Source of the DNA: Eledone cirrhosa
Lineage: Eukaryota
Reading direction: 5' to 3'
Assembly: GCA_964016885.1 (NCBI GenBank)
Contig: OZ024743.1
Location: 268,460,001-268,524,000, forward strand
DNA length: 64,000 bases
The notes under the pieces are model-generated. The model did not search any database, was not told the origin of the DNA, and saw only the letters and a list, made by a program, of their open reading frames with translations. A program made the translations under genes and the position numbers. This document shows, one piece after another, positions 1 to 64,000 of the stretch; position 1 is the first letter of the stretch, and every line of letters begins with the position of its first letter.

Positions 1-336
1 GGCTAAAAACTTTTTTCCTACATTAGTTTTAACGTTGAGTGAGAAGGGAGGAGAGAACCAGATATTTTGTCTCTTGTTACAATTTCTTTTCTTATTGCTG
101 TTGTTGTTAGTGGGGGAGTAAGTAATTGGTTGCGAGAAGCCGCTGTTAGCTAACGCCGTGTTGTAGTAGGGTGCCGTTCAGTCAAAGATAATCTTATTAG
201 AGGAGAAGTTAGAGATTCTAGTACTGATATTATTTACGAAATTTCTAAAAAGAGTAGGATGGTGGCATGAGTCCTGGTGTATGTAATATAGTTTTTCGTT
301 TAGCTTATGGAAGGGTCTAAAGGTATGTGTGCGAAG

Positions 337-338
<2 letters not shown>
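1..338 (-). pseudogene. Penelope-like element fragment (RT thumb/linker), continues off the window edge
   Basis: Minus-strand translation ...[42 protein letters not shown]...RQNIWFSPPFSLNVKTNVGKKFLA aligns by eye with ORF 21835-23346 (LHYIHRRSNHP..APYYIQALKRSGF..RNVTWFNLPHNAEVTTPIGKIFF); one stop; abuts (TA)n. Confidence 0.8.
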
Positions 339-383
<45 letters not shown>

Positions 384-636
384 GTATATGTATATATATA
401 TATGTATATATATGTATATATATATATATATGTATATGTATGTATATATATATATGTATATGTATGCATATATTTATATATATATATACACACACTACAT
501 CTCATACATAATATTGATACTCTGCTGACTACAAACATTCAACACACAATTACCACGAAAACACACTTCCTAGGGAATCACTTTGCTCAAGTAATAAAAA
601 TGAATACTCATGTTTGTGCCACCTCGCTCACCCACA

Positions 637-702
<66 letters not shown>

Positions 703-922
703 TATGTGTGTGTGTGGGGGGGGGGGATTATTTAGTTATTTTGTTGATTCCGAGAGGTGGCACAAACAAGAGTATCAATATTATGTTTGAGATGTAGTGT
801 CACTTTAATGCTTTTATTCCGAATCAAGCGTTACCTATGTTCCACAAATGATTTGTTGGGGTATTTCTCGATTAGATAAACCTGATTATCAGACATGTAG
901 ATTAAATAACACGCACACACAC

Positions 923-1009
<87 letters not shown>

Positions 1010-2372
1010 AGGATTGGCTGTGTAGTTGCTAGTTAAGCTAGGCTTTAAAATGGAATGAGAATAAGAAGAAAGCAAGAACAGTGGGGGGGGGAGTTTCCCT
1101 CATCAATTGTCTATTAGGGGTCTCGGCTATTTCAACGCTTTAAAGACAATATATCTACCCTCAGAGCATTCAAGAACTGGCTAAGTTATTGGGAAAACAG
1201 AGGAGGGAGGGAAGGAAAATGGAAAGGAAAAGTAAAAAAAGGGGAGAAAAGAGAAAACAGCGAAAAAAAAAAAACAAATCCAAGAATGTGCGAGCAACTT
1301 AAGGTAAGAAAATCCAAGAACACAACGGTAACTGAACTTAAGTTCTAGTGCGTGTGATCCAACGAAAAGACACGACTGACCCCGGCGAGTGTAGTGTGTC
1401 AGTTTGTTTACAAGTAAACCGCCTCATAAAACACCACGTGGTAGATGACAGTATCATCCTCTTGTTCCGGCGGTAGCTGAGAGAAAACAATAGATAATTG
1501 ACAATTGTTTCGAAGTGTCTTGCCCCTTGTCAAGATTGTGCAATCTGTTCGTTCTGCTACCCGCTGGAACTGCTGAGAATACATACTGATTAGCCTCATT
1601 TGCATACCGAGCGATTTTACGGCCTGCTTTGCCAATTATATAAATAGTACAGAATTTTTAACCGATGCTGTGAGAGATGAGTTTGTAAACATACATTTTC
1701 ATATTAACCACGTAAACATGTTTTATTTACATATTTTTCCGTGGATTGATGTGGATGAACAACTTGATGCGAGTTTGATCTTTAATAAGATTAGCATTAG
1801 AAACTCAAAATCTTTCACAATGCACGAAACTCTTACAACCAAACGCATCATATGCTCATCAGTTTGACAGAAATAAAACACTGAAGCTACAAATTTGCAT
1901 AAATCTACTGTTTAAGGAGGTAGTTAACTCAATTACTTATTAAAGTGTGCACTGTGCAGCCGAAGTATATTATCATTTATATCTGTAAAAATAGTACGGT
2001 CCTTTAGACAAAGCTGCGAGAAGTGTGTGCGTAAACACATAATCTTTGATATTTAGATGTGTAAACGTAATGTATCTACATCGAATGAAAAAATATTACT
2101 AACTCGAATCTAGTTACGATCGTTGTTGACTTCATCCTCAGAAACTGTATACAAAATATTTAAAGTTACCCTAATTGCTTAACTGCCTTCTGCCTCTTTG
2201 GCTCCTTACTTATCTATCTAACTATATGTCTGGATATTTAGCTATCGATGTATTCAACTATTTAAAGGAATATATGGAATATGTACTTAAACATACCAAC
2301 ACAATTTTTAAATCTATTTATCTGTCTATTTATTTCTCTCACTCTCCCCCTCTCTCTCTCTCTCTCTCTTTC

Positions 2373-2431
<59 letters not shown>

Positions 2432-2453
2432 TGTGTGCCTGTGTACGTGTTTG

Positions 2454-2506
<53 letters not shown>

Positions 2507-3399
2507 ATTTAAACCACCTACATTTTCAGTATCGATTAATTCGTCCACATATCCACCACATAACATGTCTGGCGGTTTAACTATTCATCATTCAATTTAT
2601 TCATTCAGCCAGCCATCTATCCAACCATCTAGCTCTCTTTTATGGACTGCCGTCCGTCCATCCATCAACCATTTATTTCATCCACACCAGAGACCATCTT
2701 TATTCCGCACAATATCGATTGGTCAAAGCTGAAATAAATGCAAGCCGATGAAGGATACTGTCCTAAACAGCTGGTCAAACGGAAATAGCTAAAATAGAGA
2801 CCACAAAACCACTGCTGCATTATGGGAAATGAAAAATTGGAAGCTTTCATAGGTTATATTTTAATCTCGTTCTTTCTTTCTCCATGTCCTTATTATAAAC
2901 AGCTGTCGCCTGTTTTGTTGAAATGTCGTGTTCATGATTCTCATTATGTGTATATACATGTGTCCGTCTGTCTGCTTGTCAGTATGTCTGTATGTATTTA
3001 TGGATACATCGTTATGTATATATGTATATGTCTCACTGTTTATGTATCGGTCTGTATGTATGTATGAATGTATACTTGTGTGAATGCAGCTATAAGTATG
3101 TATATATATGTATAAGCTTATACGTATGTAAGAACGTATGTTTGTATTTATGTATACATGTGTGTGAGCAGATATAAGAATGTGTATATATGTATAAGTC
3201 TGTATGCATGTATGAATGTATGAATGTATGTATACATGTGTGTGCAAATATAAGTATGTATATATATATATATGGGTGTGTGTGTGTCTGTCTGTCTGTC
3301 TCCTTCTGTCTGTTTCTGTCTGTTTGTATGTCTGTATGTATGCATTTATGAATGTAAGCATATATATGACGGGGATTTGCTTCATGACCGATTGTTTGA

Positions 3400-3480
3400 T
3401 AAGTTGGTTTCGTAATCATGTAGTCCTGAGTTCGATCCCACTGCATGGCGTCATGAGCATATATCATTTATCTTAGCTTT
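3400..3480 (+). mobile_element. Decayed tRNA-derived SINE head
   Basis: B-box-like GAGTTCGATCCC followed by ACTGCATGGCGTCATGAGC; similar to the minus-strand remnant at 4230-4375. Confidence 0.4.
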
Positions 3481-4229
3481 GACTGAAACTGGGAATTTGG
3501 AAAGAATATGTGAAGACACCAGTCAGTATGACTGACCCTGTTATTTAGAAAAACAACTTTGTCACACACTCGTTCAGCCTAATTCTGCCTCTAGCCAACT
3601 TAATCAATTGCAGTAGATACTAATATAAATATCTTTTAGAACTGCTCAAGACTCGAGAGCCAATTTTCTGGAAATCGTTATTTTCCCAACGTTTTTATTA
3701 GTGTGCTTTGCAATGAAGCTGAAACAATACAACGTTCTTCAATAAACAGCAAAACTGTTATTGTGGGGGAACTGTAATGGTACCAATTATATACTTAGCT
3801 TTGGAATTCTCTTGTAAGGATACCTTTTAATGAGAAATATTTTAATGAGTTTGACGTCTTGTGAAAGAGACTGAATTATATTCAAATGATATCTTGAATT
3901 TCTTTCGCTCTTTTATTCTTTTACAGTTTTCAGTCATTTGATACCGGCATACTGGAGCCCTGCCTTGGATGTGACGAGTATATCGAATCCAGTGCCTATT
4001 TGCCCAAGGCTTGTACTTAGTTTCTTGATATTTTTCTTTTTGTTGTTTTTGTTTATCGATCCGCAAAATTACTGGAAATAAATACACTCTCTCACCGATG
4101 CACATACGTAAGTACATACATATATACTTACATACATACATACAGACAGATGTACGTACATATATACATTCATACATACATGCATACATACATGCTTACA
4201 TTCATGTATGCATGCTTACACACATACAT

Positions 4230-4375
4230 ATCGGGCCTTCATAATTTCCGCCAGAAAAATTAAATTCACAAGCATTGATCAAACCAAGGCTATAGCAGAC
4301 CACAGTTGCCAAAGGTGCAGTGTGACTGAATAGAGAACGACGTGGTTACGAAAAGAATTGTTTTAACAATCAGCC
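4230..4375 (-). mobile_element. Decayed tRNA-derived SINE
   Basis: Reverse complement reads TAACCACGT...GCACCTTTGGCAACTGTGGTCTGCTATAGCCTTGG...GCTTGTGAAT...GGCGGAAATTATGAAGGCCC then (GTAT)n, resembling a common octopus SINE body (recalled, not searched). Confidence 0.45.
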
Positions 4376-4648
4376 GGTGTTTAACTTACTGTATCTTTTC
4401 GATATAGCTACGGCGTGCAACACATTGTTCAATATTGTAAACTAGGGATAATACAATCTATATCAATAGTGTATGCAGTATGCTATAACTATCAAAATGA
4501 AGATAGGTGTTATGCCTAATGATTTATATGCCTCTAAATATTTCCTACAATAATAAATAGATCGTGATAACAGGAATCCGGTTAAAAAGTGATGAAGTCT
4601 CGTACTTTTATGAACTAAACAAATGTTATTGAGAAACTTTGTAATCAC

Positions 4649-4744
<96 letters not shown>

Positions 4745-5243
4745 CATTTCTGTCTTTGTTATTTACATAAATAAACATGTCGTGAGCTACAACGCTTTTT
4801 CAACTATTTCAATTTTACCACCAACTGTGTGATTATCCGTAACAGCTGAGTTCCTCTGCATTCCTCGTTAGAAGGTCATATGATTCTGCCACAGAATGAA
4901 ACTACTTTCCCTATCACTAGGTAGTTACACTTCGAATCTGGCAGTATCGCCGATGAAATCTCTCGATATGATTAAGACTAAACTCTGCTGATGGTTTGCT
5001 TCGTTATTCCTGATTATATAAAGTTTGTAGTGCTTGCTGATGCATCTGCTGTACACAGGACGTAGAAACGAAACTGTACAGTTCGGAGCATATTTGTTTC
5101 CCCTCATTAAGCCGTTTATCTGGTATTTAAAGTATGATGTCTATTCTGGACTGCAAATTCATATTTACGACATGCAACATTAAATTCACTGAAGGAACGG
5201 ATAGTGGAAGAGCTTGACGGAATCTAAATGGAAAGCTCGTTAT

Positions 5244-5296
<53 letters not shown>

Positions 5297-5302
<6 letters not shown>

Positions 5303-5475
5303 AAAAAAAGAAGAAATCGAAAATGCAACTGGAGTGTTATTTTTTTTTTTAAATATATATATTTAAAAAAGAAAAATAAGATCCAGCTGCATTTTCGATT
5401 TCATCTTTTTTTCTTTATACTTTCACTCGTGTAGGACACCTCGGTTATTTTTCATTTTGTAAAAAAGAACCTCAC

Positions 5476-5482
<7 letters not shown>
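5297..5482 (+). mobile_element. Mini palindromic element in (TA)n, probable Penelope 3'-end derivative (family A)
   Basis: Imperfect inverted repeat 5297-5419 (GAAATCGAAAATGCAACTGGA / TCCAGCTGCATTTTCGATTTC) plus one-sided extension 5420-5482; homologous reverse copy at 12693-12898. Confidence 0.7.
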
Positions 5483-5563
<81 letters not shown>

Positions 5564-5639
5564 TATGTATATATATATATAAGTAAATATATTGTATTAT
5601 GTAAAATGCACAGCAAACAGGCATATATCTTTCTAGGGA

Positions 5640-6140
5640 CTGGGAGATTCTCGATACTAGCTGTATCTATTTCTGATTTAAATGTATCTATTTCTGATTT
5701 AGCTGGGTTTATTAACCTACATTTAGGGTTGGGAGCGAAGTTTTGTTTATGGCCTTTACGGCATTAAACATTAATTTCCTTTGTGCTTGGCTTTTACATA
5801 TTTACTGATGGTGCTATTTTTGAGCAATTGGTACTAGCTGCTCCTTATCTACATGGTATATGTTTGTGGTTTTATCACAGAATAACACTGCCTTATTTAA
5901 TGATTTTTTTATGCTGCCGATGTATTTTTTGAGTACGCTTTGATAGGCATTACATCTTTGTTTTTGTTTTGTTTTTTTTCTTTTTGTGGAAACCTTCTTG
6001 ATGTAATGTCATATGCGTACTCGCAAAGCAGGATGCCATAGGCGGTTGTTGTGGAAATAGGCCTTCTGCCTCATATGTTTCATAATGTCAATTAATGTTT
6101 CCATTAGTCCGTTTAGCGTTCATTTCACGGTGTAGAAACA
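5640..6140 (-). pseudogene. Decayed Penelope-like RT N-terminal fragment
   Basis: Minus-strand peptides MKHMRQKAYF, DKTTNIYHVDKE and HKQNFAPNPKCRLINPAKSEI, the motif run that precedes SDIRRISKKILDRV in the 23.3 kb element; frameshifted. Confidence 0.7.
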
Positions 6141-6163
6141 TTTCCATTAAATTGTTTGTTATA

Positions 6164-6260
6164 ATTGTTTCTACTTTTGGCACAAGGCCAGCAATTATCC
6201 CAGTGCATTACTGGTACTTTATTTTATCGACCCCGTAAAGATGAAAGGGAAAGTTAACCT
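6164..6260 (-). mobile_element. SINE 3' fragment (Meta-domain-like family)
   Basis: Reverse complement matches 62245-62333 (CCTTTCATC..TACGGGGTCGATAAAATAAAGTACCAGTAATGCACTGG...GGCCTTGTGCCAAAAGTAGAAAC). Confidence 0.8.
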
Positions 6261-6566
6261 TGTTTATTTTATAATGGACATCTTTTATTATCTTTGTGAT
6301 TGTTGAACGCTCTTATGTTTATCTGGTAGCTATATATCACTAACCATGTGGTTACTTGTTATGCAATATATGGCGGATGGATGTGAGTATGGTGTCGTTG
6401 TGGGATTATAATCAATAAAGAATGGGTCCTCGATATGTATGGCAAACTACCATTTATTAGGTATGAATCGAAGTTGTAGCTGCCATATAGCAGGTAGTAA
6501 TCGAGTTGTTTGAGACAATCGCAAAGCACACAATAGAGCGGTATGTTAATATATTACTGTCTAGAG

Positions 6567-6871
6567 CAGGCATAGGCAACCTTTTTCGAGAAGCGTGCTG
6601 CATGAGATATGGCTCATCATCAGGGGGGGGGGGGGGGGGGGGCAAGCGCTAATTTACATTCGTGCCCACATTAAAAAAAGGGTGGTAACTCAGGTTGTTT
6701 TGATTTGTTTCTTCAGCTTTGGTACACGTTGTTTTCCTCGATCGTGAAAATGAGAGAAAGATAAATTACGACTGAAAAGTTGGGATAAAAAAATCAGAAA
6801 GATTTCACTTAGGTGGCTTAGACGAGCCATTCAGGAATCTTCGCAAGCTGCAGGTTGCCCTTTTCTCTAGA
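6567..6871 (+). mobile_element. hAT (Charlie/Buster-like) MITE
   Basis: Left end CAGGCATAGGCAACCT, right end ..AGGTTGCCC (decayed); 8-bp TSD-like GTCTAGAG / CTCTAGAG fits the NTCTAGAN target preference. Confidence 0.65.
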
Positions 6872-7480
6872 CTCTAGAGTAAACACAGCAGTTAAAAAGT
6901 TTGACACCAAGACAAACGATCGAAGGTAGTGGTCATATATATATATATACCCCAATAACGATAAATACAGAAAGCTTGAAAACGTACCGGGACCATATCA
7001 TATTGATTAAAAGCGATATAATCGATAAAAATATCAGTTAGGTTTCTGGGAAATCCTGTAAGTTATGTAACAAGTTGCATAATGACGATGCAATACATGT
7101 GTGCTCTTCCACGATGGAACGGGAGATCCTTTCATCGGCAGGCTTTGTTCCTTATGTCCAATGTTCGGTCTGACAGCATTAGCATTTTCACCATAGTAGT
7201 AATCCTGTTTGTGTTGTCACACGACTTATCTCAAAAGAGGAAGTCATGCTGGCCGAAGTTTTGACAATTGTTTACAGTGTGTGAAAACAAAGGATTTTCA
7301 CCGCCTTATTACAAAAGCCCTCAACTAGTGTATATAGCAAAAAATAACTGACCCGTTATCGATCGCATATATGAAACTATGAGAAAGTTATAGCTGCTAC
7401 ATAGCAGGTACTAATCGAGTTATTTGAGGCAATCACAAAGCACGCAATAGAGCGGTATATTAATACATTACCGACTAGAG

Positions 7481-7781
7481 AAGTCATGGGTAACTTGCAG
7501 CCAGCGGGTTGCATGAGGCCTGCAAAATTTTATGAATGGCTCGCCTATGTCACCTAAGTGAAATCTTTCTGATTTTTTTACCCAAACTTTTCAGTCGTAA
7601 TTTATCTTTCTATCATTTTACGACCGAGGCAACGTGTACGAATTGTGAAGAAACAAATCAAAACAATCTGAGTTAACACCCTTTTTAATGTGGGCATGAA
7701 TGTAAATTAGTGCTTGCGGCCCGCCTGATGATGAGTCATATATCATGCGGCCCGCTTCTCGAAAAAGGTTACCCATGCCTA
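7481..7781 (-). mobile_element. hAT (Charlie/Buster-like) MITE, same family, opposite orientation
   Basis: Ends AAGTCATGGGTAACTT ... AGGTTACCCATGCCTA; flanks GACTAGAG (7473-7480) / GTCTAGAG (7782-7789); internal sequence is the reverse complement of 6567-6871. Confidence 0.7.
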
Positions 7782-8582
7782 GTCTAGAGTAAACAAAGCA
7801 GTTAAAAAGTGTGATACCAAGGAAAACGACCGAACGCAGTGGCCACAACAACGATATATATATATATAAAATATAAAGATATACATATACACAAACTAGA
7901 GAAAGTCATAGATATATATATATGTTTTTGGCAACCATTCACGATGTGGCTCAATGACGAATTAATTAAGTAAATAATCAACAATCAGAGAAATATACAA
8001 TAAAGTATGTCCATAGAATCATTTGATAAAATATATACACCATTTCCTCTCCCAATCAGCATAATCAACCACACAAAAAAACAATTAAAACAGGCTATAG
8101 GATTAAAAGACACCTATGAAGAAATAATAATAGATAAATAAACGACAGCTATCTATTCGCGATCAACAGCCATAGAATATTTACCCAACATTTCCAATAG
8201 CACGTGGGAATCGATTAAATATATCGTCAACCATACACAATTAGGTATAAAATCTAAGTTAGAATATGGGTGAGTGTGTTCGTCTATGTGTGTATTTAGA
8301 ATGTTACTAATTTAAACTAGCAAAACCACACTTCATATTAGTACCCTGTATTTGAGCAAAATATAGTGTAGATATTAGGAGATGGAAAAGCCCCATGGTC
8401 AAGCTTAAACCGCATTTGTACGTGTGTATATGAGCTTTTACTTGTCGTTATTGTGAGTGTGGAGGGGTGTCTATTCAGCAGTCTTCGTGTAGTGAGGTGG
8501 GTGTAATTGATTATACCTCTGAATGTGGTGGCCCTGTTTTGGCCAGTGTCAAACTACTAAAATCACGAGACGGATAAAACTA

Positions 8583-9005
8583 TCTCCTTATAATATATAA
8601 CCAGCAATTTCTCTGTCTGTCTGTCCGACAGTGGAAACACGTGCGCGCGTGCGAATGTTTTGGGCGCACGCGTAGAGAGAGAGTGAGAGTGAAAGAAAGA
8701 GACAGACTACAAGAGGGGGATAGCGGGAGGGAGAGAGGGGGGAATTGAGGAGTGCTACAGAAACATATATACATTTCTGTGTGTGTGTAATATATATATA
8801 TATACACACAGAAATATACATATATACGCACAGAAATATATATACATTTCTGTATGTGTAATATATATATATACACACAGATATATATATACATTTCTGT
8901 GTGTGTAATATATATATATACACACACAGAAATATATATACATTTCTGTGTGTGTAATATATATATATACTAGCAGAAAACCGCCCACGGGAGGTTTTCT
9001 GCTAG
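8583..9005 (+). mobile_element. Non-autonomous Helitron-like element with internal palindromic minisatellite
   Basis: A|TC start (TCTCCTTATAATATATAACC..(CTGT)n); ends in a hairpin followed by CTAG. Confidence 0.5.
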
Positions 9006-9597
9006 TCTATATATATAAAACTGAGGATGTCCGTCTCTGTGTGAGTGAGTTTGAATCCCTAAAACTAGAGAAGCACCCAACCGACTGTTTTCAAACTTTA
9101 CACATGTAATACTTATGTTTCACGGGGTGTCCTGAGCAAAAATAATTTCGAATTTTCAATGCCCTAGGGACCGCATTAGGCGATTTAGCGATCTCTCTCT
9201 ATAATTCTTAGTCTGTCTCTTTTTAGATAGATACATACATATAATGTCGCGCCTTTATAATATCTGTCTGTATGTATGGCTGTCTGCTTTACGTCACTTC
9301 CTACAATTCGCTTTGCGTCCAGGACGCGCCCTTATAATATCTGTCTGTATGTCTGGCTGTCTGCTGCCTCCGGTTATTCCGCCACCCTTGCTCAAGACAA
9401 ATCTCACACTCATTTCCCAAGAAGTTGGTAAGTGCACACAACTTCTTCCTCGCGTTTTAAGCCACAGTGTTGATTACTTACGTACCACCAGATCCTTACT
9501 GCTTTGCCAGCCGTGGTTGTGGCAATACTAAGCTTAGCTAAGGCGGTTATATATTTCACAATACCTTATCCCGTGCAACGCCGGGTACCATTGCTAG
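9006..9597 (+). mobile_element. Non-autonomous Helitron
   Basis: 5' TCTATATATATAAAAC; 3' GC hairpin CCCGTGCAACGCCGGG (9570-9585) then CTAG|T; 5' ~190 bp and 3' end shared with 45088-45948. Confidence 0.8.
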
Positions 9598-9635
9598 TAT
9601 AATATAAAATCTGACCCATTTTCCGTTTATTCCTA

Positions 9636-9941
9636 GTGTAGGATAAATATATTGAGGATGTAAATATGTGAATAATATATATAACTGGCCAGACATAATA
9701 GCACATACTTACATTCGCATTGTTAAAATTCTCTCTCTGTCTTCCTCTCCATATATATATATATGTGTGTGTGTGTATCTGTGTGTATAAGGAGGGGTAT
9801 GTGTGGGTGTGAATATGTGTGCGTCTGCGTTAAAATACAGATATTTTGCTATATATATATATTTGTAGATGTATTTGATTAGTTATAGAAATCGACAGAC
9901 CAATGGAAAGAAGGAACGCAGAAATATAGATAGATAGAGAG

Positions 9942-9992
<51 letters not shown>

Positions 9993-10677
9993 GAGAGAGA
10001 GATAGAGAGATAGAGAGATAGGTAGATAGATAGTGGGATGTGACTATATAAAGATATGGAAAGATTGCAGTGATAGGACATTCCCACATAAACAAATAAA
10101 TGATTCTATGCGTGTTTTTATGTAAGGAGGTATGTGAGCATATATAATATACATATATATGTGTGCATTTATCCATACATTCTGTCAGAGCCACACACAC
10201 ACAGATATATATAAATGGATGTATTCAGTAAGATAAATCGATAGAGAGAAGGATGACTAAAATAATGCTTTTAAAACCATCATCATTAACTTTCTTTTGT
10301 CTCCCCTAGCAGATAGTTTGATAAATTGATTGACGGAAGAGATCGTCTTTCTAGAATGACTTTAGCGTATATCTAGAGTGGAAAATGAACTCAGTACTTT
10401 CAACGGCAACTCAGGAGATATATCCATGTGGATCACTTAAATGTATTACAGTTTAGGCAGCATTTCCAATGAAAATATCTCGGGGACCTTTTATTTGATG
10501 AATGGATTAGCTAATAGCTGGAATAGATTCTGTAGGATTCATGCTTAAATGGATGAGTAGCACAAGAGTCCGTTGCGTGGTAAATAAATGAATGAATGAA
10601 TAATAATGGCTGAACACAACACACACACACACACACACGCTGACGCACTCAGGCGCAGTTGCATATTAATAAATATG

Positions 10678-10715
<38 letters not shown>

Positions 10716-11457
10716 AATATATACATACATACACACATGCACACGCATATGCACACACACACAAACGCACATACACACAAATATATATATATTTATGTAT
10801 ATATATATATACATGTGTGTGTGTGCGTGTGTATGTGTGTGTGTGTTGGTGCAATCAGTGTAGCATATTTAGCGCGAAAATAATTGATGTAGGTTCGATT
10901 CCCACATAAACTAATGTTCCTAATTCTATTTTCATATCTTTTCACCAGAATACAGAGCGAGTAATTCAGGAGATTAAACAGCCCAAAGAAGGAGCGAAAT
11001 GCCACAACAAATTTTCTCAGTCAGGGCATCATCATGATGCAGCTGCTAGTTTTGAGAGGAGGAGCACGGATCTTGTCGATTGTACCGACCTGCATCATGA
11101 TGCACAACGCTTCGGTAGTCGATGAAATCGAACAGTGTCACTTTGATTGTGCTCTGCTCCAGAAGTGCTAGCTTTGGGCCATCTTTGATTGCCTCGACTG
11201 TGGTGACTGAGATGTGGTTTCCGATCATTCATGCATAGCTAGGTCTTAACTCCAATTATCACGGTATTCAGGAATTAAGGATATCTGTTAGTAGTATCGG
11301 ACGAAATGAATAAGCCACAAGTAAATAGTATAACACCACACAGGGTCATTATCTGATAAATGGTTTGTGTAGGATAAATATATTGATGATGTAAATATGT
11401 GAGTGAAATATATGTCTCGCCATACATAAACGCATATACTCACATTCGCATTGCTAA

Positions 11458-11470
<13 letters not shown>
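9636..11470. repeat. ~100-bp direct repeat pair (9636-9735 and 11367-11465)
   Basis: GTGTAGGATAAATATATTGA.GATGTAAATATGTGA...CATA..TACT.ACATTCGCATTG.TAAA.TTCTCTCTC occurs twice. Confidence 0.7.
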
Positions 11471-11499
<29 letters not shown>

Positions 11500-12087
11500 A
11501 TATATATATATATATATCTTTCTCTCTTGTTCCCTATATATATATATATATATATGAACATCTATCCTCTCTATATCTTATGGTATTGTTGAATATATAA
11601 CTTCAAACAAAAGAATCAAATATACTGTGTGTATTGAGCCTGCTAATTCAGTCTTTAGAATGTCGGATTATATGCCTAGATTTTATTCCAACTCTCTGCA
11701 GTCAAATTTGATTCAAATGGAGTAAAGACCAAATTGACCAAGGCAAGATTTGAATTCAAAGTATAGATAGCCGAAGCCAATACCGTAAATCAATATGTTC
11801 GACGTTCTAACGATTCTACCCAATTTCTGCCTCAATGTATGTATAGAGAACTGTAAACAAGTGGCAATAATGTGTGAGTTTATCAGACGGAGTACCATCT
11901 TTAACTGTCAAGAGAACCATTTCTTATAAACAAAATGTTACAAATACAATTAAACAAGATAGTCCAATTAACATATGTGATGCATTTTGTGTGGTTAGTT
12001 TGATTAATAAATTTCTGCTGCGTGGATACATGGAATTGTTTCAATGCTGTACAATACATAAATAAACACGCGCGCGCGAGAGCACAC

Positions 12088-12133
<46 letters not shown>

Positions 12134-12176
12134 GAGTTTCCGGCTCGTATTGGCCGATAATACTTGTTGTTGTTTT

Positions 12177-12222
12177 AATTGCCCTGATGAGTCCTTAATA
12201 GGATGAAACATTGTTGGCTAAT
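12177..12222 (+). ncRNA. Minimal type I hammerhead ribozyme in an isolated pLTR-like fragment (12132-12368)
   Basis: GCC-CTGATGA-GTCCT taat AGGAT-GAA-AC att GT-T-GGC: intact core, stem I GCC/GGC, 2-bp stem III, GUU triplet; AATAAA follows; fragment flanked by (TA)n. Confidence 0.75.
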
Positions 12223-12372
12223 AAAGACTTTTGATGTATTGAAGGCTTCTTTGTTTTACTTTCATAATTCTTCGGATCTGTTTAATCACATTGAGCTATA
12301 CCTTTTACTGTCATTTCTATAATACGAAGAGGGTGTTTAACTCCAACACGCTCCAGTATTTTAACCCTTATA

Positions 12373-12449
<77 letters not shown>

Positions 12450-12478
12450 TTATATATATATTTATATATATATTTATA

Positions 12479-12981
<503 letters not shown>

Positions 12982-12989
12982 TTATATAT

Positions 12990-15325
12990 TTATAATCCCT
13001 CCGATAAGTCGTTCGACCTGCGACGAGTCCACGCCACGACTTTACCATTTAATAAACGCACGCAATTGCCGTCGCAGGTCGATGAACAAACAGAAACACA
13101 ATTTAGTATAGCTAGATCCGAACTTAGAAATATTATAGAACAGTATAGCAAGAAGCATAATAGAATGGAGGCCAAGCAACTGGGAGAAAAATCTGCAAAT
13201 GGCTTGCGTAAGCTCATGCAGCGCTCGCGTAATGGAGAGATAGCATGCTTTCCAACAGACAAGTCTGGCAGAATGTCGGTTGACAGCCTGCCAAACTACA
13301 TCCAGGCAATGCAACCCCACATCACTAACACAAGAGAGGTAACACCATAGGAGCATGAGGATAGAGAAAAAGCCCTCAATGCCCATATGGTGATGTGGAC
13401 GAATATAATGCAGCCCAACAAAAGGACTGCCAACAAGTTCCAGGCCTGGAACAATGACGTGCCGGCGTTGTATGGGCTTCGAAAAGACCATAAAACGGGC
13501 AGTGACCCTGTCACGGGACCACCAACACGGCCAGTCTGTGGAGCTAACATTGCTAGTAACTACAGACTGTCCTACTTCCTCTCCCTGATCATACGCCCCA
13601 TCATTGAAATGTCCCCAGATGTATGTGACAGCACGGAGGACCTCCTCAGCAGAATCGGCGAGAGTAACCGATCTAGGGACCTAACAAACTGCATAATAGG
13701 TAGTATGGATGTTGTGTCCCTGTATCCATCTATTGACGTGGATTTTGCTGTGGAGAAATGCGTAGAAATGATCAGTGAGAGCAATGTTGAGTTCCGTGGG
13801 ATTGATACCAGTGAGCTGGGACTCCTACTTACACTTACCTATAGTAATAATCACCTAGACACATATGACCTTAGCAACCTGTGCCCTACAAGACCAGCAA
13901 GAGGCAGACCACCTACCATTACCTCAATGGCCAAGAAAACCCACACAGATAGATGGAACGGGTGGACCAGAGCCATACGGACACCCGAAAACCACGATGA
14001 ACTGAAGAAAATGATTGCACATGCGGTAGGGGCCAGCATAAAACTAACCCTTAAGGAACATATGTTCAAATTTAATGGAAAAACATATGCCCAAGAGGAA
14101 GGAGCAGCCATTGGTGTTAGCATTGCAAGCGACATAGCTAACTTATTCATGGTATGGTGGGACAGTAGACTTATGCTTAAACTCAAAGAACAATTAGAAG
14201 ACCCCTTAACCCTGATAATGTACTCCCGCTACGTTGATGATATAAACATCGTAGTTAAGACACCCCCACTAGAGAACAGTCAGGAAATAGAGAAAAACAC
14301 AATGGAAAGCATCCAGCAAATAGCTAACTCCATCCACCAGAGTATTAGAGTTACTATAGACTACCCAAGTAAACACCCCAACCATCGATTACCTGTACTA
14401 GACACAGAGCTCTGGTTAGATACCATTAATAACAAAAAACAAATCCTCCATTCCCATTATGCCAAACCCATGACTTCCAAACATCTGATCCACCGAAACT
14501 CGGCTGTTTCGGACCATACCAAAATCAACATACTGATTGCGGATTTGGTACGGGTGATGAGAAACGTGTCCCGCATGTGCAACCCCGAATAACTAGAGAG
14601 ACACATACAACACTTCATCCACCGTATGCAGTTCTCTGGTTACAATCAGAGAGACAAAATCAGAGTTTATAGAGGAGCCAGAACCAAATGGGAAAAAATG
14701 GTAAATAACGACATAAATAGGACCTGCCCCTTGTATAGGAGCAAATTTTGGAATAGAATAGAAAGAACTAGGAATAAGGCTAATAGAATAAACTCATGGT
14801 ATGATAGCAATAAATACCAGAGTGTAATGTTCATCGATACAACCCCTAGAGGTGAATTAGCTTACAAATTTAGAAGGGCCCTAGATAAACATAAACTCAA
14901 TATTAAGATAGTAGAAAGACCAGGTACCTCCGTCAAAACACTTATTAGCAAGACATACCCTTTTCAAAGACCCCCATGTATAGATAAGAAATGTATAACC
15001 TGTAAAATAAGCCCCCATATTAACTGTAAAACTAGAAATGTAGTGTATAGCATAAGATGTACTGAAGGACAATGTAGAGACAAAAATATAGTGTACATAG
15101 GTGAGATAGCTCGTAGTGTAGCGGAACGGATAAATGAACACTGGCGAGACCTTCAAGATAGTAAAGAATCATCTGTACTCTACCAACACGCTAAAATAGA
15201 ACACAAGGGTAAATTAGAGAACATAGAAATAAAAATAGAATCTACACACAGAAAAGACGCAATGTTTAGACAAATCACAGAGGCAATAAACATAAAATAA
15301 TTACAACCAAAATTAAATCGATGAT
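12990..15325 (+). mobile_element. Penelope-like retroelement, RT + C-terminal GIY-YIG, disrupted (family B, copy 1)
   Basis: In-frame ORFs 13066-13350, 13387-14592 and 14626-15300 separated by single stops; DKS motif, YGLRKDHK..RPV, SMDVVSLYPSI, QEEGAAIG, RYVDD, CxxxxCxxC..C linker, VVY..C..YIGE..R...R..EH. Confidence 0.93.
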
Positions 15326-15371
15326 TTCTAAAGAATGAAACAGTTCTAGTCATGTAGAATCTCATCTATAT

Positions 15372-15452
<81 letters not shown>

Positions 15453-16084
15453 GGAGAGAGAGAGAGATAGTGAGGGAGAGAGAGGGAGGTATATAGATGT
15501 AGTGTAAAATGTGATTAAAATAAATGCAAAACAAAAGCACCACACGAAAATTAAAAAGGATAGGGAGATTGAGAGAAAGGAAAGAAGAAATTTGGCATGG
15601 AAACGATAAACGATCGGTTGAAGGTAAACAACACGGAAACAGCATCTTCAGCTGTCACCAATCCCGCACAAATTCGCATACGCCTGGACAGGACCGTGGT
15701 AATTCTAATGGCATGAAGCATTTATGTATATATTTGAGTGTACGAAGCGGAAAGGAAAGGCACCCAATGGCAAACCTATGACAAAGTGTTCATAGATATT
15801 CTTCTTCTTCTTCTTCTTCTTCTTCTTCTTCTTCTTCTTCTTCTTCTTCTTCTTCTTCTTCTTCTTCTTCTCCTTCTTCTTCTTCTTCTTCTTCTTCTTC
15901 TTCTTCTTCTTCTTCTTCTTCTTCAGCTTTGTAATATAACACACTTCATAACAATGCACAAGAAACACAATCACATCGATAATGTTATATATATATATAT
16001 ATATAATGGCGGAGGAAGTGAATACTGTACACACGCGCACACATATATGTATATATAGGTAAATATATATATATATGGAAATAT

Positions 16085-16121
<37 letters not shown>

Positions 16122-16591
16122 TGATATAAATCTTCTCAGCTATCCGAGTAATATATATTAATATATCTTTCTTGGGCAAGAACGACACAAAAACTACAAC
16201 TACAAAAACCATCAACGAGAAAAAGAACAAAAATAAATAACAAAAAAACAACAACAACACTAATAGTGAAAAACACTTTACACTTTACTAAACAATTGGA
16301 AAACTTGCGAGCGTACTATTTAAGTAAGACACCACAAAGGATATTTAGAGGCATTGTAGGGTGGTGTAATCAAGAAGTCTTTGCGTCCGGCCTCTATTGT
16401 GTGGTCGGTGAGATGAGTCAGCTGGCTTTTTTCACCAGTTTAGTTCCATTACCGCAGAAATGTTTCTACAGAATACAACACCTTAAATGATGATTGACAC
16501 CTCTGACATTGCTGCTTTTGTTGCCGAGACAAACAGCCGATGAAAGGCAATATCGATATGCATTGTATGGATGATGTATTTATACATACTC

Positions 16592-16726
<135 letters not shown>

Positions 16727-16799
16727 AGTTAGATATATAGATAGATAGATAGATAGATAGATAGGTATTATATATATATATATATATATATATTATATT

Positions 16800-16835
<36 letters not shown>

Positions 16836-16855
16836 ATATTATATATATATATATT

Positions 16856-16909
<54 letters not shown>

Positions 16910-16925
16910 ATATATTATATATATA

Positions 16926-16978
<53 letters not shown>

Positions 16979-17464
16979 ATTATATATATATATATATATT
17001 ATATATAATTATATATAAATAGATAGATAGATAGAAGCACGCATACAAACACGCGAGTGTAAATAAATAAATATATATGTATGTGTGTGTGTGTGTGTGT
17101 CTGTTTCAGTGTGTACAGAAGTGTGTATGTGTATATATAATATATCATTGTGCATGCGCTGTACTTCAGTTTATGTAAATCTGCTTGATTTTATGTATTT
17201 GAGTAAAATCTACATGCACACTTACACACATATGATGATTTCGTACGAATGAAACAGTTATAGTCACATGTTGTAAAAGTCAATTCTATAATAAAATGTA
17301 TATTTTTAAATTCTACTAACGTTCTGAGTACCTTTTTTTACATCGGGAATCCACACACTCACACAGAGACACACACAAACACATATATACATACACACAC
17401 ACACGCATATATATATATATATATAAATATATACACACACACACACATCTCTCTCTCTCTCTCG

Positions 17465-17495
<31 letters not shown>

Positions 17496-17827
17496 ATATA
17501 TATATATATATATACTTATTTATTTATTTATATATATATATATATACATACGCATACACACACACACATATATATATATATGTGTGTGTGTGTGTGTTGT
17601 CATGTTCATTAAACGTGGCAAAATATTTGTGTGTACCTGTGTATCTTCAATGTCTGCATGGCAGGCGATTGAACACGAGAAACTCCCTATTCATTTTTCT
17701 GTAAATCACGATATCGACCCAGATAGTCGATAGTTATCGATACTATAGATTTAAGTAAGGGTCAGTTATAGAAGATATAATAAATTCAATCTGTCACAAT
17801 CTTTCTTTCGCTCTCCCACTCTCTCTC

Positions 17828-17858
<31 letters not shown>

Positions 17859-18626
17859 GTCTCTTTCTCTCCCTCTCCCTCCCTCTCTCTCTCTATCTGT
17901 CTCTCTATATATATACGTACAAATATACATATATACGTACATGCATACATATGTATATACATACATACACGTATATTCGAAGATAAAACTTTCTGGATTT
18001 TGCACATTCTTAATACTTATATTCCCACTTCTTAGGTTTTTCACCTTCACTTCCGACTTCCCCACTTTCGACTCTCCCACCACCATCACCGCCAACAACA
18101 ACAACAACAAACCAATCTACTATTTCAGAATGTTCTTCATTACATTTACTATTATCACCCCTTTATGCTATCAGAAACTATACATCTTTTAGTAGCTTTC
18201 GTTTTAGCATTTTCATTTTACTTGTTTCGTTCTATATTATATCTCTTCTATCTATTTTGCCTCTTGCTATTTCTACGACAGGCGGCGTTGTTTATCTTCA
18301 AGTATATCCATCGTTTCGATTACATCGTAGCATTCTTTACAAAAGATCATATCTATTCTTTTTAAAAAGAATCGGGAGATCGTTAGACGGTAGACGGGAG
18401 TTTACGTTAGTATGGAAAATAACTACAATATACCATGACCTGAAGATCTAGCTATGCGCAGTCCACATTTATAAATTATCAACAATTGTATACGCGAACG
18501 CTTGCATTTTAATACGCATTCTAACACCCATTTATATGAATCCACGTACGTATGTATGTACGTACCAACGTATGTAGTACGTATGTATGTATATGTGTAT
18601 GTATGTATGCATGTATGTATATATGC

Positions 18627-18688
<62 letters not shown>

Positions 18689-18953
18689 CATGTATATATA
18701 TATATATATATTATATATATATATGTATATATATATATTTGTGTGTGTGGAGGGGGCTGTATGTGTTTGTCTGTATTTAAATTCATATATATGCTTGCAT
18801 TTATTATCTTCGAAAATAATAAGTTTTTCACATTATTGTGGACAGACACAAGCCAGAAGTATGTATATAGATAGATGTGTTAGTGTTTGTGTGTGTATGT
18901 GCCCGTGTGTCTGTATATGTATTCATATATCTAAATATATACACATATACATG

Positions 18954-19019
<66 letters not shown>

Positions 19020-19097
19020 ACATATATATTAATATATGTATATATTTATATATATATATATATATATATGTATACATATATATTAATATATGTATAT

Positions 19098-19133
<36 letters not shown>

Positions 19134-19156
19134 ACATATATATTAATATATGTATA

Positions 19157-19201
<45 letters not shown>

Positions 19202-19545
19202 GTATGTATGAATGTGTGTGTGGTTGTGTGAGCGTGTGTGTGTGTACATGTGTCTTTATATATAATCGTGGAACGATTATCAAGACGTTTACATACAATG
19301 CAGCTTTTAACTAAGCGTAGTGTTTGTTTTTAACCTTATGACATTTGTTATTAACAATGGAAACAGTAAAATCGCATTGTCTCAGTATTCAACCATATCT
19401 ATTCTCCATTCCTGCAAGAATATGAATCTTGGACGGACAGCCGATTCTCCTCTATATACTTTCTTTAGAATGATCGTATCTTGGCAAGTGTCTTTGCATC
19501 AAGGATATCGGAACCAACGTAAATATATTTATATATATATATATG

Positions 19546-19599
<54 letters not shown>

Positions 19600-19605
19600 G
19601 TATAC

Positions 19606-19682
<77 letters not shown>

Positions 19683-19719
19683 GTATACATTTATATATAT
19701 ATATATATATATATATGTG

Positions 19720-19756
<37 letters not shown>

Positions 19757-19826
19757 TATATATATGTATATATATATATTATATATATGTATGTATATAT
19801 ATATATATAAATATATTATATATATG

Positions 19827-19901
<75 letters not shown>

Positions 19902-19994
19902 ATATATATATATTATATATATGTATGTATATATATATAATAAATAATAATAAATAATAATAAATTTGAAAACTAAAATCCAAATATTTTATAT

Positions 19995-20090
19995 ATAACT
20001 TTCCCTTTCATCCTTACGGGGTCGATAAAATAAAGTACCAGTAATGTACTGGGTATTTCCTGGCCTTGTGCCAAAAGTAGAAACAATTAT
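19995..20090 (+). mobile_element. SINE 3' fragment (Meta-domain-like family)
   Basis: CCTTTCATCCTTACGGGGTCGATAAAATAAAGTACCAGTAATGTACTGG..GGCCTTGTGCCAAAAGTAGAAAC. Confidence 0.8.
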
Positions 20091-20170
20091 ATATATACAT
20101 ATATATAATATTTATATATATATATATATATATATATTATATTATATTATATTATATTATATTATATAAC

Positions 20171-20222
<52 letters not shown>

Positions 20223-20306
20223 AACATTATATATATATATATATTTATATATATGTATATATAAATATTATATATATATATGTGTATGTATATATATATA
20301 TATATA

Positions 20307-20405
20307 GTAATAATAATTAAATTGAAGACTAAAATCCAAAGAGGGCTCGATAAGGATAAATATATATCAAATATATAAGAACCGTAGAGCAAATCTGTTA
20401 TTTTA

Positions 20406-20410
<5 letters not shown>
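20307..20410 (-). mobile_element. Mini element in (TA)n (family C), minimal version of 51089-51305
   Basis: GAAGACTAAAATCCAAAGAGGGCTCGATAAGGATAAAT..AAGAACCGTAGAGCAAAT near-identical to 51107-51177, joined to CTGTTATTTTAATA (= 51292-51305). Confidence 0.75.
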
Positions 20411-20436
<26 letters not shown>

Positions 20437-20528
20437 ACGAAGGAAATGTGGTAAGGAACCAGGTGGACCATAATGCACCAAAGTACTCAATACTTAGGGT
20501 TGTAGAGTGGGTAATAGGAACAAGTAAG

Positions 20529-20622
20529 ACCCCGACGGCTGAGCTCAAGCTGTTTCGACGGCTAATTCTGGACTGAATGAACATTTATTCTGGTATTTAA
20601 ATAGCCGAGCTTATCAAGGGGT
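20529..20622 (-). ncRNA. Type I hammerhead ribozyme, U3-A8 variant core, long stem II
   Basis: ACCCC-TTGATAA-[G..CGGCTA...TAGCCGTC]-GAA-ACAGCT tgagctc AGCCGT-C-GGGGT; GUC triplet; one stem III mismatch. Confidence 0.75.
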
Positions 20623-21834
20623 AATTCCATATATGGTCAAACAGATAATCACCGGGATTGGTCACATCACAAGTTAGTAGTAAATCTGTGGTGGCAAATT
20701 GGTGGGTGAAGGGGTCGCTGAACCTGCCGGTAGGAGAAAAGGTGAGAGGAGGTTGAGTAAACCCATTCATGCGTTGGTAGTGCCAGCTACAGCTGGGTGT
20801 GAGGTCAAAGAAGATACTGGGGAGGGGGAGGGGGAGGAAGTCGAAACGGTAAGTAGAACAATGACGGGTAAAACTATAAAAAGTACTGAGAGTGAAAAAA
20901 AAAAAAAAAAAAAAAAAAATAAGCAAAGTCTGGTTACTAAGACTTAAGTCTCTCGCTATTGCTAGGCTAAAGAAATACATAAATAAATAAATAAACAAAT
21001 AAGTGAATAAAACAATAGATAAATAAATTAAAAAAAATATATATATATTTATATATATATAATGAAGAATAAAAAATAAATAAAAATAAACTAGGTGGGA
21101 CGGAAATAAAGGGACCCTTATACGAGGTATAAGTGCGTGTATCGTACGGTGACGGGTCAACAAAGGGGGGGGGGGGCAAAATACTAAAGAGACTACCACG
21201 AAATAATAAAGGTTTCTACCCCAATCACAGGGCCAGCAACCACCCAGAGCAAGAAAGTAAACTAGTACGAGAATATAATTCAGGGTCCCGCAAAAAAATA
21301 CTCGTGCTAACTCTAAGGGTACCGCCACGAAACAAAAAGTCTTATACAAGCTAAATGAAAGATCGTACGAAGTAAAAGTAAAGAACGGAAAATTAATACA
21401 GAACACCCCCACCCCCCCCACCCCACCCCCCAAAAAAAAAAGGGAAAAAGAGGAAAGAAATACTGGATAAACGAGAAATTAAAGCAAAGATGCCACTAAG
21501 AAATATAGAAGGCACGGAAAAAAGGGACAGCGGTCGGAGAAGGGGGCAAGTATCCGAAGTCTAGCACCTCTGATATAAAAAGCGGAGTCAGCCAAATCTA
21601 TCATAGAATAGGGGAGGGGGTGGTAGTGCTGAAGCTACAAGGGACTGAGGGGCTACCTCGGGTGGGCGAAAAAGACGACGACAAAGAAAGTGAACTGGGG
21701 TAGAAGGACTAGGGAGGGATGGGGGGAAGGAGGAAATATAGAGGAAGCGATAAAAAATGTAAAAGAAGATCTTACGACTCCATTGGCAAGCAGGGGTTAC
21801 CCCTTACAAAATAGGCAAGTGGGGTGTTATAGCC

Positions 21835-23387
21835 CTAGTCTACCCCCCCCCCCCCCCCCGGGTCATTATGGGGTTTGAGCGCGAGGTAAGTCCTACGTAA
21901 TCGGTGTTTACATGCAGTAACCAGTTCATCTTTCTTGTTTAGGAGTTGGTCCGTCGAAAACAGCATTTGTAAAGTTTCCTCCGAGCATAAATTGCACGGA
22001 CGGCGTCCTCCCGTGTAAGAGTTGGCTCTGGACAGTAATTTCCAAGTGAGATCATAGTTGATGTTGTTGTCCTTGAGGTCCCATATGTGGCCCGAAAGTG
22101 TAGTGGCGTGACGCCGGGCCGGGTTTCGGAAGGTATGTCTGTGTTGGTATAGCCGGGTCTTGAAGTCACATGCGGTTAATCCTATATAAGCTTTGTTGGA
22201 GGTGTCCGTGCTCACGTTGCACTGGTAGATCACATTACGGTCTCTGCATCTGTTGTCGAGGGGGCAACTGGATCTATCTGGACAGTTGCACCTCCTGGTC
22301 GGCTCTCCACTGTTATTTAGGTTGTTTCTTCCATCGGGGTTGAGTTTTTTGTTGTTGGAGGAGACGATGTTTTGTGCGAAGTTAGGTGTAGTGCTGTAAG
22401 AGAGTTTGATGGTATTTTTGTTAATTATGTTGTGGTAGCGGTGTTGTGGTGGGAAGTGTTTTTCAATGAGCCTAAAGAAAATTTTCCCGATGGGAGTTGT
22501 CACCTCGGCGTTGTGGGGAAGATTGAACCATGTTACATTGCGTGAGCGGCGGTGTCGCCTGCTGGTTCCGCTAATGGGAGCTGGACAGTAGGATATTTCC
22601 TCCCGGAAGCCACTCCGCTTGAGGGCCTGAATGTAGTAAGGCGCATATTCATCGAATATCTTCTCATTGGCTGACAAACGGGATATGTTTTTGACCAGGT
22701 TGTTGGTGATGTTCCTAGGATGGTTAGATCGGCGGTGGATGTAGTGCAGGTTGTCATTGGGTTTCCTGTATGGGTAGTACAGGTCATTATTGAGATCGAG
22801 GGTAACGTCCAGGAAATTAACTCGTGTCTGGGACGTTTGTAGGGTTATTTTAAATCCCCAGTCGCGGAAGAAGCTGATTAATTGTTTACGGACCCGATCT
22901 GTACTATTGGGGTTGTACCCTTTAAGGGTAAGGAGCCCATCATCACGGTACAATCCACCACCGAAGGCAGGAAACATATCGGTGAGTTTGGCTATAAGGA
23001 ATAATCCTATAAGATCTGTAACCTCCGCCGAATGCGTAGCGCCCATGCTGACGTCGAAGGGTGAGTCGGGAGCTCTTTTTATCCATTTGGAGTTGTCAAA
23101 GAGTAAGACTGTCTTCCTGGCGTGGAGGATGATTTTTCTTTCCTGGTCGGTGATGGGCACGAGTGCTTCGGCGAAGTCCAAGGCGGCAGTAAGTAGCGGT
23201 AATGTGATAGAAGCATAGTAGCTCTCTATGTCGAACTGGATAAATTTAGTGTCTCGTTTATCCTCCATATTGCTGAACCATGAGATAACTTCCTGGGTGT
23301 TGATCCATAGGCTAAGTCGGGCGAGTTGCTTGACTTTTGGTATCACGCGGTCTAGGATTTTTTTGCTGATTCTCCGTATGTCGGACT
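21835..23387 (-). pseudogene. 5'-truncated Penelope-like RT + GIY-YIG reading frame (open over ~515 codons)
   Basis: QFDIESYYASI, FDVSMGA..SAE, GLYRDDG, VNFLDVTL, YIHRRSNHP, CNC..CPL...C, VIY.C..YIGLT..FKTR..H, CNLCSEE; frame continues to 23387 (SDIRRISKKILDRV), where the inversion starts. Confidence 0.92.
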
Positions 23388-23755
23388 TTTTTTGGGGGGG
23401 GGGGTTCTGTATTAATTTTCCCTTCTTTACTTTTACTTCGTACGATCTTTCATGTAGCTTGTATAAGACTTTTTGTTTCGTGGCGGTACCCTTAGAGTTA
23501 GCACGAGTATTTTTTTGCGGGACCCTGAATTATATTCTCGTACTAGTTTACTTTCTTGCTCTGGGTGATTGCTGGCCCTGTGATTGGGGTAGAAACCTTT
23601 ATTATTTCGTGGTAGTCTCTTTAGTATTTTGCCCCCCCCCCCCCCCCCTTTGTTGACCCGTCACCGTACGATACACGCACTTATACCTCGTATAAGGGTC
23701 CCTTTATTTCCGTCCCACCTAGTTTATTTTTATTTATTTTTTATTCTTCATTATA

Positions 23756-23786
<31 letters not shown>

Positions 23787-24186
23787 TATTTATTTATTTA
23801 TCTATTGTTTTATTCACTTATTTGTTTATTTATTTATTTATGTATTTCTTTAGCCTAGCAATAGCGAGAGACTTAAGTCTTAGTAACCAGACTTTGCTTT
23901 TTTTTTTTTTTTTTTTCTCTCAGTACTTTTTATAGTTTTACCCTTCATTGTTCTACTTACCGTTTCGACTTCCTCCCCCTCCCCCTCCCCAGTATCTTCT
24001 TTGACCTCACACCCAGCTGTAGCTAGCACTACCAACGCATGAATGGGTTTACTCCACCCCCTCTCCTCTTTTCTCCTACCGGCAGGTTCAGCTACCCCTT
24101 CCCCCACCAATTTGCCATCACAGATTTACTACTAACTTGTGATTTGACCAATCCTGGTGATTATCTCTTTGACCCTATATGCAATT

Positions 24187-24280
24187 ACCCCTTGATAAGC
24201 TCGGCTATTTAAATACCAGAATAAATTTTCATTCAGTCCAGAATTAGCCGTCGAAACGGCTTGAGCTCAGCCGTAGGGGT
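24187..24280 (+). ncRNA. Type I hammerhead ribozyme, U3-A8 variant core, long stem II
   Basis: ACCCC-TTGATAA-(24199-24252 stem II)-GAA-ACGGCT tgagctc AGCCGT-A-GGGGT; perfect 6-bp stem III, 5-bp stem I, GUA triplet (predicted cut after 24275). Confidence 0.8.
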
Positions 24281-24290
24281 CTTACTTGTT

Positions 24291-24327
<37 letters not shown>

Positions 24328-24790
24328 GAAAGGTATAGAAAGTATTGTAGCAAGAAGCCAACAGTATCCCATAATATATAAGTGACTATAGCGTCAAAAT
24401 GGGAAAATAGTTAACGTAAGATGTTGGAAAAATAATTCAAACTCAATTCAAAAAGAATCAGGATATAGATTTATCCAACAGAATTTAGTGAAATCCAGGG
24501 AAAAATCAATAGAGCCTTAACTCATGATAAAATAAAGTTTAAAATACTCATCCTCAATTTGGGACAACTACAAATGCTCTGTATAGTCTTGAAAAAGACT
24601 ATTTCACGTAAACTTTCAGTGGAGATGGTCACGTTTGGAATACGATCATCAGCAGAGCTCAACACGATAGCCAAATTCTCACTGATTAATATGCCAAAAA
24701 GGGAATTTAAAAGCAGGCTAGTTTAACATCATGCGTGATTATGAAAATAAAACGTACATGTGGAAAAGCAGGGCTGGTGACGTCAGAATG

Positions 24791-24848
<58 letters not shown>

Positions 24849-25239
24849 TTATATTTATGTATATATATAATTTTATATATATATATGTATATATAAATAT
24901 TATATATATGTATATATATGTGTGTGTGTGTGTGTATGTGTGTCTGTGTGTCTGTTTTTCTTCTTTTTTGAACGTATGTTTGCATGTATGTTTGTACACA
25001 GGAATGTATATACATATGTATGAATGTATGTATGTATGTATGTATGTATGTATGACGGTAATATATATATATATGTGTGTGTAAGTGAGTAGCGTGTGTG
25101 TGTTTGTTTGTATGTATGAGTGTTGCTCTGCATGCGCGTATGTATGCGTGTGTGTGCGCGCGTATGTATTTGTGTGTGTGCGCGTGTGTATATGTCGTAC
25201 GTATAAGTGTCAATAAGTGAGTTTTTTTTTTGCGCGCGG

Positions 25240-25512
25240 GGAGATAGAAATAATCGGGCTGCATGCCCGATCGTGTAGTTAAACCACTGGGAATGAAGAA
25301 CCTCTAACCCTTGTCAGGGCATTCTTCTAGAAGGCATCTCAGGAAACTGGGTTAACTCCGACATAAAACCTGCAGCTCAGTAGTTACCGATGATGTTGAT
25401 CTTTTCTTCTTTTCTGGTTATAGCTACTGTCGCTCAGAGAGTGGGATTGGCTCAGTGCACAGTCTTTCCTCACTTAAAAATATTCGTCACGCACAGGCAT
25501 TGCACGATTGTA
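25240..25512 (+). mobile_element. Non-coding dispersed repeat related to an RTE 5' region
   Basis: Closely similar to 43929-44210 and more distantly to 43160-43350, which contains the RTE-leader-like GGAGAAGGAAAACTCTGA. Confidence 0.65.
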
Positions 25513-25552
25513 TTAATCATTATTAATAGTGTATTATTATTATTATTATTAT

Positions 25553-26727
25553 CTGCTGCCAGCACCTTCTACGCAGAGGGCTGGGCATGACGTGGCTAAT
25601 GATGCGCAGACATGCGTTGAGGCTGCGACATCTCCCGATATTCTGCCTCAATGGTGAACAGGTGTGGTCGCCGTTTATCAGATGGGCCTTTCCGCAGCTC
25701 ATTCCTTTGACTGAGCTGCAGTCCTGGGTCAAGAAGAGACAGAGACTGGGTGGCTGGCACCTGGAATGTTGCCACTGCTCTCTACCAAGCGGGCAATGCG
25801 ATTAGAGGAACTTCCACTCTCGAGTTCTATAGAGGATTAGTGGTGGGCAAGTGCGATGACGCACTCGGAGAAGCTTTGGGCCTCGACGAAGTCGAACTGA
25901 CCAGTCTGTACCGGAGGACTTTTGGGCCGGGGACGATGGACAATTTCCAGAAATCCCTCGCTTGGCAGTGCTACCAGGGGGCACTGCCGGTTCGGGATAA
26001 ACTCTACAGACACGGAAGTGCAGTCAGACGGATCTGGCCAAGATGCGCACAGAACTACGAAGCCGTTCTGCACGCACTTGTCCAATGTCCGTGCATTACT
26101 GACTTGTGGAGTTATGTCGAACAGCTACTGTCGCGTGTGGAACGAATCCGGCTATCGGCCGAGTCCATAGTGAAGATCGATCCACCGCCTTCCTTAGGTC
26201 AGGAAGAGCAGGAAATTTTCCTGTCTGGTGGCAGTTGCGAAAGAGGTTATATGGTGGACCAGGTTAAAAGGACTGAAGACAGACACTTTTCTCTTCGGCC
26301 AATCCCTCTTCAACTTTTTCAGGTTTCACCTGGAAAGGAAGGTGAGGGTGGAGAGAGAAGGCTTCCCCCCAGTACATTTGCTAAAAGGTGGGTGAATGTG
26401 GAGAGAATGGCTCCTGTGAATGGGCCTACTCTGACCATGCGCCTATAGGCTAGCTAACTTGAGGAGAGGGGTGCTCTCCCTGGGTGCCCTAGAAGCGCAG
26501 GGTGGTTCAGGATTGGTGGGGTACCCGAGTCAGCCCAGGGTCGTCCACTCCTTATCGGGGAATTTATTTTGTTATATTTATGCATAGTTTATTTTGCATT
26601 TTTATATTTTCATTGTTAAATTAGTCTTGCCATTGTGCACTTTTACTCGACCTTATTGTAAACCCCCACTGTCCCTGTTTTGTATTGTCCCCTACATGTC
26701 GGCCCTTGTGGCTAATAAATGAAATCA
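25553..26727 (+). mobile_element. L1/Tx1-clade LINE 3' fragment (post-RT region, CCHC zf-RVT, 3'UTR)
   Basis: GLGMTWLMMRRHALRLRHL, W..YQGALPVRDKL.RHG....PRC....E.VLHAL..C; AATAAA at 26714 then (ATT)n; frameshifted; (ATT)n also on the 5' side. Confidence 0.8.
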
Positions 26728-26829
26728 TTGTTATTATTATTATTATTGTTACTACTATTATTACTTTTTTTTCTTCTGCCAATTCAATGATGTTCCAGAA
26801 CAATATAAAAGAGACAATTGTCAATTTAG

Positions 26830-29800
26830 GTTCTGGAACAAAAAAGATAATTGGCAATACGGGAAGGGGCCCCAGGTTATCACAGCCTGGGCCCGCTCGT
26901 CATCGTGCCATTGTAATTCAGCCAAACAAGGCATTTAGTCTTGGCTGCTGGAACGTACGGAAGCGTCCTGAACGAAGGACCGCTCTTGTTGCAAAGGAGC
27001 CTCGACGTTACGATCTTGACATCGTGGCTTTATCTGAGACGAGGTTAGCTGGAGATGGCCATCTTACAGAATTTTGTGGAGAATATACATTCTTCTGGAA
27101 AGGAAGAGATGAATGAACCAGAAGAGAGGCTGGGGTAGGATTTGCTGTTAAGACTGTTCTTGTGAATAAATTAGAAGAATTCCCAGTAGGGATTAGTGAG
27201 CGTCTTATGTCCATGAGAATTCCGCTGAACAAAGGAAGATATGCGACGCTGGTGAGTGTGTATGCTCCAACTATGAATTCTGTCGATGAAGAAAAAGTGT
27301 CCTTTTACCATGCCTTGAAAGGTGTTTTAAGAAATATCCCTCAGGCAGACAAAGTCATCGTGCTTGGTGAATTTAATGCTAGAGTGGGTCGGGATTTTAA
27401 CACATGGAATGTAATCGGAAGGCATGGGGTGGGAAAGTGTAACAACAATGGTATGCTCCTGCTGCAGATGTGTGAGGAGCTGGATCTGTGTGTTACCAAC
27501 ACCATATTCCAACAAAAGAACAAATTCAAGACCACATGGATGCATCCTGCATCTAAGGAATGGCATCTTTTGGACTACATCCTAGTCAGGATGCGTGACA
27601 AACAGGATGTGCAGTGTGTTCGTGCTCTTCGTGGAGATGAGTGCTGGACGGACCACCGCCTGGTACGCGCAAAAGTGAAACTAATCACTAAACGTAAAAT
27701 CCGGGCTCCTGGTGTTGCCCTGCCCAAAAGATTGAATGCTGCTCGTCTTAAGGATAAAAATGTGAAGAGGATATTGGATGAAGAGATGCAGGCTGCAGAT
27801 CTTGGTGAGGATTGGCCGACCCTTAAAAAGTCGGTTTATGATGTAGGCAGGCGTGTTCTGGGATTGATGCAGAGAAAACAGCAGGACTCTTTTAATGAGA
27901 ATGATGTACATATAGAAGACGTGTTGGCTGATAAGAGGCGTGCTCTGTCACGCTACTTGACGGCAAAACTACAGGAGAGGAATACGTTGCATGAGGAACT
28001 CAAGGATGTAAAATCACGTGTTAGGCGGAGTCTTTCTCAGATGAAGGATCACTGGTGGAGTGAGAAGTCTGGTGAGATACAAACTGCGTCAGATTCCAAT
28101 AACACAAAGCAGTTGTACAGTCTCTTGCGTGAGGTTTATGGACCGTCTTCTTCTCTGGTGACACCGCTTCGCAGCAAGGATGGCAAAGAACTTCTTCGTG
28201 ACTCACAAGGAATGCTACGAAGGTTGCGAGAGCACTTTGATGATCTTTTGAATCAGCCGTCTGTCGTCAGTGAAGATTTTCTCAATCTCATTCCAGAAAG
28301 TGCTGTGAAAGTAGCTCTCGCAGAACCTCCGACGCTTGTGGAGGTTGCACTGGCTATCTCGAAGCTGAACAGTGGAATGTCTCCAGGTATGGATGGCATA
28401 CATGCTGAGCTCCTACAATATGGTGGTGAGAGACTCCTGCAACATGAAGATGTTGCAGGAGTCTCTCTTTGTTTGGCAGGATATGGGTTAATGAATCCGT
28501 ACATGAGGACTGGGGAGATGCAGTAATGGTGGTCTTGTACAAGGGAAAGGGTAACAGGAATGATTGTGGGAACTACAGAGGTATATCATTGCTTTCTGTC
28601 GTAGGGAAAGTTTTATGTAGGGTGCTTCTGGACCGACTGCTGACAGACATTGCAGATTGTGTTCTTCCTGAAAGTCAATCTGGTTTTCGTGCTGGACGCG
28701 GCACTACTGATATGATCTTCTCAGCTAGACAGCTCCAGGAGAAATGCATGGAACAAGGTTTGGATCTGTATCAGGTATTTGTCGATCTGACAAAAGCTTT
28801 CGATACTGTTAACAGAGATGCATTATGGAAGGTTCTCCAGAAACTTGGTTGCCCTGATAAGTTCCTTGCTTTAGTTAGGTCTTTCCATGACGACATGAAG
28901 GCTTGGGTTAATGTCGGAGGTAACATGTCGGAGCCTATCTCAGTAAAAAATGGAGTGAAACAGAGGGATATTCCAGCACCGACCCTGTTTGCCATATACT
29001 TTGCAATGGTTTTCTGTATTGCATTCAGGAATTGCGAGTATGGTGTTTACATCCGATATCGAACCTCAGGCAGCATATTTAACATCAGGCGCTTTGCTGC
29101 AAAGACAAAAGTATTTACATTAATTATAAGAGACGTCTTGTATGCAGATGATTGCGATCTTGTAGCGCACACAGAGAGTGATATGCAGCACATTTTGAAT
29201 GCATTTTCTGACGCTTGCACTGCCCTGGGATTGACTGTCAGTCTTAAGAAAACCGTCGTCATGTACCAACCTACCCCTGGTAAGCAGTACAGTGAACCGA
29301 ATATCTATGTGTATGGTAAACGACTTGGAGTGGTTGATCAGTTTGTCTACCTGGGAAGCGCTGTCAATCGATACAGCAACCTTGATAGTGAAATCTCACT
29401 TAGGATTAGGAAAGCAAGTGATGCTAGAAAGGCGACTCTGGGGTCAGCGAGACATATGCAAGAGGACAAAGTTAAAGGTGTACAAGGCATGTGTGCTCTC
29501 TTGTCTTCTTTATGCCTGCGAGACCTGGGTCACATATCGACACCACCTTAAGCAATTGGAGCGTTTCCATCAGATGTGTCTCAGACGGATCCAGGGCGTT
29601 CACTAGAGGGACCACATCAGTGATGTCGAGATTTTGGAAAGCTTTATGTGTGACAGTATAGAAGCTCTTGTGCTTAAGCAACGACTCCGTTGGAGTGGTC
29701 ACCTTGCCAGGATGAAGGATTCTAGAATACCAAAACAACTCTTTTATGGAGAGTTAGTTAAAGGAAAACAACCGCCACATAAACCAAAAAAGAGGTATAA

Positions 29801-30570
29801 GGATTCCTTGAAAGCCTCTTTGAAAGACGCTAACATCTCTGCTGATACATCGGAAAATATTGCTACTGATCGTAATAAATGGAGAAAGACTGTATATGAG
29901 GGAAAATTTGCCTTTGAGACATCTCGAATCGCATACGAGAAAGTAAAGCGGGATGTGAGGAAGGGCATTGCACTTCCAGACGGCGAGGGTCCTCCTATGG
30001 TGCTGACATGCAGCGTCTGTGCGAGACTCTGCCTAAGCAAAATGGATTCGAAAGTCATCTTCGCAGTCATAAAGTAGGACCACTGGTTGACTACCAGGCT
30101 GCTGTTGGAGATACTACTCATCATGCTTGCCAAGCATATTGTAGAGAATGTAAATCAGCAGGAGGGCTCAAGCGACATGCAAAAGTACATGAACTCCAAA
30201 CACAGCAGACTATTCCCAGTGAATGTTTTGGGTGCCGACTCTGTGCAAGACATTTTAGATCATTGGCTGGGCTAAAAAGCCACATTCGATCGCAGCGCTA
30301 TTAGTTGCTATCGTGTGTGTGTAGATATGTTTATGTGTGTGCGTGTGTGTGTGTATATATATATGTATATGTATATTATTATTGTTGTTGTTGTCGTTGT
30401 TGTTATTATTATTATTATTATTGTTATTAATATATGTATATGTATATATGTATGTATATATATATATATGTATGTATGTGTGTGTATATATATATGTGTA
30501 TATATTTTTTTTTCTCGTGCAATGGCCATACTCGATAATGAGGGGGAAGCCATCATGTATGTATGTATGT
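26830..30570 (+). mobile_element. RTE-clade LINE (APE endonuclease + RT + C2H2 fingers), near full length, disrupted
   Basis: GCWNVR..DIVALSETRL, VSVYAPT, FNARVG, LDYIL..TDHRLV (APE); NYRGISLLS, QSGFR, FVDLTKAFD, YADD, FVYLGS, LRWSGHLARM (RT); stops at 27114 and 29604, frameshifts near 28450, 29425 and 30040; 3' terminus GGCCATACTCGATAATGAG..GCCATCAT(GTAT)n at 30524-30570. Confidence 0.93.
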
Positions 30571-31539
30571 AAGAATGTGTGTCTGCTAATTGTTTTGATT
30601 ATTTGTATTTTGCGAAACATGTGTGTTATGTATGGAATTCACTCTCGCAAAATCTTATTGATTTGAATCAATTTTCTCTTAAACTCTTTTTGTTATCGAT
30701 AGCTTACCTTTGTATCGTATATGCGAACAACTTTGCAATAAGTTTCTCAAATAGACGGCTAATGCTGAAAGATGGAAAACGTATTAAGTAAGTTAGAGTG
30801 GTAAATATATTGTATGTCTTTTGCCACGATGTTACGTGTTCGATATTATTGTGCTTCTCTTCCATAATTATCGAGTCGCAGGTGAGTTTGTTGGCTAATA
30901 TTGTTTGATTAAAATTTGGTACACGGATTTATGTTGAAGCTTGTAAACCTTATCATGATATAGTGTCTATTATATATATAATTACATTTGAGATAAACAG
31001 AGATTAAATTCCGGTCTAGAATTTCCATCACTTAACTTCTCGTTCACAAGTAGAATTTTGAAAAACGGTACTTAGTTTTGTAAGCATTGTAAATATGGAC
31101 CCCTTGGTTTTCAGGTGAGTATCTGATATTTCTCCTCGGTTATCTTCTATCATACATAAAAAATATAATTGAAAATACAAGAAATGCCCATACAGTGCAA
31201 AGAAAGTGAACTGCAATAGATTTGATGAAGGATACATACTATACATATAAATATCTAATTCCTAAACTTTGCATTGTATACAGGTCTGATCTCTCTATAA
31301 ATAACATAATTAACATGGTACATAAGATCATTGAGCATTCCTTAGAATTTAACCAGCAGCAACACAATAGTTTGGTCTATAACCGACCCCCGCTGCACTT
31401 TCTAGCCTTAATTGGAAATCGTGAAACAAAGGTAAACAATCACAATCATATGGTTAGTATTAAGAAACAAGAAGCATTTCAGAACGGCTCAAATGTCTGT
31501 CACCACAACCATACAAAGAAATCTCACATACATTTGATT

Positions 31540-32060
31540 CTAAATACAAGATGTGCACTTAGACCGATCTTCCAACATTTACATTTCCACCCTCACCTTC
31601 CTCTCCAAGTGGAACTTTAAAATGTTGATGAGGGATTGGCCGAAGAGTAAAGTGTCTGCCTTCAATCCTTCCAGCCACGTTCACCATGCAACCTCTTTCC
31701 CCACAGGCACCAACCAGCGGAAAACTGCTTGTTCTTCCTGGCCAAATGAAGGCTTGACTCGGTCGATAGTAGGATCCATCATTCACAGGATAATAGCTGT
31801 TCGATAAAATTTCACAAGTCAGTAATACTTGGACAATGAATGAGTGTGTACAGAACAGTTTCATCATTCTGTACATCACGGATAGGTTCGTTGTCCGCAG
31901 ATTTTATCTCGAACACGCAGGGATTTCTGGATGTCGTACATAGTCCCCAGTTCAAAAATCCTCCAACACAGACTGATCAGTTCAAACTTGTTTGTTACAA
32001 GGTGCTTCTCGTAGCGCTTGTGGCAAAGATCTCACTCTTACGCGATATTATTGCTTCGTG
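31540..32060 (-). pseudogene. L1/Tx1 3' fragment, diverged relative of 25750-26448
   Basis: Minus-strand ..RGCMV..GRHFTLRPIPHQHFKVPLGEEGEGG matches RGYMV..DRHFSLRPIPLQLFQVSPGKEGEGG. Confidence 0.8.
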
Positions 32061-32313
32061 ATATGAGGGCCATCGGTTCTTTATGAACACTGAAAAGGTC
32101 ACCATTTTGGCCCAAGCCTTTCTAGCTTGCATGAGTATTGGTGTTTGTATGGTAGGTTGTTTTGGTAGTATGTGCTTGCATTTGCTTCGTTGTGCTGCTG
32201 GTAGTAGCGGGTGTAGTGTTGGGGAATGTAGAGATGGTGGACTTTGATTTGTTGTGAGTGTATTAGTGTTTGCTGTGTGAGGGGTGCCTGTGTTTTCTGG
32301 TGTGTGTGTGTGT

Positions 32314-32399
<86 letters not shown>

Positions 32400-33289
32400 T
32401 GTAAGATGTTTTTGTTATGTGTTTTCGATTTTCTGCTTTTTCTTTTTTGGGGGTGGTGGTGGTTGGGGGGGGGGGGGGGGGATCATTGTCGATGTCCCTT
32501 TCGTCTTCACCTCACGATAGGGAGGGCCCTGTGACTCTTTCGGATGATGGTGGTAGTGTATGTTTGTTTGTGCGGAAGTCTATGTGTGTTTTTTGTGTTT
32601 GGAAGAGACAGGGAGATATTTTTCACGGAGTACCAGGGTGGTTTTGTTGGAGTCAGTTGTCGTTGGTGGTCGTGGAAGGGGTGGGGGTTCAGCTGCTGCT
32701 GTTGGTCCTTGTTCTGTCGTTGTTGCTGGTGGTGGTAGTGGTGTTGACGTTGTTGTTCTCTGCTGGTGTTGGTGCTACTGCTGCTGTTTATTTTTCTGCG
32801 TGGTTTTGTGTCATTGATTTTGTAGCGGTTTGGGTAGCACCTGGTGTTGGTAGTATGGGGAACCTTCTGGTTCCCTGCCTTGCATTGAGGGTAGAAAGCG
32901 CTTGCATCTCTATTTTACCCACCCAACTAAAACATGCAAATCCACTCAGCCTGGTAGGCGAATGAAGTCTACGAGTTTGTGGATGTCATCTGGTTTTATG
33001 TAGAACTGTACCTCCACATAAATCCCAGACTATTTCTCTTTTTGTATTCGTGTTTAGCTCCACTAGGACGATGCAGATCAATGTCCAGAAGATGTTTACT
33101 TATGGTGGGATTATTGAAATCTTACCCCTCACTCTCCTTCTTCCGAGATAAGAAGTGTACAATATATAGTTCTATCGCTTAGAGGGACAAACTGAAATGC
33201 CTGCAAACTGACTTGAACTGGCGTTGTGTTGTATATCTGGCCTTATTTCTTCCAGTACTCTCTATATTTCTGTCTGATTTGTTAAAAGG

Positions 33290-33450
33290 TAGGGGGAATG
33301 GCGGTATCGGTAAAGCGTCGGACGCCATACTTCGTGGCATGGAGTTATGTCCCTTTACGTCCTGAGTTCAAATCCCGCCGAGGTTAGCTTTGCTCGATTT
33401 AATCAACTTTCCCCACCAAAAAATGCTGGCCTTGTGCCCATTGTAGAAAT
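33290..33450 (+). mobile_element. tRNA-derived SINE, internally deleted
   Basis: A-box-like TGGCGGTATCGG, B-box GAGTTCAAATCCC, 3' GGCCTTGTGCCCATTGTAGAA; matches 62147-62333. Confidence 0.8.
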
Positions 33451-33812
33451 CATCATCATTTATTATTATTATTATCATCATTATTATTATTATTATAACG
33501 ATTAAATACAATAATAATTATGATTATTATTATAAGAATGGCAATAATAATCGAATAACAGTTTATTTTTTACATAATAATACCATAATACCATACAATA
33601 AGGACAAGCTTTCTGAATATTATAAAATAAATAAGAACGATTGAAGAAAAACTGACGAACAATGTTTGAATAATTTTAAATAACTAAATAAATAAATGCA
33701 AGAAAAATGTAGAAATATAGACATTTCTATTTAGATGAAATTCGAAAAAAACATCTTTTATTCGTTCATTTATATAAGTGGCAAAGGCTTCATAAACCGC
33801 TTTTAATTTTAC

Positions 33813-33851
<39 letters not shown>

Positions 33852-34025
33852 CATTTATTTTAACCCGATCGTTGATGCTGTTGTTGTCGGTGATGGTGTT
33901 TTCCAATTTTTTGTTTTTGGCTTTTATTAACCACTATTATATATTTTTCTTTTCTCCCTTTTTAATGACAGCGAAGACTTCGTACATTTTCATTGTTAGT
34001 GATGGATAAATTTGAATGAAATTGA

Positions 34026-34094
<69 letters not shown>

Positions 34095-34268
34095 GGGGAA
34101 GAAGGGAAGAAGACGCACGAGGTGACGGAGGTCATGAAATCGCTCCCGTAAGTTTTGAATTTTTAACATATTTAAATCATTTGTGAAATAACAACTCTTA
34201 GTACAAATGCTACGTAAAGCACCCGGCTTGAGCCCCAAAAAATTCGGACCCAAAATATATTGTTATAA

Positions 34269-34935
34269 GGCTCAAATATTCAAATGTTCAACTTTGTATT
34301 GTACACTGTATATCCAAAAAAAAAAATGGCTATAAATGGAAGAAGAAGAACCCCCCCCCCCCCTCCTCTCCTCTGGCTACACTATATAGGACAGCTAAAC
34401 TCACCAACACCAGAAACTAGATACACCGCCCACCCCATCATCTGTGTACACTAAACACAACAGCATTTTCACCTTCACCGCCACCGCTCACTACGGCCAT
34501 CATTGCCACCGCTGTCCCATCACCGCCGCCACCACCCCCTGACTCCTTCACTGCTGCTGCCACCGCTACAGCACCATCACTACAGTAATACGGCTCAAAT
34601 ATTCAAATATTCAACTTTGTATTGTACACTGTATATCCAAAAAAAAAAAAAAAAAAAATAAATAAAATAAAATGGCTATAAATGGAAGAAGAAGAACCCC
34701 CCCCCCCTCCTCTCCTCTGGCTACACTATATAGGACAGCGAAACTCACCAACACCAGAAACTAGATACACCACCCACCCCATCATCTGTGTACACTGAAC
34801 ACAACAGCATTTTCACCTCACCGCCACCGCTCACTGCGGCCATCATTGCCACCGCTGTCCCATCACCGCCGCCACCACCCCCTGACTCCTTCACTGCTGC
34901 TGCCACCGCTACAGCACCATCACTACAGTAATACG
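34269..34935. repeat. Near-identical tandem duplication (34269-34591 and 34592-34935)
   Basis: GGCTCAAATATTCAAAT..CCATCACTACAGTAATACGG repeated; units differ mainly in poly-A/poly-C length. Confidence 0.9.
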
Positions 34936-35505
34936 GTCGCATCACCGCCACCGCTGCCTCGGTATCGACATCACCGCCACCACTGTCTCAGTATCGCCAA
35001 CGCCGCTAGTCTCTGCTGGCTACCACTTCCACATTATAGAATTCCTACTACTAACAAAGAGGAAGGCATCAAAATATATAGATAGACTCAAAAGAAAAAA
35101 GAAAAAACAAACAACAAAAGCAGCACAGCAACAACAGTAAAAAACGAGAAAAACAGAGAAAAACAAAAACAAAAAAAGAAACCCCAAAAACGTAAAGAAA
35201 ATAAGAATGAAGAGAGAAGCAGGCGGACGGACAGAGAAGAGGGGGGGAAAAGTAAAACTTAAAAAACAAAAACTAAGTCGGACATTCGAATACTACATTA
35301 CAATGAAACTTATGCTTATTCATTTTTGGGGCCCTTTCTGCCCGTGTGTTTGTTTGTTTATGTGTGTCCGTATACAGCGTGGTGATAATGCCACACAAGG
35401 GCCAAGTGGGATGGCGGATCCACAGATGGCTATGTAAACATACATTCGCCAATCCTCGATAAGAGTGTTTAAATATCGAACATAAACAGTTCGAATAACG
35501 GTGAA

Positions 35506-38500
35506 ATGGAGACTAGAACGTCATGTGACAGACTCTCACCCAACAGGTGCCCCCTGGCTCAGCAGCAGGAACCTGACTGTCAACGAAATACTGCTGATGT
35601 TGGAGGAAGAAGAAGAAGGAAAGGGGCCAGAACCAACTGGACGAAAGAATTGAATAGAACTGTTATGCAATGCTACCTGAAAAGTAACCCCAAGGAGAGG
35701 GGCTACAGGAGACGGATGCATAACATCTGGAACGAGATTGGTTTATTTAAATTAGATGAACAAAAATTGGCCGGGCAGGCTCGGGTAATAAGAACTAATG
35801 GGTGGATAAGCGAGCTGGAACTGGAGGAACTGAGCAGAGAGAATGGCTTGGAGATGGCGGGTGTAGTATGCCAGACAAGCGAGCCGGCGGGAAATGAAGG
35901 TGAGGAGGTCCTGAGAGCGAAGGAACCACCCGAAGCAGACAATGATCTGAATACTGAGATAAATAATACCTGGAACAGAGATACGGCCACTGAGGAGATG
36001 AATGCTGACGGGCTAGGACAAGATTCGGTTGACATCCTAAATTTAGTGGTAGATGAGTTGAACAATGATAGTGGGAGACCTATGAACCTAAGATTTGTAG
36101 ACAGGAAAAAGTTAAAAGAAACAACAGCTAAGGTAAACAAAGTCATCCCATACCTTGAGGCGAGGAGTCTTCACCAGTGCAACAATATCCTCAAAGCAAC
36201 AGCAAATACGGTGAGGAAACTACTTGGTATAAAAGCGAGAGGAAACAACAGACAAGAAAGAGCAGAGCCGTGGTGGAAGAAGCGACTGAGTGGGCAAATC
36301 GGGGAAATGAGAAATGACATAGGAAAGCTTGAGTCACTACTGAATGGGACACTAAAAAACATAGGCACTAAAAATAGACTGGAAATAAAATACAAAACTA
36401 GGAGTAAAAAGCTAAATATTATCATAGAGGAATTGAAGCAACGCATTGTAGCAAAGAGTGCCAAAATCAGGCGATACGAGAACAGAGTCAGTCAGTATAA
36501 ACAGAACCGCATGTTCGACAACAACCAGAAGATGCTGTTTGGACAGCTTGAGGGGAAAGAAAGAGGCACCGACTTGACCCCTGGGGCGGAACAAGCTAAA
36601 ACATTCTGGAGAGGAATATGGGAGCAGGATGTTAGACACAATGCCCAGGCAGGGTGGATTGAGACAGTACAGAGGGAGATCGGTGAGCAGGCACAGCAAC
36701 AGACTGATTTGAGTATCACAGTTGAAACTCTTAAGGGGCAAGCCAAAAAACTAACCAACTGGAAATCACCAGGCCCAGATGGTGTGCAGGGGTATTGGAT
36801 TAAACATTTAACATCCCTCCACCCGAAGCTGACGGCCATGTTCAATGACTGCTTGGTGTCGGGTGAGGTGCCAGAGTGGTTGACAAAAGGTACCACAGTT
36901 CTGATAATGAAAGACCAAATCAAGGGTAATGATGTCACCAACTATAGACCTATCACATGTCTGCCCGTAATGTGGAAACTGTTGACGAGCATTGTGTCTG
37001 AGGAAATCTACCATCACCTCCACACAAACAACTTGTTGCCGGACGAACAGAAAGGATGCCGAAAGAAGTCACGTGGTACAAAGGACCAGTTGCTTATTGA
37101 TAAGATGGTAATGGGGAATTGCAGGAGGAGACACACTGATCTTGCCATGGGATGGATAGACTACAGAAAGGCATTTGACATGGTGCCTCATTCCTGGATC
37201 ACCAAAAGCCTGGAGATCTTCAGGGTGGCAGATAACATCAGACAGTTGCTGGGCAGGAGTATGGGGTCCTGGGAGACAGAGTTGACATCAACTGGAGTAT
37301 CCTTGGGAAGCGTGAAGATCAAGAGAGGTATCTTCCAGGGAGATAGCCTGTCCCCTCTGTTGTTTGTCCTTGCCCTGATGCCCTTGACCATTATGCTGCG
37401 AAAAGTGAGAGCAGGATACAGGTTGGGAAGGGGAGAGCTTACCATCAATCACCTCCTCTTCATGGACGACCTTAAGCTCTTCGGGAAAAGTGAGAAGGAG
37501 TTGGATGTGCTTGTTGACACTGTCCGTATTTTCAGCAGTGATATATGTATGCAGTTTGGTATTGGTAAATGTGGAGTCATTGTGATGAGGAGGGGTAGGT
37601 TGAGCAGAAGTAACGGGATCCAGATACCAACAGGTGAGATGATAAAGGAAATTGACTCTGAGGAAGGATACAAGTATTTGGGCGTTCTGGAGGCTGATGG
37701 CATAAAGAACAAAAAAATGAAGGAATTGTTAAGAACTGAATACATTCGGAGAGTAAGGAGCGTATTGAAGTCACATCTGAACAGCAGAAATGCCATAAGC
37801 GCAGTAAATTCCCGAGCTGTGTCTATTATTAGGTACAGTGCGGGAATTCTGAGATGGAATGTTGCTGAACAAAAAGAAATGGATAGGAAGACTAGGAAGC
37901 TATTGACTATCTACAACATGTTCCACAAGAGGAGTGATGTCGATAGACTCTACCTAAGGAGATCTGAGGGTGGAAGAGGTCTTATCAGCATAGAGGACTG
38001 TGTTCAGATGGAGAAAAACAACCTATACAAATACGTGACCTATAGTAAGGAGCCAATGCTCAGAGCTGTACTGAAGGAGGGGACAGTAGGCCAGGGGATA
38101 CCCAAGGAGGAAATAACATCAAGGAGGAAGAGCAGCCTTAAGGGAAAATCCCTTCATAGTACCTTCTTTGAGAAAACTGAATTTAGAGATCCACAGACAT
38201 GGAACTGGTTGAGAAGAGGAGACCTCAAAAAGGCTACAGAAGGAATGCTAATGGCTGCGCAGGAGCAGGCCCTCAAAACGAAGTGGTTGAAGCACCATAT
38301 CTACAAGGAGGAGGCTAGCCCACTGTGCAGGATCTGTGGAGAGAGAGAGGAGACTGTGGCTCACATTGTGTCCGAGTGTAAACACCTAGCCCAGACCCAC
38401 TATAAGGGCTGGAGACACGATGTGATGGGCAGGGTGATCCACTGGCACCTGTGCAAAGTAAACAATCTACCACATTCTGAGAAATGGTATGAGCATAGGC

Positions 38501-38898
38501 CAGAGGCGGTGATGGAGAACAATCAGGTGAAGGTGCTGTGGGATTTTAGGATACAGACGGACAAAAAACTGGAACACAATAGACCTGACCTGGTGGTTGT
38601 GGACAAAGAAAAAAGATCGTGCCTGATTGTGGATGTGGCCTGCCCGTTCGACACGAGAGTGCAAGAGAAGGAGAGGGAGAAAATTAACCGATACCAGGAC
38701 CTAAAGTGGGAGGTGAAAAGGATTTGGAACTGCCATGAAGTCAAAGTGATCCCGATTGTCATAGGCGCACTGGGGACTATCTCCAAAGGTTTCCAGGGAT
38801 GGTTAAAGAAAATCGGCCCCTTCACGCTTTTTGGAACGCTTCAAAAGGCATGCTTGCTTGGAACGGCAAGAACCCTCCGATACGTCCTGAATATCTGA
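35506..38898 (+). CDS. R4/Dong-clade non-LTR retrotransposon protein (RT + CCHC + restriction-like endonuclease), uninterrupted 1130 aa
   Basis: N-terminal W.KE.N..VM.CY..S.P..RGYRRRM..IW; WKSPGPDG, YRPITCL, EQKG, WIDYRKAFD, GIFQGDSLSPLLF, HLLFMDD, YKYLG, RLYL.R.EGGRGL, CRIC....ETVAHIVSEC, RHD, RPDLVV.....C.IVDVACP..K..RY; short 3'UTR then (TAA)n from ~38973. Confidence 0.95.
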   Translation: METRTSCDRLSPNRCPLAQQQEPDCQRNTADVGGRRRRKGARTNWTKELNRTVMQCYLKSNPKERGYRRRMHNIWNEIGLFKLDEQKLAGQARVIRTNGWISELELEELSRENGLEMAGVVCQTSEPAGNEGEEVLRAKEPPEADNDLNTEINNTWNRDTATEEMNADGLGQDSVDILNLVVDELNNDSGRPMNLRFVDRKKLKETTAKVNKVIPYLEARSLHQCNNILKATANTVRKLLGIKARGNNRQERAEPWWKKRLSGQIGEMRNDIGKLESLLNGTLKNIGTKNRLEIKYKTRSKKLNIIIEELKQRIVAKSAKIRRYENRVSQYKQNRMFDNNQKMLFGQLEGKERGTDLTPGAEQAKTFWRGIWEQDVRHNAQAGWIETVQREIGEQAQQQTDLSITVETLKGQAKKLTNWKSPGPDGVQGYWIKHLTSLHPKLTAMFNDCLVSGEVPEWLTKGTTVLIMKDQIKGNDVTNYRPITCLPVMWKLLTSIVSEEIYHHLHTNNLLPDEQKGCRKKSRGTKDQLLIDKMVMGNCRRRHTDLAMGWIDYRKAFDMVPHSWITKSLEIFRVADNIRQLLGRSMGSWETELTSTGVSLGSVKIKRGIFQGDSLSPLLFVLALMPLTIMLRKVRAGYRLGRGELTINHLLFMDDLKLFGKSEKELDVLVDTVRIFSSDICMQFGIGKCGVIVMRRGRLSRSNGIQIPTGEMIKEIDSEEGYKYLGVLEADGIKNKKMKELLRTEYIRRVRSVLKSHLNSRNAISAVNSRAVSIIRYSAGILRWNVAEQKEMDRKTRKLLTIYNMFHKRSDVDRLYLRRSEGGRGLISIEDCVQMEKNNLYKYVTYSKEPMLRAVLKEGTVGQGIPKEEITSRRKSSLKGKSLHSTFFEKTEFRDPQTWNWLRRGDLKKATEGMLMAAQEQALKTKWLKHHIYKEEASPLCRICGEREETVAHIVSECKHLAQTHYKGWRHDVMGRVIHWHLCKVNNLPHSEKWYEHRPEAVMENNQVKVLWDFRIQTDKKLEHNRPDLVVVDKEKRSCLIVDVACPFDTRVQEKEREKINRYQDLKWEVKRIWNCHEVKVIPIVIGALGTISKGFQGWLKKIGPFTLFGTLQKACLLGTARTLRYVLNI

Positions 38899-38984
38899 GG
38901 CTGCAGGTAGTGGCTTGATATTCAATCCAACGGACTTTCCAGTTAACCAACATCAATGACTGAGATTCAAGGAATAACAATAAC

Positions 38985-39015
<31 letters not shown>

Positions 39016-39047
39016 AATAATAATAATAAAGCAAGATAAATGCAACT

Positions 39048-39084
<37 letters not shown>

Positions 39085-40836
39085 TGGAAATAATAATAAC
39101 AATAATAATACTAATTTTTCACATAATCAAATTGATTAGGAAAAAATAATTCCTGCGAGACAATAAAACGGAATAATGTATACGACATACTTAAAACGAA
39201 TAATTTTAAAAATAAATACAAAAATACACAAAAACACACAACATTTCAACAAGGATTTTGTTGTTGGTTTTATTTCTCCTTAATAAGTTTGTCTTGGTAA
39301 TTTTTTCACTTGTTATTTCTTTTAAATATGTATGTATGTGTGTGTGTGTGTGTGTTTTCTTGTCATGATAGGTTGTTTCCTATTTTTTTCTTATTTTTTT
39401 TTAACCAATATTTCAAGTATTTTTCTTAAGATACAAATTCCGAAATTATTGGTCAACGCTGGGCTTGAAATTATTAATTATCTTTCTGCCTCCATAAATT
39501 TCAGATAATTATAGAATAAAAAATTATAATTTTTCTCATAATTTTCTTTTTCTTTACTCTTTATATTTTTACTTATTTATTTTTGTTTTGTTTTATTTTT
39601 CTGTTACGAAGCATTTATTAAAGACAAATAAATCCTTTGGGGAATCAAAAGAAAATTTTAATGACAATTGCTGCAAATTTGTTGAAAAAAAATACATGAA
39701 GAAATAAAGGGAGCAGTTAACCAATTCATCGTGGTTTATGGCAACGTCTGTTTGTTGCCTCGTTGTTGATTATCCTCCATGTTTTTCTTTTGCGTTTGTA
39801 TTGCTTTGTTTTCCCTAAACAGTTTAGTTTTCTTAAAGTGACCAATTTTTTTAACATCATATTCTATCAAGCATTCAAACTGTCAATTGACGTCTTTGAA
39901 TAGTCACTTATCATAGCCTGTCTATTTCATTCTTTGTTCATATTACATTTCTTATTTGGACCATACATAGAAGTCAATTTATCTTCATTGTATGGTGACA
40001 AAAATTAGAAGGAGAGAGAGAAAGAGAGGGTTGTGTCAAAAAATAAATTAGAAAAATGTATCCCGCAGACAAATAAAATACATATTTCAGTATTTTTATG
40101 TATTCTAACACTAAATTCCTAAATTTTCGTCCGTAATATTAGAGAATTTAATACAATTATTATTTCAGTATCTTATATGTTCGACTGTCACAGATTAGCC
40201 TACAAACTATACTATTGATACGTTGGTTCCAACTGTTCGTCAAACTCATTAGTAACAAACATATTTAGTCAATTATTTTTTTTTTATTTCAAAAACTTTT
40301 GAAAATAGTATAGATGACAGGGGGCTCGTAATACATGGTCCGGTGTTGCCTACTTGAGTTGGAATCTAACCTCTCTACAATGAAATCCCCAGCATAGTCA
40401 GTTATTGTTCTCTGATGTTCAGTCAAAAACATTTTCCATTCAATCGATAATGATAAAAACTTCGTTGCAAAGTTTAGTATTGAGTAACTAAACACTCATT
40501 AACAATTAGAGTCAATCCCATCTATTCAGCTCATCTAACGTTACAACTAAGGGATCTGCCATTATGAACGTGCTAGCTGCAGAAGCCGCCTGGTTGAGAT
40601 GCCCACGAAGCAAGCATTTCTCAATCCTTTCGGTCATATAGTCGCTTGGCGGAACAAATCCCTTTCTGATATTTCCTCACTAGAAATTCAGACTATTTCT
40701 ATTTCCGCTTCTCACAGGTTTGTCCTGCATAGATTGACTTAAAAATGAATTAGGTGAACCTCAAACGCATGAAATTCACCAGTCATGTAGCAAGTGAAAA
40801 TTTCAATAAAGAACAGTATCTTTCTTTCTATATATA

Positions 40837-41060
40837 TCTGTATATATATAAAGCTGAAGTTTTCTGTGTGTGTGTGTGGACAATTTTTAATGAGGGCTCA
40901 TATATTCTAAACCATTCCAGCGATTTCTTTGAAATTTTTTGCAGAACTTCTCCTTGCACAAAACCTGTACATGATCTACAAAGGCTTTCAAAAATCGCTA
41001 TTGGCGCCTTTGGAGACATTACAAAATGTCAGTTATTTGCGTCAATTTTCGTGATTAAGT
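40837..41060 (+). mobile_element. Probable Helitron 5' fragment
   Basis: A|TCTGTATATATATAAAGCTGAAG..(GT)n..CGATTTCTTTGAAATTTT, same layout as the starts at 9006 and 45088; no 3' hairpin/CTAG located. Confidence 0.4.
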
Positions 41061-41426
41061 AAGACAAGAGTTATCTTTCTTCAATACAATAGGAACTCAT
41101 ATTTGATGTTGTCAAAAGTTTTGTTTTGGGATTTTGATTATTACAATTCGGCTCATTCGGATTTTACTTTAGTCTTTGTACTTGAAACAAAAGGTTTTAC
41201 TGATGTCAAAAAAATGTATACCTAGACTAGATTTCTGTTGCTACATTGGATAACGGATGACACCGAGCTCACATATTAATTATTTCGCTGGAATAGTGCC
41301 TAAGGTTTTCATGTTTACATAAAGTACGTTTTTCTTCTATGTATTCGAATTTACATTGTTTAGTTTAATGAGCTACATCGAAAGCTACTTGAACCGTCCA
41401 AAGGACGGATACTTTAGCCAGTATAC

Positions 41427-41510
<84 letters not shown>

Positions 41511-42068
41511 AAGCACACAGTCTGACTGTATTTTATATTTAGCGCTATATCTGTTATTCACAGATCTAATATTTTAAAGACATCTAGTGCAATTTTCTCT
41601 TTTCTTATAATTATAATATCTAGTAGAAAATTTCGTTCATGGCAGCGGAGATTTCACTTTTATTATTAAGGGATACACTTGAGAATTTACAACATTTTAT
41701 GCGTACGTATTCGCAGGTGTGCATATATATATATATAAAGCTACACATAAACATATGAGTGTGTGTGGGCGCAAATTAAGGAGCGTATGTTCATATGTAT
41801 TCATATATCTGAGACAACACGTAAAGCAGTAGCTATGTTGGTAGTATTAACGAATAAATGTTGATATATAATTTATAACCACAGACCTTCCAATGTTGTA
41901 CATGTAAACACACAGAAACACACACAGAGAAACACATACACACACACACATATAAATATATAAACACATACACCCACACAAATATATATTATATATATAT
42001 ATTTATTAAAATAACATTTATTATTAAAATTACTATTATTATTATTACTATTATATATATATACATAT

Positions 42069-42099
<31 letters not shown>

Positions 42100-42544
42100 T
42101 TCACACATGCGTATTTCGGCGTGAATAAGTATACTGTTGTGTATGGTGTGCTTCTGTGTATGTGTGTTTAACATCCGGGACGTTTGTCGTAAGCCAAGTT
42201 GTCTATCGATCATCCAGTGATAGGTAGCAAGATGGCGGTGTTTACTGAACTGGTCTTGGAAAATAGACTGACAACTGCTTATTAGCTATTCCAATTAAGA
42301 CACCTCAGTAGAGACAGGCCATAGTTAAAGATTTACTTCATTACCACATTACCCAGATACAACATACGCACATACTTAACTTCATAATTACATATATACG
42401 TACATGCACACGCATAGATACTTACATCAATAAGCATACATTCATACATACACACACATATATATATATACAATATACATAAGCACATTTATCCGTACAC
42501 ACACTAAGAAATACACACTCACACCCACACACACATATATATAT

Positions 42545-42635
<91 letters not shown>

Positions 42636-42952
42636 TATGCATATATATATATATGTTTATGTATACTTAGATATTTACTTACGTACATATTGAAATACAT
42701 ACATTCGTACGTACACTTGCATACATAATGCTTAGGTGCATACATAGATTCATGCATACATACTTTCTTATTTAGGTAGATACATCCATATGCACTTGCG
42801 TAGTATATTTTGAAATTTACATACAAACATCAGTACATACACACATACGTATATATATATATATATATTTACTGTATATGTATGTATGATTGTTTGCATG
42901 TATGTATGTTTGTATGTATGTATGTTTGTATATATGTATGTATATATGTATG

Positions 42953-43650
42953 TCAGGTCACCAGTTGGTGCTACTGGTAACATGTATTCCAGTACAACTT
43001 GTCCCATGGTCGGGTCGTTGACGACTAAACTGGCAACCCCACCAAGGTTTCTTGGTGAGGAGGGTGACTTTGGACATCCTGCAGGGCTAAAAACAAAACC
43101 TGTCAACAGGGCAAAGAAGCTCTTAAGAGTCTATGGTCATCCAAAATCACCGGGAGAGATGACCCCTTAGCCTTTGTCAAGGTAGAATTCTAGGAGAAGG
43201 AAAACTCTGATATAACACCTACAACCCTGATAGTATCCAATGATGTTGACTTGTTCTTCTTTTTGGTATATATCATCTTGGTTAAGAGAGTGGGACTGGC
43301 TTTGTGCAGTGCCTTTTCTCACTATAAAATCTTCACGGAACAGGCATTGCTTTATATCTGGAGATCTCTCTGCACTTGTCGTCACAAGGTACCATGGGCC
43401 CAGCACTATGTGTCAATAATTGTCACAAGCGTAGTGTTTGTACTAGAGTTTTCAAGTCGCTGGCTGGACTAAAAAGTCACACTCGTTCAGCGCATCGGTA
43501 GGGGTTCTCCTACATGGATATAAAGTAGTGGCCGTACTCGAAAACGAGTTGGCAGCCACCATATATGTATGTATGTATGTATGTATGAATGTATGTATGT
43601 ATGTATGTATGTATGTATGTATGTATGTATGTATGTATGTATGTATGTAT
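42953..43650 (+). mobile_element. Internally deleted (bipartite) non-autonomous RTE derivative
   Basis: Structured leader and GGAGAAGGAAAACTCTGA, then SVCTRVFKSLAGLKSHTRSAHR* (matches RTE C-terminus RLCARHFRSLAGLKSHIRSQRY*) and terminal GGCCGTACTCGAAAACGAG..GCAGCCACCAT(GTAT)n. Confidence 0.8.
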
Positions 43651-43656
43651 GCATAT

Positions 43657-43853
43657 CGGGTCACTCTTGTGTGCTATTGGTAATATGTAACCCAGTACAA
43701 CCTGTCGCATCGTCGGGTCATCGGTGAGTAAACCGGCAACCCCACCACGTTTACTTGGTGAGGAGGGTGATTTGATTTTGGACACCCTGCAGGACAAAAA
43801 ACAAAACCTGACAAAGGGCGGAAGAACTGATAAGAGTCAACGGCCATCCAAAA
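43657..43853 (+). mobile_element. Second copy of the RTE-type leader
   Basis: Homologous to 42955-43146 (GGCAACCCCACCA..TTGGTGAGGAGGGTGA..GGACA.CCTGCAGG..CATCCAAAA). Confidence 0.75.
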
Positions 43854-43928
43854 GTGTGTAAATATGTATATACACATCTACATATGTATGTATATGGGCA
43901 TATACATGGGTGCATGTGTATGTATATG

Positions 43929-44300
43929 CGCGGGGACAAGGAAATAGTCGGGCTGGACACCCGATCGCCCTGTTAAACCACTGGGAGTGAAGGACCCTTA
44001 ACCTTTGTCAGGGCATTCTTCTAGGAGAAGGCAGTTCAGCAAACTGGGATAACTCCGATATAAAACCTGCGACTCAGTAGCTACCGATGATGTTGATCTT
44101 TTCTTCTTTTCGGGTTATAGCTACTGTCGCTCAGAGAGTGGGATTGGCTCAGTGCACAGTCTTTCTTCACTTTAAAAAAATATCTTCACGCACAGGCATT
44201 GCACGATAGAATTAATTAATACTTATTAATAATGGTATATCGTGAAATGGCCAAACTCGATAACGAGGTGGCAGCCATCATGTATGCATGTATGCATGAA
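43929..44300 (+). mobile_element. RTE-related non-coding repeat followed by an RTE 3' terminus
   Basis: 43929-44210 matches 25240-25512; 44249-44282 GGCCAAACTCGATAACGAGGTGGCAGCCATCAT followed by a (GTAT)-like tail. Confidence 0.7.
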
Positions 44301-44811
44301 TGTATATTTGTGTGTATGTATTATTGTTTGTATGTATATATGTATGTATGTATGCATGTATGTATGTTTATTTGTATGTATATATGTTTGTTAGTTTGTA
44401 TGTATGGATGTATGCAAGTTTCTATGTATTGATGTGGGATTGTATGTATGTTTATATGTATGTAAACATATATTATTTAGAAGACACATCTGTGTTATCA
44501 GGGTTTTTTTTAATCATTTCCTTAATTTAAATTCGGAACAATAGTGTTCGTACGTTCATTATTATTTTAAGATCGTTTCTATCGCATCTTTTGCATGCGA
44601 CTGTATTATTACGTCAATATGATGTATTTAAGGCTGCGAGGATTATGGAGTAGATGCTATAACATAAAATCGTCATCATGAGATTTAATATTATTCAATA
44701 TTATTTAATGGTTAGCTGCCAATCATTATTTTTTTCAATTATTTTATTTGTTTGTGTACGTTAATATATTTACGAATATTATTGTTGTAAACTGAATCTA
44801 AAGGATTAATA

Positions 44812-45010
44812 AGTGTTTCTACATTTGGCACAAGGTCAGCAATTTAAAGTCGATGAAATCAATGCTAGTGTGTTACTAGTGCTTTATCGTGTCGAATCCG
44901 TGCAAATGAAAGGAAAGCTAATCTCAACGGGATTTAAACGCCGAACGTAAAGCCCGAAAATATTTGTCGCAAAGTTCGTTGTCCGACAGTCTTCCAATCC
45001 ACCGCCCTAT
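44812..45010 (-). mobile_element. tRNA-derived SINE (Meta-domain-like family), diverged
   Basis: Reverse complement begins AGGGCGGTGGATTGG and ends ACCTTGTGCCAAATGTAGAAAC. Confidence 0.7.
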
Positions 45011-45087
45011 ACAGAATTAATAATGAAATACGAAAAGAAAAATTAACAAAAACAAATTTACGCAAAATATTCTGAAACGTACACTAT

Positions 45088-45948
45088 TCTATATATCTAA
45101 AACAGAGAATGTCTGTCTGTCTGTCCCCCTAAAACTCGAGAACCACGCAACCGAATTTTTTCAAACTTTACACATGTAATACTTATGGTCGTATGAGTGT
45201 TTTGAGCAAAACATATTTCAAATTTTCAATGCCTTGGAGACCGCATTAGGCGAAAAACCGCATATTTTATGCTTTAAAGGCTTTTTTTAAGCATGACAGA
45301 ACAATAAGGCAAGGCGATTTCTTCAAAATTTGCATTACTTATGTCGTTTGAAGTAGTTTGAGCAAAAAAGATTTTCTCAATTTTTGCCCCAGGGACCGCA
45401 TTAGGCGAAAAACCGATTTTTTAAAGTATTTTGGTTGCATTAGGGCCTGTAACTCTAGAAGTACCCAACCGATTTTTTAAAAACTTTGCATATGCATTAC
45501 TTATGTTTCACAAATTTTCTTGACTGAAAAAGATTTCAAATTTTAGCCTGGGTACCGCATTGTTTAGATTTTGGTTGCGTTAGGCCTGTAACCTTAAAAG
45601 TATCCAACTAAATTCCTTCATGATCTCCACCACTGCAGTCCCACATGCTTACAGCTCTGTAACTATTGCTCTCATTATACCAAAGCACAACAAATACATG
45701 TTCGGTTTGTCGAATGCCTTTGTACTTAACCCGGTCGTCTTGTCTTTCGTGGGTTGAACATTTTACTCTCAGGCACACAATTAAGTTAAACCCCTAGTAA
45801 TCTACGACGAATTTTTTTTATAAGCACAAAATGTAGACACCATCCCCAGTCTAATGTATTCCGTACTTCTCTGTACTGTTTCAGAAAGGAGGGATGAACA
45901 TGACAATCTATGTTTAGAATCCCGAGCAACGCCGGGCCATTCTGCTAG
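45088..45948 (+). mobile_element. Non-autonomous Helitron with three internal subrepeats
   Basis: TCTATATATCTAAAAC start; CCCGAGCAACGCCGGG hairpin (45921-45936) then CTAG|T; subrepeat ..ACTTATG..GAGCAAAA..GACCGCATT x3. Confidence 0.8.
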
Positions 45949-46070
45949 TATATACTAAATATGTATTTCATATGTAATCACCAACTGATTAACAGAAAAA
46001 CAGTGAAAGTGAAAACATCCTTCACTGTCAAACACAAACAGGTACCATTATTATCAATAGTTCGGCTCAA

Positions 46071-46259
46071 TAGGGCGGTGGATTAGCAGTATCGGTAGAG
46101 TGTTGGACGCCAGGCTTTGCAACATAGAGTTATGGCCCTTTATGGCCTGAGTTCAAATCCCGCCGAGGTTAATTTTGCCTTTCATCCATGCGGAGTCGAT
46201 AAAATAAAGTACCAGTAATGTACTGTATAATTGCTCGCCTTGTGCCAAAAGTAGAAACA
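46071..46259 (+). mobile_element. tRNA-derived SINE (Meta-domain-like family), full length
   Basis: A box TAGCAGTATCGG, B box GAGTTCAAATCCC, core GCCTTTCATCC..GGAGTCGATAAAATAAAGTACCAG. Confidence 0.85.
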
Positions 46260-46559
46260 ATCATTATCAACAGTTGAAAAATACTAGCATAGTGGAATGT
46301 ATAGACATAACTTTTTTATGAATATTGATAGTTGGTTTTATTTTTACCCGCTTCAATTTATTTATTCCTATTTTGCCTCGATATTTTACAAATTTTTTTA
46401 CTGACCATTATACGGCTACTTTTACAACTATTTTATGATTCGGCTGCTTATTACTTTTTATTTAATGATACATTAGGTTTAGAGAAAGAATGATGTACTC
46501 ATGCGCAGAGGTGCTATAAAATAGCTCGTTACAAACCATTGTTGCCTACTCGCATGTAC

Positions 46560-46667
46560 GTTACTCGAGACAGCATTTGTGAATCGAGACGTCTTATGTT
46601 CGGAAAAATTGTTCGTGAACTGAATTGTTCGTGATGAGAGGCGTTCCTGAACCGAAGTTCCACTGTA
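46560..46667. mobile_element. Tc1/mariner (Tigger/pogo-like) terminal fragment
   Basis: Ends ..GAACCGAAGTTCCACTG|TA (TIR CAGTGGAAC.TCGGTT + TA) with subterminal TTCGTGA repeats; partner TIR not found. Confidence 0.45.
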
Positions 46668-47173
46668 TTTTTGTTAGAAATGAATACATTAAATAGTTCT
46701 CAACTCATAGGAAACCATGTATATGATTTAGTTTGAATTCTTGTTACATGGACCTATTTCACAATACACGCAAAACCAACGCCACGGGTAAAGGCACGAA
46801 CTTTTCCCTTCTCATGTTGCTTAATATTCAAAAGAAACACGGTAGAATGACACGTGTGTAAGCTATTTTGGGGCTGTATCTTGTCATTTGTTCTACATGA
46901 AACAAAGATGCCTCGCTCTCCTTAATTAGACAAACCAACCGAATATTTTCGACGGGAAGTATAGTTCATCAATATAGGTATGATATAACTATCATGTGTC
47001 TTCCTCGCTTGCCGCTTATCTCTTGTTTCAAGCTGATCATACTGCCGCATTGTCAGGTTTAAATTGAGAAGGTGAAATGAGGAAATTCTCACGCACTACA
47101 TATCACCGGAACAAATATATGTGCGTGTACGAGCATGAGTGTGTTACACTACATCCCCATACATAGACACACG

Positions 47174-49495
<2,322 letters not shown>

Positions 49496-49602
49496 GCAAT
49501 GATCAGCAATGATCAGCGAGAGCAAGGTTGAGTTCCTGATTATTACTAGAAATTCTATAAGAATCAAACATTCATGATTTTCAGCACACAGGTGGAGTAC
49601 AT

Positions 49603-49647
49603 GGCTTTCATAAGTACCAATCAGTACGAAACATAGCTCTGTCAGCT
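49603..49647 (+). ncRNA. Degenerate U3-A8 hammerhead (G5 replaced by C)
   Basis: GGCT-TTCATAA-GTAC caatca GTAC-GAA-ACA tagctc TGT-C-AGCT; all three stems form, one core substitution. Confidence 0.55.
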
Positions 49648-49762
49648 TTATCCCCCCTGTTTGCTGAAAATTTAAAGTAAGTGAGACTGTCACTACTCTA
49701 AAACAATAGCGCAAGGTCTTCGAAATGTTTTTAATTAAGATGGAGTGTATTGCAAAATACAC

Positions 49763-49881
49763 TATGTCTATACGTAAATGTGGGGTATAGATGCTATCTC
49801 GTATTAGAACTGGTCTATGTGTGTATGTGTGTGTGTGAGAGAGAATAAGTGGAGGTGTAAGCGTGTGTGGGGGGGGGGGGG

Positions 49882-49916
<35 letters not shown>

Positions 49917-51035
49917 TGTGCGTGTGTGTGTGTGAGGGGAGTGTAAGTATGGGGCTAGATGCTCTATCAAGTTATGAATTACGGGTGGCTGTTGTTGTTT
50001 CGACGAAACAACAACAGCCACTCGCAGAGCTATCAGACGTGAGGGACTAGATATCCAATTAGCCCACTCAGGACCTTCTATACGCGGACAGCTAACCAAA
50101 AGACACTCCACCAGACATGATAACCGCTGCAGGCTAGCCAACTGCCCCATCAACGACGCAGACCTATGCCACCAGGCTTACGTCGTATACAGACTAGAGT
50201 GCGACAAATGCAGCGACTTCTACGTAGGTAGCACCACCAGACCACTCCACATAAGAATAAAAGAACACCTCAATACTAACACTTCCTCATTTAAGAAACA
50301 CCTAGTGAAATGCAAAAACACCGACAAAACCATAACAGTTAGGATAGAAACTAAGGAAAGAAACCTCGGCAATCTTAGAATTAAGGAAGCACTAATTATA
50401 GACAAAACTCAACCACCAATCAATAATAGACTAGAACTCAACACCCAATTCATAACTTGATAGAGCATCTAGCCCCATACTTACACGCCCCTCCCACACA
50501 CTCACACACGCACACACACACGCACATACACACACACACACGCTTACACCTCCACTTATTCTCTCTAACACACACACATAGACCAGTTCTAACACGAGAG
50601 AGCATCTATCCCCCACATTTACGTATAGACATATATTCTCACACTCACACACACATACTTACACCTTCACTCATTTTCCCACACACTTAAACATACATGT
50701 ACAAAACCCCTTTTAAAGGGAAACTACTCTTTATCCACCTAACCTTAACTCTTTGACATTAGAGATAGAACAGATACTCTATACCATTTCCTGTCAGCAT
50801 GACTTGGCAAGCTATTTAGAACACTGGTTTATCCGCTTTACTTCCCTCTGAAGAAGAGATATTATCTCAAAGATTAAGGACATTTAAATAAATTTAAGGT
50901 AAAAGACTAATTGTCAACAATATCTTTTGCATTTGCATTTTATTCTATGTCCATACCTGCTTTGTTTTGGCTTTACAAATACAAACGTTTATACCTCATT
51001 ACACAATGCTTCAAGTGAACGATAAATTCCTCCTA
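49763..51035 (+). mobile_element. Penelope-like element family E: GIY-YIG 3' fragment with inverted 5' arm (no ATG, absent from ORF track)
   Basis: 50004-50460 translates [63 protein letters not shown]...P.IN; 49763-49980 is the reverse complement of 50447-50633. Confidence 0.85.
50845..50879 (+). ncRNA. Degenerate minimal hammerhead in family E 3' region
   Basis: CCT-CTGAAGA-A GAGAT att ATCTC-AAAGATTA-AGG; the G of GAAA is missing. Confidence 0.5.
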
Positions 51036-51037
51036 TA

Positions 51038-51088
<51 letters not shown>

Positions 51089-51092
<4 letters not shown>

Positions 51093-51305
51093 ATAATAAT
51101 AAATTTGAAGACTAAAATCCAAAGAGGGCTCGATAAGGATAAATGTATATCAAATATATAAGAACCGTAGAGCAAATATCTATTAAAATAACAGATTAAA
51201 GTTTAAGCCAAGAATCGCTGCTTTCACCCTTAACGGGATCTTCTGAAACTAACAAAGGGTGAAAGCAGCGATTCTTTGCTTAAACTTTAATCTGTTATTT
51301 TAATA
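51089..51305 (-). mobile_element. Mini palindromic element in (TA)n (family C)
   Basis: 51-bp arms 51181-51231 / 51255-51305 (one mismatch) plus one-sided extension 51089-51180. Confidence 0.8.
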
Positions 51306-51311
51306 AGTATA

Positions 51312-51433
<122 letters not shown>

Positions 51434-51480
51434 TATATATATATATATACACTTATATATCTTACATTAATATGCATATA

Positions 51481-51512
<32 letters not shown>

Positions 51513-53369
51513 CATACATATATATATATATGTATATATATGTATATATATATATACGATTATATATTCCAAAGCACAATCTAGTAGACGAGTATGATTC
51601 TGCACATGTAAAAAACAGTATTTATTGGTGAAGTAAAGTGTTTCATATGGTGGTATGTTGCTAGGATAAGTGTTTTAATGGTTTAGTATAAAATCTTTAT
51701 TCTAGTAACAGGAAGAGCCGCATCCGTTCTCCTTGGCTCATTTCTGTGAGAACAAGCACGAAATAGAATATGCATCCATGTTTGCGTACATACATACATG
51801 CATAAATACATGCATGCATAAACAAATAAATACTTAAACACATACATAAACGTATACTATCTTGCATAAATATACAACAATGCTAAACGTTCAGATTAAT
51901 GAAGACGGATGCTGAAAGCATTTCATTTTCAATATGATTCCACAAAAGGAAAATGAATTATCCCATCACTGGTATTATACGCAAAAGCAGTTAAGAATCA
52001 AAACTTCGTTTAAGTAAATCCGACGAGCAACATGAATGTGACAGTGACGGTAGCGATTACATAAATACTAAAGCAAAAATAACAGAGATGAACAGTTTAA
52101 CTATTTTATTTTTTCAGCATGTTTCTATATTGAAAAACAAAATGTATGAAAAACCAAATTTAAAATGTTAAGAAGGTATTGTCCAAGCTCTATGATGTAT
52201 CACAATCTGAGTGTCGACTCAAAGAAATAATGATTAATTTTGTTTACATTTGTTTCATTTGAGAAGACAGAAAATTTATTGGAAGCGGTCTTCGTATAAT
52301 GGCTCATCCTTATAACCATAGCAATGGCATGATATATGATAAACAACATAGCGTTATTAATAATAAACCGCTAAGAATTTCGCTGTGTTTTTAATGACTA
52401 ACAGCATCTACCATCAAGTTAAGAGTAAGTGAAATAGAAAGTAAAAGGCAAGAAGGAATAACAGGATGTGAAAGGTTATAGCTAGAGTCTAATCGTCTAC
52501 ACCATATCTAACTAATAGGATATATATATATATAACTAAAATAAAAAAAATAACCACATACTATATAAGAAATTATAAACGAATATAAAAATATAATTAA
52601 AACTACAAGTAAAACGTTTACAAAGTACGACATAGTAATATTTGTAAACGATATATGGAATAGTGGTGGTTATAATAAATGTTAGGGAAATGAGGGAGTG
52701 GTTAATACTAAACAGTGAATAGTTAAATAAACTATTTATGTCTTAATATCTATTCTATAATTAAACGATGCATTCGTCGTACCTGTGTTATTCAAAAGTA
52801 TTAAGTTCAGAAATGTATTCATACTTTTTAAAACAATAATGCCTAAGCCGAAATATATATATATACACACACACACACACAAACACACACACCCACACAC
52901 AGAGACACACACACACACAGACACTCACACACATATATATTTATATATATATATATATATTAATAAGCCAAATGTATTGCTAGCTATGGATTATCTCTGA
53001 TGCGCTGTGGTGAATTTTAAATAATTTATTTCTAGGGTAATATTTTAAACTATACTTTCTAAATACTAGATATGTTTGTACCAACAAGTTTACAACATAA
53101 TTTTTGTAGAATGTTTAATATATCATTAATATTAAACGTATCTGTACGAAATATGTTTACGTTATAATCAGAAATTTAAGATGCCACGCTCGACGTTTAC
53201 TTATTTATATATCTCTCTTTACGTTGTTTTCTTTTCTTTTTTTATTCATAATACATAAAAATAATTTGCTAACAAGTCTACTATAGTGAATTCTTCTTCT
53301 TCTTCTTCTTCTTCTTCTTCTTCTTCTTCTTCTTCTTTGTACACTTATTCCTGGGACGATCGTGGGACA

Positions 53370-53600
53370 GTATCCTCAAACACTCAGGGAGGAGAAACCA
53401 TTATGGACAGTAAAAATATCCTAAAACCGTGGACTGAATATTGCTCAAAATTTTACAAACTCCAGAGTTCTGATGAACCTGGTGCAATGTCTGCCCAAGA
53501 TAAAAATCAATAAAGGTTCTCATATTTCAAAGAAAGGGATCGAAGAAGCGATAATAAAATTAAATAGCATCTGGAGTAAACGACATCCCAGGATGCGAAG
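53370..53600 (+). pseudogene. Decayed RTE-type LINE linker fragment
   Basis: GETIMDSKNILKPWTEYCSKFY then ISKKGIEEAIIKL..SGVNDIP, resembling the conserved pre-RT region. Confidence 0.55.
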
Positions 53601-54124
53601 CACGCGATGTTTGATGTTTAGCTTGACTGTTAAGTTTTAACTAGCAGAACCACTCCCATGGCATGGCTCAAAATAAAGGCGTACATATAAGAACACAATA
53701 TACATGTCTACGTAGATTAATACACTTAGTCTCTCAATAAGAGTTTTAGCTGTAAATGAGTTACATCCACAACAACCAGGCTAAAAACATCAGATGCATT
53801 TCCTTATAGTTACATATTTTCTGTACATGCACTTACTGTCTCTGTTAGTGCGCGCGCGTCTGTGTGTGTGTGTGTGCATTTCTATTGATAGATCGGTATG
53901 CGTGCGCACATCTACGCTGCACATGTGTGTGTCAGAGCCAGTGTGACACAGGTGCAGACAGCAAAGCTTCTTATTATAGGTATCTTACTGAAATTGTAAA
54001 AAGAAATTTAATCTACAGTACATTATTATGTCTACATATTTTCATTTTCTCCTCCAATAACCTCCAGGCTGTTTGCGTCACCTCTGTCTCTCTGTTTCTT
54101 CCACTTTCCCTCACTCTCTCTCCC

Positions 54125-54211
<87 letters not shown>

Positions 54212-54345
54212 ATATATCTCTATCTATATATATTATATTATATATATATATTATATAATATAATATATTATATCTATATATATATATATTATATAATATT
54301 ATATATTATATTATATATATATATATTATATTATATATATATATA

Positions 54346-54406
<61 letters not shown>

Positions 54407-54743
54407 ATTATCAAACATTTTTGTACGTGTGCTGGCAATATATGCTAACTATGAAGAACATATCAGGCAAATGTGCCGTTCATCATCTCCTTTAATCCAA
54501 TAACAACGTTTCCAAGTGCAACGATTTAACCTTCAAGCTAGGCTCATCAGATTTCTCAGTTGACATTTCAATAGTGAGATAAAAATCCCTATGTTTGTTT
54601 TCTCTTGCTCATCAATCTCTGGTTTGCAATTTTCTTTTTGTTTTAGTCGGCATTCATAGTTGCATGGAATTTAAGAATAGAATATAGCAAACCAACTTAC
54701 ATGTATCCATACGTGCATACGCACTAATATATATATATATACA

Positions 54744-54879
<136 letters not shown>

Positions 54880-54929
54880 CATATATATATTATATATATA
54901 TATACATATATATATATATGTATATATAT

Positions 54930-55046
<117 letters not shown>

Positions 55047-55055
55047 GTATATATG

Positions 55056-55097
<42 letters not shown>

Positions 55098-55100
55098 TAT

Positions 55101-55142
55101 ACATACAAGTTCACGCGCATGCATATATACATACACCGACAT

Positions 55143-55224
<82 letters not shown>

Positions 55225-55266
55225 ATGTCGGTGTATGTATATATGCATGCGCGTGAACTTGTATGT
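55101..55266. repeat. Perfect inverted repeat around a (TA)n core
   Basis: ACATACAAGTTCACGCGCATGCATATATACATACACCGACATAC / GTATGTCGGTGTATGTATATATGCATGCGCGTGAACTTGTATGT. Confidence 0.9.
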
Positions 55267-55297
55267 ATATATATATATATATTCGCATTGATATACA

Positions 55298-55375
<78 letters not shown>

Positions 55376-55390
55376 TGTGTGTGTGTGTGT

Positions 55391-55438
<48 letters not shown>

Positions 55439-57569
55439 CTGTGTGTGTGTGTGTATGAACATAGATACTCACATACATATATACGTTCATACATACATAC
55501 ATACATACATACATACGTACATACATACATACATACATACATACATACATACATACATACAATTGTACGTACATACATACATACTTTCAAACCACCACAC
55601 AATCGCCATTTTGATTTTAAATTATTTGCATTTTTTATGTTATTTTTTCAATTGATATTATATTTCTTATAATTTATTGTTTTTGTTTTGTATTTGACTA
55701 ATCCATTTAATGTTGCAGTTATTCTGTATATTGTTCCTAGCAACGAAAATATGTTTGGTATTTTCGTTTTAATTTTTAACGATTAATTTCTATGTAGGTA
55801 GCTCGAACATATAACGTTTTTTAACAACGAAACTATGTTTGTTATTTTGATATATCCCTTTTCTTTGTTGGTTTATTTATTTGATTTTTCAATTCTGTGT
55901 TTTTATATTTTTAACATAACATGTGTGAACGTTATGTTGTAAATTAGTAAACATCATAAGTCAGAGCTTACATAAATGTGCGTCCATATCTGCGTGAGTG
56001 CAAAAAGAAATAAGTACGAATTTCGTTTCAAGTTTTGACGTTATTTCATTATTTTTTTGTTATTGTATTTTGGCACCCGTTCAGCCGTGTTCAATCATAC
56101 ATGAGATCAAATAATATTTCAGTTGGAACTATTGCCTCTTTTCCCCAGTTGTAGTCACTCCAAGGCTACATTATCTGATATGCCTTTTCTATTTTTAAAA
56201 TAGTAATGAAGTTTTTAGGTTGCGATTTGGCAGAGTCGTTGGAACGTCAAAAAATATGCTTTACGGTACTTTTTGAGGCCTTCTGTGTTCAAATCACACC
56301 GTGGTCAACTTTGTATTTAATCTTTTCGAGGTCAGTAAAAGAAGTACTAGTTAAGTACTGGTGTCATTTCTCTCTCTTTCTTTTCCTCATTATCTGCAAA
56401 AAATTGGATTTGTTCAGACACGTGATGGCCTCGCTCCTATGACTTCATCATGTGTTTCGTCTCCATACATGCATACATTATAGTATTTTTAGTGATTCAG
56501 CTGCTGCTTCCAGCATATCGTAGGCAAGTTAGAGTTTCGCTTTAATCATCATCCAACGTGTCTGCGATGAAACACTAACCAGTCATGACCATCTGTTCCT
56601 CGTTCTATTTTTATGTTCGTTAGCCATAACCATCTCATCAAAAGTGTCTTCGTTTTTAGGACAGTTGTGTGCGGTTTGCAGGAAATGTGTTAACTATTTT
56701 TGGCAAACATGCACTGTATTACCGTTGTGCTTGTGTTATTTGCTGCTGCTCAGCCTTTAGACAACAGACAAAGGATCGACGGCAATCTAGCTCTGGTGAT
56801 TCTATCTTTTTATGGATATCTAGGATTACGTTATCTAAATGTCCATCATCTAATATGCCCTTTATATAGGATGTAATTTATGAGCAATTTAATGGGTTAG
56901 TCACAGAGGGAAGAGTAGCTATCTTGAAACTATATATTTTCAGAATTTCCAAGATTGGTTGCGCGAAAGGTGGATCGTTGCCCCAGACCGCGAAACTCAC
57001 CCACATTTTTATAACGAAGTTAATTCCATTAAAGTCACCCAAGAATCAGGGGGGGGGGGGGGGGGGGGGGGGTAAACAGCTCGGCGAATCTCCGATCAAC
57101 ACAAAAGCTGTATTGCAATGTATCCTATCTGATAATCTAATAATTCCTCTAATACATCACCCTAGACTTTTATTTTATTCGATTAAGCCCCACAATATTA
57201 AAGACAAATATGAATTCGGTGAGAATTGAAATAAGGTTAAGTATCGATATTTAGTTAGTCAATACAACGAAATTCTATGAGTCACAACAGTCTTAAGGAT
57301 GCATCAAGTTGATAACATTTATTTAACCTAGTTGTAACACGAAATGAATTTGAGAAATTGTGATACATTGAGTTGTCGTGATGAGAGAGTGATGTTTGAA
57401 GTTAGTTTCGTTTAACAGAAAATAGAGGTAACATAACGGAAGAGCTGGAAATGACAAATTCATCTATTATTATTTATACCTTTTCCGAGTCGTCGATATT
57501 CACATTGCTGTTTAGAAATTCCCTGGGCCTTAGATCAAGTAAGATGCAATTCATTGATTTCCTATCCAA

Positions 57570-57960
57570 CTGTTCCAAGTGAAGTGTACTTTCACCCTCC
57601 AAGCTTTTGTTTTCCAGGCAGTGTCTATCTTAATGGCATTTTTAGTATCCTATCTTTTGGGCCATTTCCTTTCTGTGACCTCGTCACCAGAGCCACCGAC
57701 GTTTGTTTCTATGACCACTGTATTGCCACCAACTTTGTGATTCAGTTTCTCATTTGACACATGTGTCAACTCACGACAAATAAACTTTGAGACATTCCTC
57801 AACCTCTGCTCGGTTCTCTCGAGATATAGGTTTTAATCTCTTTATTATATCAGGCTACCTGCAGTAGTTTTGTTTTGATTTTTACATATTTTAGAGGATT
57901 TCACAATGTTACGTTCCACGCTTTGTAACATCCGAAATACTATATTTCACTGACTATATA
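57570..57960 (-). pseudogene. Highly decayed R4/Dong-like LINE fragment
   Basis: Minus-strand remnants WNV..VKIKTKLL, LYLER..RG and WKTKA in the order seen in the post-RT part of 35506-38898. Confidence 0.35.
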
Positions 57961-60153
57961 ATGGCCATGAAACTCTAATAGAAACCTATCGTAGTTGTCA
58001 AGATTTGTAATCACTTTGTATCGTATTATATATGTTTGGCTAAATTTCCGGAAGATGCAACAATCAGGTGAGATAATGATTTAGCGATTTAATGATAAAA
58101 TTAAATAATAGCCGTATTTCATTATAGCTATGAACATTTATTGCTATATAACAATGACAACAATCTCCAAATGGATATTAATAATGTAGTCATTTATGCA
58201 TTGTCCATGTAAGACTATACAAAAGACATTTAATCTGATAGTGAAGTTATTTTCCGAAACGAGGTATGCAGGTATATAATGCTTAAATATATCTTGGCCC
58301 AGTAATACTCTGATCAAGGTCCAGTTTGACAATGACAATATGACAGAATAAGGATGGGTCACAAGAAGCAAAAAAAGAAAAAAATGCTGGCCATAAATTT
58401 AAAAAAAAAATAGTATAGAAGGAAAAGGTTGATTAATCTATCGAGGGAATGGTGGATTGAAGCAATCAACAAGTCTGAAATTCAATACATAACGAAATGC
58501 GTGTGGGCAGCCATTATGTAGTTAATCAAACTGCTATAAAAAATAACCATGTCTGACTTATTTCAAACAATGTCTCCTTAAAAATAAGGTATATGTTGGA
58601 CAATGGACTTTTATATATACAGAAACATGGAATATATTTGATAATAGGTTAATCAATGACGGCTGGCTTGGGGCTAATTTATAAGACAAAGATTTTTTGA
58701 CACAATGATTACTTTCAAGTAAATCCGTACTCAGAACACGATGTATAAATTTAGTGATTGATATCCTACCTGATGAATTGTAACCAAATTTCCAAGTATT
58801 GTGTAGCCAAATAACTCCAACCTTGTTTGGTTTAGCTGGTTGGGAAGTAGTTATTTGCCTGTAAACATTTACTCTACATTAGAACGAGTGTTTAGTGGGT
58901 GCATTGGTGGTTTATATCCTCTGACAGATACTGATTTGTATCTAAAGCTAGCAAATTTAATTGAAAGCTGTCAAATTCCATTTGACAGTGGAATATAATT
59001 ATCAATTTTAGACATTGGTAGCGCTGCAGTCTTTTTACTATCAGTGGAATATTTGGGTACAATGTTTAGACTAGTCTCTCATTAGTGGATATTTCGCAGC
59101 TAAATGTTTCTCATGGGAAAATAATCCTTCTTATGTAAGACGATATTTGATCGTTAGACCAGTATCGCCAGTCTTATAAGCAAAAATCAAATGAATAAAA
59201 CATTATGGAGGCAGCAAAGTAGATCTACGTGATCACTCGACTCGCAAGACTAGCAATTAAATATACTTTACATCTTGAGATGGAAAGACATTGGATAATG
59301 TAGACCTGCAATGTTTTATATCAGAATACTATATGGAGCGATCACTGTTTAAAACCCTGCCTCATAGATCTGTTAGATGAGAGCTGAATGTAATGTGACA
59401 TCAAAAGAAGAAGAATGTCAGTTCCAGTAAAACAAGGAGACAATGATGGAATTGTGGATGGAAAATGTGTCGAAAATGGAAAACGTTAGTATAGAGCAGT
59501 GATATAAATGACAAATATCTTTAATTCATTCCTTCGTTTCTCTCTCTGTTTGAAATACTACGTCATACATATTTTTTCTCATAATGGTAAAAATGTATAT
59601 TCATCAAAAAATTGTATAATACATATAATAGTAAATCAATCAGTGTAATAATTTAGTTCATATCAATAAGGTTAAATATATGTCACATATGTTTTAATCA
59701 TTTTTTTAAAGATGCCGCACGCTTAACATTGCTGGAAATGTCAGTCAAATACCCTTCAAAATACACGCTACCGTCTTAAAAAAGAAAGATCTATTCGTTA
59801 ATATAGTCATCGATATACGATATTTAAAAAAGAAAATTACCAGATGGTCACGGATGAAACTCATTCGCCTGTTACTTTACTGTATGATGGATAACAACAA
59901 CAAAAGTAATTATTTTTTCTAAAACCCTACGTACCATGACTCCTGATTTAAACAAAGATATGTGGAAGAACGAATTGTAGGAAATTCGGTCTTCCATTAC
60001 CAGAACAAAGGTGAATAAACAAATAGACACACACACACACATAAATATATAAATATATATAACGGAAGAAATGTGGTAAGGAACCAGGTGGACCATAACG
60101 CACCAAAGTACTCAATACTTAGGGTAGTAGAGTGGGTAATAGGAACGAGTTGG

Positions 60154-60249
60154 ACTCCAACAGCTGAGCTCAAGCCGTTTCGACGGCTAATTCTGGACTA
60201 AATGAACATTTTTATCCTGGTATTTGAATAGCCGAGCTTCTCAAGGGGT
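60154..60249 (-). ncRNA. Type I hammerhead ribozyme, U3-A8 variant (partly decayed)
   Basis: ACCCC-TTGAGAA-...-GAA-ACGGCT tgagctc AGCTGT-T-GGAGT; GUU triplet, stem I mismatch. Confidence 0.65.
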
Positions 60250-62146
60250 AATTCCAGATATGGTCAAAGTGAAAGTCACAGGGATTGGTCAAAAGTTTGT
60301 AGTTGAGACATAATAATTCTATGATGGCAATTTGTGGAGGGAAGGGGTAGCTAAACCTGCCAGTAGGAGAAAGAGGGAGAGGGGGAGGAGGAGACCCATT
60401 CATGCGTTGATAGTGCCGGCTACAGCTGGGCGTGAGGTCAAAGAAGATACTAGGGAGGGGGAGGAAGTCGAGACAGCAAGTAGAACATGCGCCTTATTAC
60501 ATCCAGGCCCTCAAGCGGAGTGGTTTCTGGGAGGAAATATATTACTGTCCAGCTCCCATTAGCGGAACCAGCAGGCGACACCGCCGCTCACGCCATGTAA
60601 CATGGTTCAATCCTCCCCACAACGCCGAGGTGACAAGTCCTATCCGGAAAATATTCTTTACGCTCATTGAAAAACACTTCCCAATACAACACCGCTACCA
60701 CAACATAATTAACAAAAATACCATCAAACTCTCTTACATCACTACACCAAACTTTGCACAAAACATCGTCTCCTTCAACAACAAAAGACTCAACCCCTAT
60801 GGAAGAAATAACCTAAATAGCAGTGGAGAGCCGACCAGAAGGTGCAACTGTCCTGATGGATACATTTGCCCCCTCGACAACAGATGCAGAGATCGTAATG
60901 TGATCTACCAGTGCAACGTGAGGACGGACACCTCCAAAAAAGCTTATATAGGATTAACCGCTTGTGACTTCAAGACCCGGCTATACCAACACAGACATAC
61001 CTTCCGAAACCCGGCCCGGCGTCACGCCACTACAATTTCGGGCCACATATGGGACCTCAAGGATAACAACATTACCTATGATCTCACTTGGAGATTACTG
61101 TCCAGAGCCAACTCTTACACGGGAGGACGCCGTCCGTGCAATTTATGCTCGGAGGAAACTTTACAAATGCTGTTTTCGACGGACCAACTCCTAAACAAGA
61201 AAGATGAACTGGTTACTGCATGTAAACACAGATTGCGTAGGACTTACCTCGCGCTCAAACCCCATAATGACCCGGGGAGGTAGACTAGGGCTATAACACC
61301 CCACTTGCCGATTTTTTAATGGGTAACCCCTGCTTGCTAAGGGAGACGTAAGATCTTCTTTTATATCTTTTTATCGCTTCCTCTATATTTCCTTCTTCCC
61401 CCATCCCTCCCTAGTCCTTCCACCCCAGTTCTCTTTCTTTGTCGTCGTCTTTTTCTCGCTCACCCGAGGCAGCCTCTCGGTTCTTTGTAGCCTCAGTACC
61501 CCGACCCCCTTCCCTTATTATATGATAGATTTGGCCGACTCCGCTTTTTATAGTAGATGTGTTAGACCCCGGATACTTGCCCTATTATCCGACCGCTGCC
61601 CCTTTTCCGTGCTTTCTATATTTCTTAGTGGTATCTTTGCTTTAATTTCTCGTTTATCAGTATTTTTTTGGGGGGGGGGGGGGATGGGGGGGATTCTGAA
61701 TTAATTTTCCGTATCAAATTTTACTTTTACTTCGTACGAGCTTTTATGTACCTTGCACTAGAACTTTTGTATCGTGGCGGCACCCTTAGAGATAGTATTA
61801 GTATTCTTTTTCGGGACTCTGAATTATTATTTCGTATTAGTTTACTTTTTTGCACTGGGTGGTTGCTGGCCTTGTGCCTGGGGTAGTAACTTTTATTATT
61901 TCGTTTTAGTTTCTTTAGTATTTTGGTCCCTCACTTGTTGACCCGTCACCGTAAGATACTCGGTTTATTACTTATACCTCTTAAAAGGGTCTCATTTTAA
62001 TTCCGTCCCACCTAGTATATATTTTTTTTTTTTTTTTTTAAGCCTAGCAATAGTGAGAGACTTAGGTCGTAGTAACCAGAAATTGTTTATTTATTTTTTT
62101 TTTTTTACATTTAATTGCTTTTTAACACCCAGTATTTTTCTATATA

Positions 62147-62333
62147 AAGGGCGGTGGATTGGCAGTATCGGTAGAGGGTCGGACGCCATGCTTTCAAGCA
62201 TAGTTACGTCCCTTTACGATCTGAGTTCAAATCCCGCCGAGGTTGACTTTGCCTTTCATCCTTACGGGGTCGATAACATAAAGTACCAGTAATGCACTGG
62301 TTAATTGCTGGCCTTGTGCCTAAAGTAGAAACA
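62147..62333 (+). mobile_element. tRNA-derived SINE inserted in the Penelope 3' region with a 16-bp TSD
   Basis: A/B boxes, Meta-like core; AGTATTTTTCTATATA at 62131-62146 and 62334-62349. Confidence 0.9.
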
Positions 62334-62605
62334 AGTATTTTTCTATATATTTACCCCTTATTGTTCTACTTACTGTCTCGACTTCCTCCCCCTCCCCCTC
62401 CCTAGTATCTTCTTTGACCTCACGCCCAGCTGTAGCCGGCACTATCAACGCATGAATGGGTCTCCTCCTCCCCCTCTCCCTCTTTCTCCTACTGGCAGGT
62501 TTAGCTACCCCTTCCCTCCACAAATTGCCATCATAGAATTATTATGTCTCAACTACAAACTTTTGACCAATCCATGTGACAATCACTTTGACCATATCTG
62601 GAATT

Positions 62606-62701
62606 ACCCCTTGAGAAGCTCGGCTATTCAAATACCAGGATAAAAATTTTCATTTAGTCCAGAATTAGCCGTCGAAACGGCTTGAGCTCAGCCGTCGGGG
62701 T
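62606..62701 (+). ncRNA. Type I hammerhead ribozyme, U3-A8 variant core, long stem II
   Basis: ACCCC-TTGAGAA-[..CGGCTA..TAGCCGTC]-GAA-ACGGCT tgagctc AGCCGT-C-GGGGT; perfect stems I and III, GUC triplet (predicted cut after 62696). Confidence 0.82.
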
Positions 62702-63476
62702 CCAACTCGTTCCTATAAATATATATATATATGTGTGTGTGTATGTGTGTGTCTGTTTGTGTTTGTGTGTATGTATATGTGTGTGTGTGTGTATGTGTGC
62801 ATGTGTTTATCTGTGTGTTTGTGTTTATTTATATATTCATTTGTTTATTCACCTTTACTGGTGATGGAAGATCGAGCTTCCTACAACTTGTACACTCCTT
62901 AAAAACACTATGATGTGTTTATGGAACCTTGATCTAAACGAATGATCTATATTATTGGTCTAAACACATGATCTATATTAAATTGAATCAGAGAAAGGCA
63001 TCACAAATATTATCATCAAATGCTCATCATTCAGAAAATAGCATAGGAAAGCGAGCATTTTTGTTCTACATATTTTTCAATCAAACTTGAACTATCGTAT
63101 TCCTATTTGACCGGCAATTGTAATTGGGATGAATGAAGTACGTCATTTAACATAATTCATTCATCGTTTCTATGATATTTATGAGAATCATTAACAATGG
63201 CAACAAGTTATTCGCTTTGTATTCCCAACAACGATAGACTCAGCAAATTGTCAGAGCTTTTCATTGACGTAAAAGGTCATCTTGTCGAAATATTGTTTTG
63301 ATTGGACGGCATTGTTGTAACGATATTCATACAATTGTCTCTTCTATATCCACACACACAGACACACACAGAGACACAGACACACACACAGACATGGAAA
63401 AACACTTTTGTCGTATTCGTGTGAGAATGCAAGAGTAGTTGAATGCTGTGCGTGTATATATATATGTGTGTATGCG

Positions 63477-63572
<96 letters not shown>

Positions 63573-64000
63573 TGTGTGTGGGGAGGGGTATACATATATG
63601 AGTATATACATATATAGACGTGCTTATATGTGTTGTATGTGTGAATACCAATTTATTTCTGAAACAGAAAAGATAAACTACTCATGGCTGGATTGTGGTT
63701 TATCATATGTCTGTATAGTCAGGACTAACCTGCGTTTATAAACATAACAACTAACTATCGAGAGAGCCTCAACATTGTTGCTCAAATTTCTCGAACTTGA
63801 AAACCATACATCTACGAAACACACTCTACAGTCGCAAAAGAGGGATTGAGACACTTATTCATTTCTTCTAAAAGCAATATATTGACAAAATGTGGAATGG
63901 CCAAATATAGAAATCCTTTGACTATCGGTTTGGGGGATTTAAACAGCAATGGATCGCGTCAATGCTCACTATGTGGTTATTTGACAATGCAAATCAGTGA

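Follow-up and report, generated by a model that had tools for sequence, protein, structure and literature searches.

Organization of the family D insertions

The window analyzed here, a 64,000-nucleotide stretch of the Eledone cirrhosa contig OZ024743.1, contains two insertions of a repeat family that we refer to as D, spanning approximately 20437–24294 (copy 1, D1) and 60062–62716 (copy 2, D2), both of which are bounded by (TA)n as seen from self-comparison and alignment. A preliminary description portrayed each copy as two opposed 3′ segments fused at their truncated 5′ ends, with one arm stopping short and the other running further, and the alignments bear this out to within 1–2 nt; in both copies the short and the long outer ends each abut (TA)n. 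The features of the two copies are as follows:

20410–20436, no strand: (TA)n target tract flanking D copy 1 at its long end, from self-comparison
20437–23393, minus strand: long arm of D copy 1, by its motifs a 5′-truncated Hydra-clade Penelope-like element with ORF, 3′ UTR, hammerhead region and tail
20437–20513, minus strand: tail of D copy 1, 76–77 nt, consisting of hairpin 1 and a spacer
20482–20508, minus strand: D hairpin 1 (copy 1), with an ACTC/GAGT lower stem, a TT bulge and a TAC/GTA upper stem, 5 nt past the short end
21835–23370, minus strand: D copy 1 ORF, an open, 5′-truncated RT-GIY-YIG frame of 511 aa with YRDD, a CxCX5C linker and CxxC-E-N-CxH, and no CCHH
23394–24294, plus strand: short inverted arm of D copy 1, with the GTTCCTA end before (TA)n
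24188–24279, plus strand: hammerhead-like motif, type I, U3-A8 core variant (D copy 1), from a descriptor scan, with a predicted cut after 24275
24293–24324, no strand: (TA)n target tract flanking D copy 1 at its short end, from self-comparison
60062–60487, minus strand: long inverted arm of D copy 2, with hairpin 1 at 60107–60133
60488–62716, plus strand: short, ORF-bearing arm of D copy 2, with a hammerhead motif at 62607–62700

The short arms stop at GTTCCTA(T) immediately ahead of (TA)n, at 24294 and 62716, and the long arms extend 76–78 nt beyond this point, to 20437 and 60062. As the preliminary description had it, the ORF is carried by the long arm in copy 1 and by the short arm in copy 2. 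A dispersed short repeat is also present at about 62146–62334, inside the short arm of copy 2.

The two arms within a single D copy share 95.4% and 97.7% identity, compared to 83.9–86.1% between copies, and among the 42 two-versus-two informative columns in the D arms 41 sort by copy and one by end type; the arms of one copy thus belong together and yet differ from each other. This bears on the suggestion that the head-to-head structures are assembly fold-back artefacts, since a fold-back would give identical arms, whereas these differ by 2–5%. The central junction of D2 has a 1-nt overlap and that of D1 an ambiguous T-run, with no palindrome at either and no (TA)n between the arms, and the two arms of a copy are cut off at unrelated positions.

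Motif-based assignment of family D to the Hydra clade

The 564-residue stop-to-stop frame of D contains YRDD at position 194 and VIY...YIG at position 433, and although the D protein matches no Pfam family, homologs were found at an E value of 1e-123. The CxCX5C linker is present in D1, D2 and 114 of the 120 homologs listed, and CxxC-E-N-CxH in D1, D2 and 117 of them; D has a single Cys between GIY and YIG, so that CCHH is absent. The 75 full-length sequences among these 120 homologs commonly have an N-terminal RWK-type motif (72 sequences) and a DKT-type motif (74 sequences), and D is truncated upstream of this region. Because the CxCX5C linker, CxxC-E-N-CxH, the lack of CCHH and, as seen in the full-length homologs, RWK and DKT are the diagnostics of the Hydra clade given in section 11 of PMC8557442, where the clade is also reported to insert in (TA)n, we assign family D by these motifs to the Hydra clade of Penelope-like elements. 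The Neptune, Nematis and Naiad clades were considered and rejected, as the CX2-5CxxC linker, CCHH and an N-terminal endonuclease are all absent from D. No relatives of D were found in viral contigs. A SINE-like repeat would suggest an animal host, probably a cephalopod.

D resembles the published Hydra elements (PMC8557442) in its C-terminal GIY-YIG without CCHH, its CxCX5C linker, and its CxxC and CxH motifs, and also in having a hammerhead near the 3′ end, a (TA)n target and a short unit; an inverted 5′-truncated copy and a tail that is often at one end only are likewise described there. It differs in tail length, which is given as 30–40 nt for the clade and is 65–92 nt in the window. The descriptor scan finds a hammerhead-like motif with a U3-A8 core in both D short arms, with a cut predicted 19 nt before the short end in copy 1. 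This variant has been described (PMC4209133), and is unlike the hammerhead of the listed octopus family Hydra-1_Obim. The 150 of 192 Rfam matches listed include no hammerhead, and all of them are sub-threshold and driven by microsatellites.

Other insertions in the window

Four smaller insertions have a similar arrangement:

5298–5481, no strand: family A copy 1, short arm on the left and long arm on the right, without the Hydra hairpin
12694–12896, no strand: family A copy 2, long arm on the left and short arm on the right, with the outer ends of A copy 1 and a different center
20307–20409, no strand: family C copy 2, 103 nt, in which the long arm is the tail alone, beginning at a hairpin at 20342–20390, and the short arm is about 15 nt
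51090–51307, no strand: family C copy 1, with the long arm on the minus strand carrying a Hydra-type hammerhead (read by eye) and a hairpin at 51125–51173, and the short arm on the plus strand

The two A copies have their outer ends in common, differ at their central junctions and have one arm longer than the other, and the same is true of the two C copies; the tails are about 65 nt in family A and about 90 nt in family C. The preliminary description saw in A and C two unrelated families with the same geometry as D. The geometry is indeed present in both, but the independence of C from D in mechanism does not hold, since C shares the hairpin, located by scan, and by eye a Hydra-type hammerhead with a single change in its core can be read in it. 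Family C, with copies of 103–218 nt, is therefore likely to be a Hydra derivative, judging from these two elements, and is not an independent witness. Family A, which we leave unassigned to any clade, has the long/short geometry without the hairpin motif, and its resemblance to Penelope-like elements is one of geometry only: its arms are too short to reach an ORF, and no ORF, hammerhead or hairpin match was found in them, nor did six short A motifs have any telling match in excerpts of the Craig et al. supplement (PMC8557442). The Penelope-type ORF families B (12995–15375 and 47337–49536) and E (49763–51033) do not show the long/short geometry; family B has a CX2-5CxxC-type linker and two Cys between GIY and YIG.

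All six insertions of D, A and C (two of each) pair a long with a short arm, with a probability of about 0.016 under random 1:1 pairing, and a seventh pair is provided by a head-to-head long and short insertion of an unrelated family at locus L043. The strict pairing rests on these seven insertions, six of which were chosen in the preliminary description. One way to obtain such structures is a single priming event, with the second arm arising by fold-back self-priming or a template switch and the start site picked independently each time. Junction palindromes have been taken as evidence of self-priming in Adineta vaga Penelope families (Arkhipova et al. 2013, PMC3846280), and families B and E in the window have such palindromes at 49469–49536 and 49982–50024; the absence of a second arm from most near-full-length relatives also fits. 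However, the D junctions have no palindrome and join arms truncated at unrelated positions, both outer ends adjoin (TA)n at fixed sites, and seven of seven pairs are unlike, for which the probability is about 0.008 if the ends are chosen independently at 1:1. We consider single priming improbable.

Raw reads over D copy 1

Two runs of raw reads (X11 and X12), of the same species label and both of one study, were compared with positions 20240–23520, with reads accepted from 82% identity so that related subfamilies are included. The largest of the six groups of loose ends listed for each run is at 20514, with a (TA)n consensus (3117 loose ends in X11 and 2696 in X12), and the same end is present in contigs of X1 and of X5, the latter under a second organism label. 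This count covers the short end, the segment 20240–20447 that contains the long end having been left out. Relative to molecules starting at 20567 the short-ended share is about 44% (3117/7077) and 38% (2696/7167) in the two runs, a ratio that is compatible with both fixed and random pairing. Jumps in read depth at 21911, 22169 and 20567 appear to reflect restriction sites of a reduced-representation library, judging from CATG and AATT in the window, and we do not regard them as biological.

Among the 15 joints listed, 11 connect opposite strands, with the same coordinates in both runs and overlaps of 0–3 nt, although their orientation is not given and three touch the AATT site at 20565–20568 and may be ligation or library chimeras. 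These joints are relevant to the artefact explanation raised above, and to its variant in which two separate insertions in one (TA)n tract were homogenized by gene conversion. Inverted repeats and (TA)n are hard for assemblers (PMC8557442), and the D1 junction itself has no bridging read among the reads shown; however, the recurrence of opposite-strand joints at identical coordinates in two samples, the divergence of the arms and the absence of (TA)n between them make either version very improbable.

A twin hairpin in the 5′ UTRs of Hydra relatives

A profile search yielded 78 metagenome loci, drawn from the best 80 of 469 matches and grouping at 80% identity into 58 families; complete frames are present at L071 and L076, for example. 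In the interval from hammerhead to start codon the loci contain a motif made up of a TA-rich stretch, GCTC, an upper stem, a loop, the other strand of the upper stem, a 2-nt bulge, GAGC and ACT, and Hydra 5′ UTRs typically have two such covarying hairpins in tandem (GCTC...GAGCAC), 55–83 nt apart. Counting UTRs with 200 nt available, and without collapsing them by family, 43 of 44 have at least one hairpin and 33 of 44 at least two, compared to a background of 7 per 100 kb inside ORFs; in five UTRs a score of three motifs comes from calls that overlap on a single 3′ half. The twin pattern in its exact form is present at 42 of the 78 loci; in 596 Gb of prokaryote genomes it matches about 1700 stretches. 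The 171 loci found by scanning viral and prokaryote collections for the twin motif serve as background, and none of them has a D-like ORF.

The hairpin is defined by covariation. Among 40 non-redundant hairpins with long enough loops, and with the bulge set at 2 nt, Watson-Crick pairing is seen at the three upper-stem positions in 38, 32 and 25 cases, compared to shuffle means of 19.1, 11.5 and 9.8, and the observed values were reached by none of 5000 shuffles, with relatedness among families only partly removed from the count. No upper-stem pairing signal is seen with bulges of 0, 1, 3 or 4 nt. The loops are about 8–36 nt, and in D the lower stem shows a compensatory pair, A-U, where its relatives carry G-C. 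Because single-strand folding of eight terminal stretches was no better than that of shuffles (z from -0.87 to +1.30), the hairpin rests on covariation and not on folding energy, and the covariation is compatible with a fold of either RNA or single-stranded DNA and does not separate the two.

A structural scan of both strands of the window identifies four hairpins and no more, one for each tail of D1, D2, C1 and C2, starting a few nucleotides past the short end, whereas shuffled windows average 0.2. Hairpin 2 is known from the related elements, D itself being seen only as 5′-truncated copies. Among published Hydra consensus sequences, Hydra-1_Ajap starts at the motif, and Hydra-2_Amil and Hydra-2_Ajap stop after hairpin 1.

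Most insertion ends lie immediately before the hairpins

Where the 3′ end of an ORF-bearing arm could be placed against the 5′ UTR of the same family, 21 of 27 ends fall from -1 to +5 nt before a hairpin, nine at hairpin 1 (short ends) and 12 at hairpin 2 (long ends), and in 16 of 20 families every end is on the motif. The scoring window of -2 to +8 takes in 7% of all positions and 21% of TAT/ATA template positions, and with the latter as the stricter null the probability is 3e-10. The six off-motif ends comprise one internal junction at two loci (L031 and L061), one sub-repeat (L062) and three that are unexplained (L030, L034 and L037). One locus, L001, has a (TA)n run immediately ahead of hairpin 2.

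Because the ends precede hairpin 1 or hairpin 2, the tail corresponds to hairpin 1 plus the spacer, the ORF can be found on either end type, and the long end is internal. Two points of the preliminary description need revision as a result. First, it took one site to be terminal and the other internal, but in the relatives the long end is also internal, just ahead of the second hairpin, with some 20–50 nt from the start of that hairpin to the ATG, followed by the ORF. Secondly, it placed the internal site at a TA; both ends lie in TA-rich stretches, so TA alone fails to explain the choice of site, and the 21 of 27 ends on the motif compare with 21% of TAT/ATA positions.

The 5′ boundaries are less sharp. 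Of 22 boundaries four were dropped as internal or cross-family matches (L001, L011, L015 and L064), and seven of the remaining 18, from loci selected for long ORFs, are inside a hairpin or at most 14 nt from one. The long arms of C2 and L018 start at hairpin 1, and many contigs of the relatives contain direct repeats of unit length, about 2.4–2.5 kb. Head-to-head structure is not obligatory: the near-universal rule that was initially proposed is not supported beyond the window, as 16 of the 18 placeable 5′ boundaries of near-full-length relatives have no inverted arm, in short-read contigs that are biased against inverted repeats.

A different explanation of the fixed ends is that the endonuclease sets them, recognizing the motif in DNA or cDNA and cutting a few bases before it while resolving an intermediate. 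The tail has been attributed to ‘EN-mediated resolution’ (PMC8557442), and the Drosophila endonuclease needed the tail for plasmid cutting, as recounted in PMC11167929; moreover, the unit-length copies at L054 and L060 have both termini near a hairpin, and the (TA)n run at L001 would also fit. Against it, loops of about 8–36 nt and a covarying bulged stem are more easily reconciled with a single strand that folds than with a duplex site, the 5′ boundaries scatter in or up to 14 nt before the hairpins while the 3′ ends are confined to 7 nt, and the genomic ends of an anole element agree with measured reverse transcription starts (PMC11167929). We regard this explanation as unlikely but still as a credible rival.

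A model for two-site priming

The reading that we favor, with a probability of roughly 0.6, is that the D copies are dead, 5′-truncated Hydra-clade insertions whose short and long ends lie just before hairpins 1 and 2, and that a pair of reverse transcriptases is likely docked on a single RNA through these hairpins; each enzyme would prime at one side of a (TA)n break, and joining of the truncated cDNAs would be head to head. Each hairpin would act as a protein-binding signal and dock a single reverse transcriptase subunit. Reverse transcription would start just 5′ of the hairpin, where the TA-rich stretch could pair with the (TA)n primer; the two ends of one break would take one site each; and microhomology of 0–3 nt would presumably be enough for the two truncated cDNAs to join head to head. 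Because new copies end before hairpin 2 and both hairpins are needed downstream of the ORF, the template would have to be a tandem read-through or circular RNA, and circular templates have been proposed (PMC4209133). The complete version, in which a duplicated RNA hairpin loads two RT-endonuclease subunits, at fixed offsets, on the same tandem or circular RNA and each of them primes one end of the (TA)n break, is more tentative, and we put it at somewhat below an even chance.

Such a model predicts unlike pairs whichever arm is longer-running, arms from the same template, and stalling of cDNA at occupied hairpins, and 5′ boundaries that are less sharp than the 3′ ends are as expected for stalling. 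If true, a single architecture would yield the tail at one side, the head-to-head mini-insertions and the unit-length copies bounded by hairpins, and it would offer a signal, short and portable, by which a telomerase-related enzyme primes at a fixed site.

Relationship to known systems

Both the long/short head-to-head geometry and two-site priming are already known. In another clade, two internal start sites bounding the tail and extension of both target strands are established for the Poseidon element PAc of Anolis (Frangieh et al. 2024, PMC11167929), which also resembles the Hydra elements in its AT-rich target, in the cutting of both strands, and in starts that lie downstream of the hammerhead. 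The earlier proposal that two fixed RNA positions are primed from both strands of a break matches these in vitro data and is plausible but largely anticipated by them, leaving aside its terminal site. There are several differences. The PAc starts are at an AC-rich stem loop within the ORF, whereas the Hydra ends are found in the 5′ UTR, where each of them precedes a separate copy of the repeated hairpin; the PAc start site on the RNA is not homologous to the cut DNA, whereas the short ends described here share up to 3–4 nt with (TA)n (PMC11167929). The PAc enzyme is predicted to be a dimer and no strand difference in its start site was found, which alone does not give one site per strand, and within the excerpted account neither one-site-per-strand pairing nor head-to-head joining is demonstrated (PMC11167929). 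The Adineta vaga families differ from D in their junction palindromes and in having visible target-site duplications (PMC3846280), which here are masked by (TA)n.

The arrangement in the window has a further counterpart, outside the Penelope-like elements. During L1 twin priming a single RNA is primed from both ends of a target break, and joining of the cDNAs creates an inversion; the second site varies, base pairing determines where it lies, and there is no overlap between the arms. In the Hydra insertions, by comparison, both sites are fixed and both arms are copies of the same terminal segment.

Penelope integration beyond first-strand priming is regarded as still open (PMC8557442, PMC11167929). 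A twin-hairpin determinant of both Hydra ends was not found in the literature searched: twin hairpins are unmentioned in the excerpted text and supplement of Craig et al. 2021 (PMC8557442), the words ‘hairpin’ and ‘stem-loop’ do not occur in the excerpted text of the supplement carrying the Hydra consensus sequences, and excerpts of bioRxiv 2026.07.22.740005 and PMC13282606 contain nothing bearing on the ends. We note that little is gained from the geometry by itself. The twin hairpin, on the other hand, is a concrete cis-element, one that can be mutated and from which the positions of both ends are predicted in about 20 families, and it makes the question of why the tail is at one end only open to direct experiment. 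It also offers a simple rule for placing the boundaries of Hydra elements within microsatellites and for spotting tiny non-coding derivatives such as family C. A symmetrical case would be Penelope-13_HM, which is listed with a hammerhead about 102 nt from each end of its curated consensus.

Terminal sequences and a possible older insertion around family D

Family D is a Penelope-like element of the Hydra clade. When the 20240–23520 stretch of D copy 1 was compared with two contig sets carrying different organism labels, depth in the terminal 110 nt (20460–20569) was about 20-fold that of the next bin in one set (X1) and 12-fold in the other (X5), and loose ends at 20520 derive from a diverged subfamily. 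Together, the depth excess and the loose ends suggest many mini-elements, or related families that have only the terminus in common. A third long end of family C, another Penelope-type family, lies at 19953–19984, where 32 nt are followed by a dispersed short repeat.

D copy 2 is placed within the simple-repeat middle of an older inverted pair (59975–60024 and 62839–62886), the arms of which are 86% alike and contain a degenerate, outward-facing hammerhead-like core. This pair is possibly an earlier head-to-head Penelope insertion.

Families B and E

Two further Penelope-type families occupy the following positions.

12995–15375, family B copy 1, in (TA)n
47337–49536, family B copy 2, in (TA)n
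49763–51033, family E, GIY-YIG fragment, head-to-head

The family B protein is Neptune/Nematis-like, with a CX2-5CxxC linker and two Cys residues in the GIY-YIG domain. The 3′ ends of the two B copies differ: directly past the stop codon of copy 1 the sequence changes to a hammerhead-like end that is also found at 17235–17266, and copy 2 has a separate hammerhead of its own, together with a 5′ fold-back at 49469–49536. The family E junction carries a 43-nt palindrome (49982–50024). Because its inverted arm diverges about 215 nt ahead of the hammerhead-like motif, family E falls outside the rule that one arm of a head-to-head insertion in (TA)n has a longer outer end than the other.

Related Hydra loci

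Three of the related Hydra loci from metagenomes contain unit-length copies.

L054, 981–3378
L060, 3022–5569
L069, 675–3156

All three start and finish at or near a copy of the conserved Hydra 5′ UTR hairpin, have TA-rich, unrelated flanks, and are without either a pLTR or an inverted arm. Two copies of one family (L052, 1426; L053, 2282) have an identical start point immediately ahead of the hammerhead core. At L047 (2936–3294) and L064 (2450–2463) the Hydra element shares its (TA)n tract with another, distinct Hydra element on the far side, the two being arranged tail-to-tail.

Other repeats

Frames of non-LTR retrotransposons are also present in the window.

25711–26448, fragment
27117–29551, endonuclease-RT pair, frameshifted
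35473–38898, frame of 1141 aa with open RT and zinc-binding tail

Two copies of one repeat (6471–6949 and 7385–7868) have an internal segment inverted relative to each other at a TCTAGA site. At 8958–9183 a 36-nt CTAG-bounded hairpin, flanked by TA runs, adjoins a dispersed repeat, in a Helitron-like arrangement.

What the first reader, a model, noticed from the sequence alone, without database searches (positions are those of the whole stretch)
24187..24280. Atypical Penelope hammerhead: U3-A8 core, full 6-bp stem III with palindromic loop, 54-nt stem II (4 copies)
Seen: ACCCC-UUGA(U/G)AA-[54 nt closed by CGGCUA/UAGCCG]-GAA-ACGGCU-UGAGCUC-AGCCGU-H-GGGGU at 24187(+), 20529(-), 60154(-) and 62606(+). 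Within the core, variation falls at the free N7 position (U/G) and at H17 (A, C, C, U), as expected for a hammerhead. Known: Penelope hammerheads are usually minimal with a 1-2-bp stem III and act as dimers, and a C3-G8 to U3-A8 swap is a tolerated variant. Inference: this form could cleave as a monomer, while the self-complementary UGAGCUCA also permits dimers. A standard CUGANGA motif search would miss it. The short-arm endpoint lies only ~19 nt downstream of the predicted cut.
Basis: partly seen in the sequence, partly recalled or inferred. Interest (0 to 1): 0.8.

Follow-up and report, generated by a model that had tools for sequence, protein, structure and literature searches.

The report
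Long-armed Penelope hammerhead with cleavage footprint
These four motifs are copies of an unusually long-armed "hammerhead" RNA at the ends of a very abundant jumping gene, and about 300 genomic copies of that gene begin exactly at its predicted cut site, which suggests it likely cuts a small share of the element's RNA in living cells although most copies were made without that cut.

Summary
The four motifs are real. They sit in the pseudo-LTR arms of two truncated Penelope-like elements with Hydra-clade protein motifs; 4,647 whole-core copies match genome-wide (control 0). Corrections: the conserved stem III is 5 bp, two window copies have broken pairs, and the H17 variation is decay, not signal. 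U3-A8 in Penelope hammerheads is published (Cervera 2014). The long arms are not in the published Hydra table.

New here: the 5' junctions of copies peak at the predicted cut (about 300, against 13-45 at five neighbouring offsets), often as fold-backs with an untemplated base. That is about 4% of tail-bearing copies; the rest read through. Against strict function: 1,015 copies carry a C3·A8 mismatch, the lineage passed through that state and returned to U3-A8, and the peak does not track the 3-8 pair cleanly. Monomer cleavage is doubtful for the window's subfamilies, because a rival hairpin buries G12-A14 in folding models; the palindrome favours dimers. No RNA data were found. The scan noted similar cut-site excesses and long arms before, on other DNA.

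Verdict: new variant of a known kind.

The parts
24187..24280 (+). Hammerhead copy 1 (subfamily A), U3-A8 core, predicted cut after 24275; A17 is likely a post-insertion change
20529..20622 (-). Hammerhead copy 2 (subfamily A), predicted cut after 20534; A·C mismatch in stem III
60154..60249 (-). Hammerhead copy 3 (subfamily B), predicted cut after 60159; C·A mismatch in stem I, U17
62606..62701 (+). Hammerhead copy 4 (subfamily B), predicted cut after 62696; all stems intact
21835..23388 (-). Element 1: 5'-truncated RT + C-terminal GIY-YIG-type ORF with Hydra-clade motifs (CxCX5C, CxxC, CxH)
20434..21834 (-). Element 1: 3' UTR / pseudo-LTR with copy 2 and the 80-nt tail (20513-20434), ending about +100 from the cut in (TA)n
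23394..24295 (+). Element 1: inverted short arm with copy 1, ending about +20 from the cut in (TA)n
60483..62716 (+). Element 2: long arm (endonuclease remnant to 61283, 3' UTR interrupted by another repeat at about 62017-62338, copy 4), ending at +20
60059..60487 (-). Element 2: inverted short arm with copy 3 and the 80-nt tail, ending about +100
20483..20508 (-). First of two small hairpins (RCTC...GAGY) just behind the +20 end; the second lies behind the +100 end and is present only in full-length units
   Evidence: (positions +26-51 and +104-127 in L097); lead from earlier scan notes

Best explanation
The motif is a type I hammerhead fold in the pseudo-LTR of a high-copy Penelope-like retroelement with Hydra-clade motifs, and it likely self-cleaves after C17 in a small share of the element's transcripts, probably as a dimer or with protein help in the window's subfamilies, while most new copies are likely made from RNA that still spans the site. 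Shown: position 190 nt before the ATG; units of about 3.55 kb between hammerheads; copy 3' ends at +20 and +100 after the cut and almost never at it; a one-base peak of copy 5' ends at the cut. Inferred: reverse transcription starts internally at +20 or +100 and runs back over the hammerhead; on a cleaved RNA it runs off the new 5' end, adds an untemplated base, and folds back or jumps, which leaves the peak. Predicted only: stems II and III share nearly the same helix sequence, so a monomer can swap strands into a hairpin that buries G12-A14, whereas the loop III palindrome lets two molecules form a double hammerhead. Cleavage is likely not needed for transposition, since a lineage with a C3·A8 mismatch made over 1,000 copies.
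For: Core: in 104 held copies anchored only on stems, U4, A6 and U16.1 are invariant; G5, A9, G10.1, G12, A13, A14, A15.1 and C15.2 are 103 of 104; N7 takes all four bases (many of these loci were fetched with core-bearing patterns). Subfamily C, fetched with no core constraint, keeps the core at 73-97% per column (30 rows). RNAalifold recovers stems I, II and III unprompted. Stem II has a G-C to A-U double change between subfamily C and the rest (4,562 against 70 matches for the two 3' strand forms). Footprint: 414 matches at offset 0, about 308 after removing G-run slippage (21 of the first 100 rows) and read-through cases (3 of 51 other matches inspected). Neighbours: 13 at -6, 27 at -3, 45 at -1, about 35 at +1 (19 of the first 100 of 186), 34 at +4. 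14 of 57 inspected matches are fold-backs with 1-3 extra bases. The base before the junction is T 40, A 23, G 16 (hand count, 79 rows), with no cap-like G excess. 3' ends at the cut: 10 against 56,045 running on. Young U3-A8 tail types are over-represented at the cut relative to off-site junctions (50:21 against 22:35, p=0.0004, hand counts). Cofold minimum-energy dimers form intermolecular stem III in 6 of 9 subfamily representatives. PMC11167929 showed internal initiation, a protein-assisted hammerhead and no need for cleavage in another PLE.
Against: No cleavage was measured. Positions 3 and 8 do not covary: U-A 3,598, C·A 1,015, U·G 28, C-G 6 of 4,647, with about 7.5 C-G expected by independence. 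The peak does not track the 3-8 pair cleanly: tail type D (U3-A8, best predicted monomer fold) shows only about 2-fold over its off-site count, while the tail type mostly linked to C3 shows about 5-fold on small numbers. Against read-through copies the tail-type shift is not significant (50:21 against 46:30, p=0.23). The cut is followed by a run of four G, which can attract junctions and blurs them. Covariation is thin: three double-changed pairs, all on one branch (225 of 500 shuffles as high), none in stems I or III. Folding energies ignore tertiary contacts and proteins.
Confidence: 0.6

Rival explanations
1. The motif is a hammerhead-derived structure kept for folding or protein binding and cuts little or not at all. 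The junction peak comes from reverse transcriptase stalling or jumping at the G run at the foot of stem III.
For: 1,015 C3·A8 copies, and subfamily E is U3·G8 (18 of 21). A sister family has A at core position 4 in all 100 listed of 20,723 matches. D and C3-linked tail types do not rank as chemistry predicts. About 96% of copies read through.
Against: The peak is one base wide and at the chemical cut; the -1 count, where a stall before U16.1 would fall, is about what chance C after offset-0 junctions predicts. Both arms of fold-backs end at the cut with untemplated bases. Catalytic bases stay fixed while N7 and loop II turn over.
Confidence: 0.2
2. The hammerhead cleaves efficiently as a monomer and releases unit-length RNA that is ligated into circles; copies read through the site because the template is circular.
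For: Stem III of 5-6 bp. Subfamilies C, D and F are predicted to form it as monomers (0.96, 0.92, 0.75). A ligated circle restores the hammerhead, so read-through copies cannot exclude it. Fungal PLE hammerheads with a long helix III cleave as monomers (PMC4209133).
Against: Window subfamilies A and B favour the rival hairpin. The palindrome GAGCUC is kept in all subfamily majorities, which a pure monomer would not need. A mismatch lineage amplified to over 1,000 copies.
Confidence: 0.15
3. The peak marks a transcription start site of the pseudo-LTR promoter that happens to coincide with the predicted cut.
For: PLE transcription starts lie in the pseudo-LTR (PMC8557442 passages), and a start site also gives run-off ends.
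Against: Exact coincidence with H17 is needed. No excess of G before the junction, as a cap would give (16 of 79; the cap effect is recalled knowledge).
Confidence: 0.05

Closest known systems
Minimal hammerheads of metazoan PLEs, including the U3-A8 variant of Schistosoma mansoni Cercyon elements (Cervera and de la Pena 2014, PMC4209133; parts 1-2 of 4 read)
   Same: Type I topology in the pseudo-LTR, short helix I, long helix II, G10.1-C11.1, U3-A8 core (about 1,300 hits there), palindromic loop III, inverted pairs.
   Different: Helix III there is absent or 1-2 bp; here 5-6 bp with a 7-9-nt loop. Here loop II is 37-39 nt, a 2x1 internal loop follows G10.1-C11.1, and there is no extra base between 9 and 10.1.
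Hammerheads of Hydra-clade PLEs (Craig et al. 2021, PMC8557442; section 11, passages, supplementary files S1 and S2 read)
   Same: Same host architecture, (TA)n target, hammerhead near the 3' end.
   Different: All Hydra rows in file S2 have a C3-G8 core, stem III of 3-4 bp with a 1-3-nt loop and loop II of 3-10 nt. The unit here is 3.55 kb and the tail 80 nt, against under 3 kb and a 30-40-bp tail described for PLEs.
Long-helix-III hammerheads of fungal and protist EN-minus PLEs (PMC4209133)
   Same: Long helix III in a PLE hammerhead.
   Different: Those are monomer-active in telomeric, endonuclease-lacking elements; this one is in an animal EN+ element and keeps a palindrome and a rival hairpin.
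PAc Poseidon element of Anolis (Frangieh et al. 2024, PMC11167929; parts 1-2 of 4 read)
   Same: Two fixed 3' ends downstream of the hammerhead that define a tail; most insertion from unprocessed RNA.
   Different: There the hammerhead overlaps the start codon and no RNA reads were seen at the cut; here it is 190 nt upstream and genomic junctions peak at the cut.
R2 HDV-like ribozyme and its 5' junctions (Eickbush et al. 2013, PMC3774820; abstract only)
   Same: Genomic 5' junctions used as a record of ribozyme cleavage.
   Different: Different ribozyme and retroelement class; in R2 the cut defines the element's 5' end, here it affects a few percent of copies.

Membership tests
Type I hammerhead ribozyme | Conserved core U4 G5 A6 N7, A9, G12 A13 A14, A15.1-U16.1, H17 | tested here: met
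Type I hammerhead ribozyme | Watson-Crick pair between positions 3 and 8 | tested here: inconclusive
   U-A in all 4 window copies and 3,598 of 4,647 genome matches; C·A in 1,015; no covariation
Type I hammerhead ribozyme | Three helices round the core, open at helix I | tested here: met
   RNAalifold 5/6/5 bp; covariation modest and only in stem II
Type I hammerhead ribozyme | Loop I - loop II tertiary contact | not tested
   Loop II is long and variable; a distal stem I extension is only partly kept
Type I hammerhead ribozyme | Self-cleavage after H17 | not testable with these tools
   Indirect only: junction peak at the site
Rfam hammerhead families | Covariance-model match | tested here: not met
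   No hammerhead at E<=10 on 24100-24296; none among the 150 listed of 310 window matches
Minimal PLE hammerhead (min-HHR) | Helix III absent or 1-2 bp | tested here: not met
   5 conserved bp
Minimal PLE hammerhead (min-HHR) | Palindromic loop III allowing a dimer | tested here: met
   GAGCUC in all 9 subfamily majorities; cofold dimers; prediction only
Hydra-clade PLE | RWK and DKT motifs in the RT region | tested here: met
   RWR at 104 and DKT at 184 in full-length ORF of L094; RWR is a variant of RWK
Hydra-clade PLE | C-terminal endonuclease with CxCX5C linker, CxxC and CxH; CCHH absent | tested here: met
   absence of CCHH judged by a simple motif scan; Pfam gave no family
Hydra-clade PLE | Insertion into (TA)n, pseudo-LTRs, inverted truncated arm, tail | tested here: met
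Hydra-clade PLE | Generally under 3 kb, canonical hammerhead | tested here: not met
   Units 3,545-3,572 nt; hammerhead atypical against file S2. These are described as general traits, not strict ones.
Hydra-clade PLE | RT phylogeny with reference Hydra proteins | not tested
   Reference sequences were not brought into an alignment; assignment rests on motifs

The most novel reading that the evidence does not exclude
An animal Penelope-like element carries a conformationally switchable hammerhead: stems II and III have near-identical helices that swap strands to silence the monomer, and a palindrome activates it in dimers. Its cutting in the germline is recorded as a one-base peak of copy ends, and its core 3-8 pair went U-A, U·G, U-A, C·A and back to U-A through successive subfamilies. 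The genome would then be a dated natural mutagenesis series that links ribozyme genotype to in vivo cleavage and to copy number.
Probability: 0.3. Interest if true: 0.75.

Novelty: new variant of a known kind. Interest (0 to 1): 0.52.

Why it matters
Whether PLE hammerheads cut in vivo, and what for, is open: Craig et al. 2021 call their function unclear, Cervera 2014 had no in vivo evidence, and Frangieh 2024 saw no reads at the cut. A one-base peak of about 300 genomic junctions is an indirect in vivo record, and the read-through majority plus a 1,000-copy mismatch lineage suggests cleavage is optional. The subfamily ladder gives natural variants (U-A, U·G, C·A; with and without the rival hairpin) that can be assayed side by side. 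The architecture also escapes Rfam and CUGANGA searches, so such hammerheads are probably undercounted.

Tried and rejected
Rfam scans gave no hammerhead. Pfam gave no family for the 519-aa ORF remnant. Single-sequence folding z-scores were not significant (-1.29 to +0.24). No RNA holder was listed; of four runs laid, two guessed-RNA runs gave no contigs and two runs of unstated kind did, which says nothing on expression. The metagenome scan found no related locus (127 pattern hits, none confirmed), so no cross-species covariation was obtained. A first whole-core pattern had a wrong gap length and found 3 odd copies (redone). The labels in the first tree were off by one (redone). The first clade test was confounded by sporadic C3 rows (redone, 7 of 61 rows left out as long branches or sporadic states). 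The Fisher counts for off-site junctions were slightly miscounted and were redone. The end tally required bases after the cut and cannot see ends at the cut; one search tests that. Naiad membership was rejected because the endonuclease is C-terminal. H17 variation was rejected as evidence. A conserved inner hairpin in loop II was not supported (75% paired). Lunse et al. 2017 on small PLE hammerhead dimers could not be read, so overlap with its variants is unchecked.

Full report
Observation. The four motifs lie at 24187-24280(+), 20622-20529(-), 60249-60154(-) and 62606-62701(+). Each reads as a type I hammerhead: 5-bp stem I, core U3 U4 G5 A6 N7 A8 A9, G10.1-C11.1, a 2x1 internal loop, a 6-bp helix with a 37-39-nt loop, G12 A13 A14, stem III and H17. 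Copy 20529 has an A·C mismatch in stem III and copy 60154 a C·A mismatch in stem I. The arm is 54 or 56 nt. Rfam does not find it.

Context. The copies are the paired arms of two truncated insertions. Element 1 has an RT-endonuclease remnant at 23388-21835(-), a 3' region with copy 2 and an 80-nt tail, and an inverted arm 23394-24295 with copy 1. Element 2 has a long arm 60483-62716(+) with copy 4 and an inverted arm 60487-60059 with copy 3 and the tail. The protein has 171 relatives (the 120 listed are 34-55% identical). Full-length units in this 3.0-Gb genome measure 3,545-3,572 nt from cut to cut (12 of 16 loci fetched), with the ATG 190 nt after the cut. The ORF has RWR, DKT, CxCX5C, CxxC and CxH, the motifs that Craig et al. 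2021 give for the Hydra clade (section 11), and copies sit in (TA)n. No tree with reference Hydra proteins was built. Of 277 distinct held copies with sequence after the cut, 140 end at +15-21 and 96 at +96-99 by the start of the TA run, 14 read on towards the ORF, and 27 are other.

Family and subfamilies. A whole-core pattern matches 4,647 places, control 0; the stem III-cut word matches 56,045, so most copies are stubs. Nine subfamilies form a ladder, C, E, D, D2, B2, B, then A, A2 and F, with divergence from the majority falling from about 9% to 0.4%. The window holds A and B. Core bases are nearly invariant while N7 takes all four bases; subfamily C, picked without any core constraint, keeps the core. 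H17 is C in 100 of 104. RNAalifold on 18 rows gives stems of 5, 6 and 5 bp. Double changes occur at three stem II pairs, all between C and the rest, which is weak by the shuffle control. The sixth stem III pair is lost in C, E, D and D2, but the GAGCUC palindrome is kept in all majorities.

The 3-8 pair. Counts are U-A 3,598 (by subtraction), C·A 1,015, U·G 28, C-G 6. C-G is at the level expected by independence, so there is no covariation. E is U·G (18 of 21); D2 and B2 are C·A. The tree nests the young U-A subfamilies inside the C·A ones, and a clade of all U3 subfamilies is rejected (p-AU 2e-11, 54 of 61 rows; root on C assumed from its greater decay; recombination between copies not excluded). 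So the lineage likely lost the pair and regained it. That a C3·A8 mismatch cripples hammerheads is recalled; what I read is that single C3G or G8C changes abolish a PLE hammerhead (PMC11167929) and that U3-A8 is a natural compensated variant (PMC3088659 section 8; PMC4209133).

Monomer or dimer. Stems II and III use nearly the same helix sequence. In the model the 3' strand of stem II pairs with the 5' strand of stem III and buries G12-A14 in a tetraloop. This rival has probability 0.72, 0.08, 0.98 and 0.60 in the four window copies, and stem III 0.20, 0.02, 0.006 and 0.37. In single representatives of each subfamily, stem III forms at 0.96 (C), 0.92 (D), 0.75 (F), 0.23-0.37 (A, A2, B), 0.09 (B2) and about 0 (D2, E; these representatives differ from their majority at 2-6 sites). 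Cofolding gives intermolecular stem III in C, D, B, A2, A and F. These are nearest-neighbour predictions only.

Footprint of the cut. I counted tail-bearing copies whose three upstream bases all differ from the element, at six offsets, for tail types of A, A2, F, B and B2: 13 at -6, 27 at -3 (a stricter pattern, about 40 when scaled), 45 at -1, 414 at 0, 186 at +1, 34 at +4. G-run slippage makes up 21 of the first 100 rows at 0 and 81 of the first 100 at +1. I inspected 57 matches in 52 loci (the second batch skipped most slippage rows): 9 read through, 48 are true junctions, of which 14 are fold-backs with 1-3 extra bases, 9 abut TA runs and the rest are jumps (one locus gave 5 matches). That leaves about 308 at the cut against 13-40 elsewhere; the -1 count is about what a chance C after a cut-site junction would give. 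Scaled for the pattern's 42% catch rate against about 16,400 read-through copies (79 of the first 100 of 20,821), about 4% stop at the cut. 3' ends at the cut are rare: 10. This is what a reverse transcriptase running off a cleaved 5' end would leave; R2 junctions were read the same way (PMC3774820 abstract).

Against it. By hand counts the enrichment over off-site junctions is about 13-19-fold for A and F types, 3-5-fold for the B/B2 type, about 5-fold for the C3-linked D2 type and only about 2-fold for D, which is U3-A8 (D and D2 on roughly 10-15 events). Tail type does not fix the 3-8 state, and in a double hammerhead one RNA can be cut by another's core, so the test is not clean; still, D does not fit. 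A G run follows the cut and may add a baseline of a few fold.

Mechanism. Tandem pseudo-LTR transcripts carry the hammerhead 190 nt before the ORF. The enzyme likely starts copying at +20 or +100, each just before a small RCTC...GAGY hairpin (+26-51 and +104-127; lead from earlier scan notes), as the Anolis element does at two internal sites (PMC11167929). It usually copies through the hammerhead, from uncut or religated RNA, which I cannot tell apart. A minority of templates has been cut and gives copies that begin at the cut.

Literature. U3-A8 PLE hammerheads, palindromic loop III and long helix III in fungal and protist PLEs are in PMC4209133. Published Hydra hammerheads are compact with C3-G8 (file S2). 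Searches for this combination, or for junction peaks at PLE hammerhead cuts, found no paper (open-access library only). Lunse et al. 2017 was not held and the supplements of Cervera 2014 were not read; either may hold similar variants. Also seen: passages of PMC6765202, PMC3884650, PMC7151607 and PMC7229834, and part 1 of 5 of bioRxiv 10.64898/2026.07.22.740005. Earlier scan notes report similar cut-site excesses in this and other genomes, one of them only mild, and long-armed Hydra hammerheads; I ran the junction test before seeing the cut-site notes, and they are not independent support.

Verdict. Real, and a new variant of a known kind. It probably cleaves weakly and is dispensable for most transposition. 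Interest 0.52.

Noticed in passing
window 51087-51310; L240-L269: A stub of a sister Hydra-type family (ORF about 54% identical) with its own atypical hammerhead on the minus strand near 51254-51200: C3-G8 kept but A at core position 4, 3-bp stem II, 4-5-bp stem III. 20,723 genome matches, all 100 listed with A4. Its junction profile was not tested.
   Followed up: partly
window 20304-20409: A tail-only piece of that sister family lies in the same (TA)n tract, about 25 nt from element 1's tail end.
   Followed up: partly
L061-L090, L110-L139: Subfamily C survives mostly as tiny head-to-head stubs that turn round just upstream of the 3' strand of stem II (4,562 matches to the 3' word against 296 with the whole stem II). 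Genome-wide 56,045 stem III words against 4,647 whole cores point to a large truncation hot spot in loop II.
   Followed up: partly
L097, +26-51 and +104-127 after the cut; window 20508-20483(-): Two similar small hairpins, each a few bases behind one of the two fixed copy ends, as earlier scan notes describe.
   Followed up: partly
L331 (G000:C2:332356800-332361400), L294, L335: Short tandem repeats of the tail that each restart exactly at the predicted cut, suggesting repeated template jumps to the same RNA end.
   Followed up: partly
L332 (G000:C1:265272300-265277500): A copy that begins at the cut and reads about 208 nt into the ORF side, that is an inverted arm from the 5' part of a cleaved unit rather than a full-length copy.
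   Followed up: partly
window 13769-15316 and 47947-49495: A 1.5-kb repeat in inverted orientation, 94-95% alike; not examined.
   Followed up: no
window 62148-62353, 6161-6260, 19998-20105, 33285-33393, 46072-46260: A short dispersed repeat, one copy of which interrupts element 2's 3' region; not identified.
   Followed up: no

Follow-up and report, generated by a model that had tools for sequence, protein, structure and literature searches.

The locus examined here raises the question of whether an intact retroelement ORF flanked by TAA repeats belongs to an element that inserts into such repeats or to one that merely ends in them and, further, where this element begins and how recently it moved. 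The window, i.e. the whole 64-kb stretch of DNA that was analysed, is AT-rich, animal-like DNA, rich in microsatellites and retroelement fragments, and holds three copies of a tRNA-like SINE that may resemble octopus SINEs, a literature search having given no confirmation of this. A sequence-only reading had proposed an R4/Dong element with a restriction-like endonuclease (RLE) aimed at TAA repeats. The domain layout, the predicted fold and the ends of the relatives fit this proposal, the targeting being deduced from the relatives. Thus, the locus most likely holds a Dong-type (R4 clade) non-LTR retrotransposon with a single ORF, one intact and recently inserted member of an abundant family that likely inserts into existing (TAA)n by target-primed reverse transcription (TPRT).

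The ORF and its domains

The single ORF (35506..38898, forward strand) encodes 1130 aa without an internal stop and is the longest of the 35 stop-to-stop frames of at least 150 aa in the window, the runner-up having 564 aa; no second copy of the Dong-type element was found elsewhere in the 64-kb window. The motifs that had been read in this only long, complete retroelement ORF (RT, CCHC, RHD and PD..D..K) were all located. The reverse transcriptase (RT) domain spans aa 404-727 (36715..37686, forward strand; Pfam RVT_1, E 5e-23; R2 proteins 9nl3 and 9dou, E ~1e-30) and contains QGDSLSP at 611-617 and FMDD at 652-655. The CCHC zinc knuckle (C941-x2-C944-x8-H953-x4-C958) and the RHD motif at 970-972 (together aa 941-972; 38326..38421, forward strand) are invariant across 30 sequences. 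No APE domain was found; instead, the ORF ends in a restriction-like PD-(D/E)xK endonuclease (aa ~1009-1091; 38530..38778, forward strand), the motif residues of which (PD 1027-1028, D1043, E1058-K1059 and Y1063) align with R2 chain 9nl3, the nuclease stretch alone giving a weak match (E 0.07).

Among 8,000 candidate proteins scored, 505 were homologues, and the best full-length ones were 60-64% identical to the window protein; the nearest proteins overall were at 60-66% identity. The exact protein was absent from the protein collection searched, and a single-protein metagenome scan with it gave no match. Of 261 near-invariant columns, the window protein departs from its relatives at 6, none of them catalytic; for the 29 relatives themselves the number is 1-20.

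In the structural comparison, an AlphaFold model of the window protein, built from a 30-sequence alignment (mean pLDDT 81.5), had R2 retrotransposon proteins at ranks 1-4 (996 chains aligned; best 9nl2, Z 29.5, rmsd 4.1, 775 residues) and LINE-1 ORF2p just below them (Z 28.1); the alignment with R2 extends through residue 1130. A conserved block near the N-terminus (aa 43-118; 35632..35859, forward strand), folded alone, yielded a confident helical model and is predicted to be a DNA-binding domain of Myb/SANT-like kind. Of 48,161 chains, the 50 best include many of Myb/SANT type, with NgTRF (Z 5.6, rmsd 4.7 over 76), Zeste (Z 5.5, rmsd 2.2 over 62), Sap1 and TRF1 in the lead, all at weak scores (Z at most 5.6); Myb clusters of the Atlas scored 0.76-0.86 for the same block, with the Myb_Rap1 cluster (0.86) taken as a lead only. 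No Myb family was matched when the N-terminal domain was searched against Pfam and PDB profiles. No N-terminal zinc finger was found, the sole C-x1-4-C motif being at 941, and across 30 relatives none of the N-terminal Cys or His residues is invariant. These weak but concordant signals are suggestive of a diverged Myb/SANT-like N-terminus, in agreement with the diverged Myb/SANT domain described for R4/Dong in PMC7998251.

TAA arrays and the extent of the element

Beyond the stop codon lies a 3'UTR of 74 nt (38899..38972, forward strand; ~75 nt in the sequence-only reading), the start of which shares 20 of 22 nt with the 3'UTR of one relative, L002. It is followed by a 143-nt TAA array (38973..39115, forward strand). 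The long (TAA)n run that had been noted at this place is thus present, with 47 units, but it is interrupted, showing 72% matches and a longest perfect run of 11 units. A TAA array directly 3' of the ORF is unlikely to occur by chance because only 5 of 246 260-nt tiles of the window carry a sense array of at least 4 units, the element's own arrays counted in. The decay of the 3' array far exceeds the divergence of the element from its nearest version, found as 7 pieces in read run X5 (14 differences in 3,353 nt, 0.42%); hence, the array is likely older than the insertion and would have been present beforehand as the 3' half of the target. The further (TAA)n that had been noted upstream, at 34028-34093, is a perfect (TAA)22 (34028..34094, forward strand; purity 1.0) and, judging from relatives with TAA at both ends, probably formed the 5' half of the microsatellite that was targeted.

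To score the ends of relatives, an alignment scan of part of a metagenome collection was used, which retained 79 loci from 472 relatives; the ends were scored in relatives at 31-54% identity to the window protein. At the 3' end, defined by (TAA)n of at least 4 units no more than 260 nt past the stop, sense arrays were present in 31 of 50 scorable loci (median 82 nt), compared with antisense arrays in 2 of 50 and a sense array in 1 of 67 control tiles. At the 5' end, under a loose rule (at least 3 TAA units within 1,500 nt upstream), 13 of the 22 loci with at least 150 nt of upstream sequence had TAA, and 12 loci had it at both ends, although such counts are not independent owing to near-duplicates (L036/L037, L007/L012, L023/L024 and L050/L066). 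The other 19 of the 50 have no TAA 3' end, so that targets can switch inside this group; the ends seen among relatives include poly(A) (L023/L024), TTA (L010/L018), TA (L021), AG (L030) and CT (L078). In a midpoint-rooted tree of unlabelled relatives only (52 of the 79 loci, 18 of the 20 top proteins and the window protein), the window protein falls into a group (support 1.0) with P0002-P0004 and P0026 that is separate from the poly(A)/TTA/TA branch; loci ending in TAA are scattered over the remainder. By extension from these relatives at 31-54% identity, TAA targeting by the window element's own family is likely.

The sequence-only reading itself had named the case that would count against it, namely, TAA as a mere self-encoded tail, produced by template slippage in a family that inserts with little or no sequence specificity. 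This explanation is improbable: TAA at both ends of 12 relatives fits Dong targeting better than a tail, the 3' array is more decayed than the element, and (TAA)n is the reported insertion site of Dong in the majority of insects, molluscs and cnidarians (PMC7998251). It draws on the 19 relatives that have no TAA 3' end, on the high abundance of the family and on the 300 nt proximal to the ATG, which no TAA abuts. None of 12 loose ends shown, of 408 for the contigs of the family, was made of TAA. The boundary on the other side bears on the same question, and here the earlier span of 35506..39110 stands for the ORF and the 3' end but not for the 5' end, which likely lies at 34095, to judge from read depth and the (TAA)22. 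Read-contig depth was determined for 34710-39000 in four runs. Summed depth in run X1 is unbroken upstream of the ORF (52,924, 54,599, 29,671, 54,148 (35089-35190 masked), 82,345, 150,961 and 215,002), with ~53,000 at 34710-34997, 82,000 at 35286-35429 and 151,000 at 35430-35573. This continuity, together with the perfect (TAA)22 that abuts position 34095 and the lack of an ORF of at least 150 aa in between, suggests a long 5'UTR. Thus, the element is probably 4,878 bp long from 34095, as gauged by depth that covers 34710 onward, with a 5'UTR of ~1.4 kb (34095..35505, forward strand). Alternatively, the same element, with the same targeting, could start near 35248, the stretch 34095-35247 being an unrelated repeat that either came in later, between TAA target and element, or was the element's non-TAA landing site. 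The pieces of run X5 begin at 35248 and its depth is absent at 34710-35141, contigs of run X8 diverge from the window at 35233 and 35245, and 11 of the 13 relatives with 5' TAA carry it just 183-302 nt upstream of the ORF. However, X1 depth upstream differs by no more than a factor of 2 from that in the adjoining bins, and its steps resemble those seen within the element; the upstream stretch has no other copy in the window; and the upstream parts of relatives L062 and L024 are 651 and 977 nt long. A start near 35248 is therefore possible, albeit doubtful. If the host is an octopus, the mean length of near-full-length recent Dong-R4 insertions given for Octopus vulgaris in Table 1 of PMC13282606 (4,192 bp; 4,732,901/1,129) also counts for the long 5'UTR, being greater than 3,725 bp (from 35248) and nearer to 4,878 bp (from 34095).

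The presumed 5'UTR contains a tandem duplication of a ~325-345-nt unit, i.e. ~340 nt (34262..34936, forward strand); the units differ by 5 mismatches vs. 317 matches, besides length differences that are mostly in homopolymer runs. A relationship of the upstream 1.4 kb to the GT-rich stretch at 21835-23529 was considered and rejected, there being no match beyond low complexity. An Rfam search of 33000-36000 returned only (TA)n noise and no family, ARAGORN found no tRNA-like head of the 5'UTR, and a pattern for the 5' start had 0 matches in the genome contigs searched. For an HDV-like ribozyme, Rfam gave no match, and home-made descriptors, run without a positive control, gave no hit in the region or in any of 10 shuffles. 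Among six UTR pieces folded, 35376-35505 had z -2.9, and the other five were unremarkable.

By analogy with R2 and Dong biology, insertion would proceed as follows. The protein of the element would bind its own 3'UTR RNA, the Myb-like domain would read the TAA repeat, the C-terminal PD-(D/E)xK nuclease would nick the TTA strand, and the RT would copy the RNA from the nick (TPRT). The RT would often stop early, leaving 5'-truncated copies; the window copy would be full length, starting at 34095, its insertion having split one TAA array into the halves that begin at 34028 and 38973.

Abundance, age and occurrence under other labels

Run X1 holds 16,942 contigs of the family, 4,669 of them at at least 99% identity. 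Its summed depth, which is not a copy number, is ~53,000 at the 5' end and climbs to ~990,000 close to the 3' end, a profile that an abundant LINE with 5' truncation leaves. To assess selection, 40 of 126 variable sites were available. X5 and the window have the same allele, different from the X1 majority, at 14 coding sites, and 10 of the 14 are synonymous, compared with 31% expected (p = 0.002); for all coding sites shown, 20 of 34 are synonymous (p = 0.0006). The synonymous excess at these subfamily-marking sites indicates that the source lineage of the window copy's subfamily kept the protein under selection. The element had been called young, which agrees with the 0.4% difference from its nearest version and with the mostly synonymous subfamily differences. 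On the octopus repeat dating scale given in PMC13282606 (JC 0.09 = 25 My), the window copy would, as a rough estimate, be on the order of a million years old or less.

A recent copy may nevertheless be intact by chance but dead or silenced, in a family that no longer moves, and this is quite possible, although we lean against it. Intactness alone is no sign of activity because the ORF survives 0.4% neutral change with a probability of ~0.6, substitutions only being considered. About 6 sites look private to the window copy; half of these are synonymous and none is at an invariant residue. For O. bimaculoides, PMC9115989 describes a full-ORF Dong consensus with no sign of recent activity and, as stated there, no polymorphism found for a Dong. 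Conversely, the catalytic motifs of the ORF are all intact, and, for O. vulgaris, PMC13282606 counts 1,129 recent insertions of Dong-R4, spread over 5 families. Movement of another kind, namely, recent horizontal transfer of the subfamily among unrelated organisms, is suggested by the distribution of near-identical sequence: of the 24 runs listed, 20 contain 0.18-0.77 of the 31-mers sampled, these 20 belonging to 15 studies and 16 organism labels (no RNA run is among the listed holders), and X5 (label B) carries a 99.6% identical version at a flat depth of ~3, with the window's subfamily alleles. Yet, the full family was seen only under label A, and the 16,942 contigs of X1 compare with 7 in X5 and 65 in X8, where, at depth up to 28, X1's allele mix and 3' gradient are echoed. 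Run X21, which shares sample and label with X5, contains 0.00 of the words, as does X23, which shares them with X10; this is no proof of absence. A Hi-C run under label F yielded 0 reads from 1,938 Mb vs. 11-72 expected for one copy in a genome of 5-0.74 Gb, a comparison that is valid only if the organism is in the run; furthermore, the coded labels may be close relatives. Horizontal transfer is accordingly very improbable. The simplest reading of the near-identical sequence under the 15 other labels is that traces of a very abundant repeat were carried over, although carry-over does not fully account for the flat depth and window-type alleles of X5. In a bolder version, a young Dong subfamily that targets TAA and has a 1.4-kb 5'UTR of monomer type, where a short 5' end is usual, would recently have crossed between unrelated animals. 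This would explain the 99.6% identical copies under other organism labels; we consider it highly implausible.

Comparison with known elements

R4 is one of the five clades of RLE elements (PMC4640811). The features settled here for the window element, i.e. a single ORF, RT, CCHC, RLE, no N-terminal zinc finger, a predicted Myb-like domain and 3' TAA, are those of R4/Dong. Dong of Bombyx mori, DongAg, DongBg and Dong1/2 of Darwinula stevensoni are described as having a single ORF with a Myb/SANT-like N-terminus, RT and C-terminal RLE, no N-terminal zinc finger and (TAA)n at the ends (PMC7998251, PMC3636483); microsatellites are given as the insertion sites of DongAg and DongBg (PMC3636483). By comparison with the published description of Dong, the window element differs in that it probably has a ~1.4-kb 5'UTR with tandem units. 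According to PMC3774820, B. mori Dong self-cleaves at the 5' junction via an HDV-like ribozyme, whereas weak tests found none in the window element. In coleoids, Dong-R4 is reported to be expanded, and a Dfam search to have yielded no distant homologues (PMC8967140); the Dong-R4 elements of O. vulgaris (51 families, 92.7 Mb; PMC13282606) are, by description rather than by sequence comparison, likewise abundant young LINEs.

R2 proteins (B. mori, T. guttata and P. megacephalum; PDB 8gh6, 9dou, 9nl2 and 9nl3) share the RT-thumb-CCHC-RLE architecture and include both the best structural match and the best sequence match among solved structures. They are, however, only 18-20% identical to the window protein in structural alignments, and, unlike R2, the window element has no N-terminal zinc fingers and does not reside in 28S rDNA. 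The solved-structure search returned no R4/Dong protein, all 10 matches being R2 or LINE-1, which makes the window protein a candidate for work on how one Myb-like domain alone recognises a trinucleotide repeat.

The literature already covers Dong elements that target TAA, the Myb domain of Dong and recent octopus Dong copies. Biologically, the element is therefore ordinary, given that TAA-targeting Dong elements have been described, molluscs included. Its practical use may lie in being a natural, intact and compact RT-RLE protein with, as predicted, a Myb-only reader. The long tandem-unit 5'UTR, if confirmed, would imply a route to the RNA start different from the ribozyme of B. mori Dong.

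Conserved 5′ ends among the relatives

At the 5′ terminus of the element, a conserved motif of approximately 70–85 nt is common to eight metagenome loci (L numbers) with relatives of the window's Dong-type element (L006:41–124, L009:54–135, L012:1–70, L015:56–124, L017:56–137, L019:77–158, L020:1–69 and L035:414–495), and in five of these eight it is immediately preceded by (TAA)n. The inner hairpin is variable, a possible pseudoknot was identified by eye, and two of the 13 predicted pairs show two-sided change. Rfam scans of the motif in seven of the eight loci yielded nothing at the gathering score, and the motif is not present in the window element. This motif is a candidate divergent self-cleaving ribozyme.

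Several Dong relatives open with a tRNA-like head, i.e. A and B boxes, immediately 3′ of a simple repeat (L005:25–100, L011:10–85, L036:105–180 and L048:84–167; probably also L062). The distance from head to ORF is about 200–380 nt (~650 in L062), and among these loci only L048 passed the Rfam tRNA threshold. These heads would represent either 5′UTRs with a Pol III promoter or SINEs that use the same target as the elements.

Other retroelements in the window

Three copies of a tRNA-like SINE (33285–33500, 46069–46260 and 62146–62335) are ~80% alike; the first terminates in a (TTA/CAT)n run, and (TAA)22, the perfect array upstream of the window element, begins 0.5 kb past it. A reverse transcriptase fragment on the minus strand (20900–23920), whose 564-aa frame had no match in Pfam, is presumably Penelope-like. 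Long inverted repeats, seen by eye at about 20900–21400 and 23410–23920, flank this fragment. Broken Penelope-like elements lie at 12829–15300 (plus strand; weak RVT_1) and 47969–49954 (minus strand; weak RVT_1, GIY-YIG). A broken APE-RT LINE spanning several frames (25711–30077) shows RVT_1 (E = 4e-29) and a weak Exo_endo_phos match, with zf-RVT in its first frame.

A branch with other 3′ ends

In the relatives' tree, L004, L010, L018, L021, L023, L024 and L055 form one branch (support 1.0), whose members, wherever the end could be named, carry poly(A), (TTA)n or (TA)n there rather than (TAA)n. This branch possibly reflects a switch of target or of strand.
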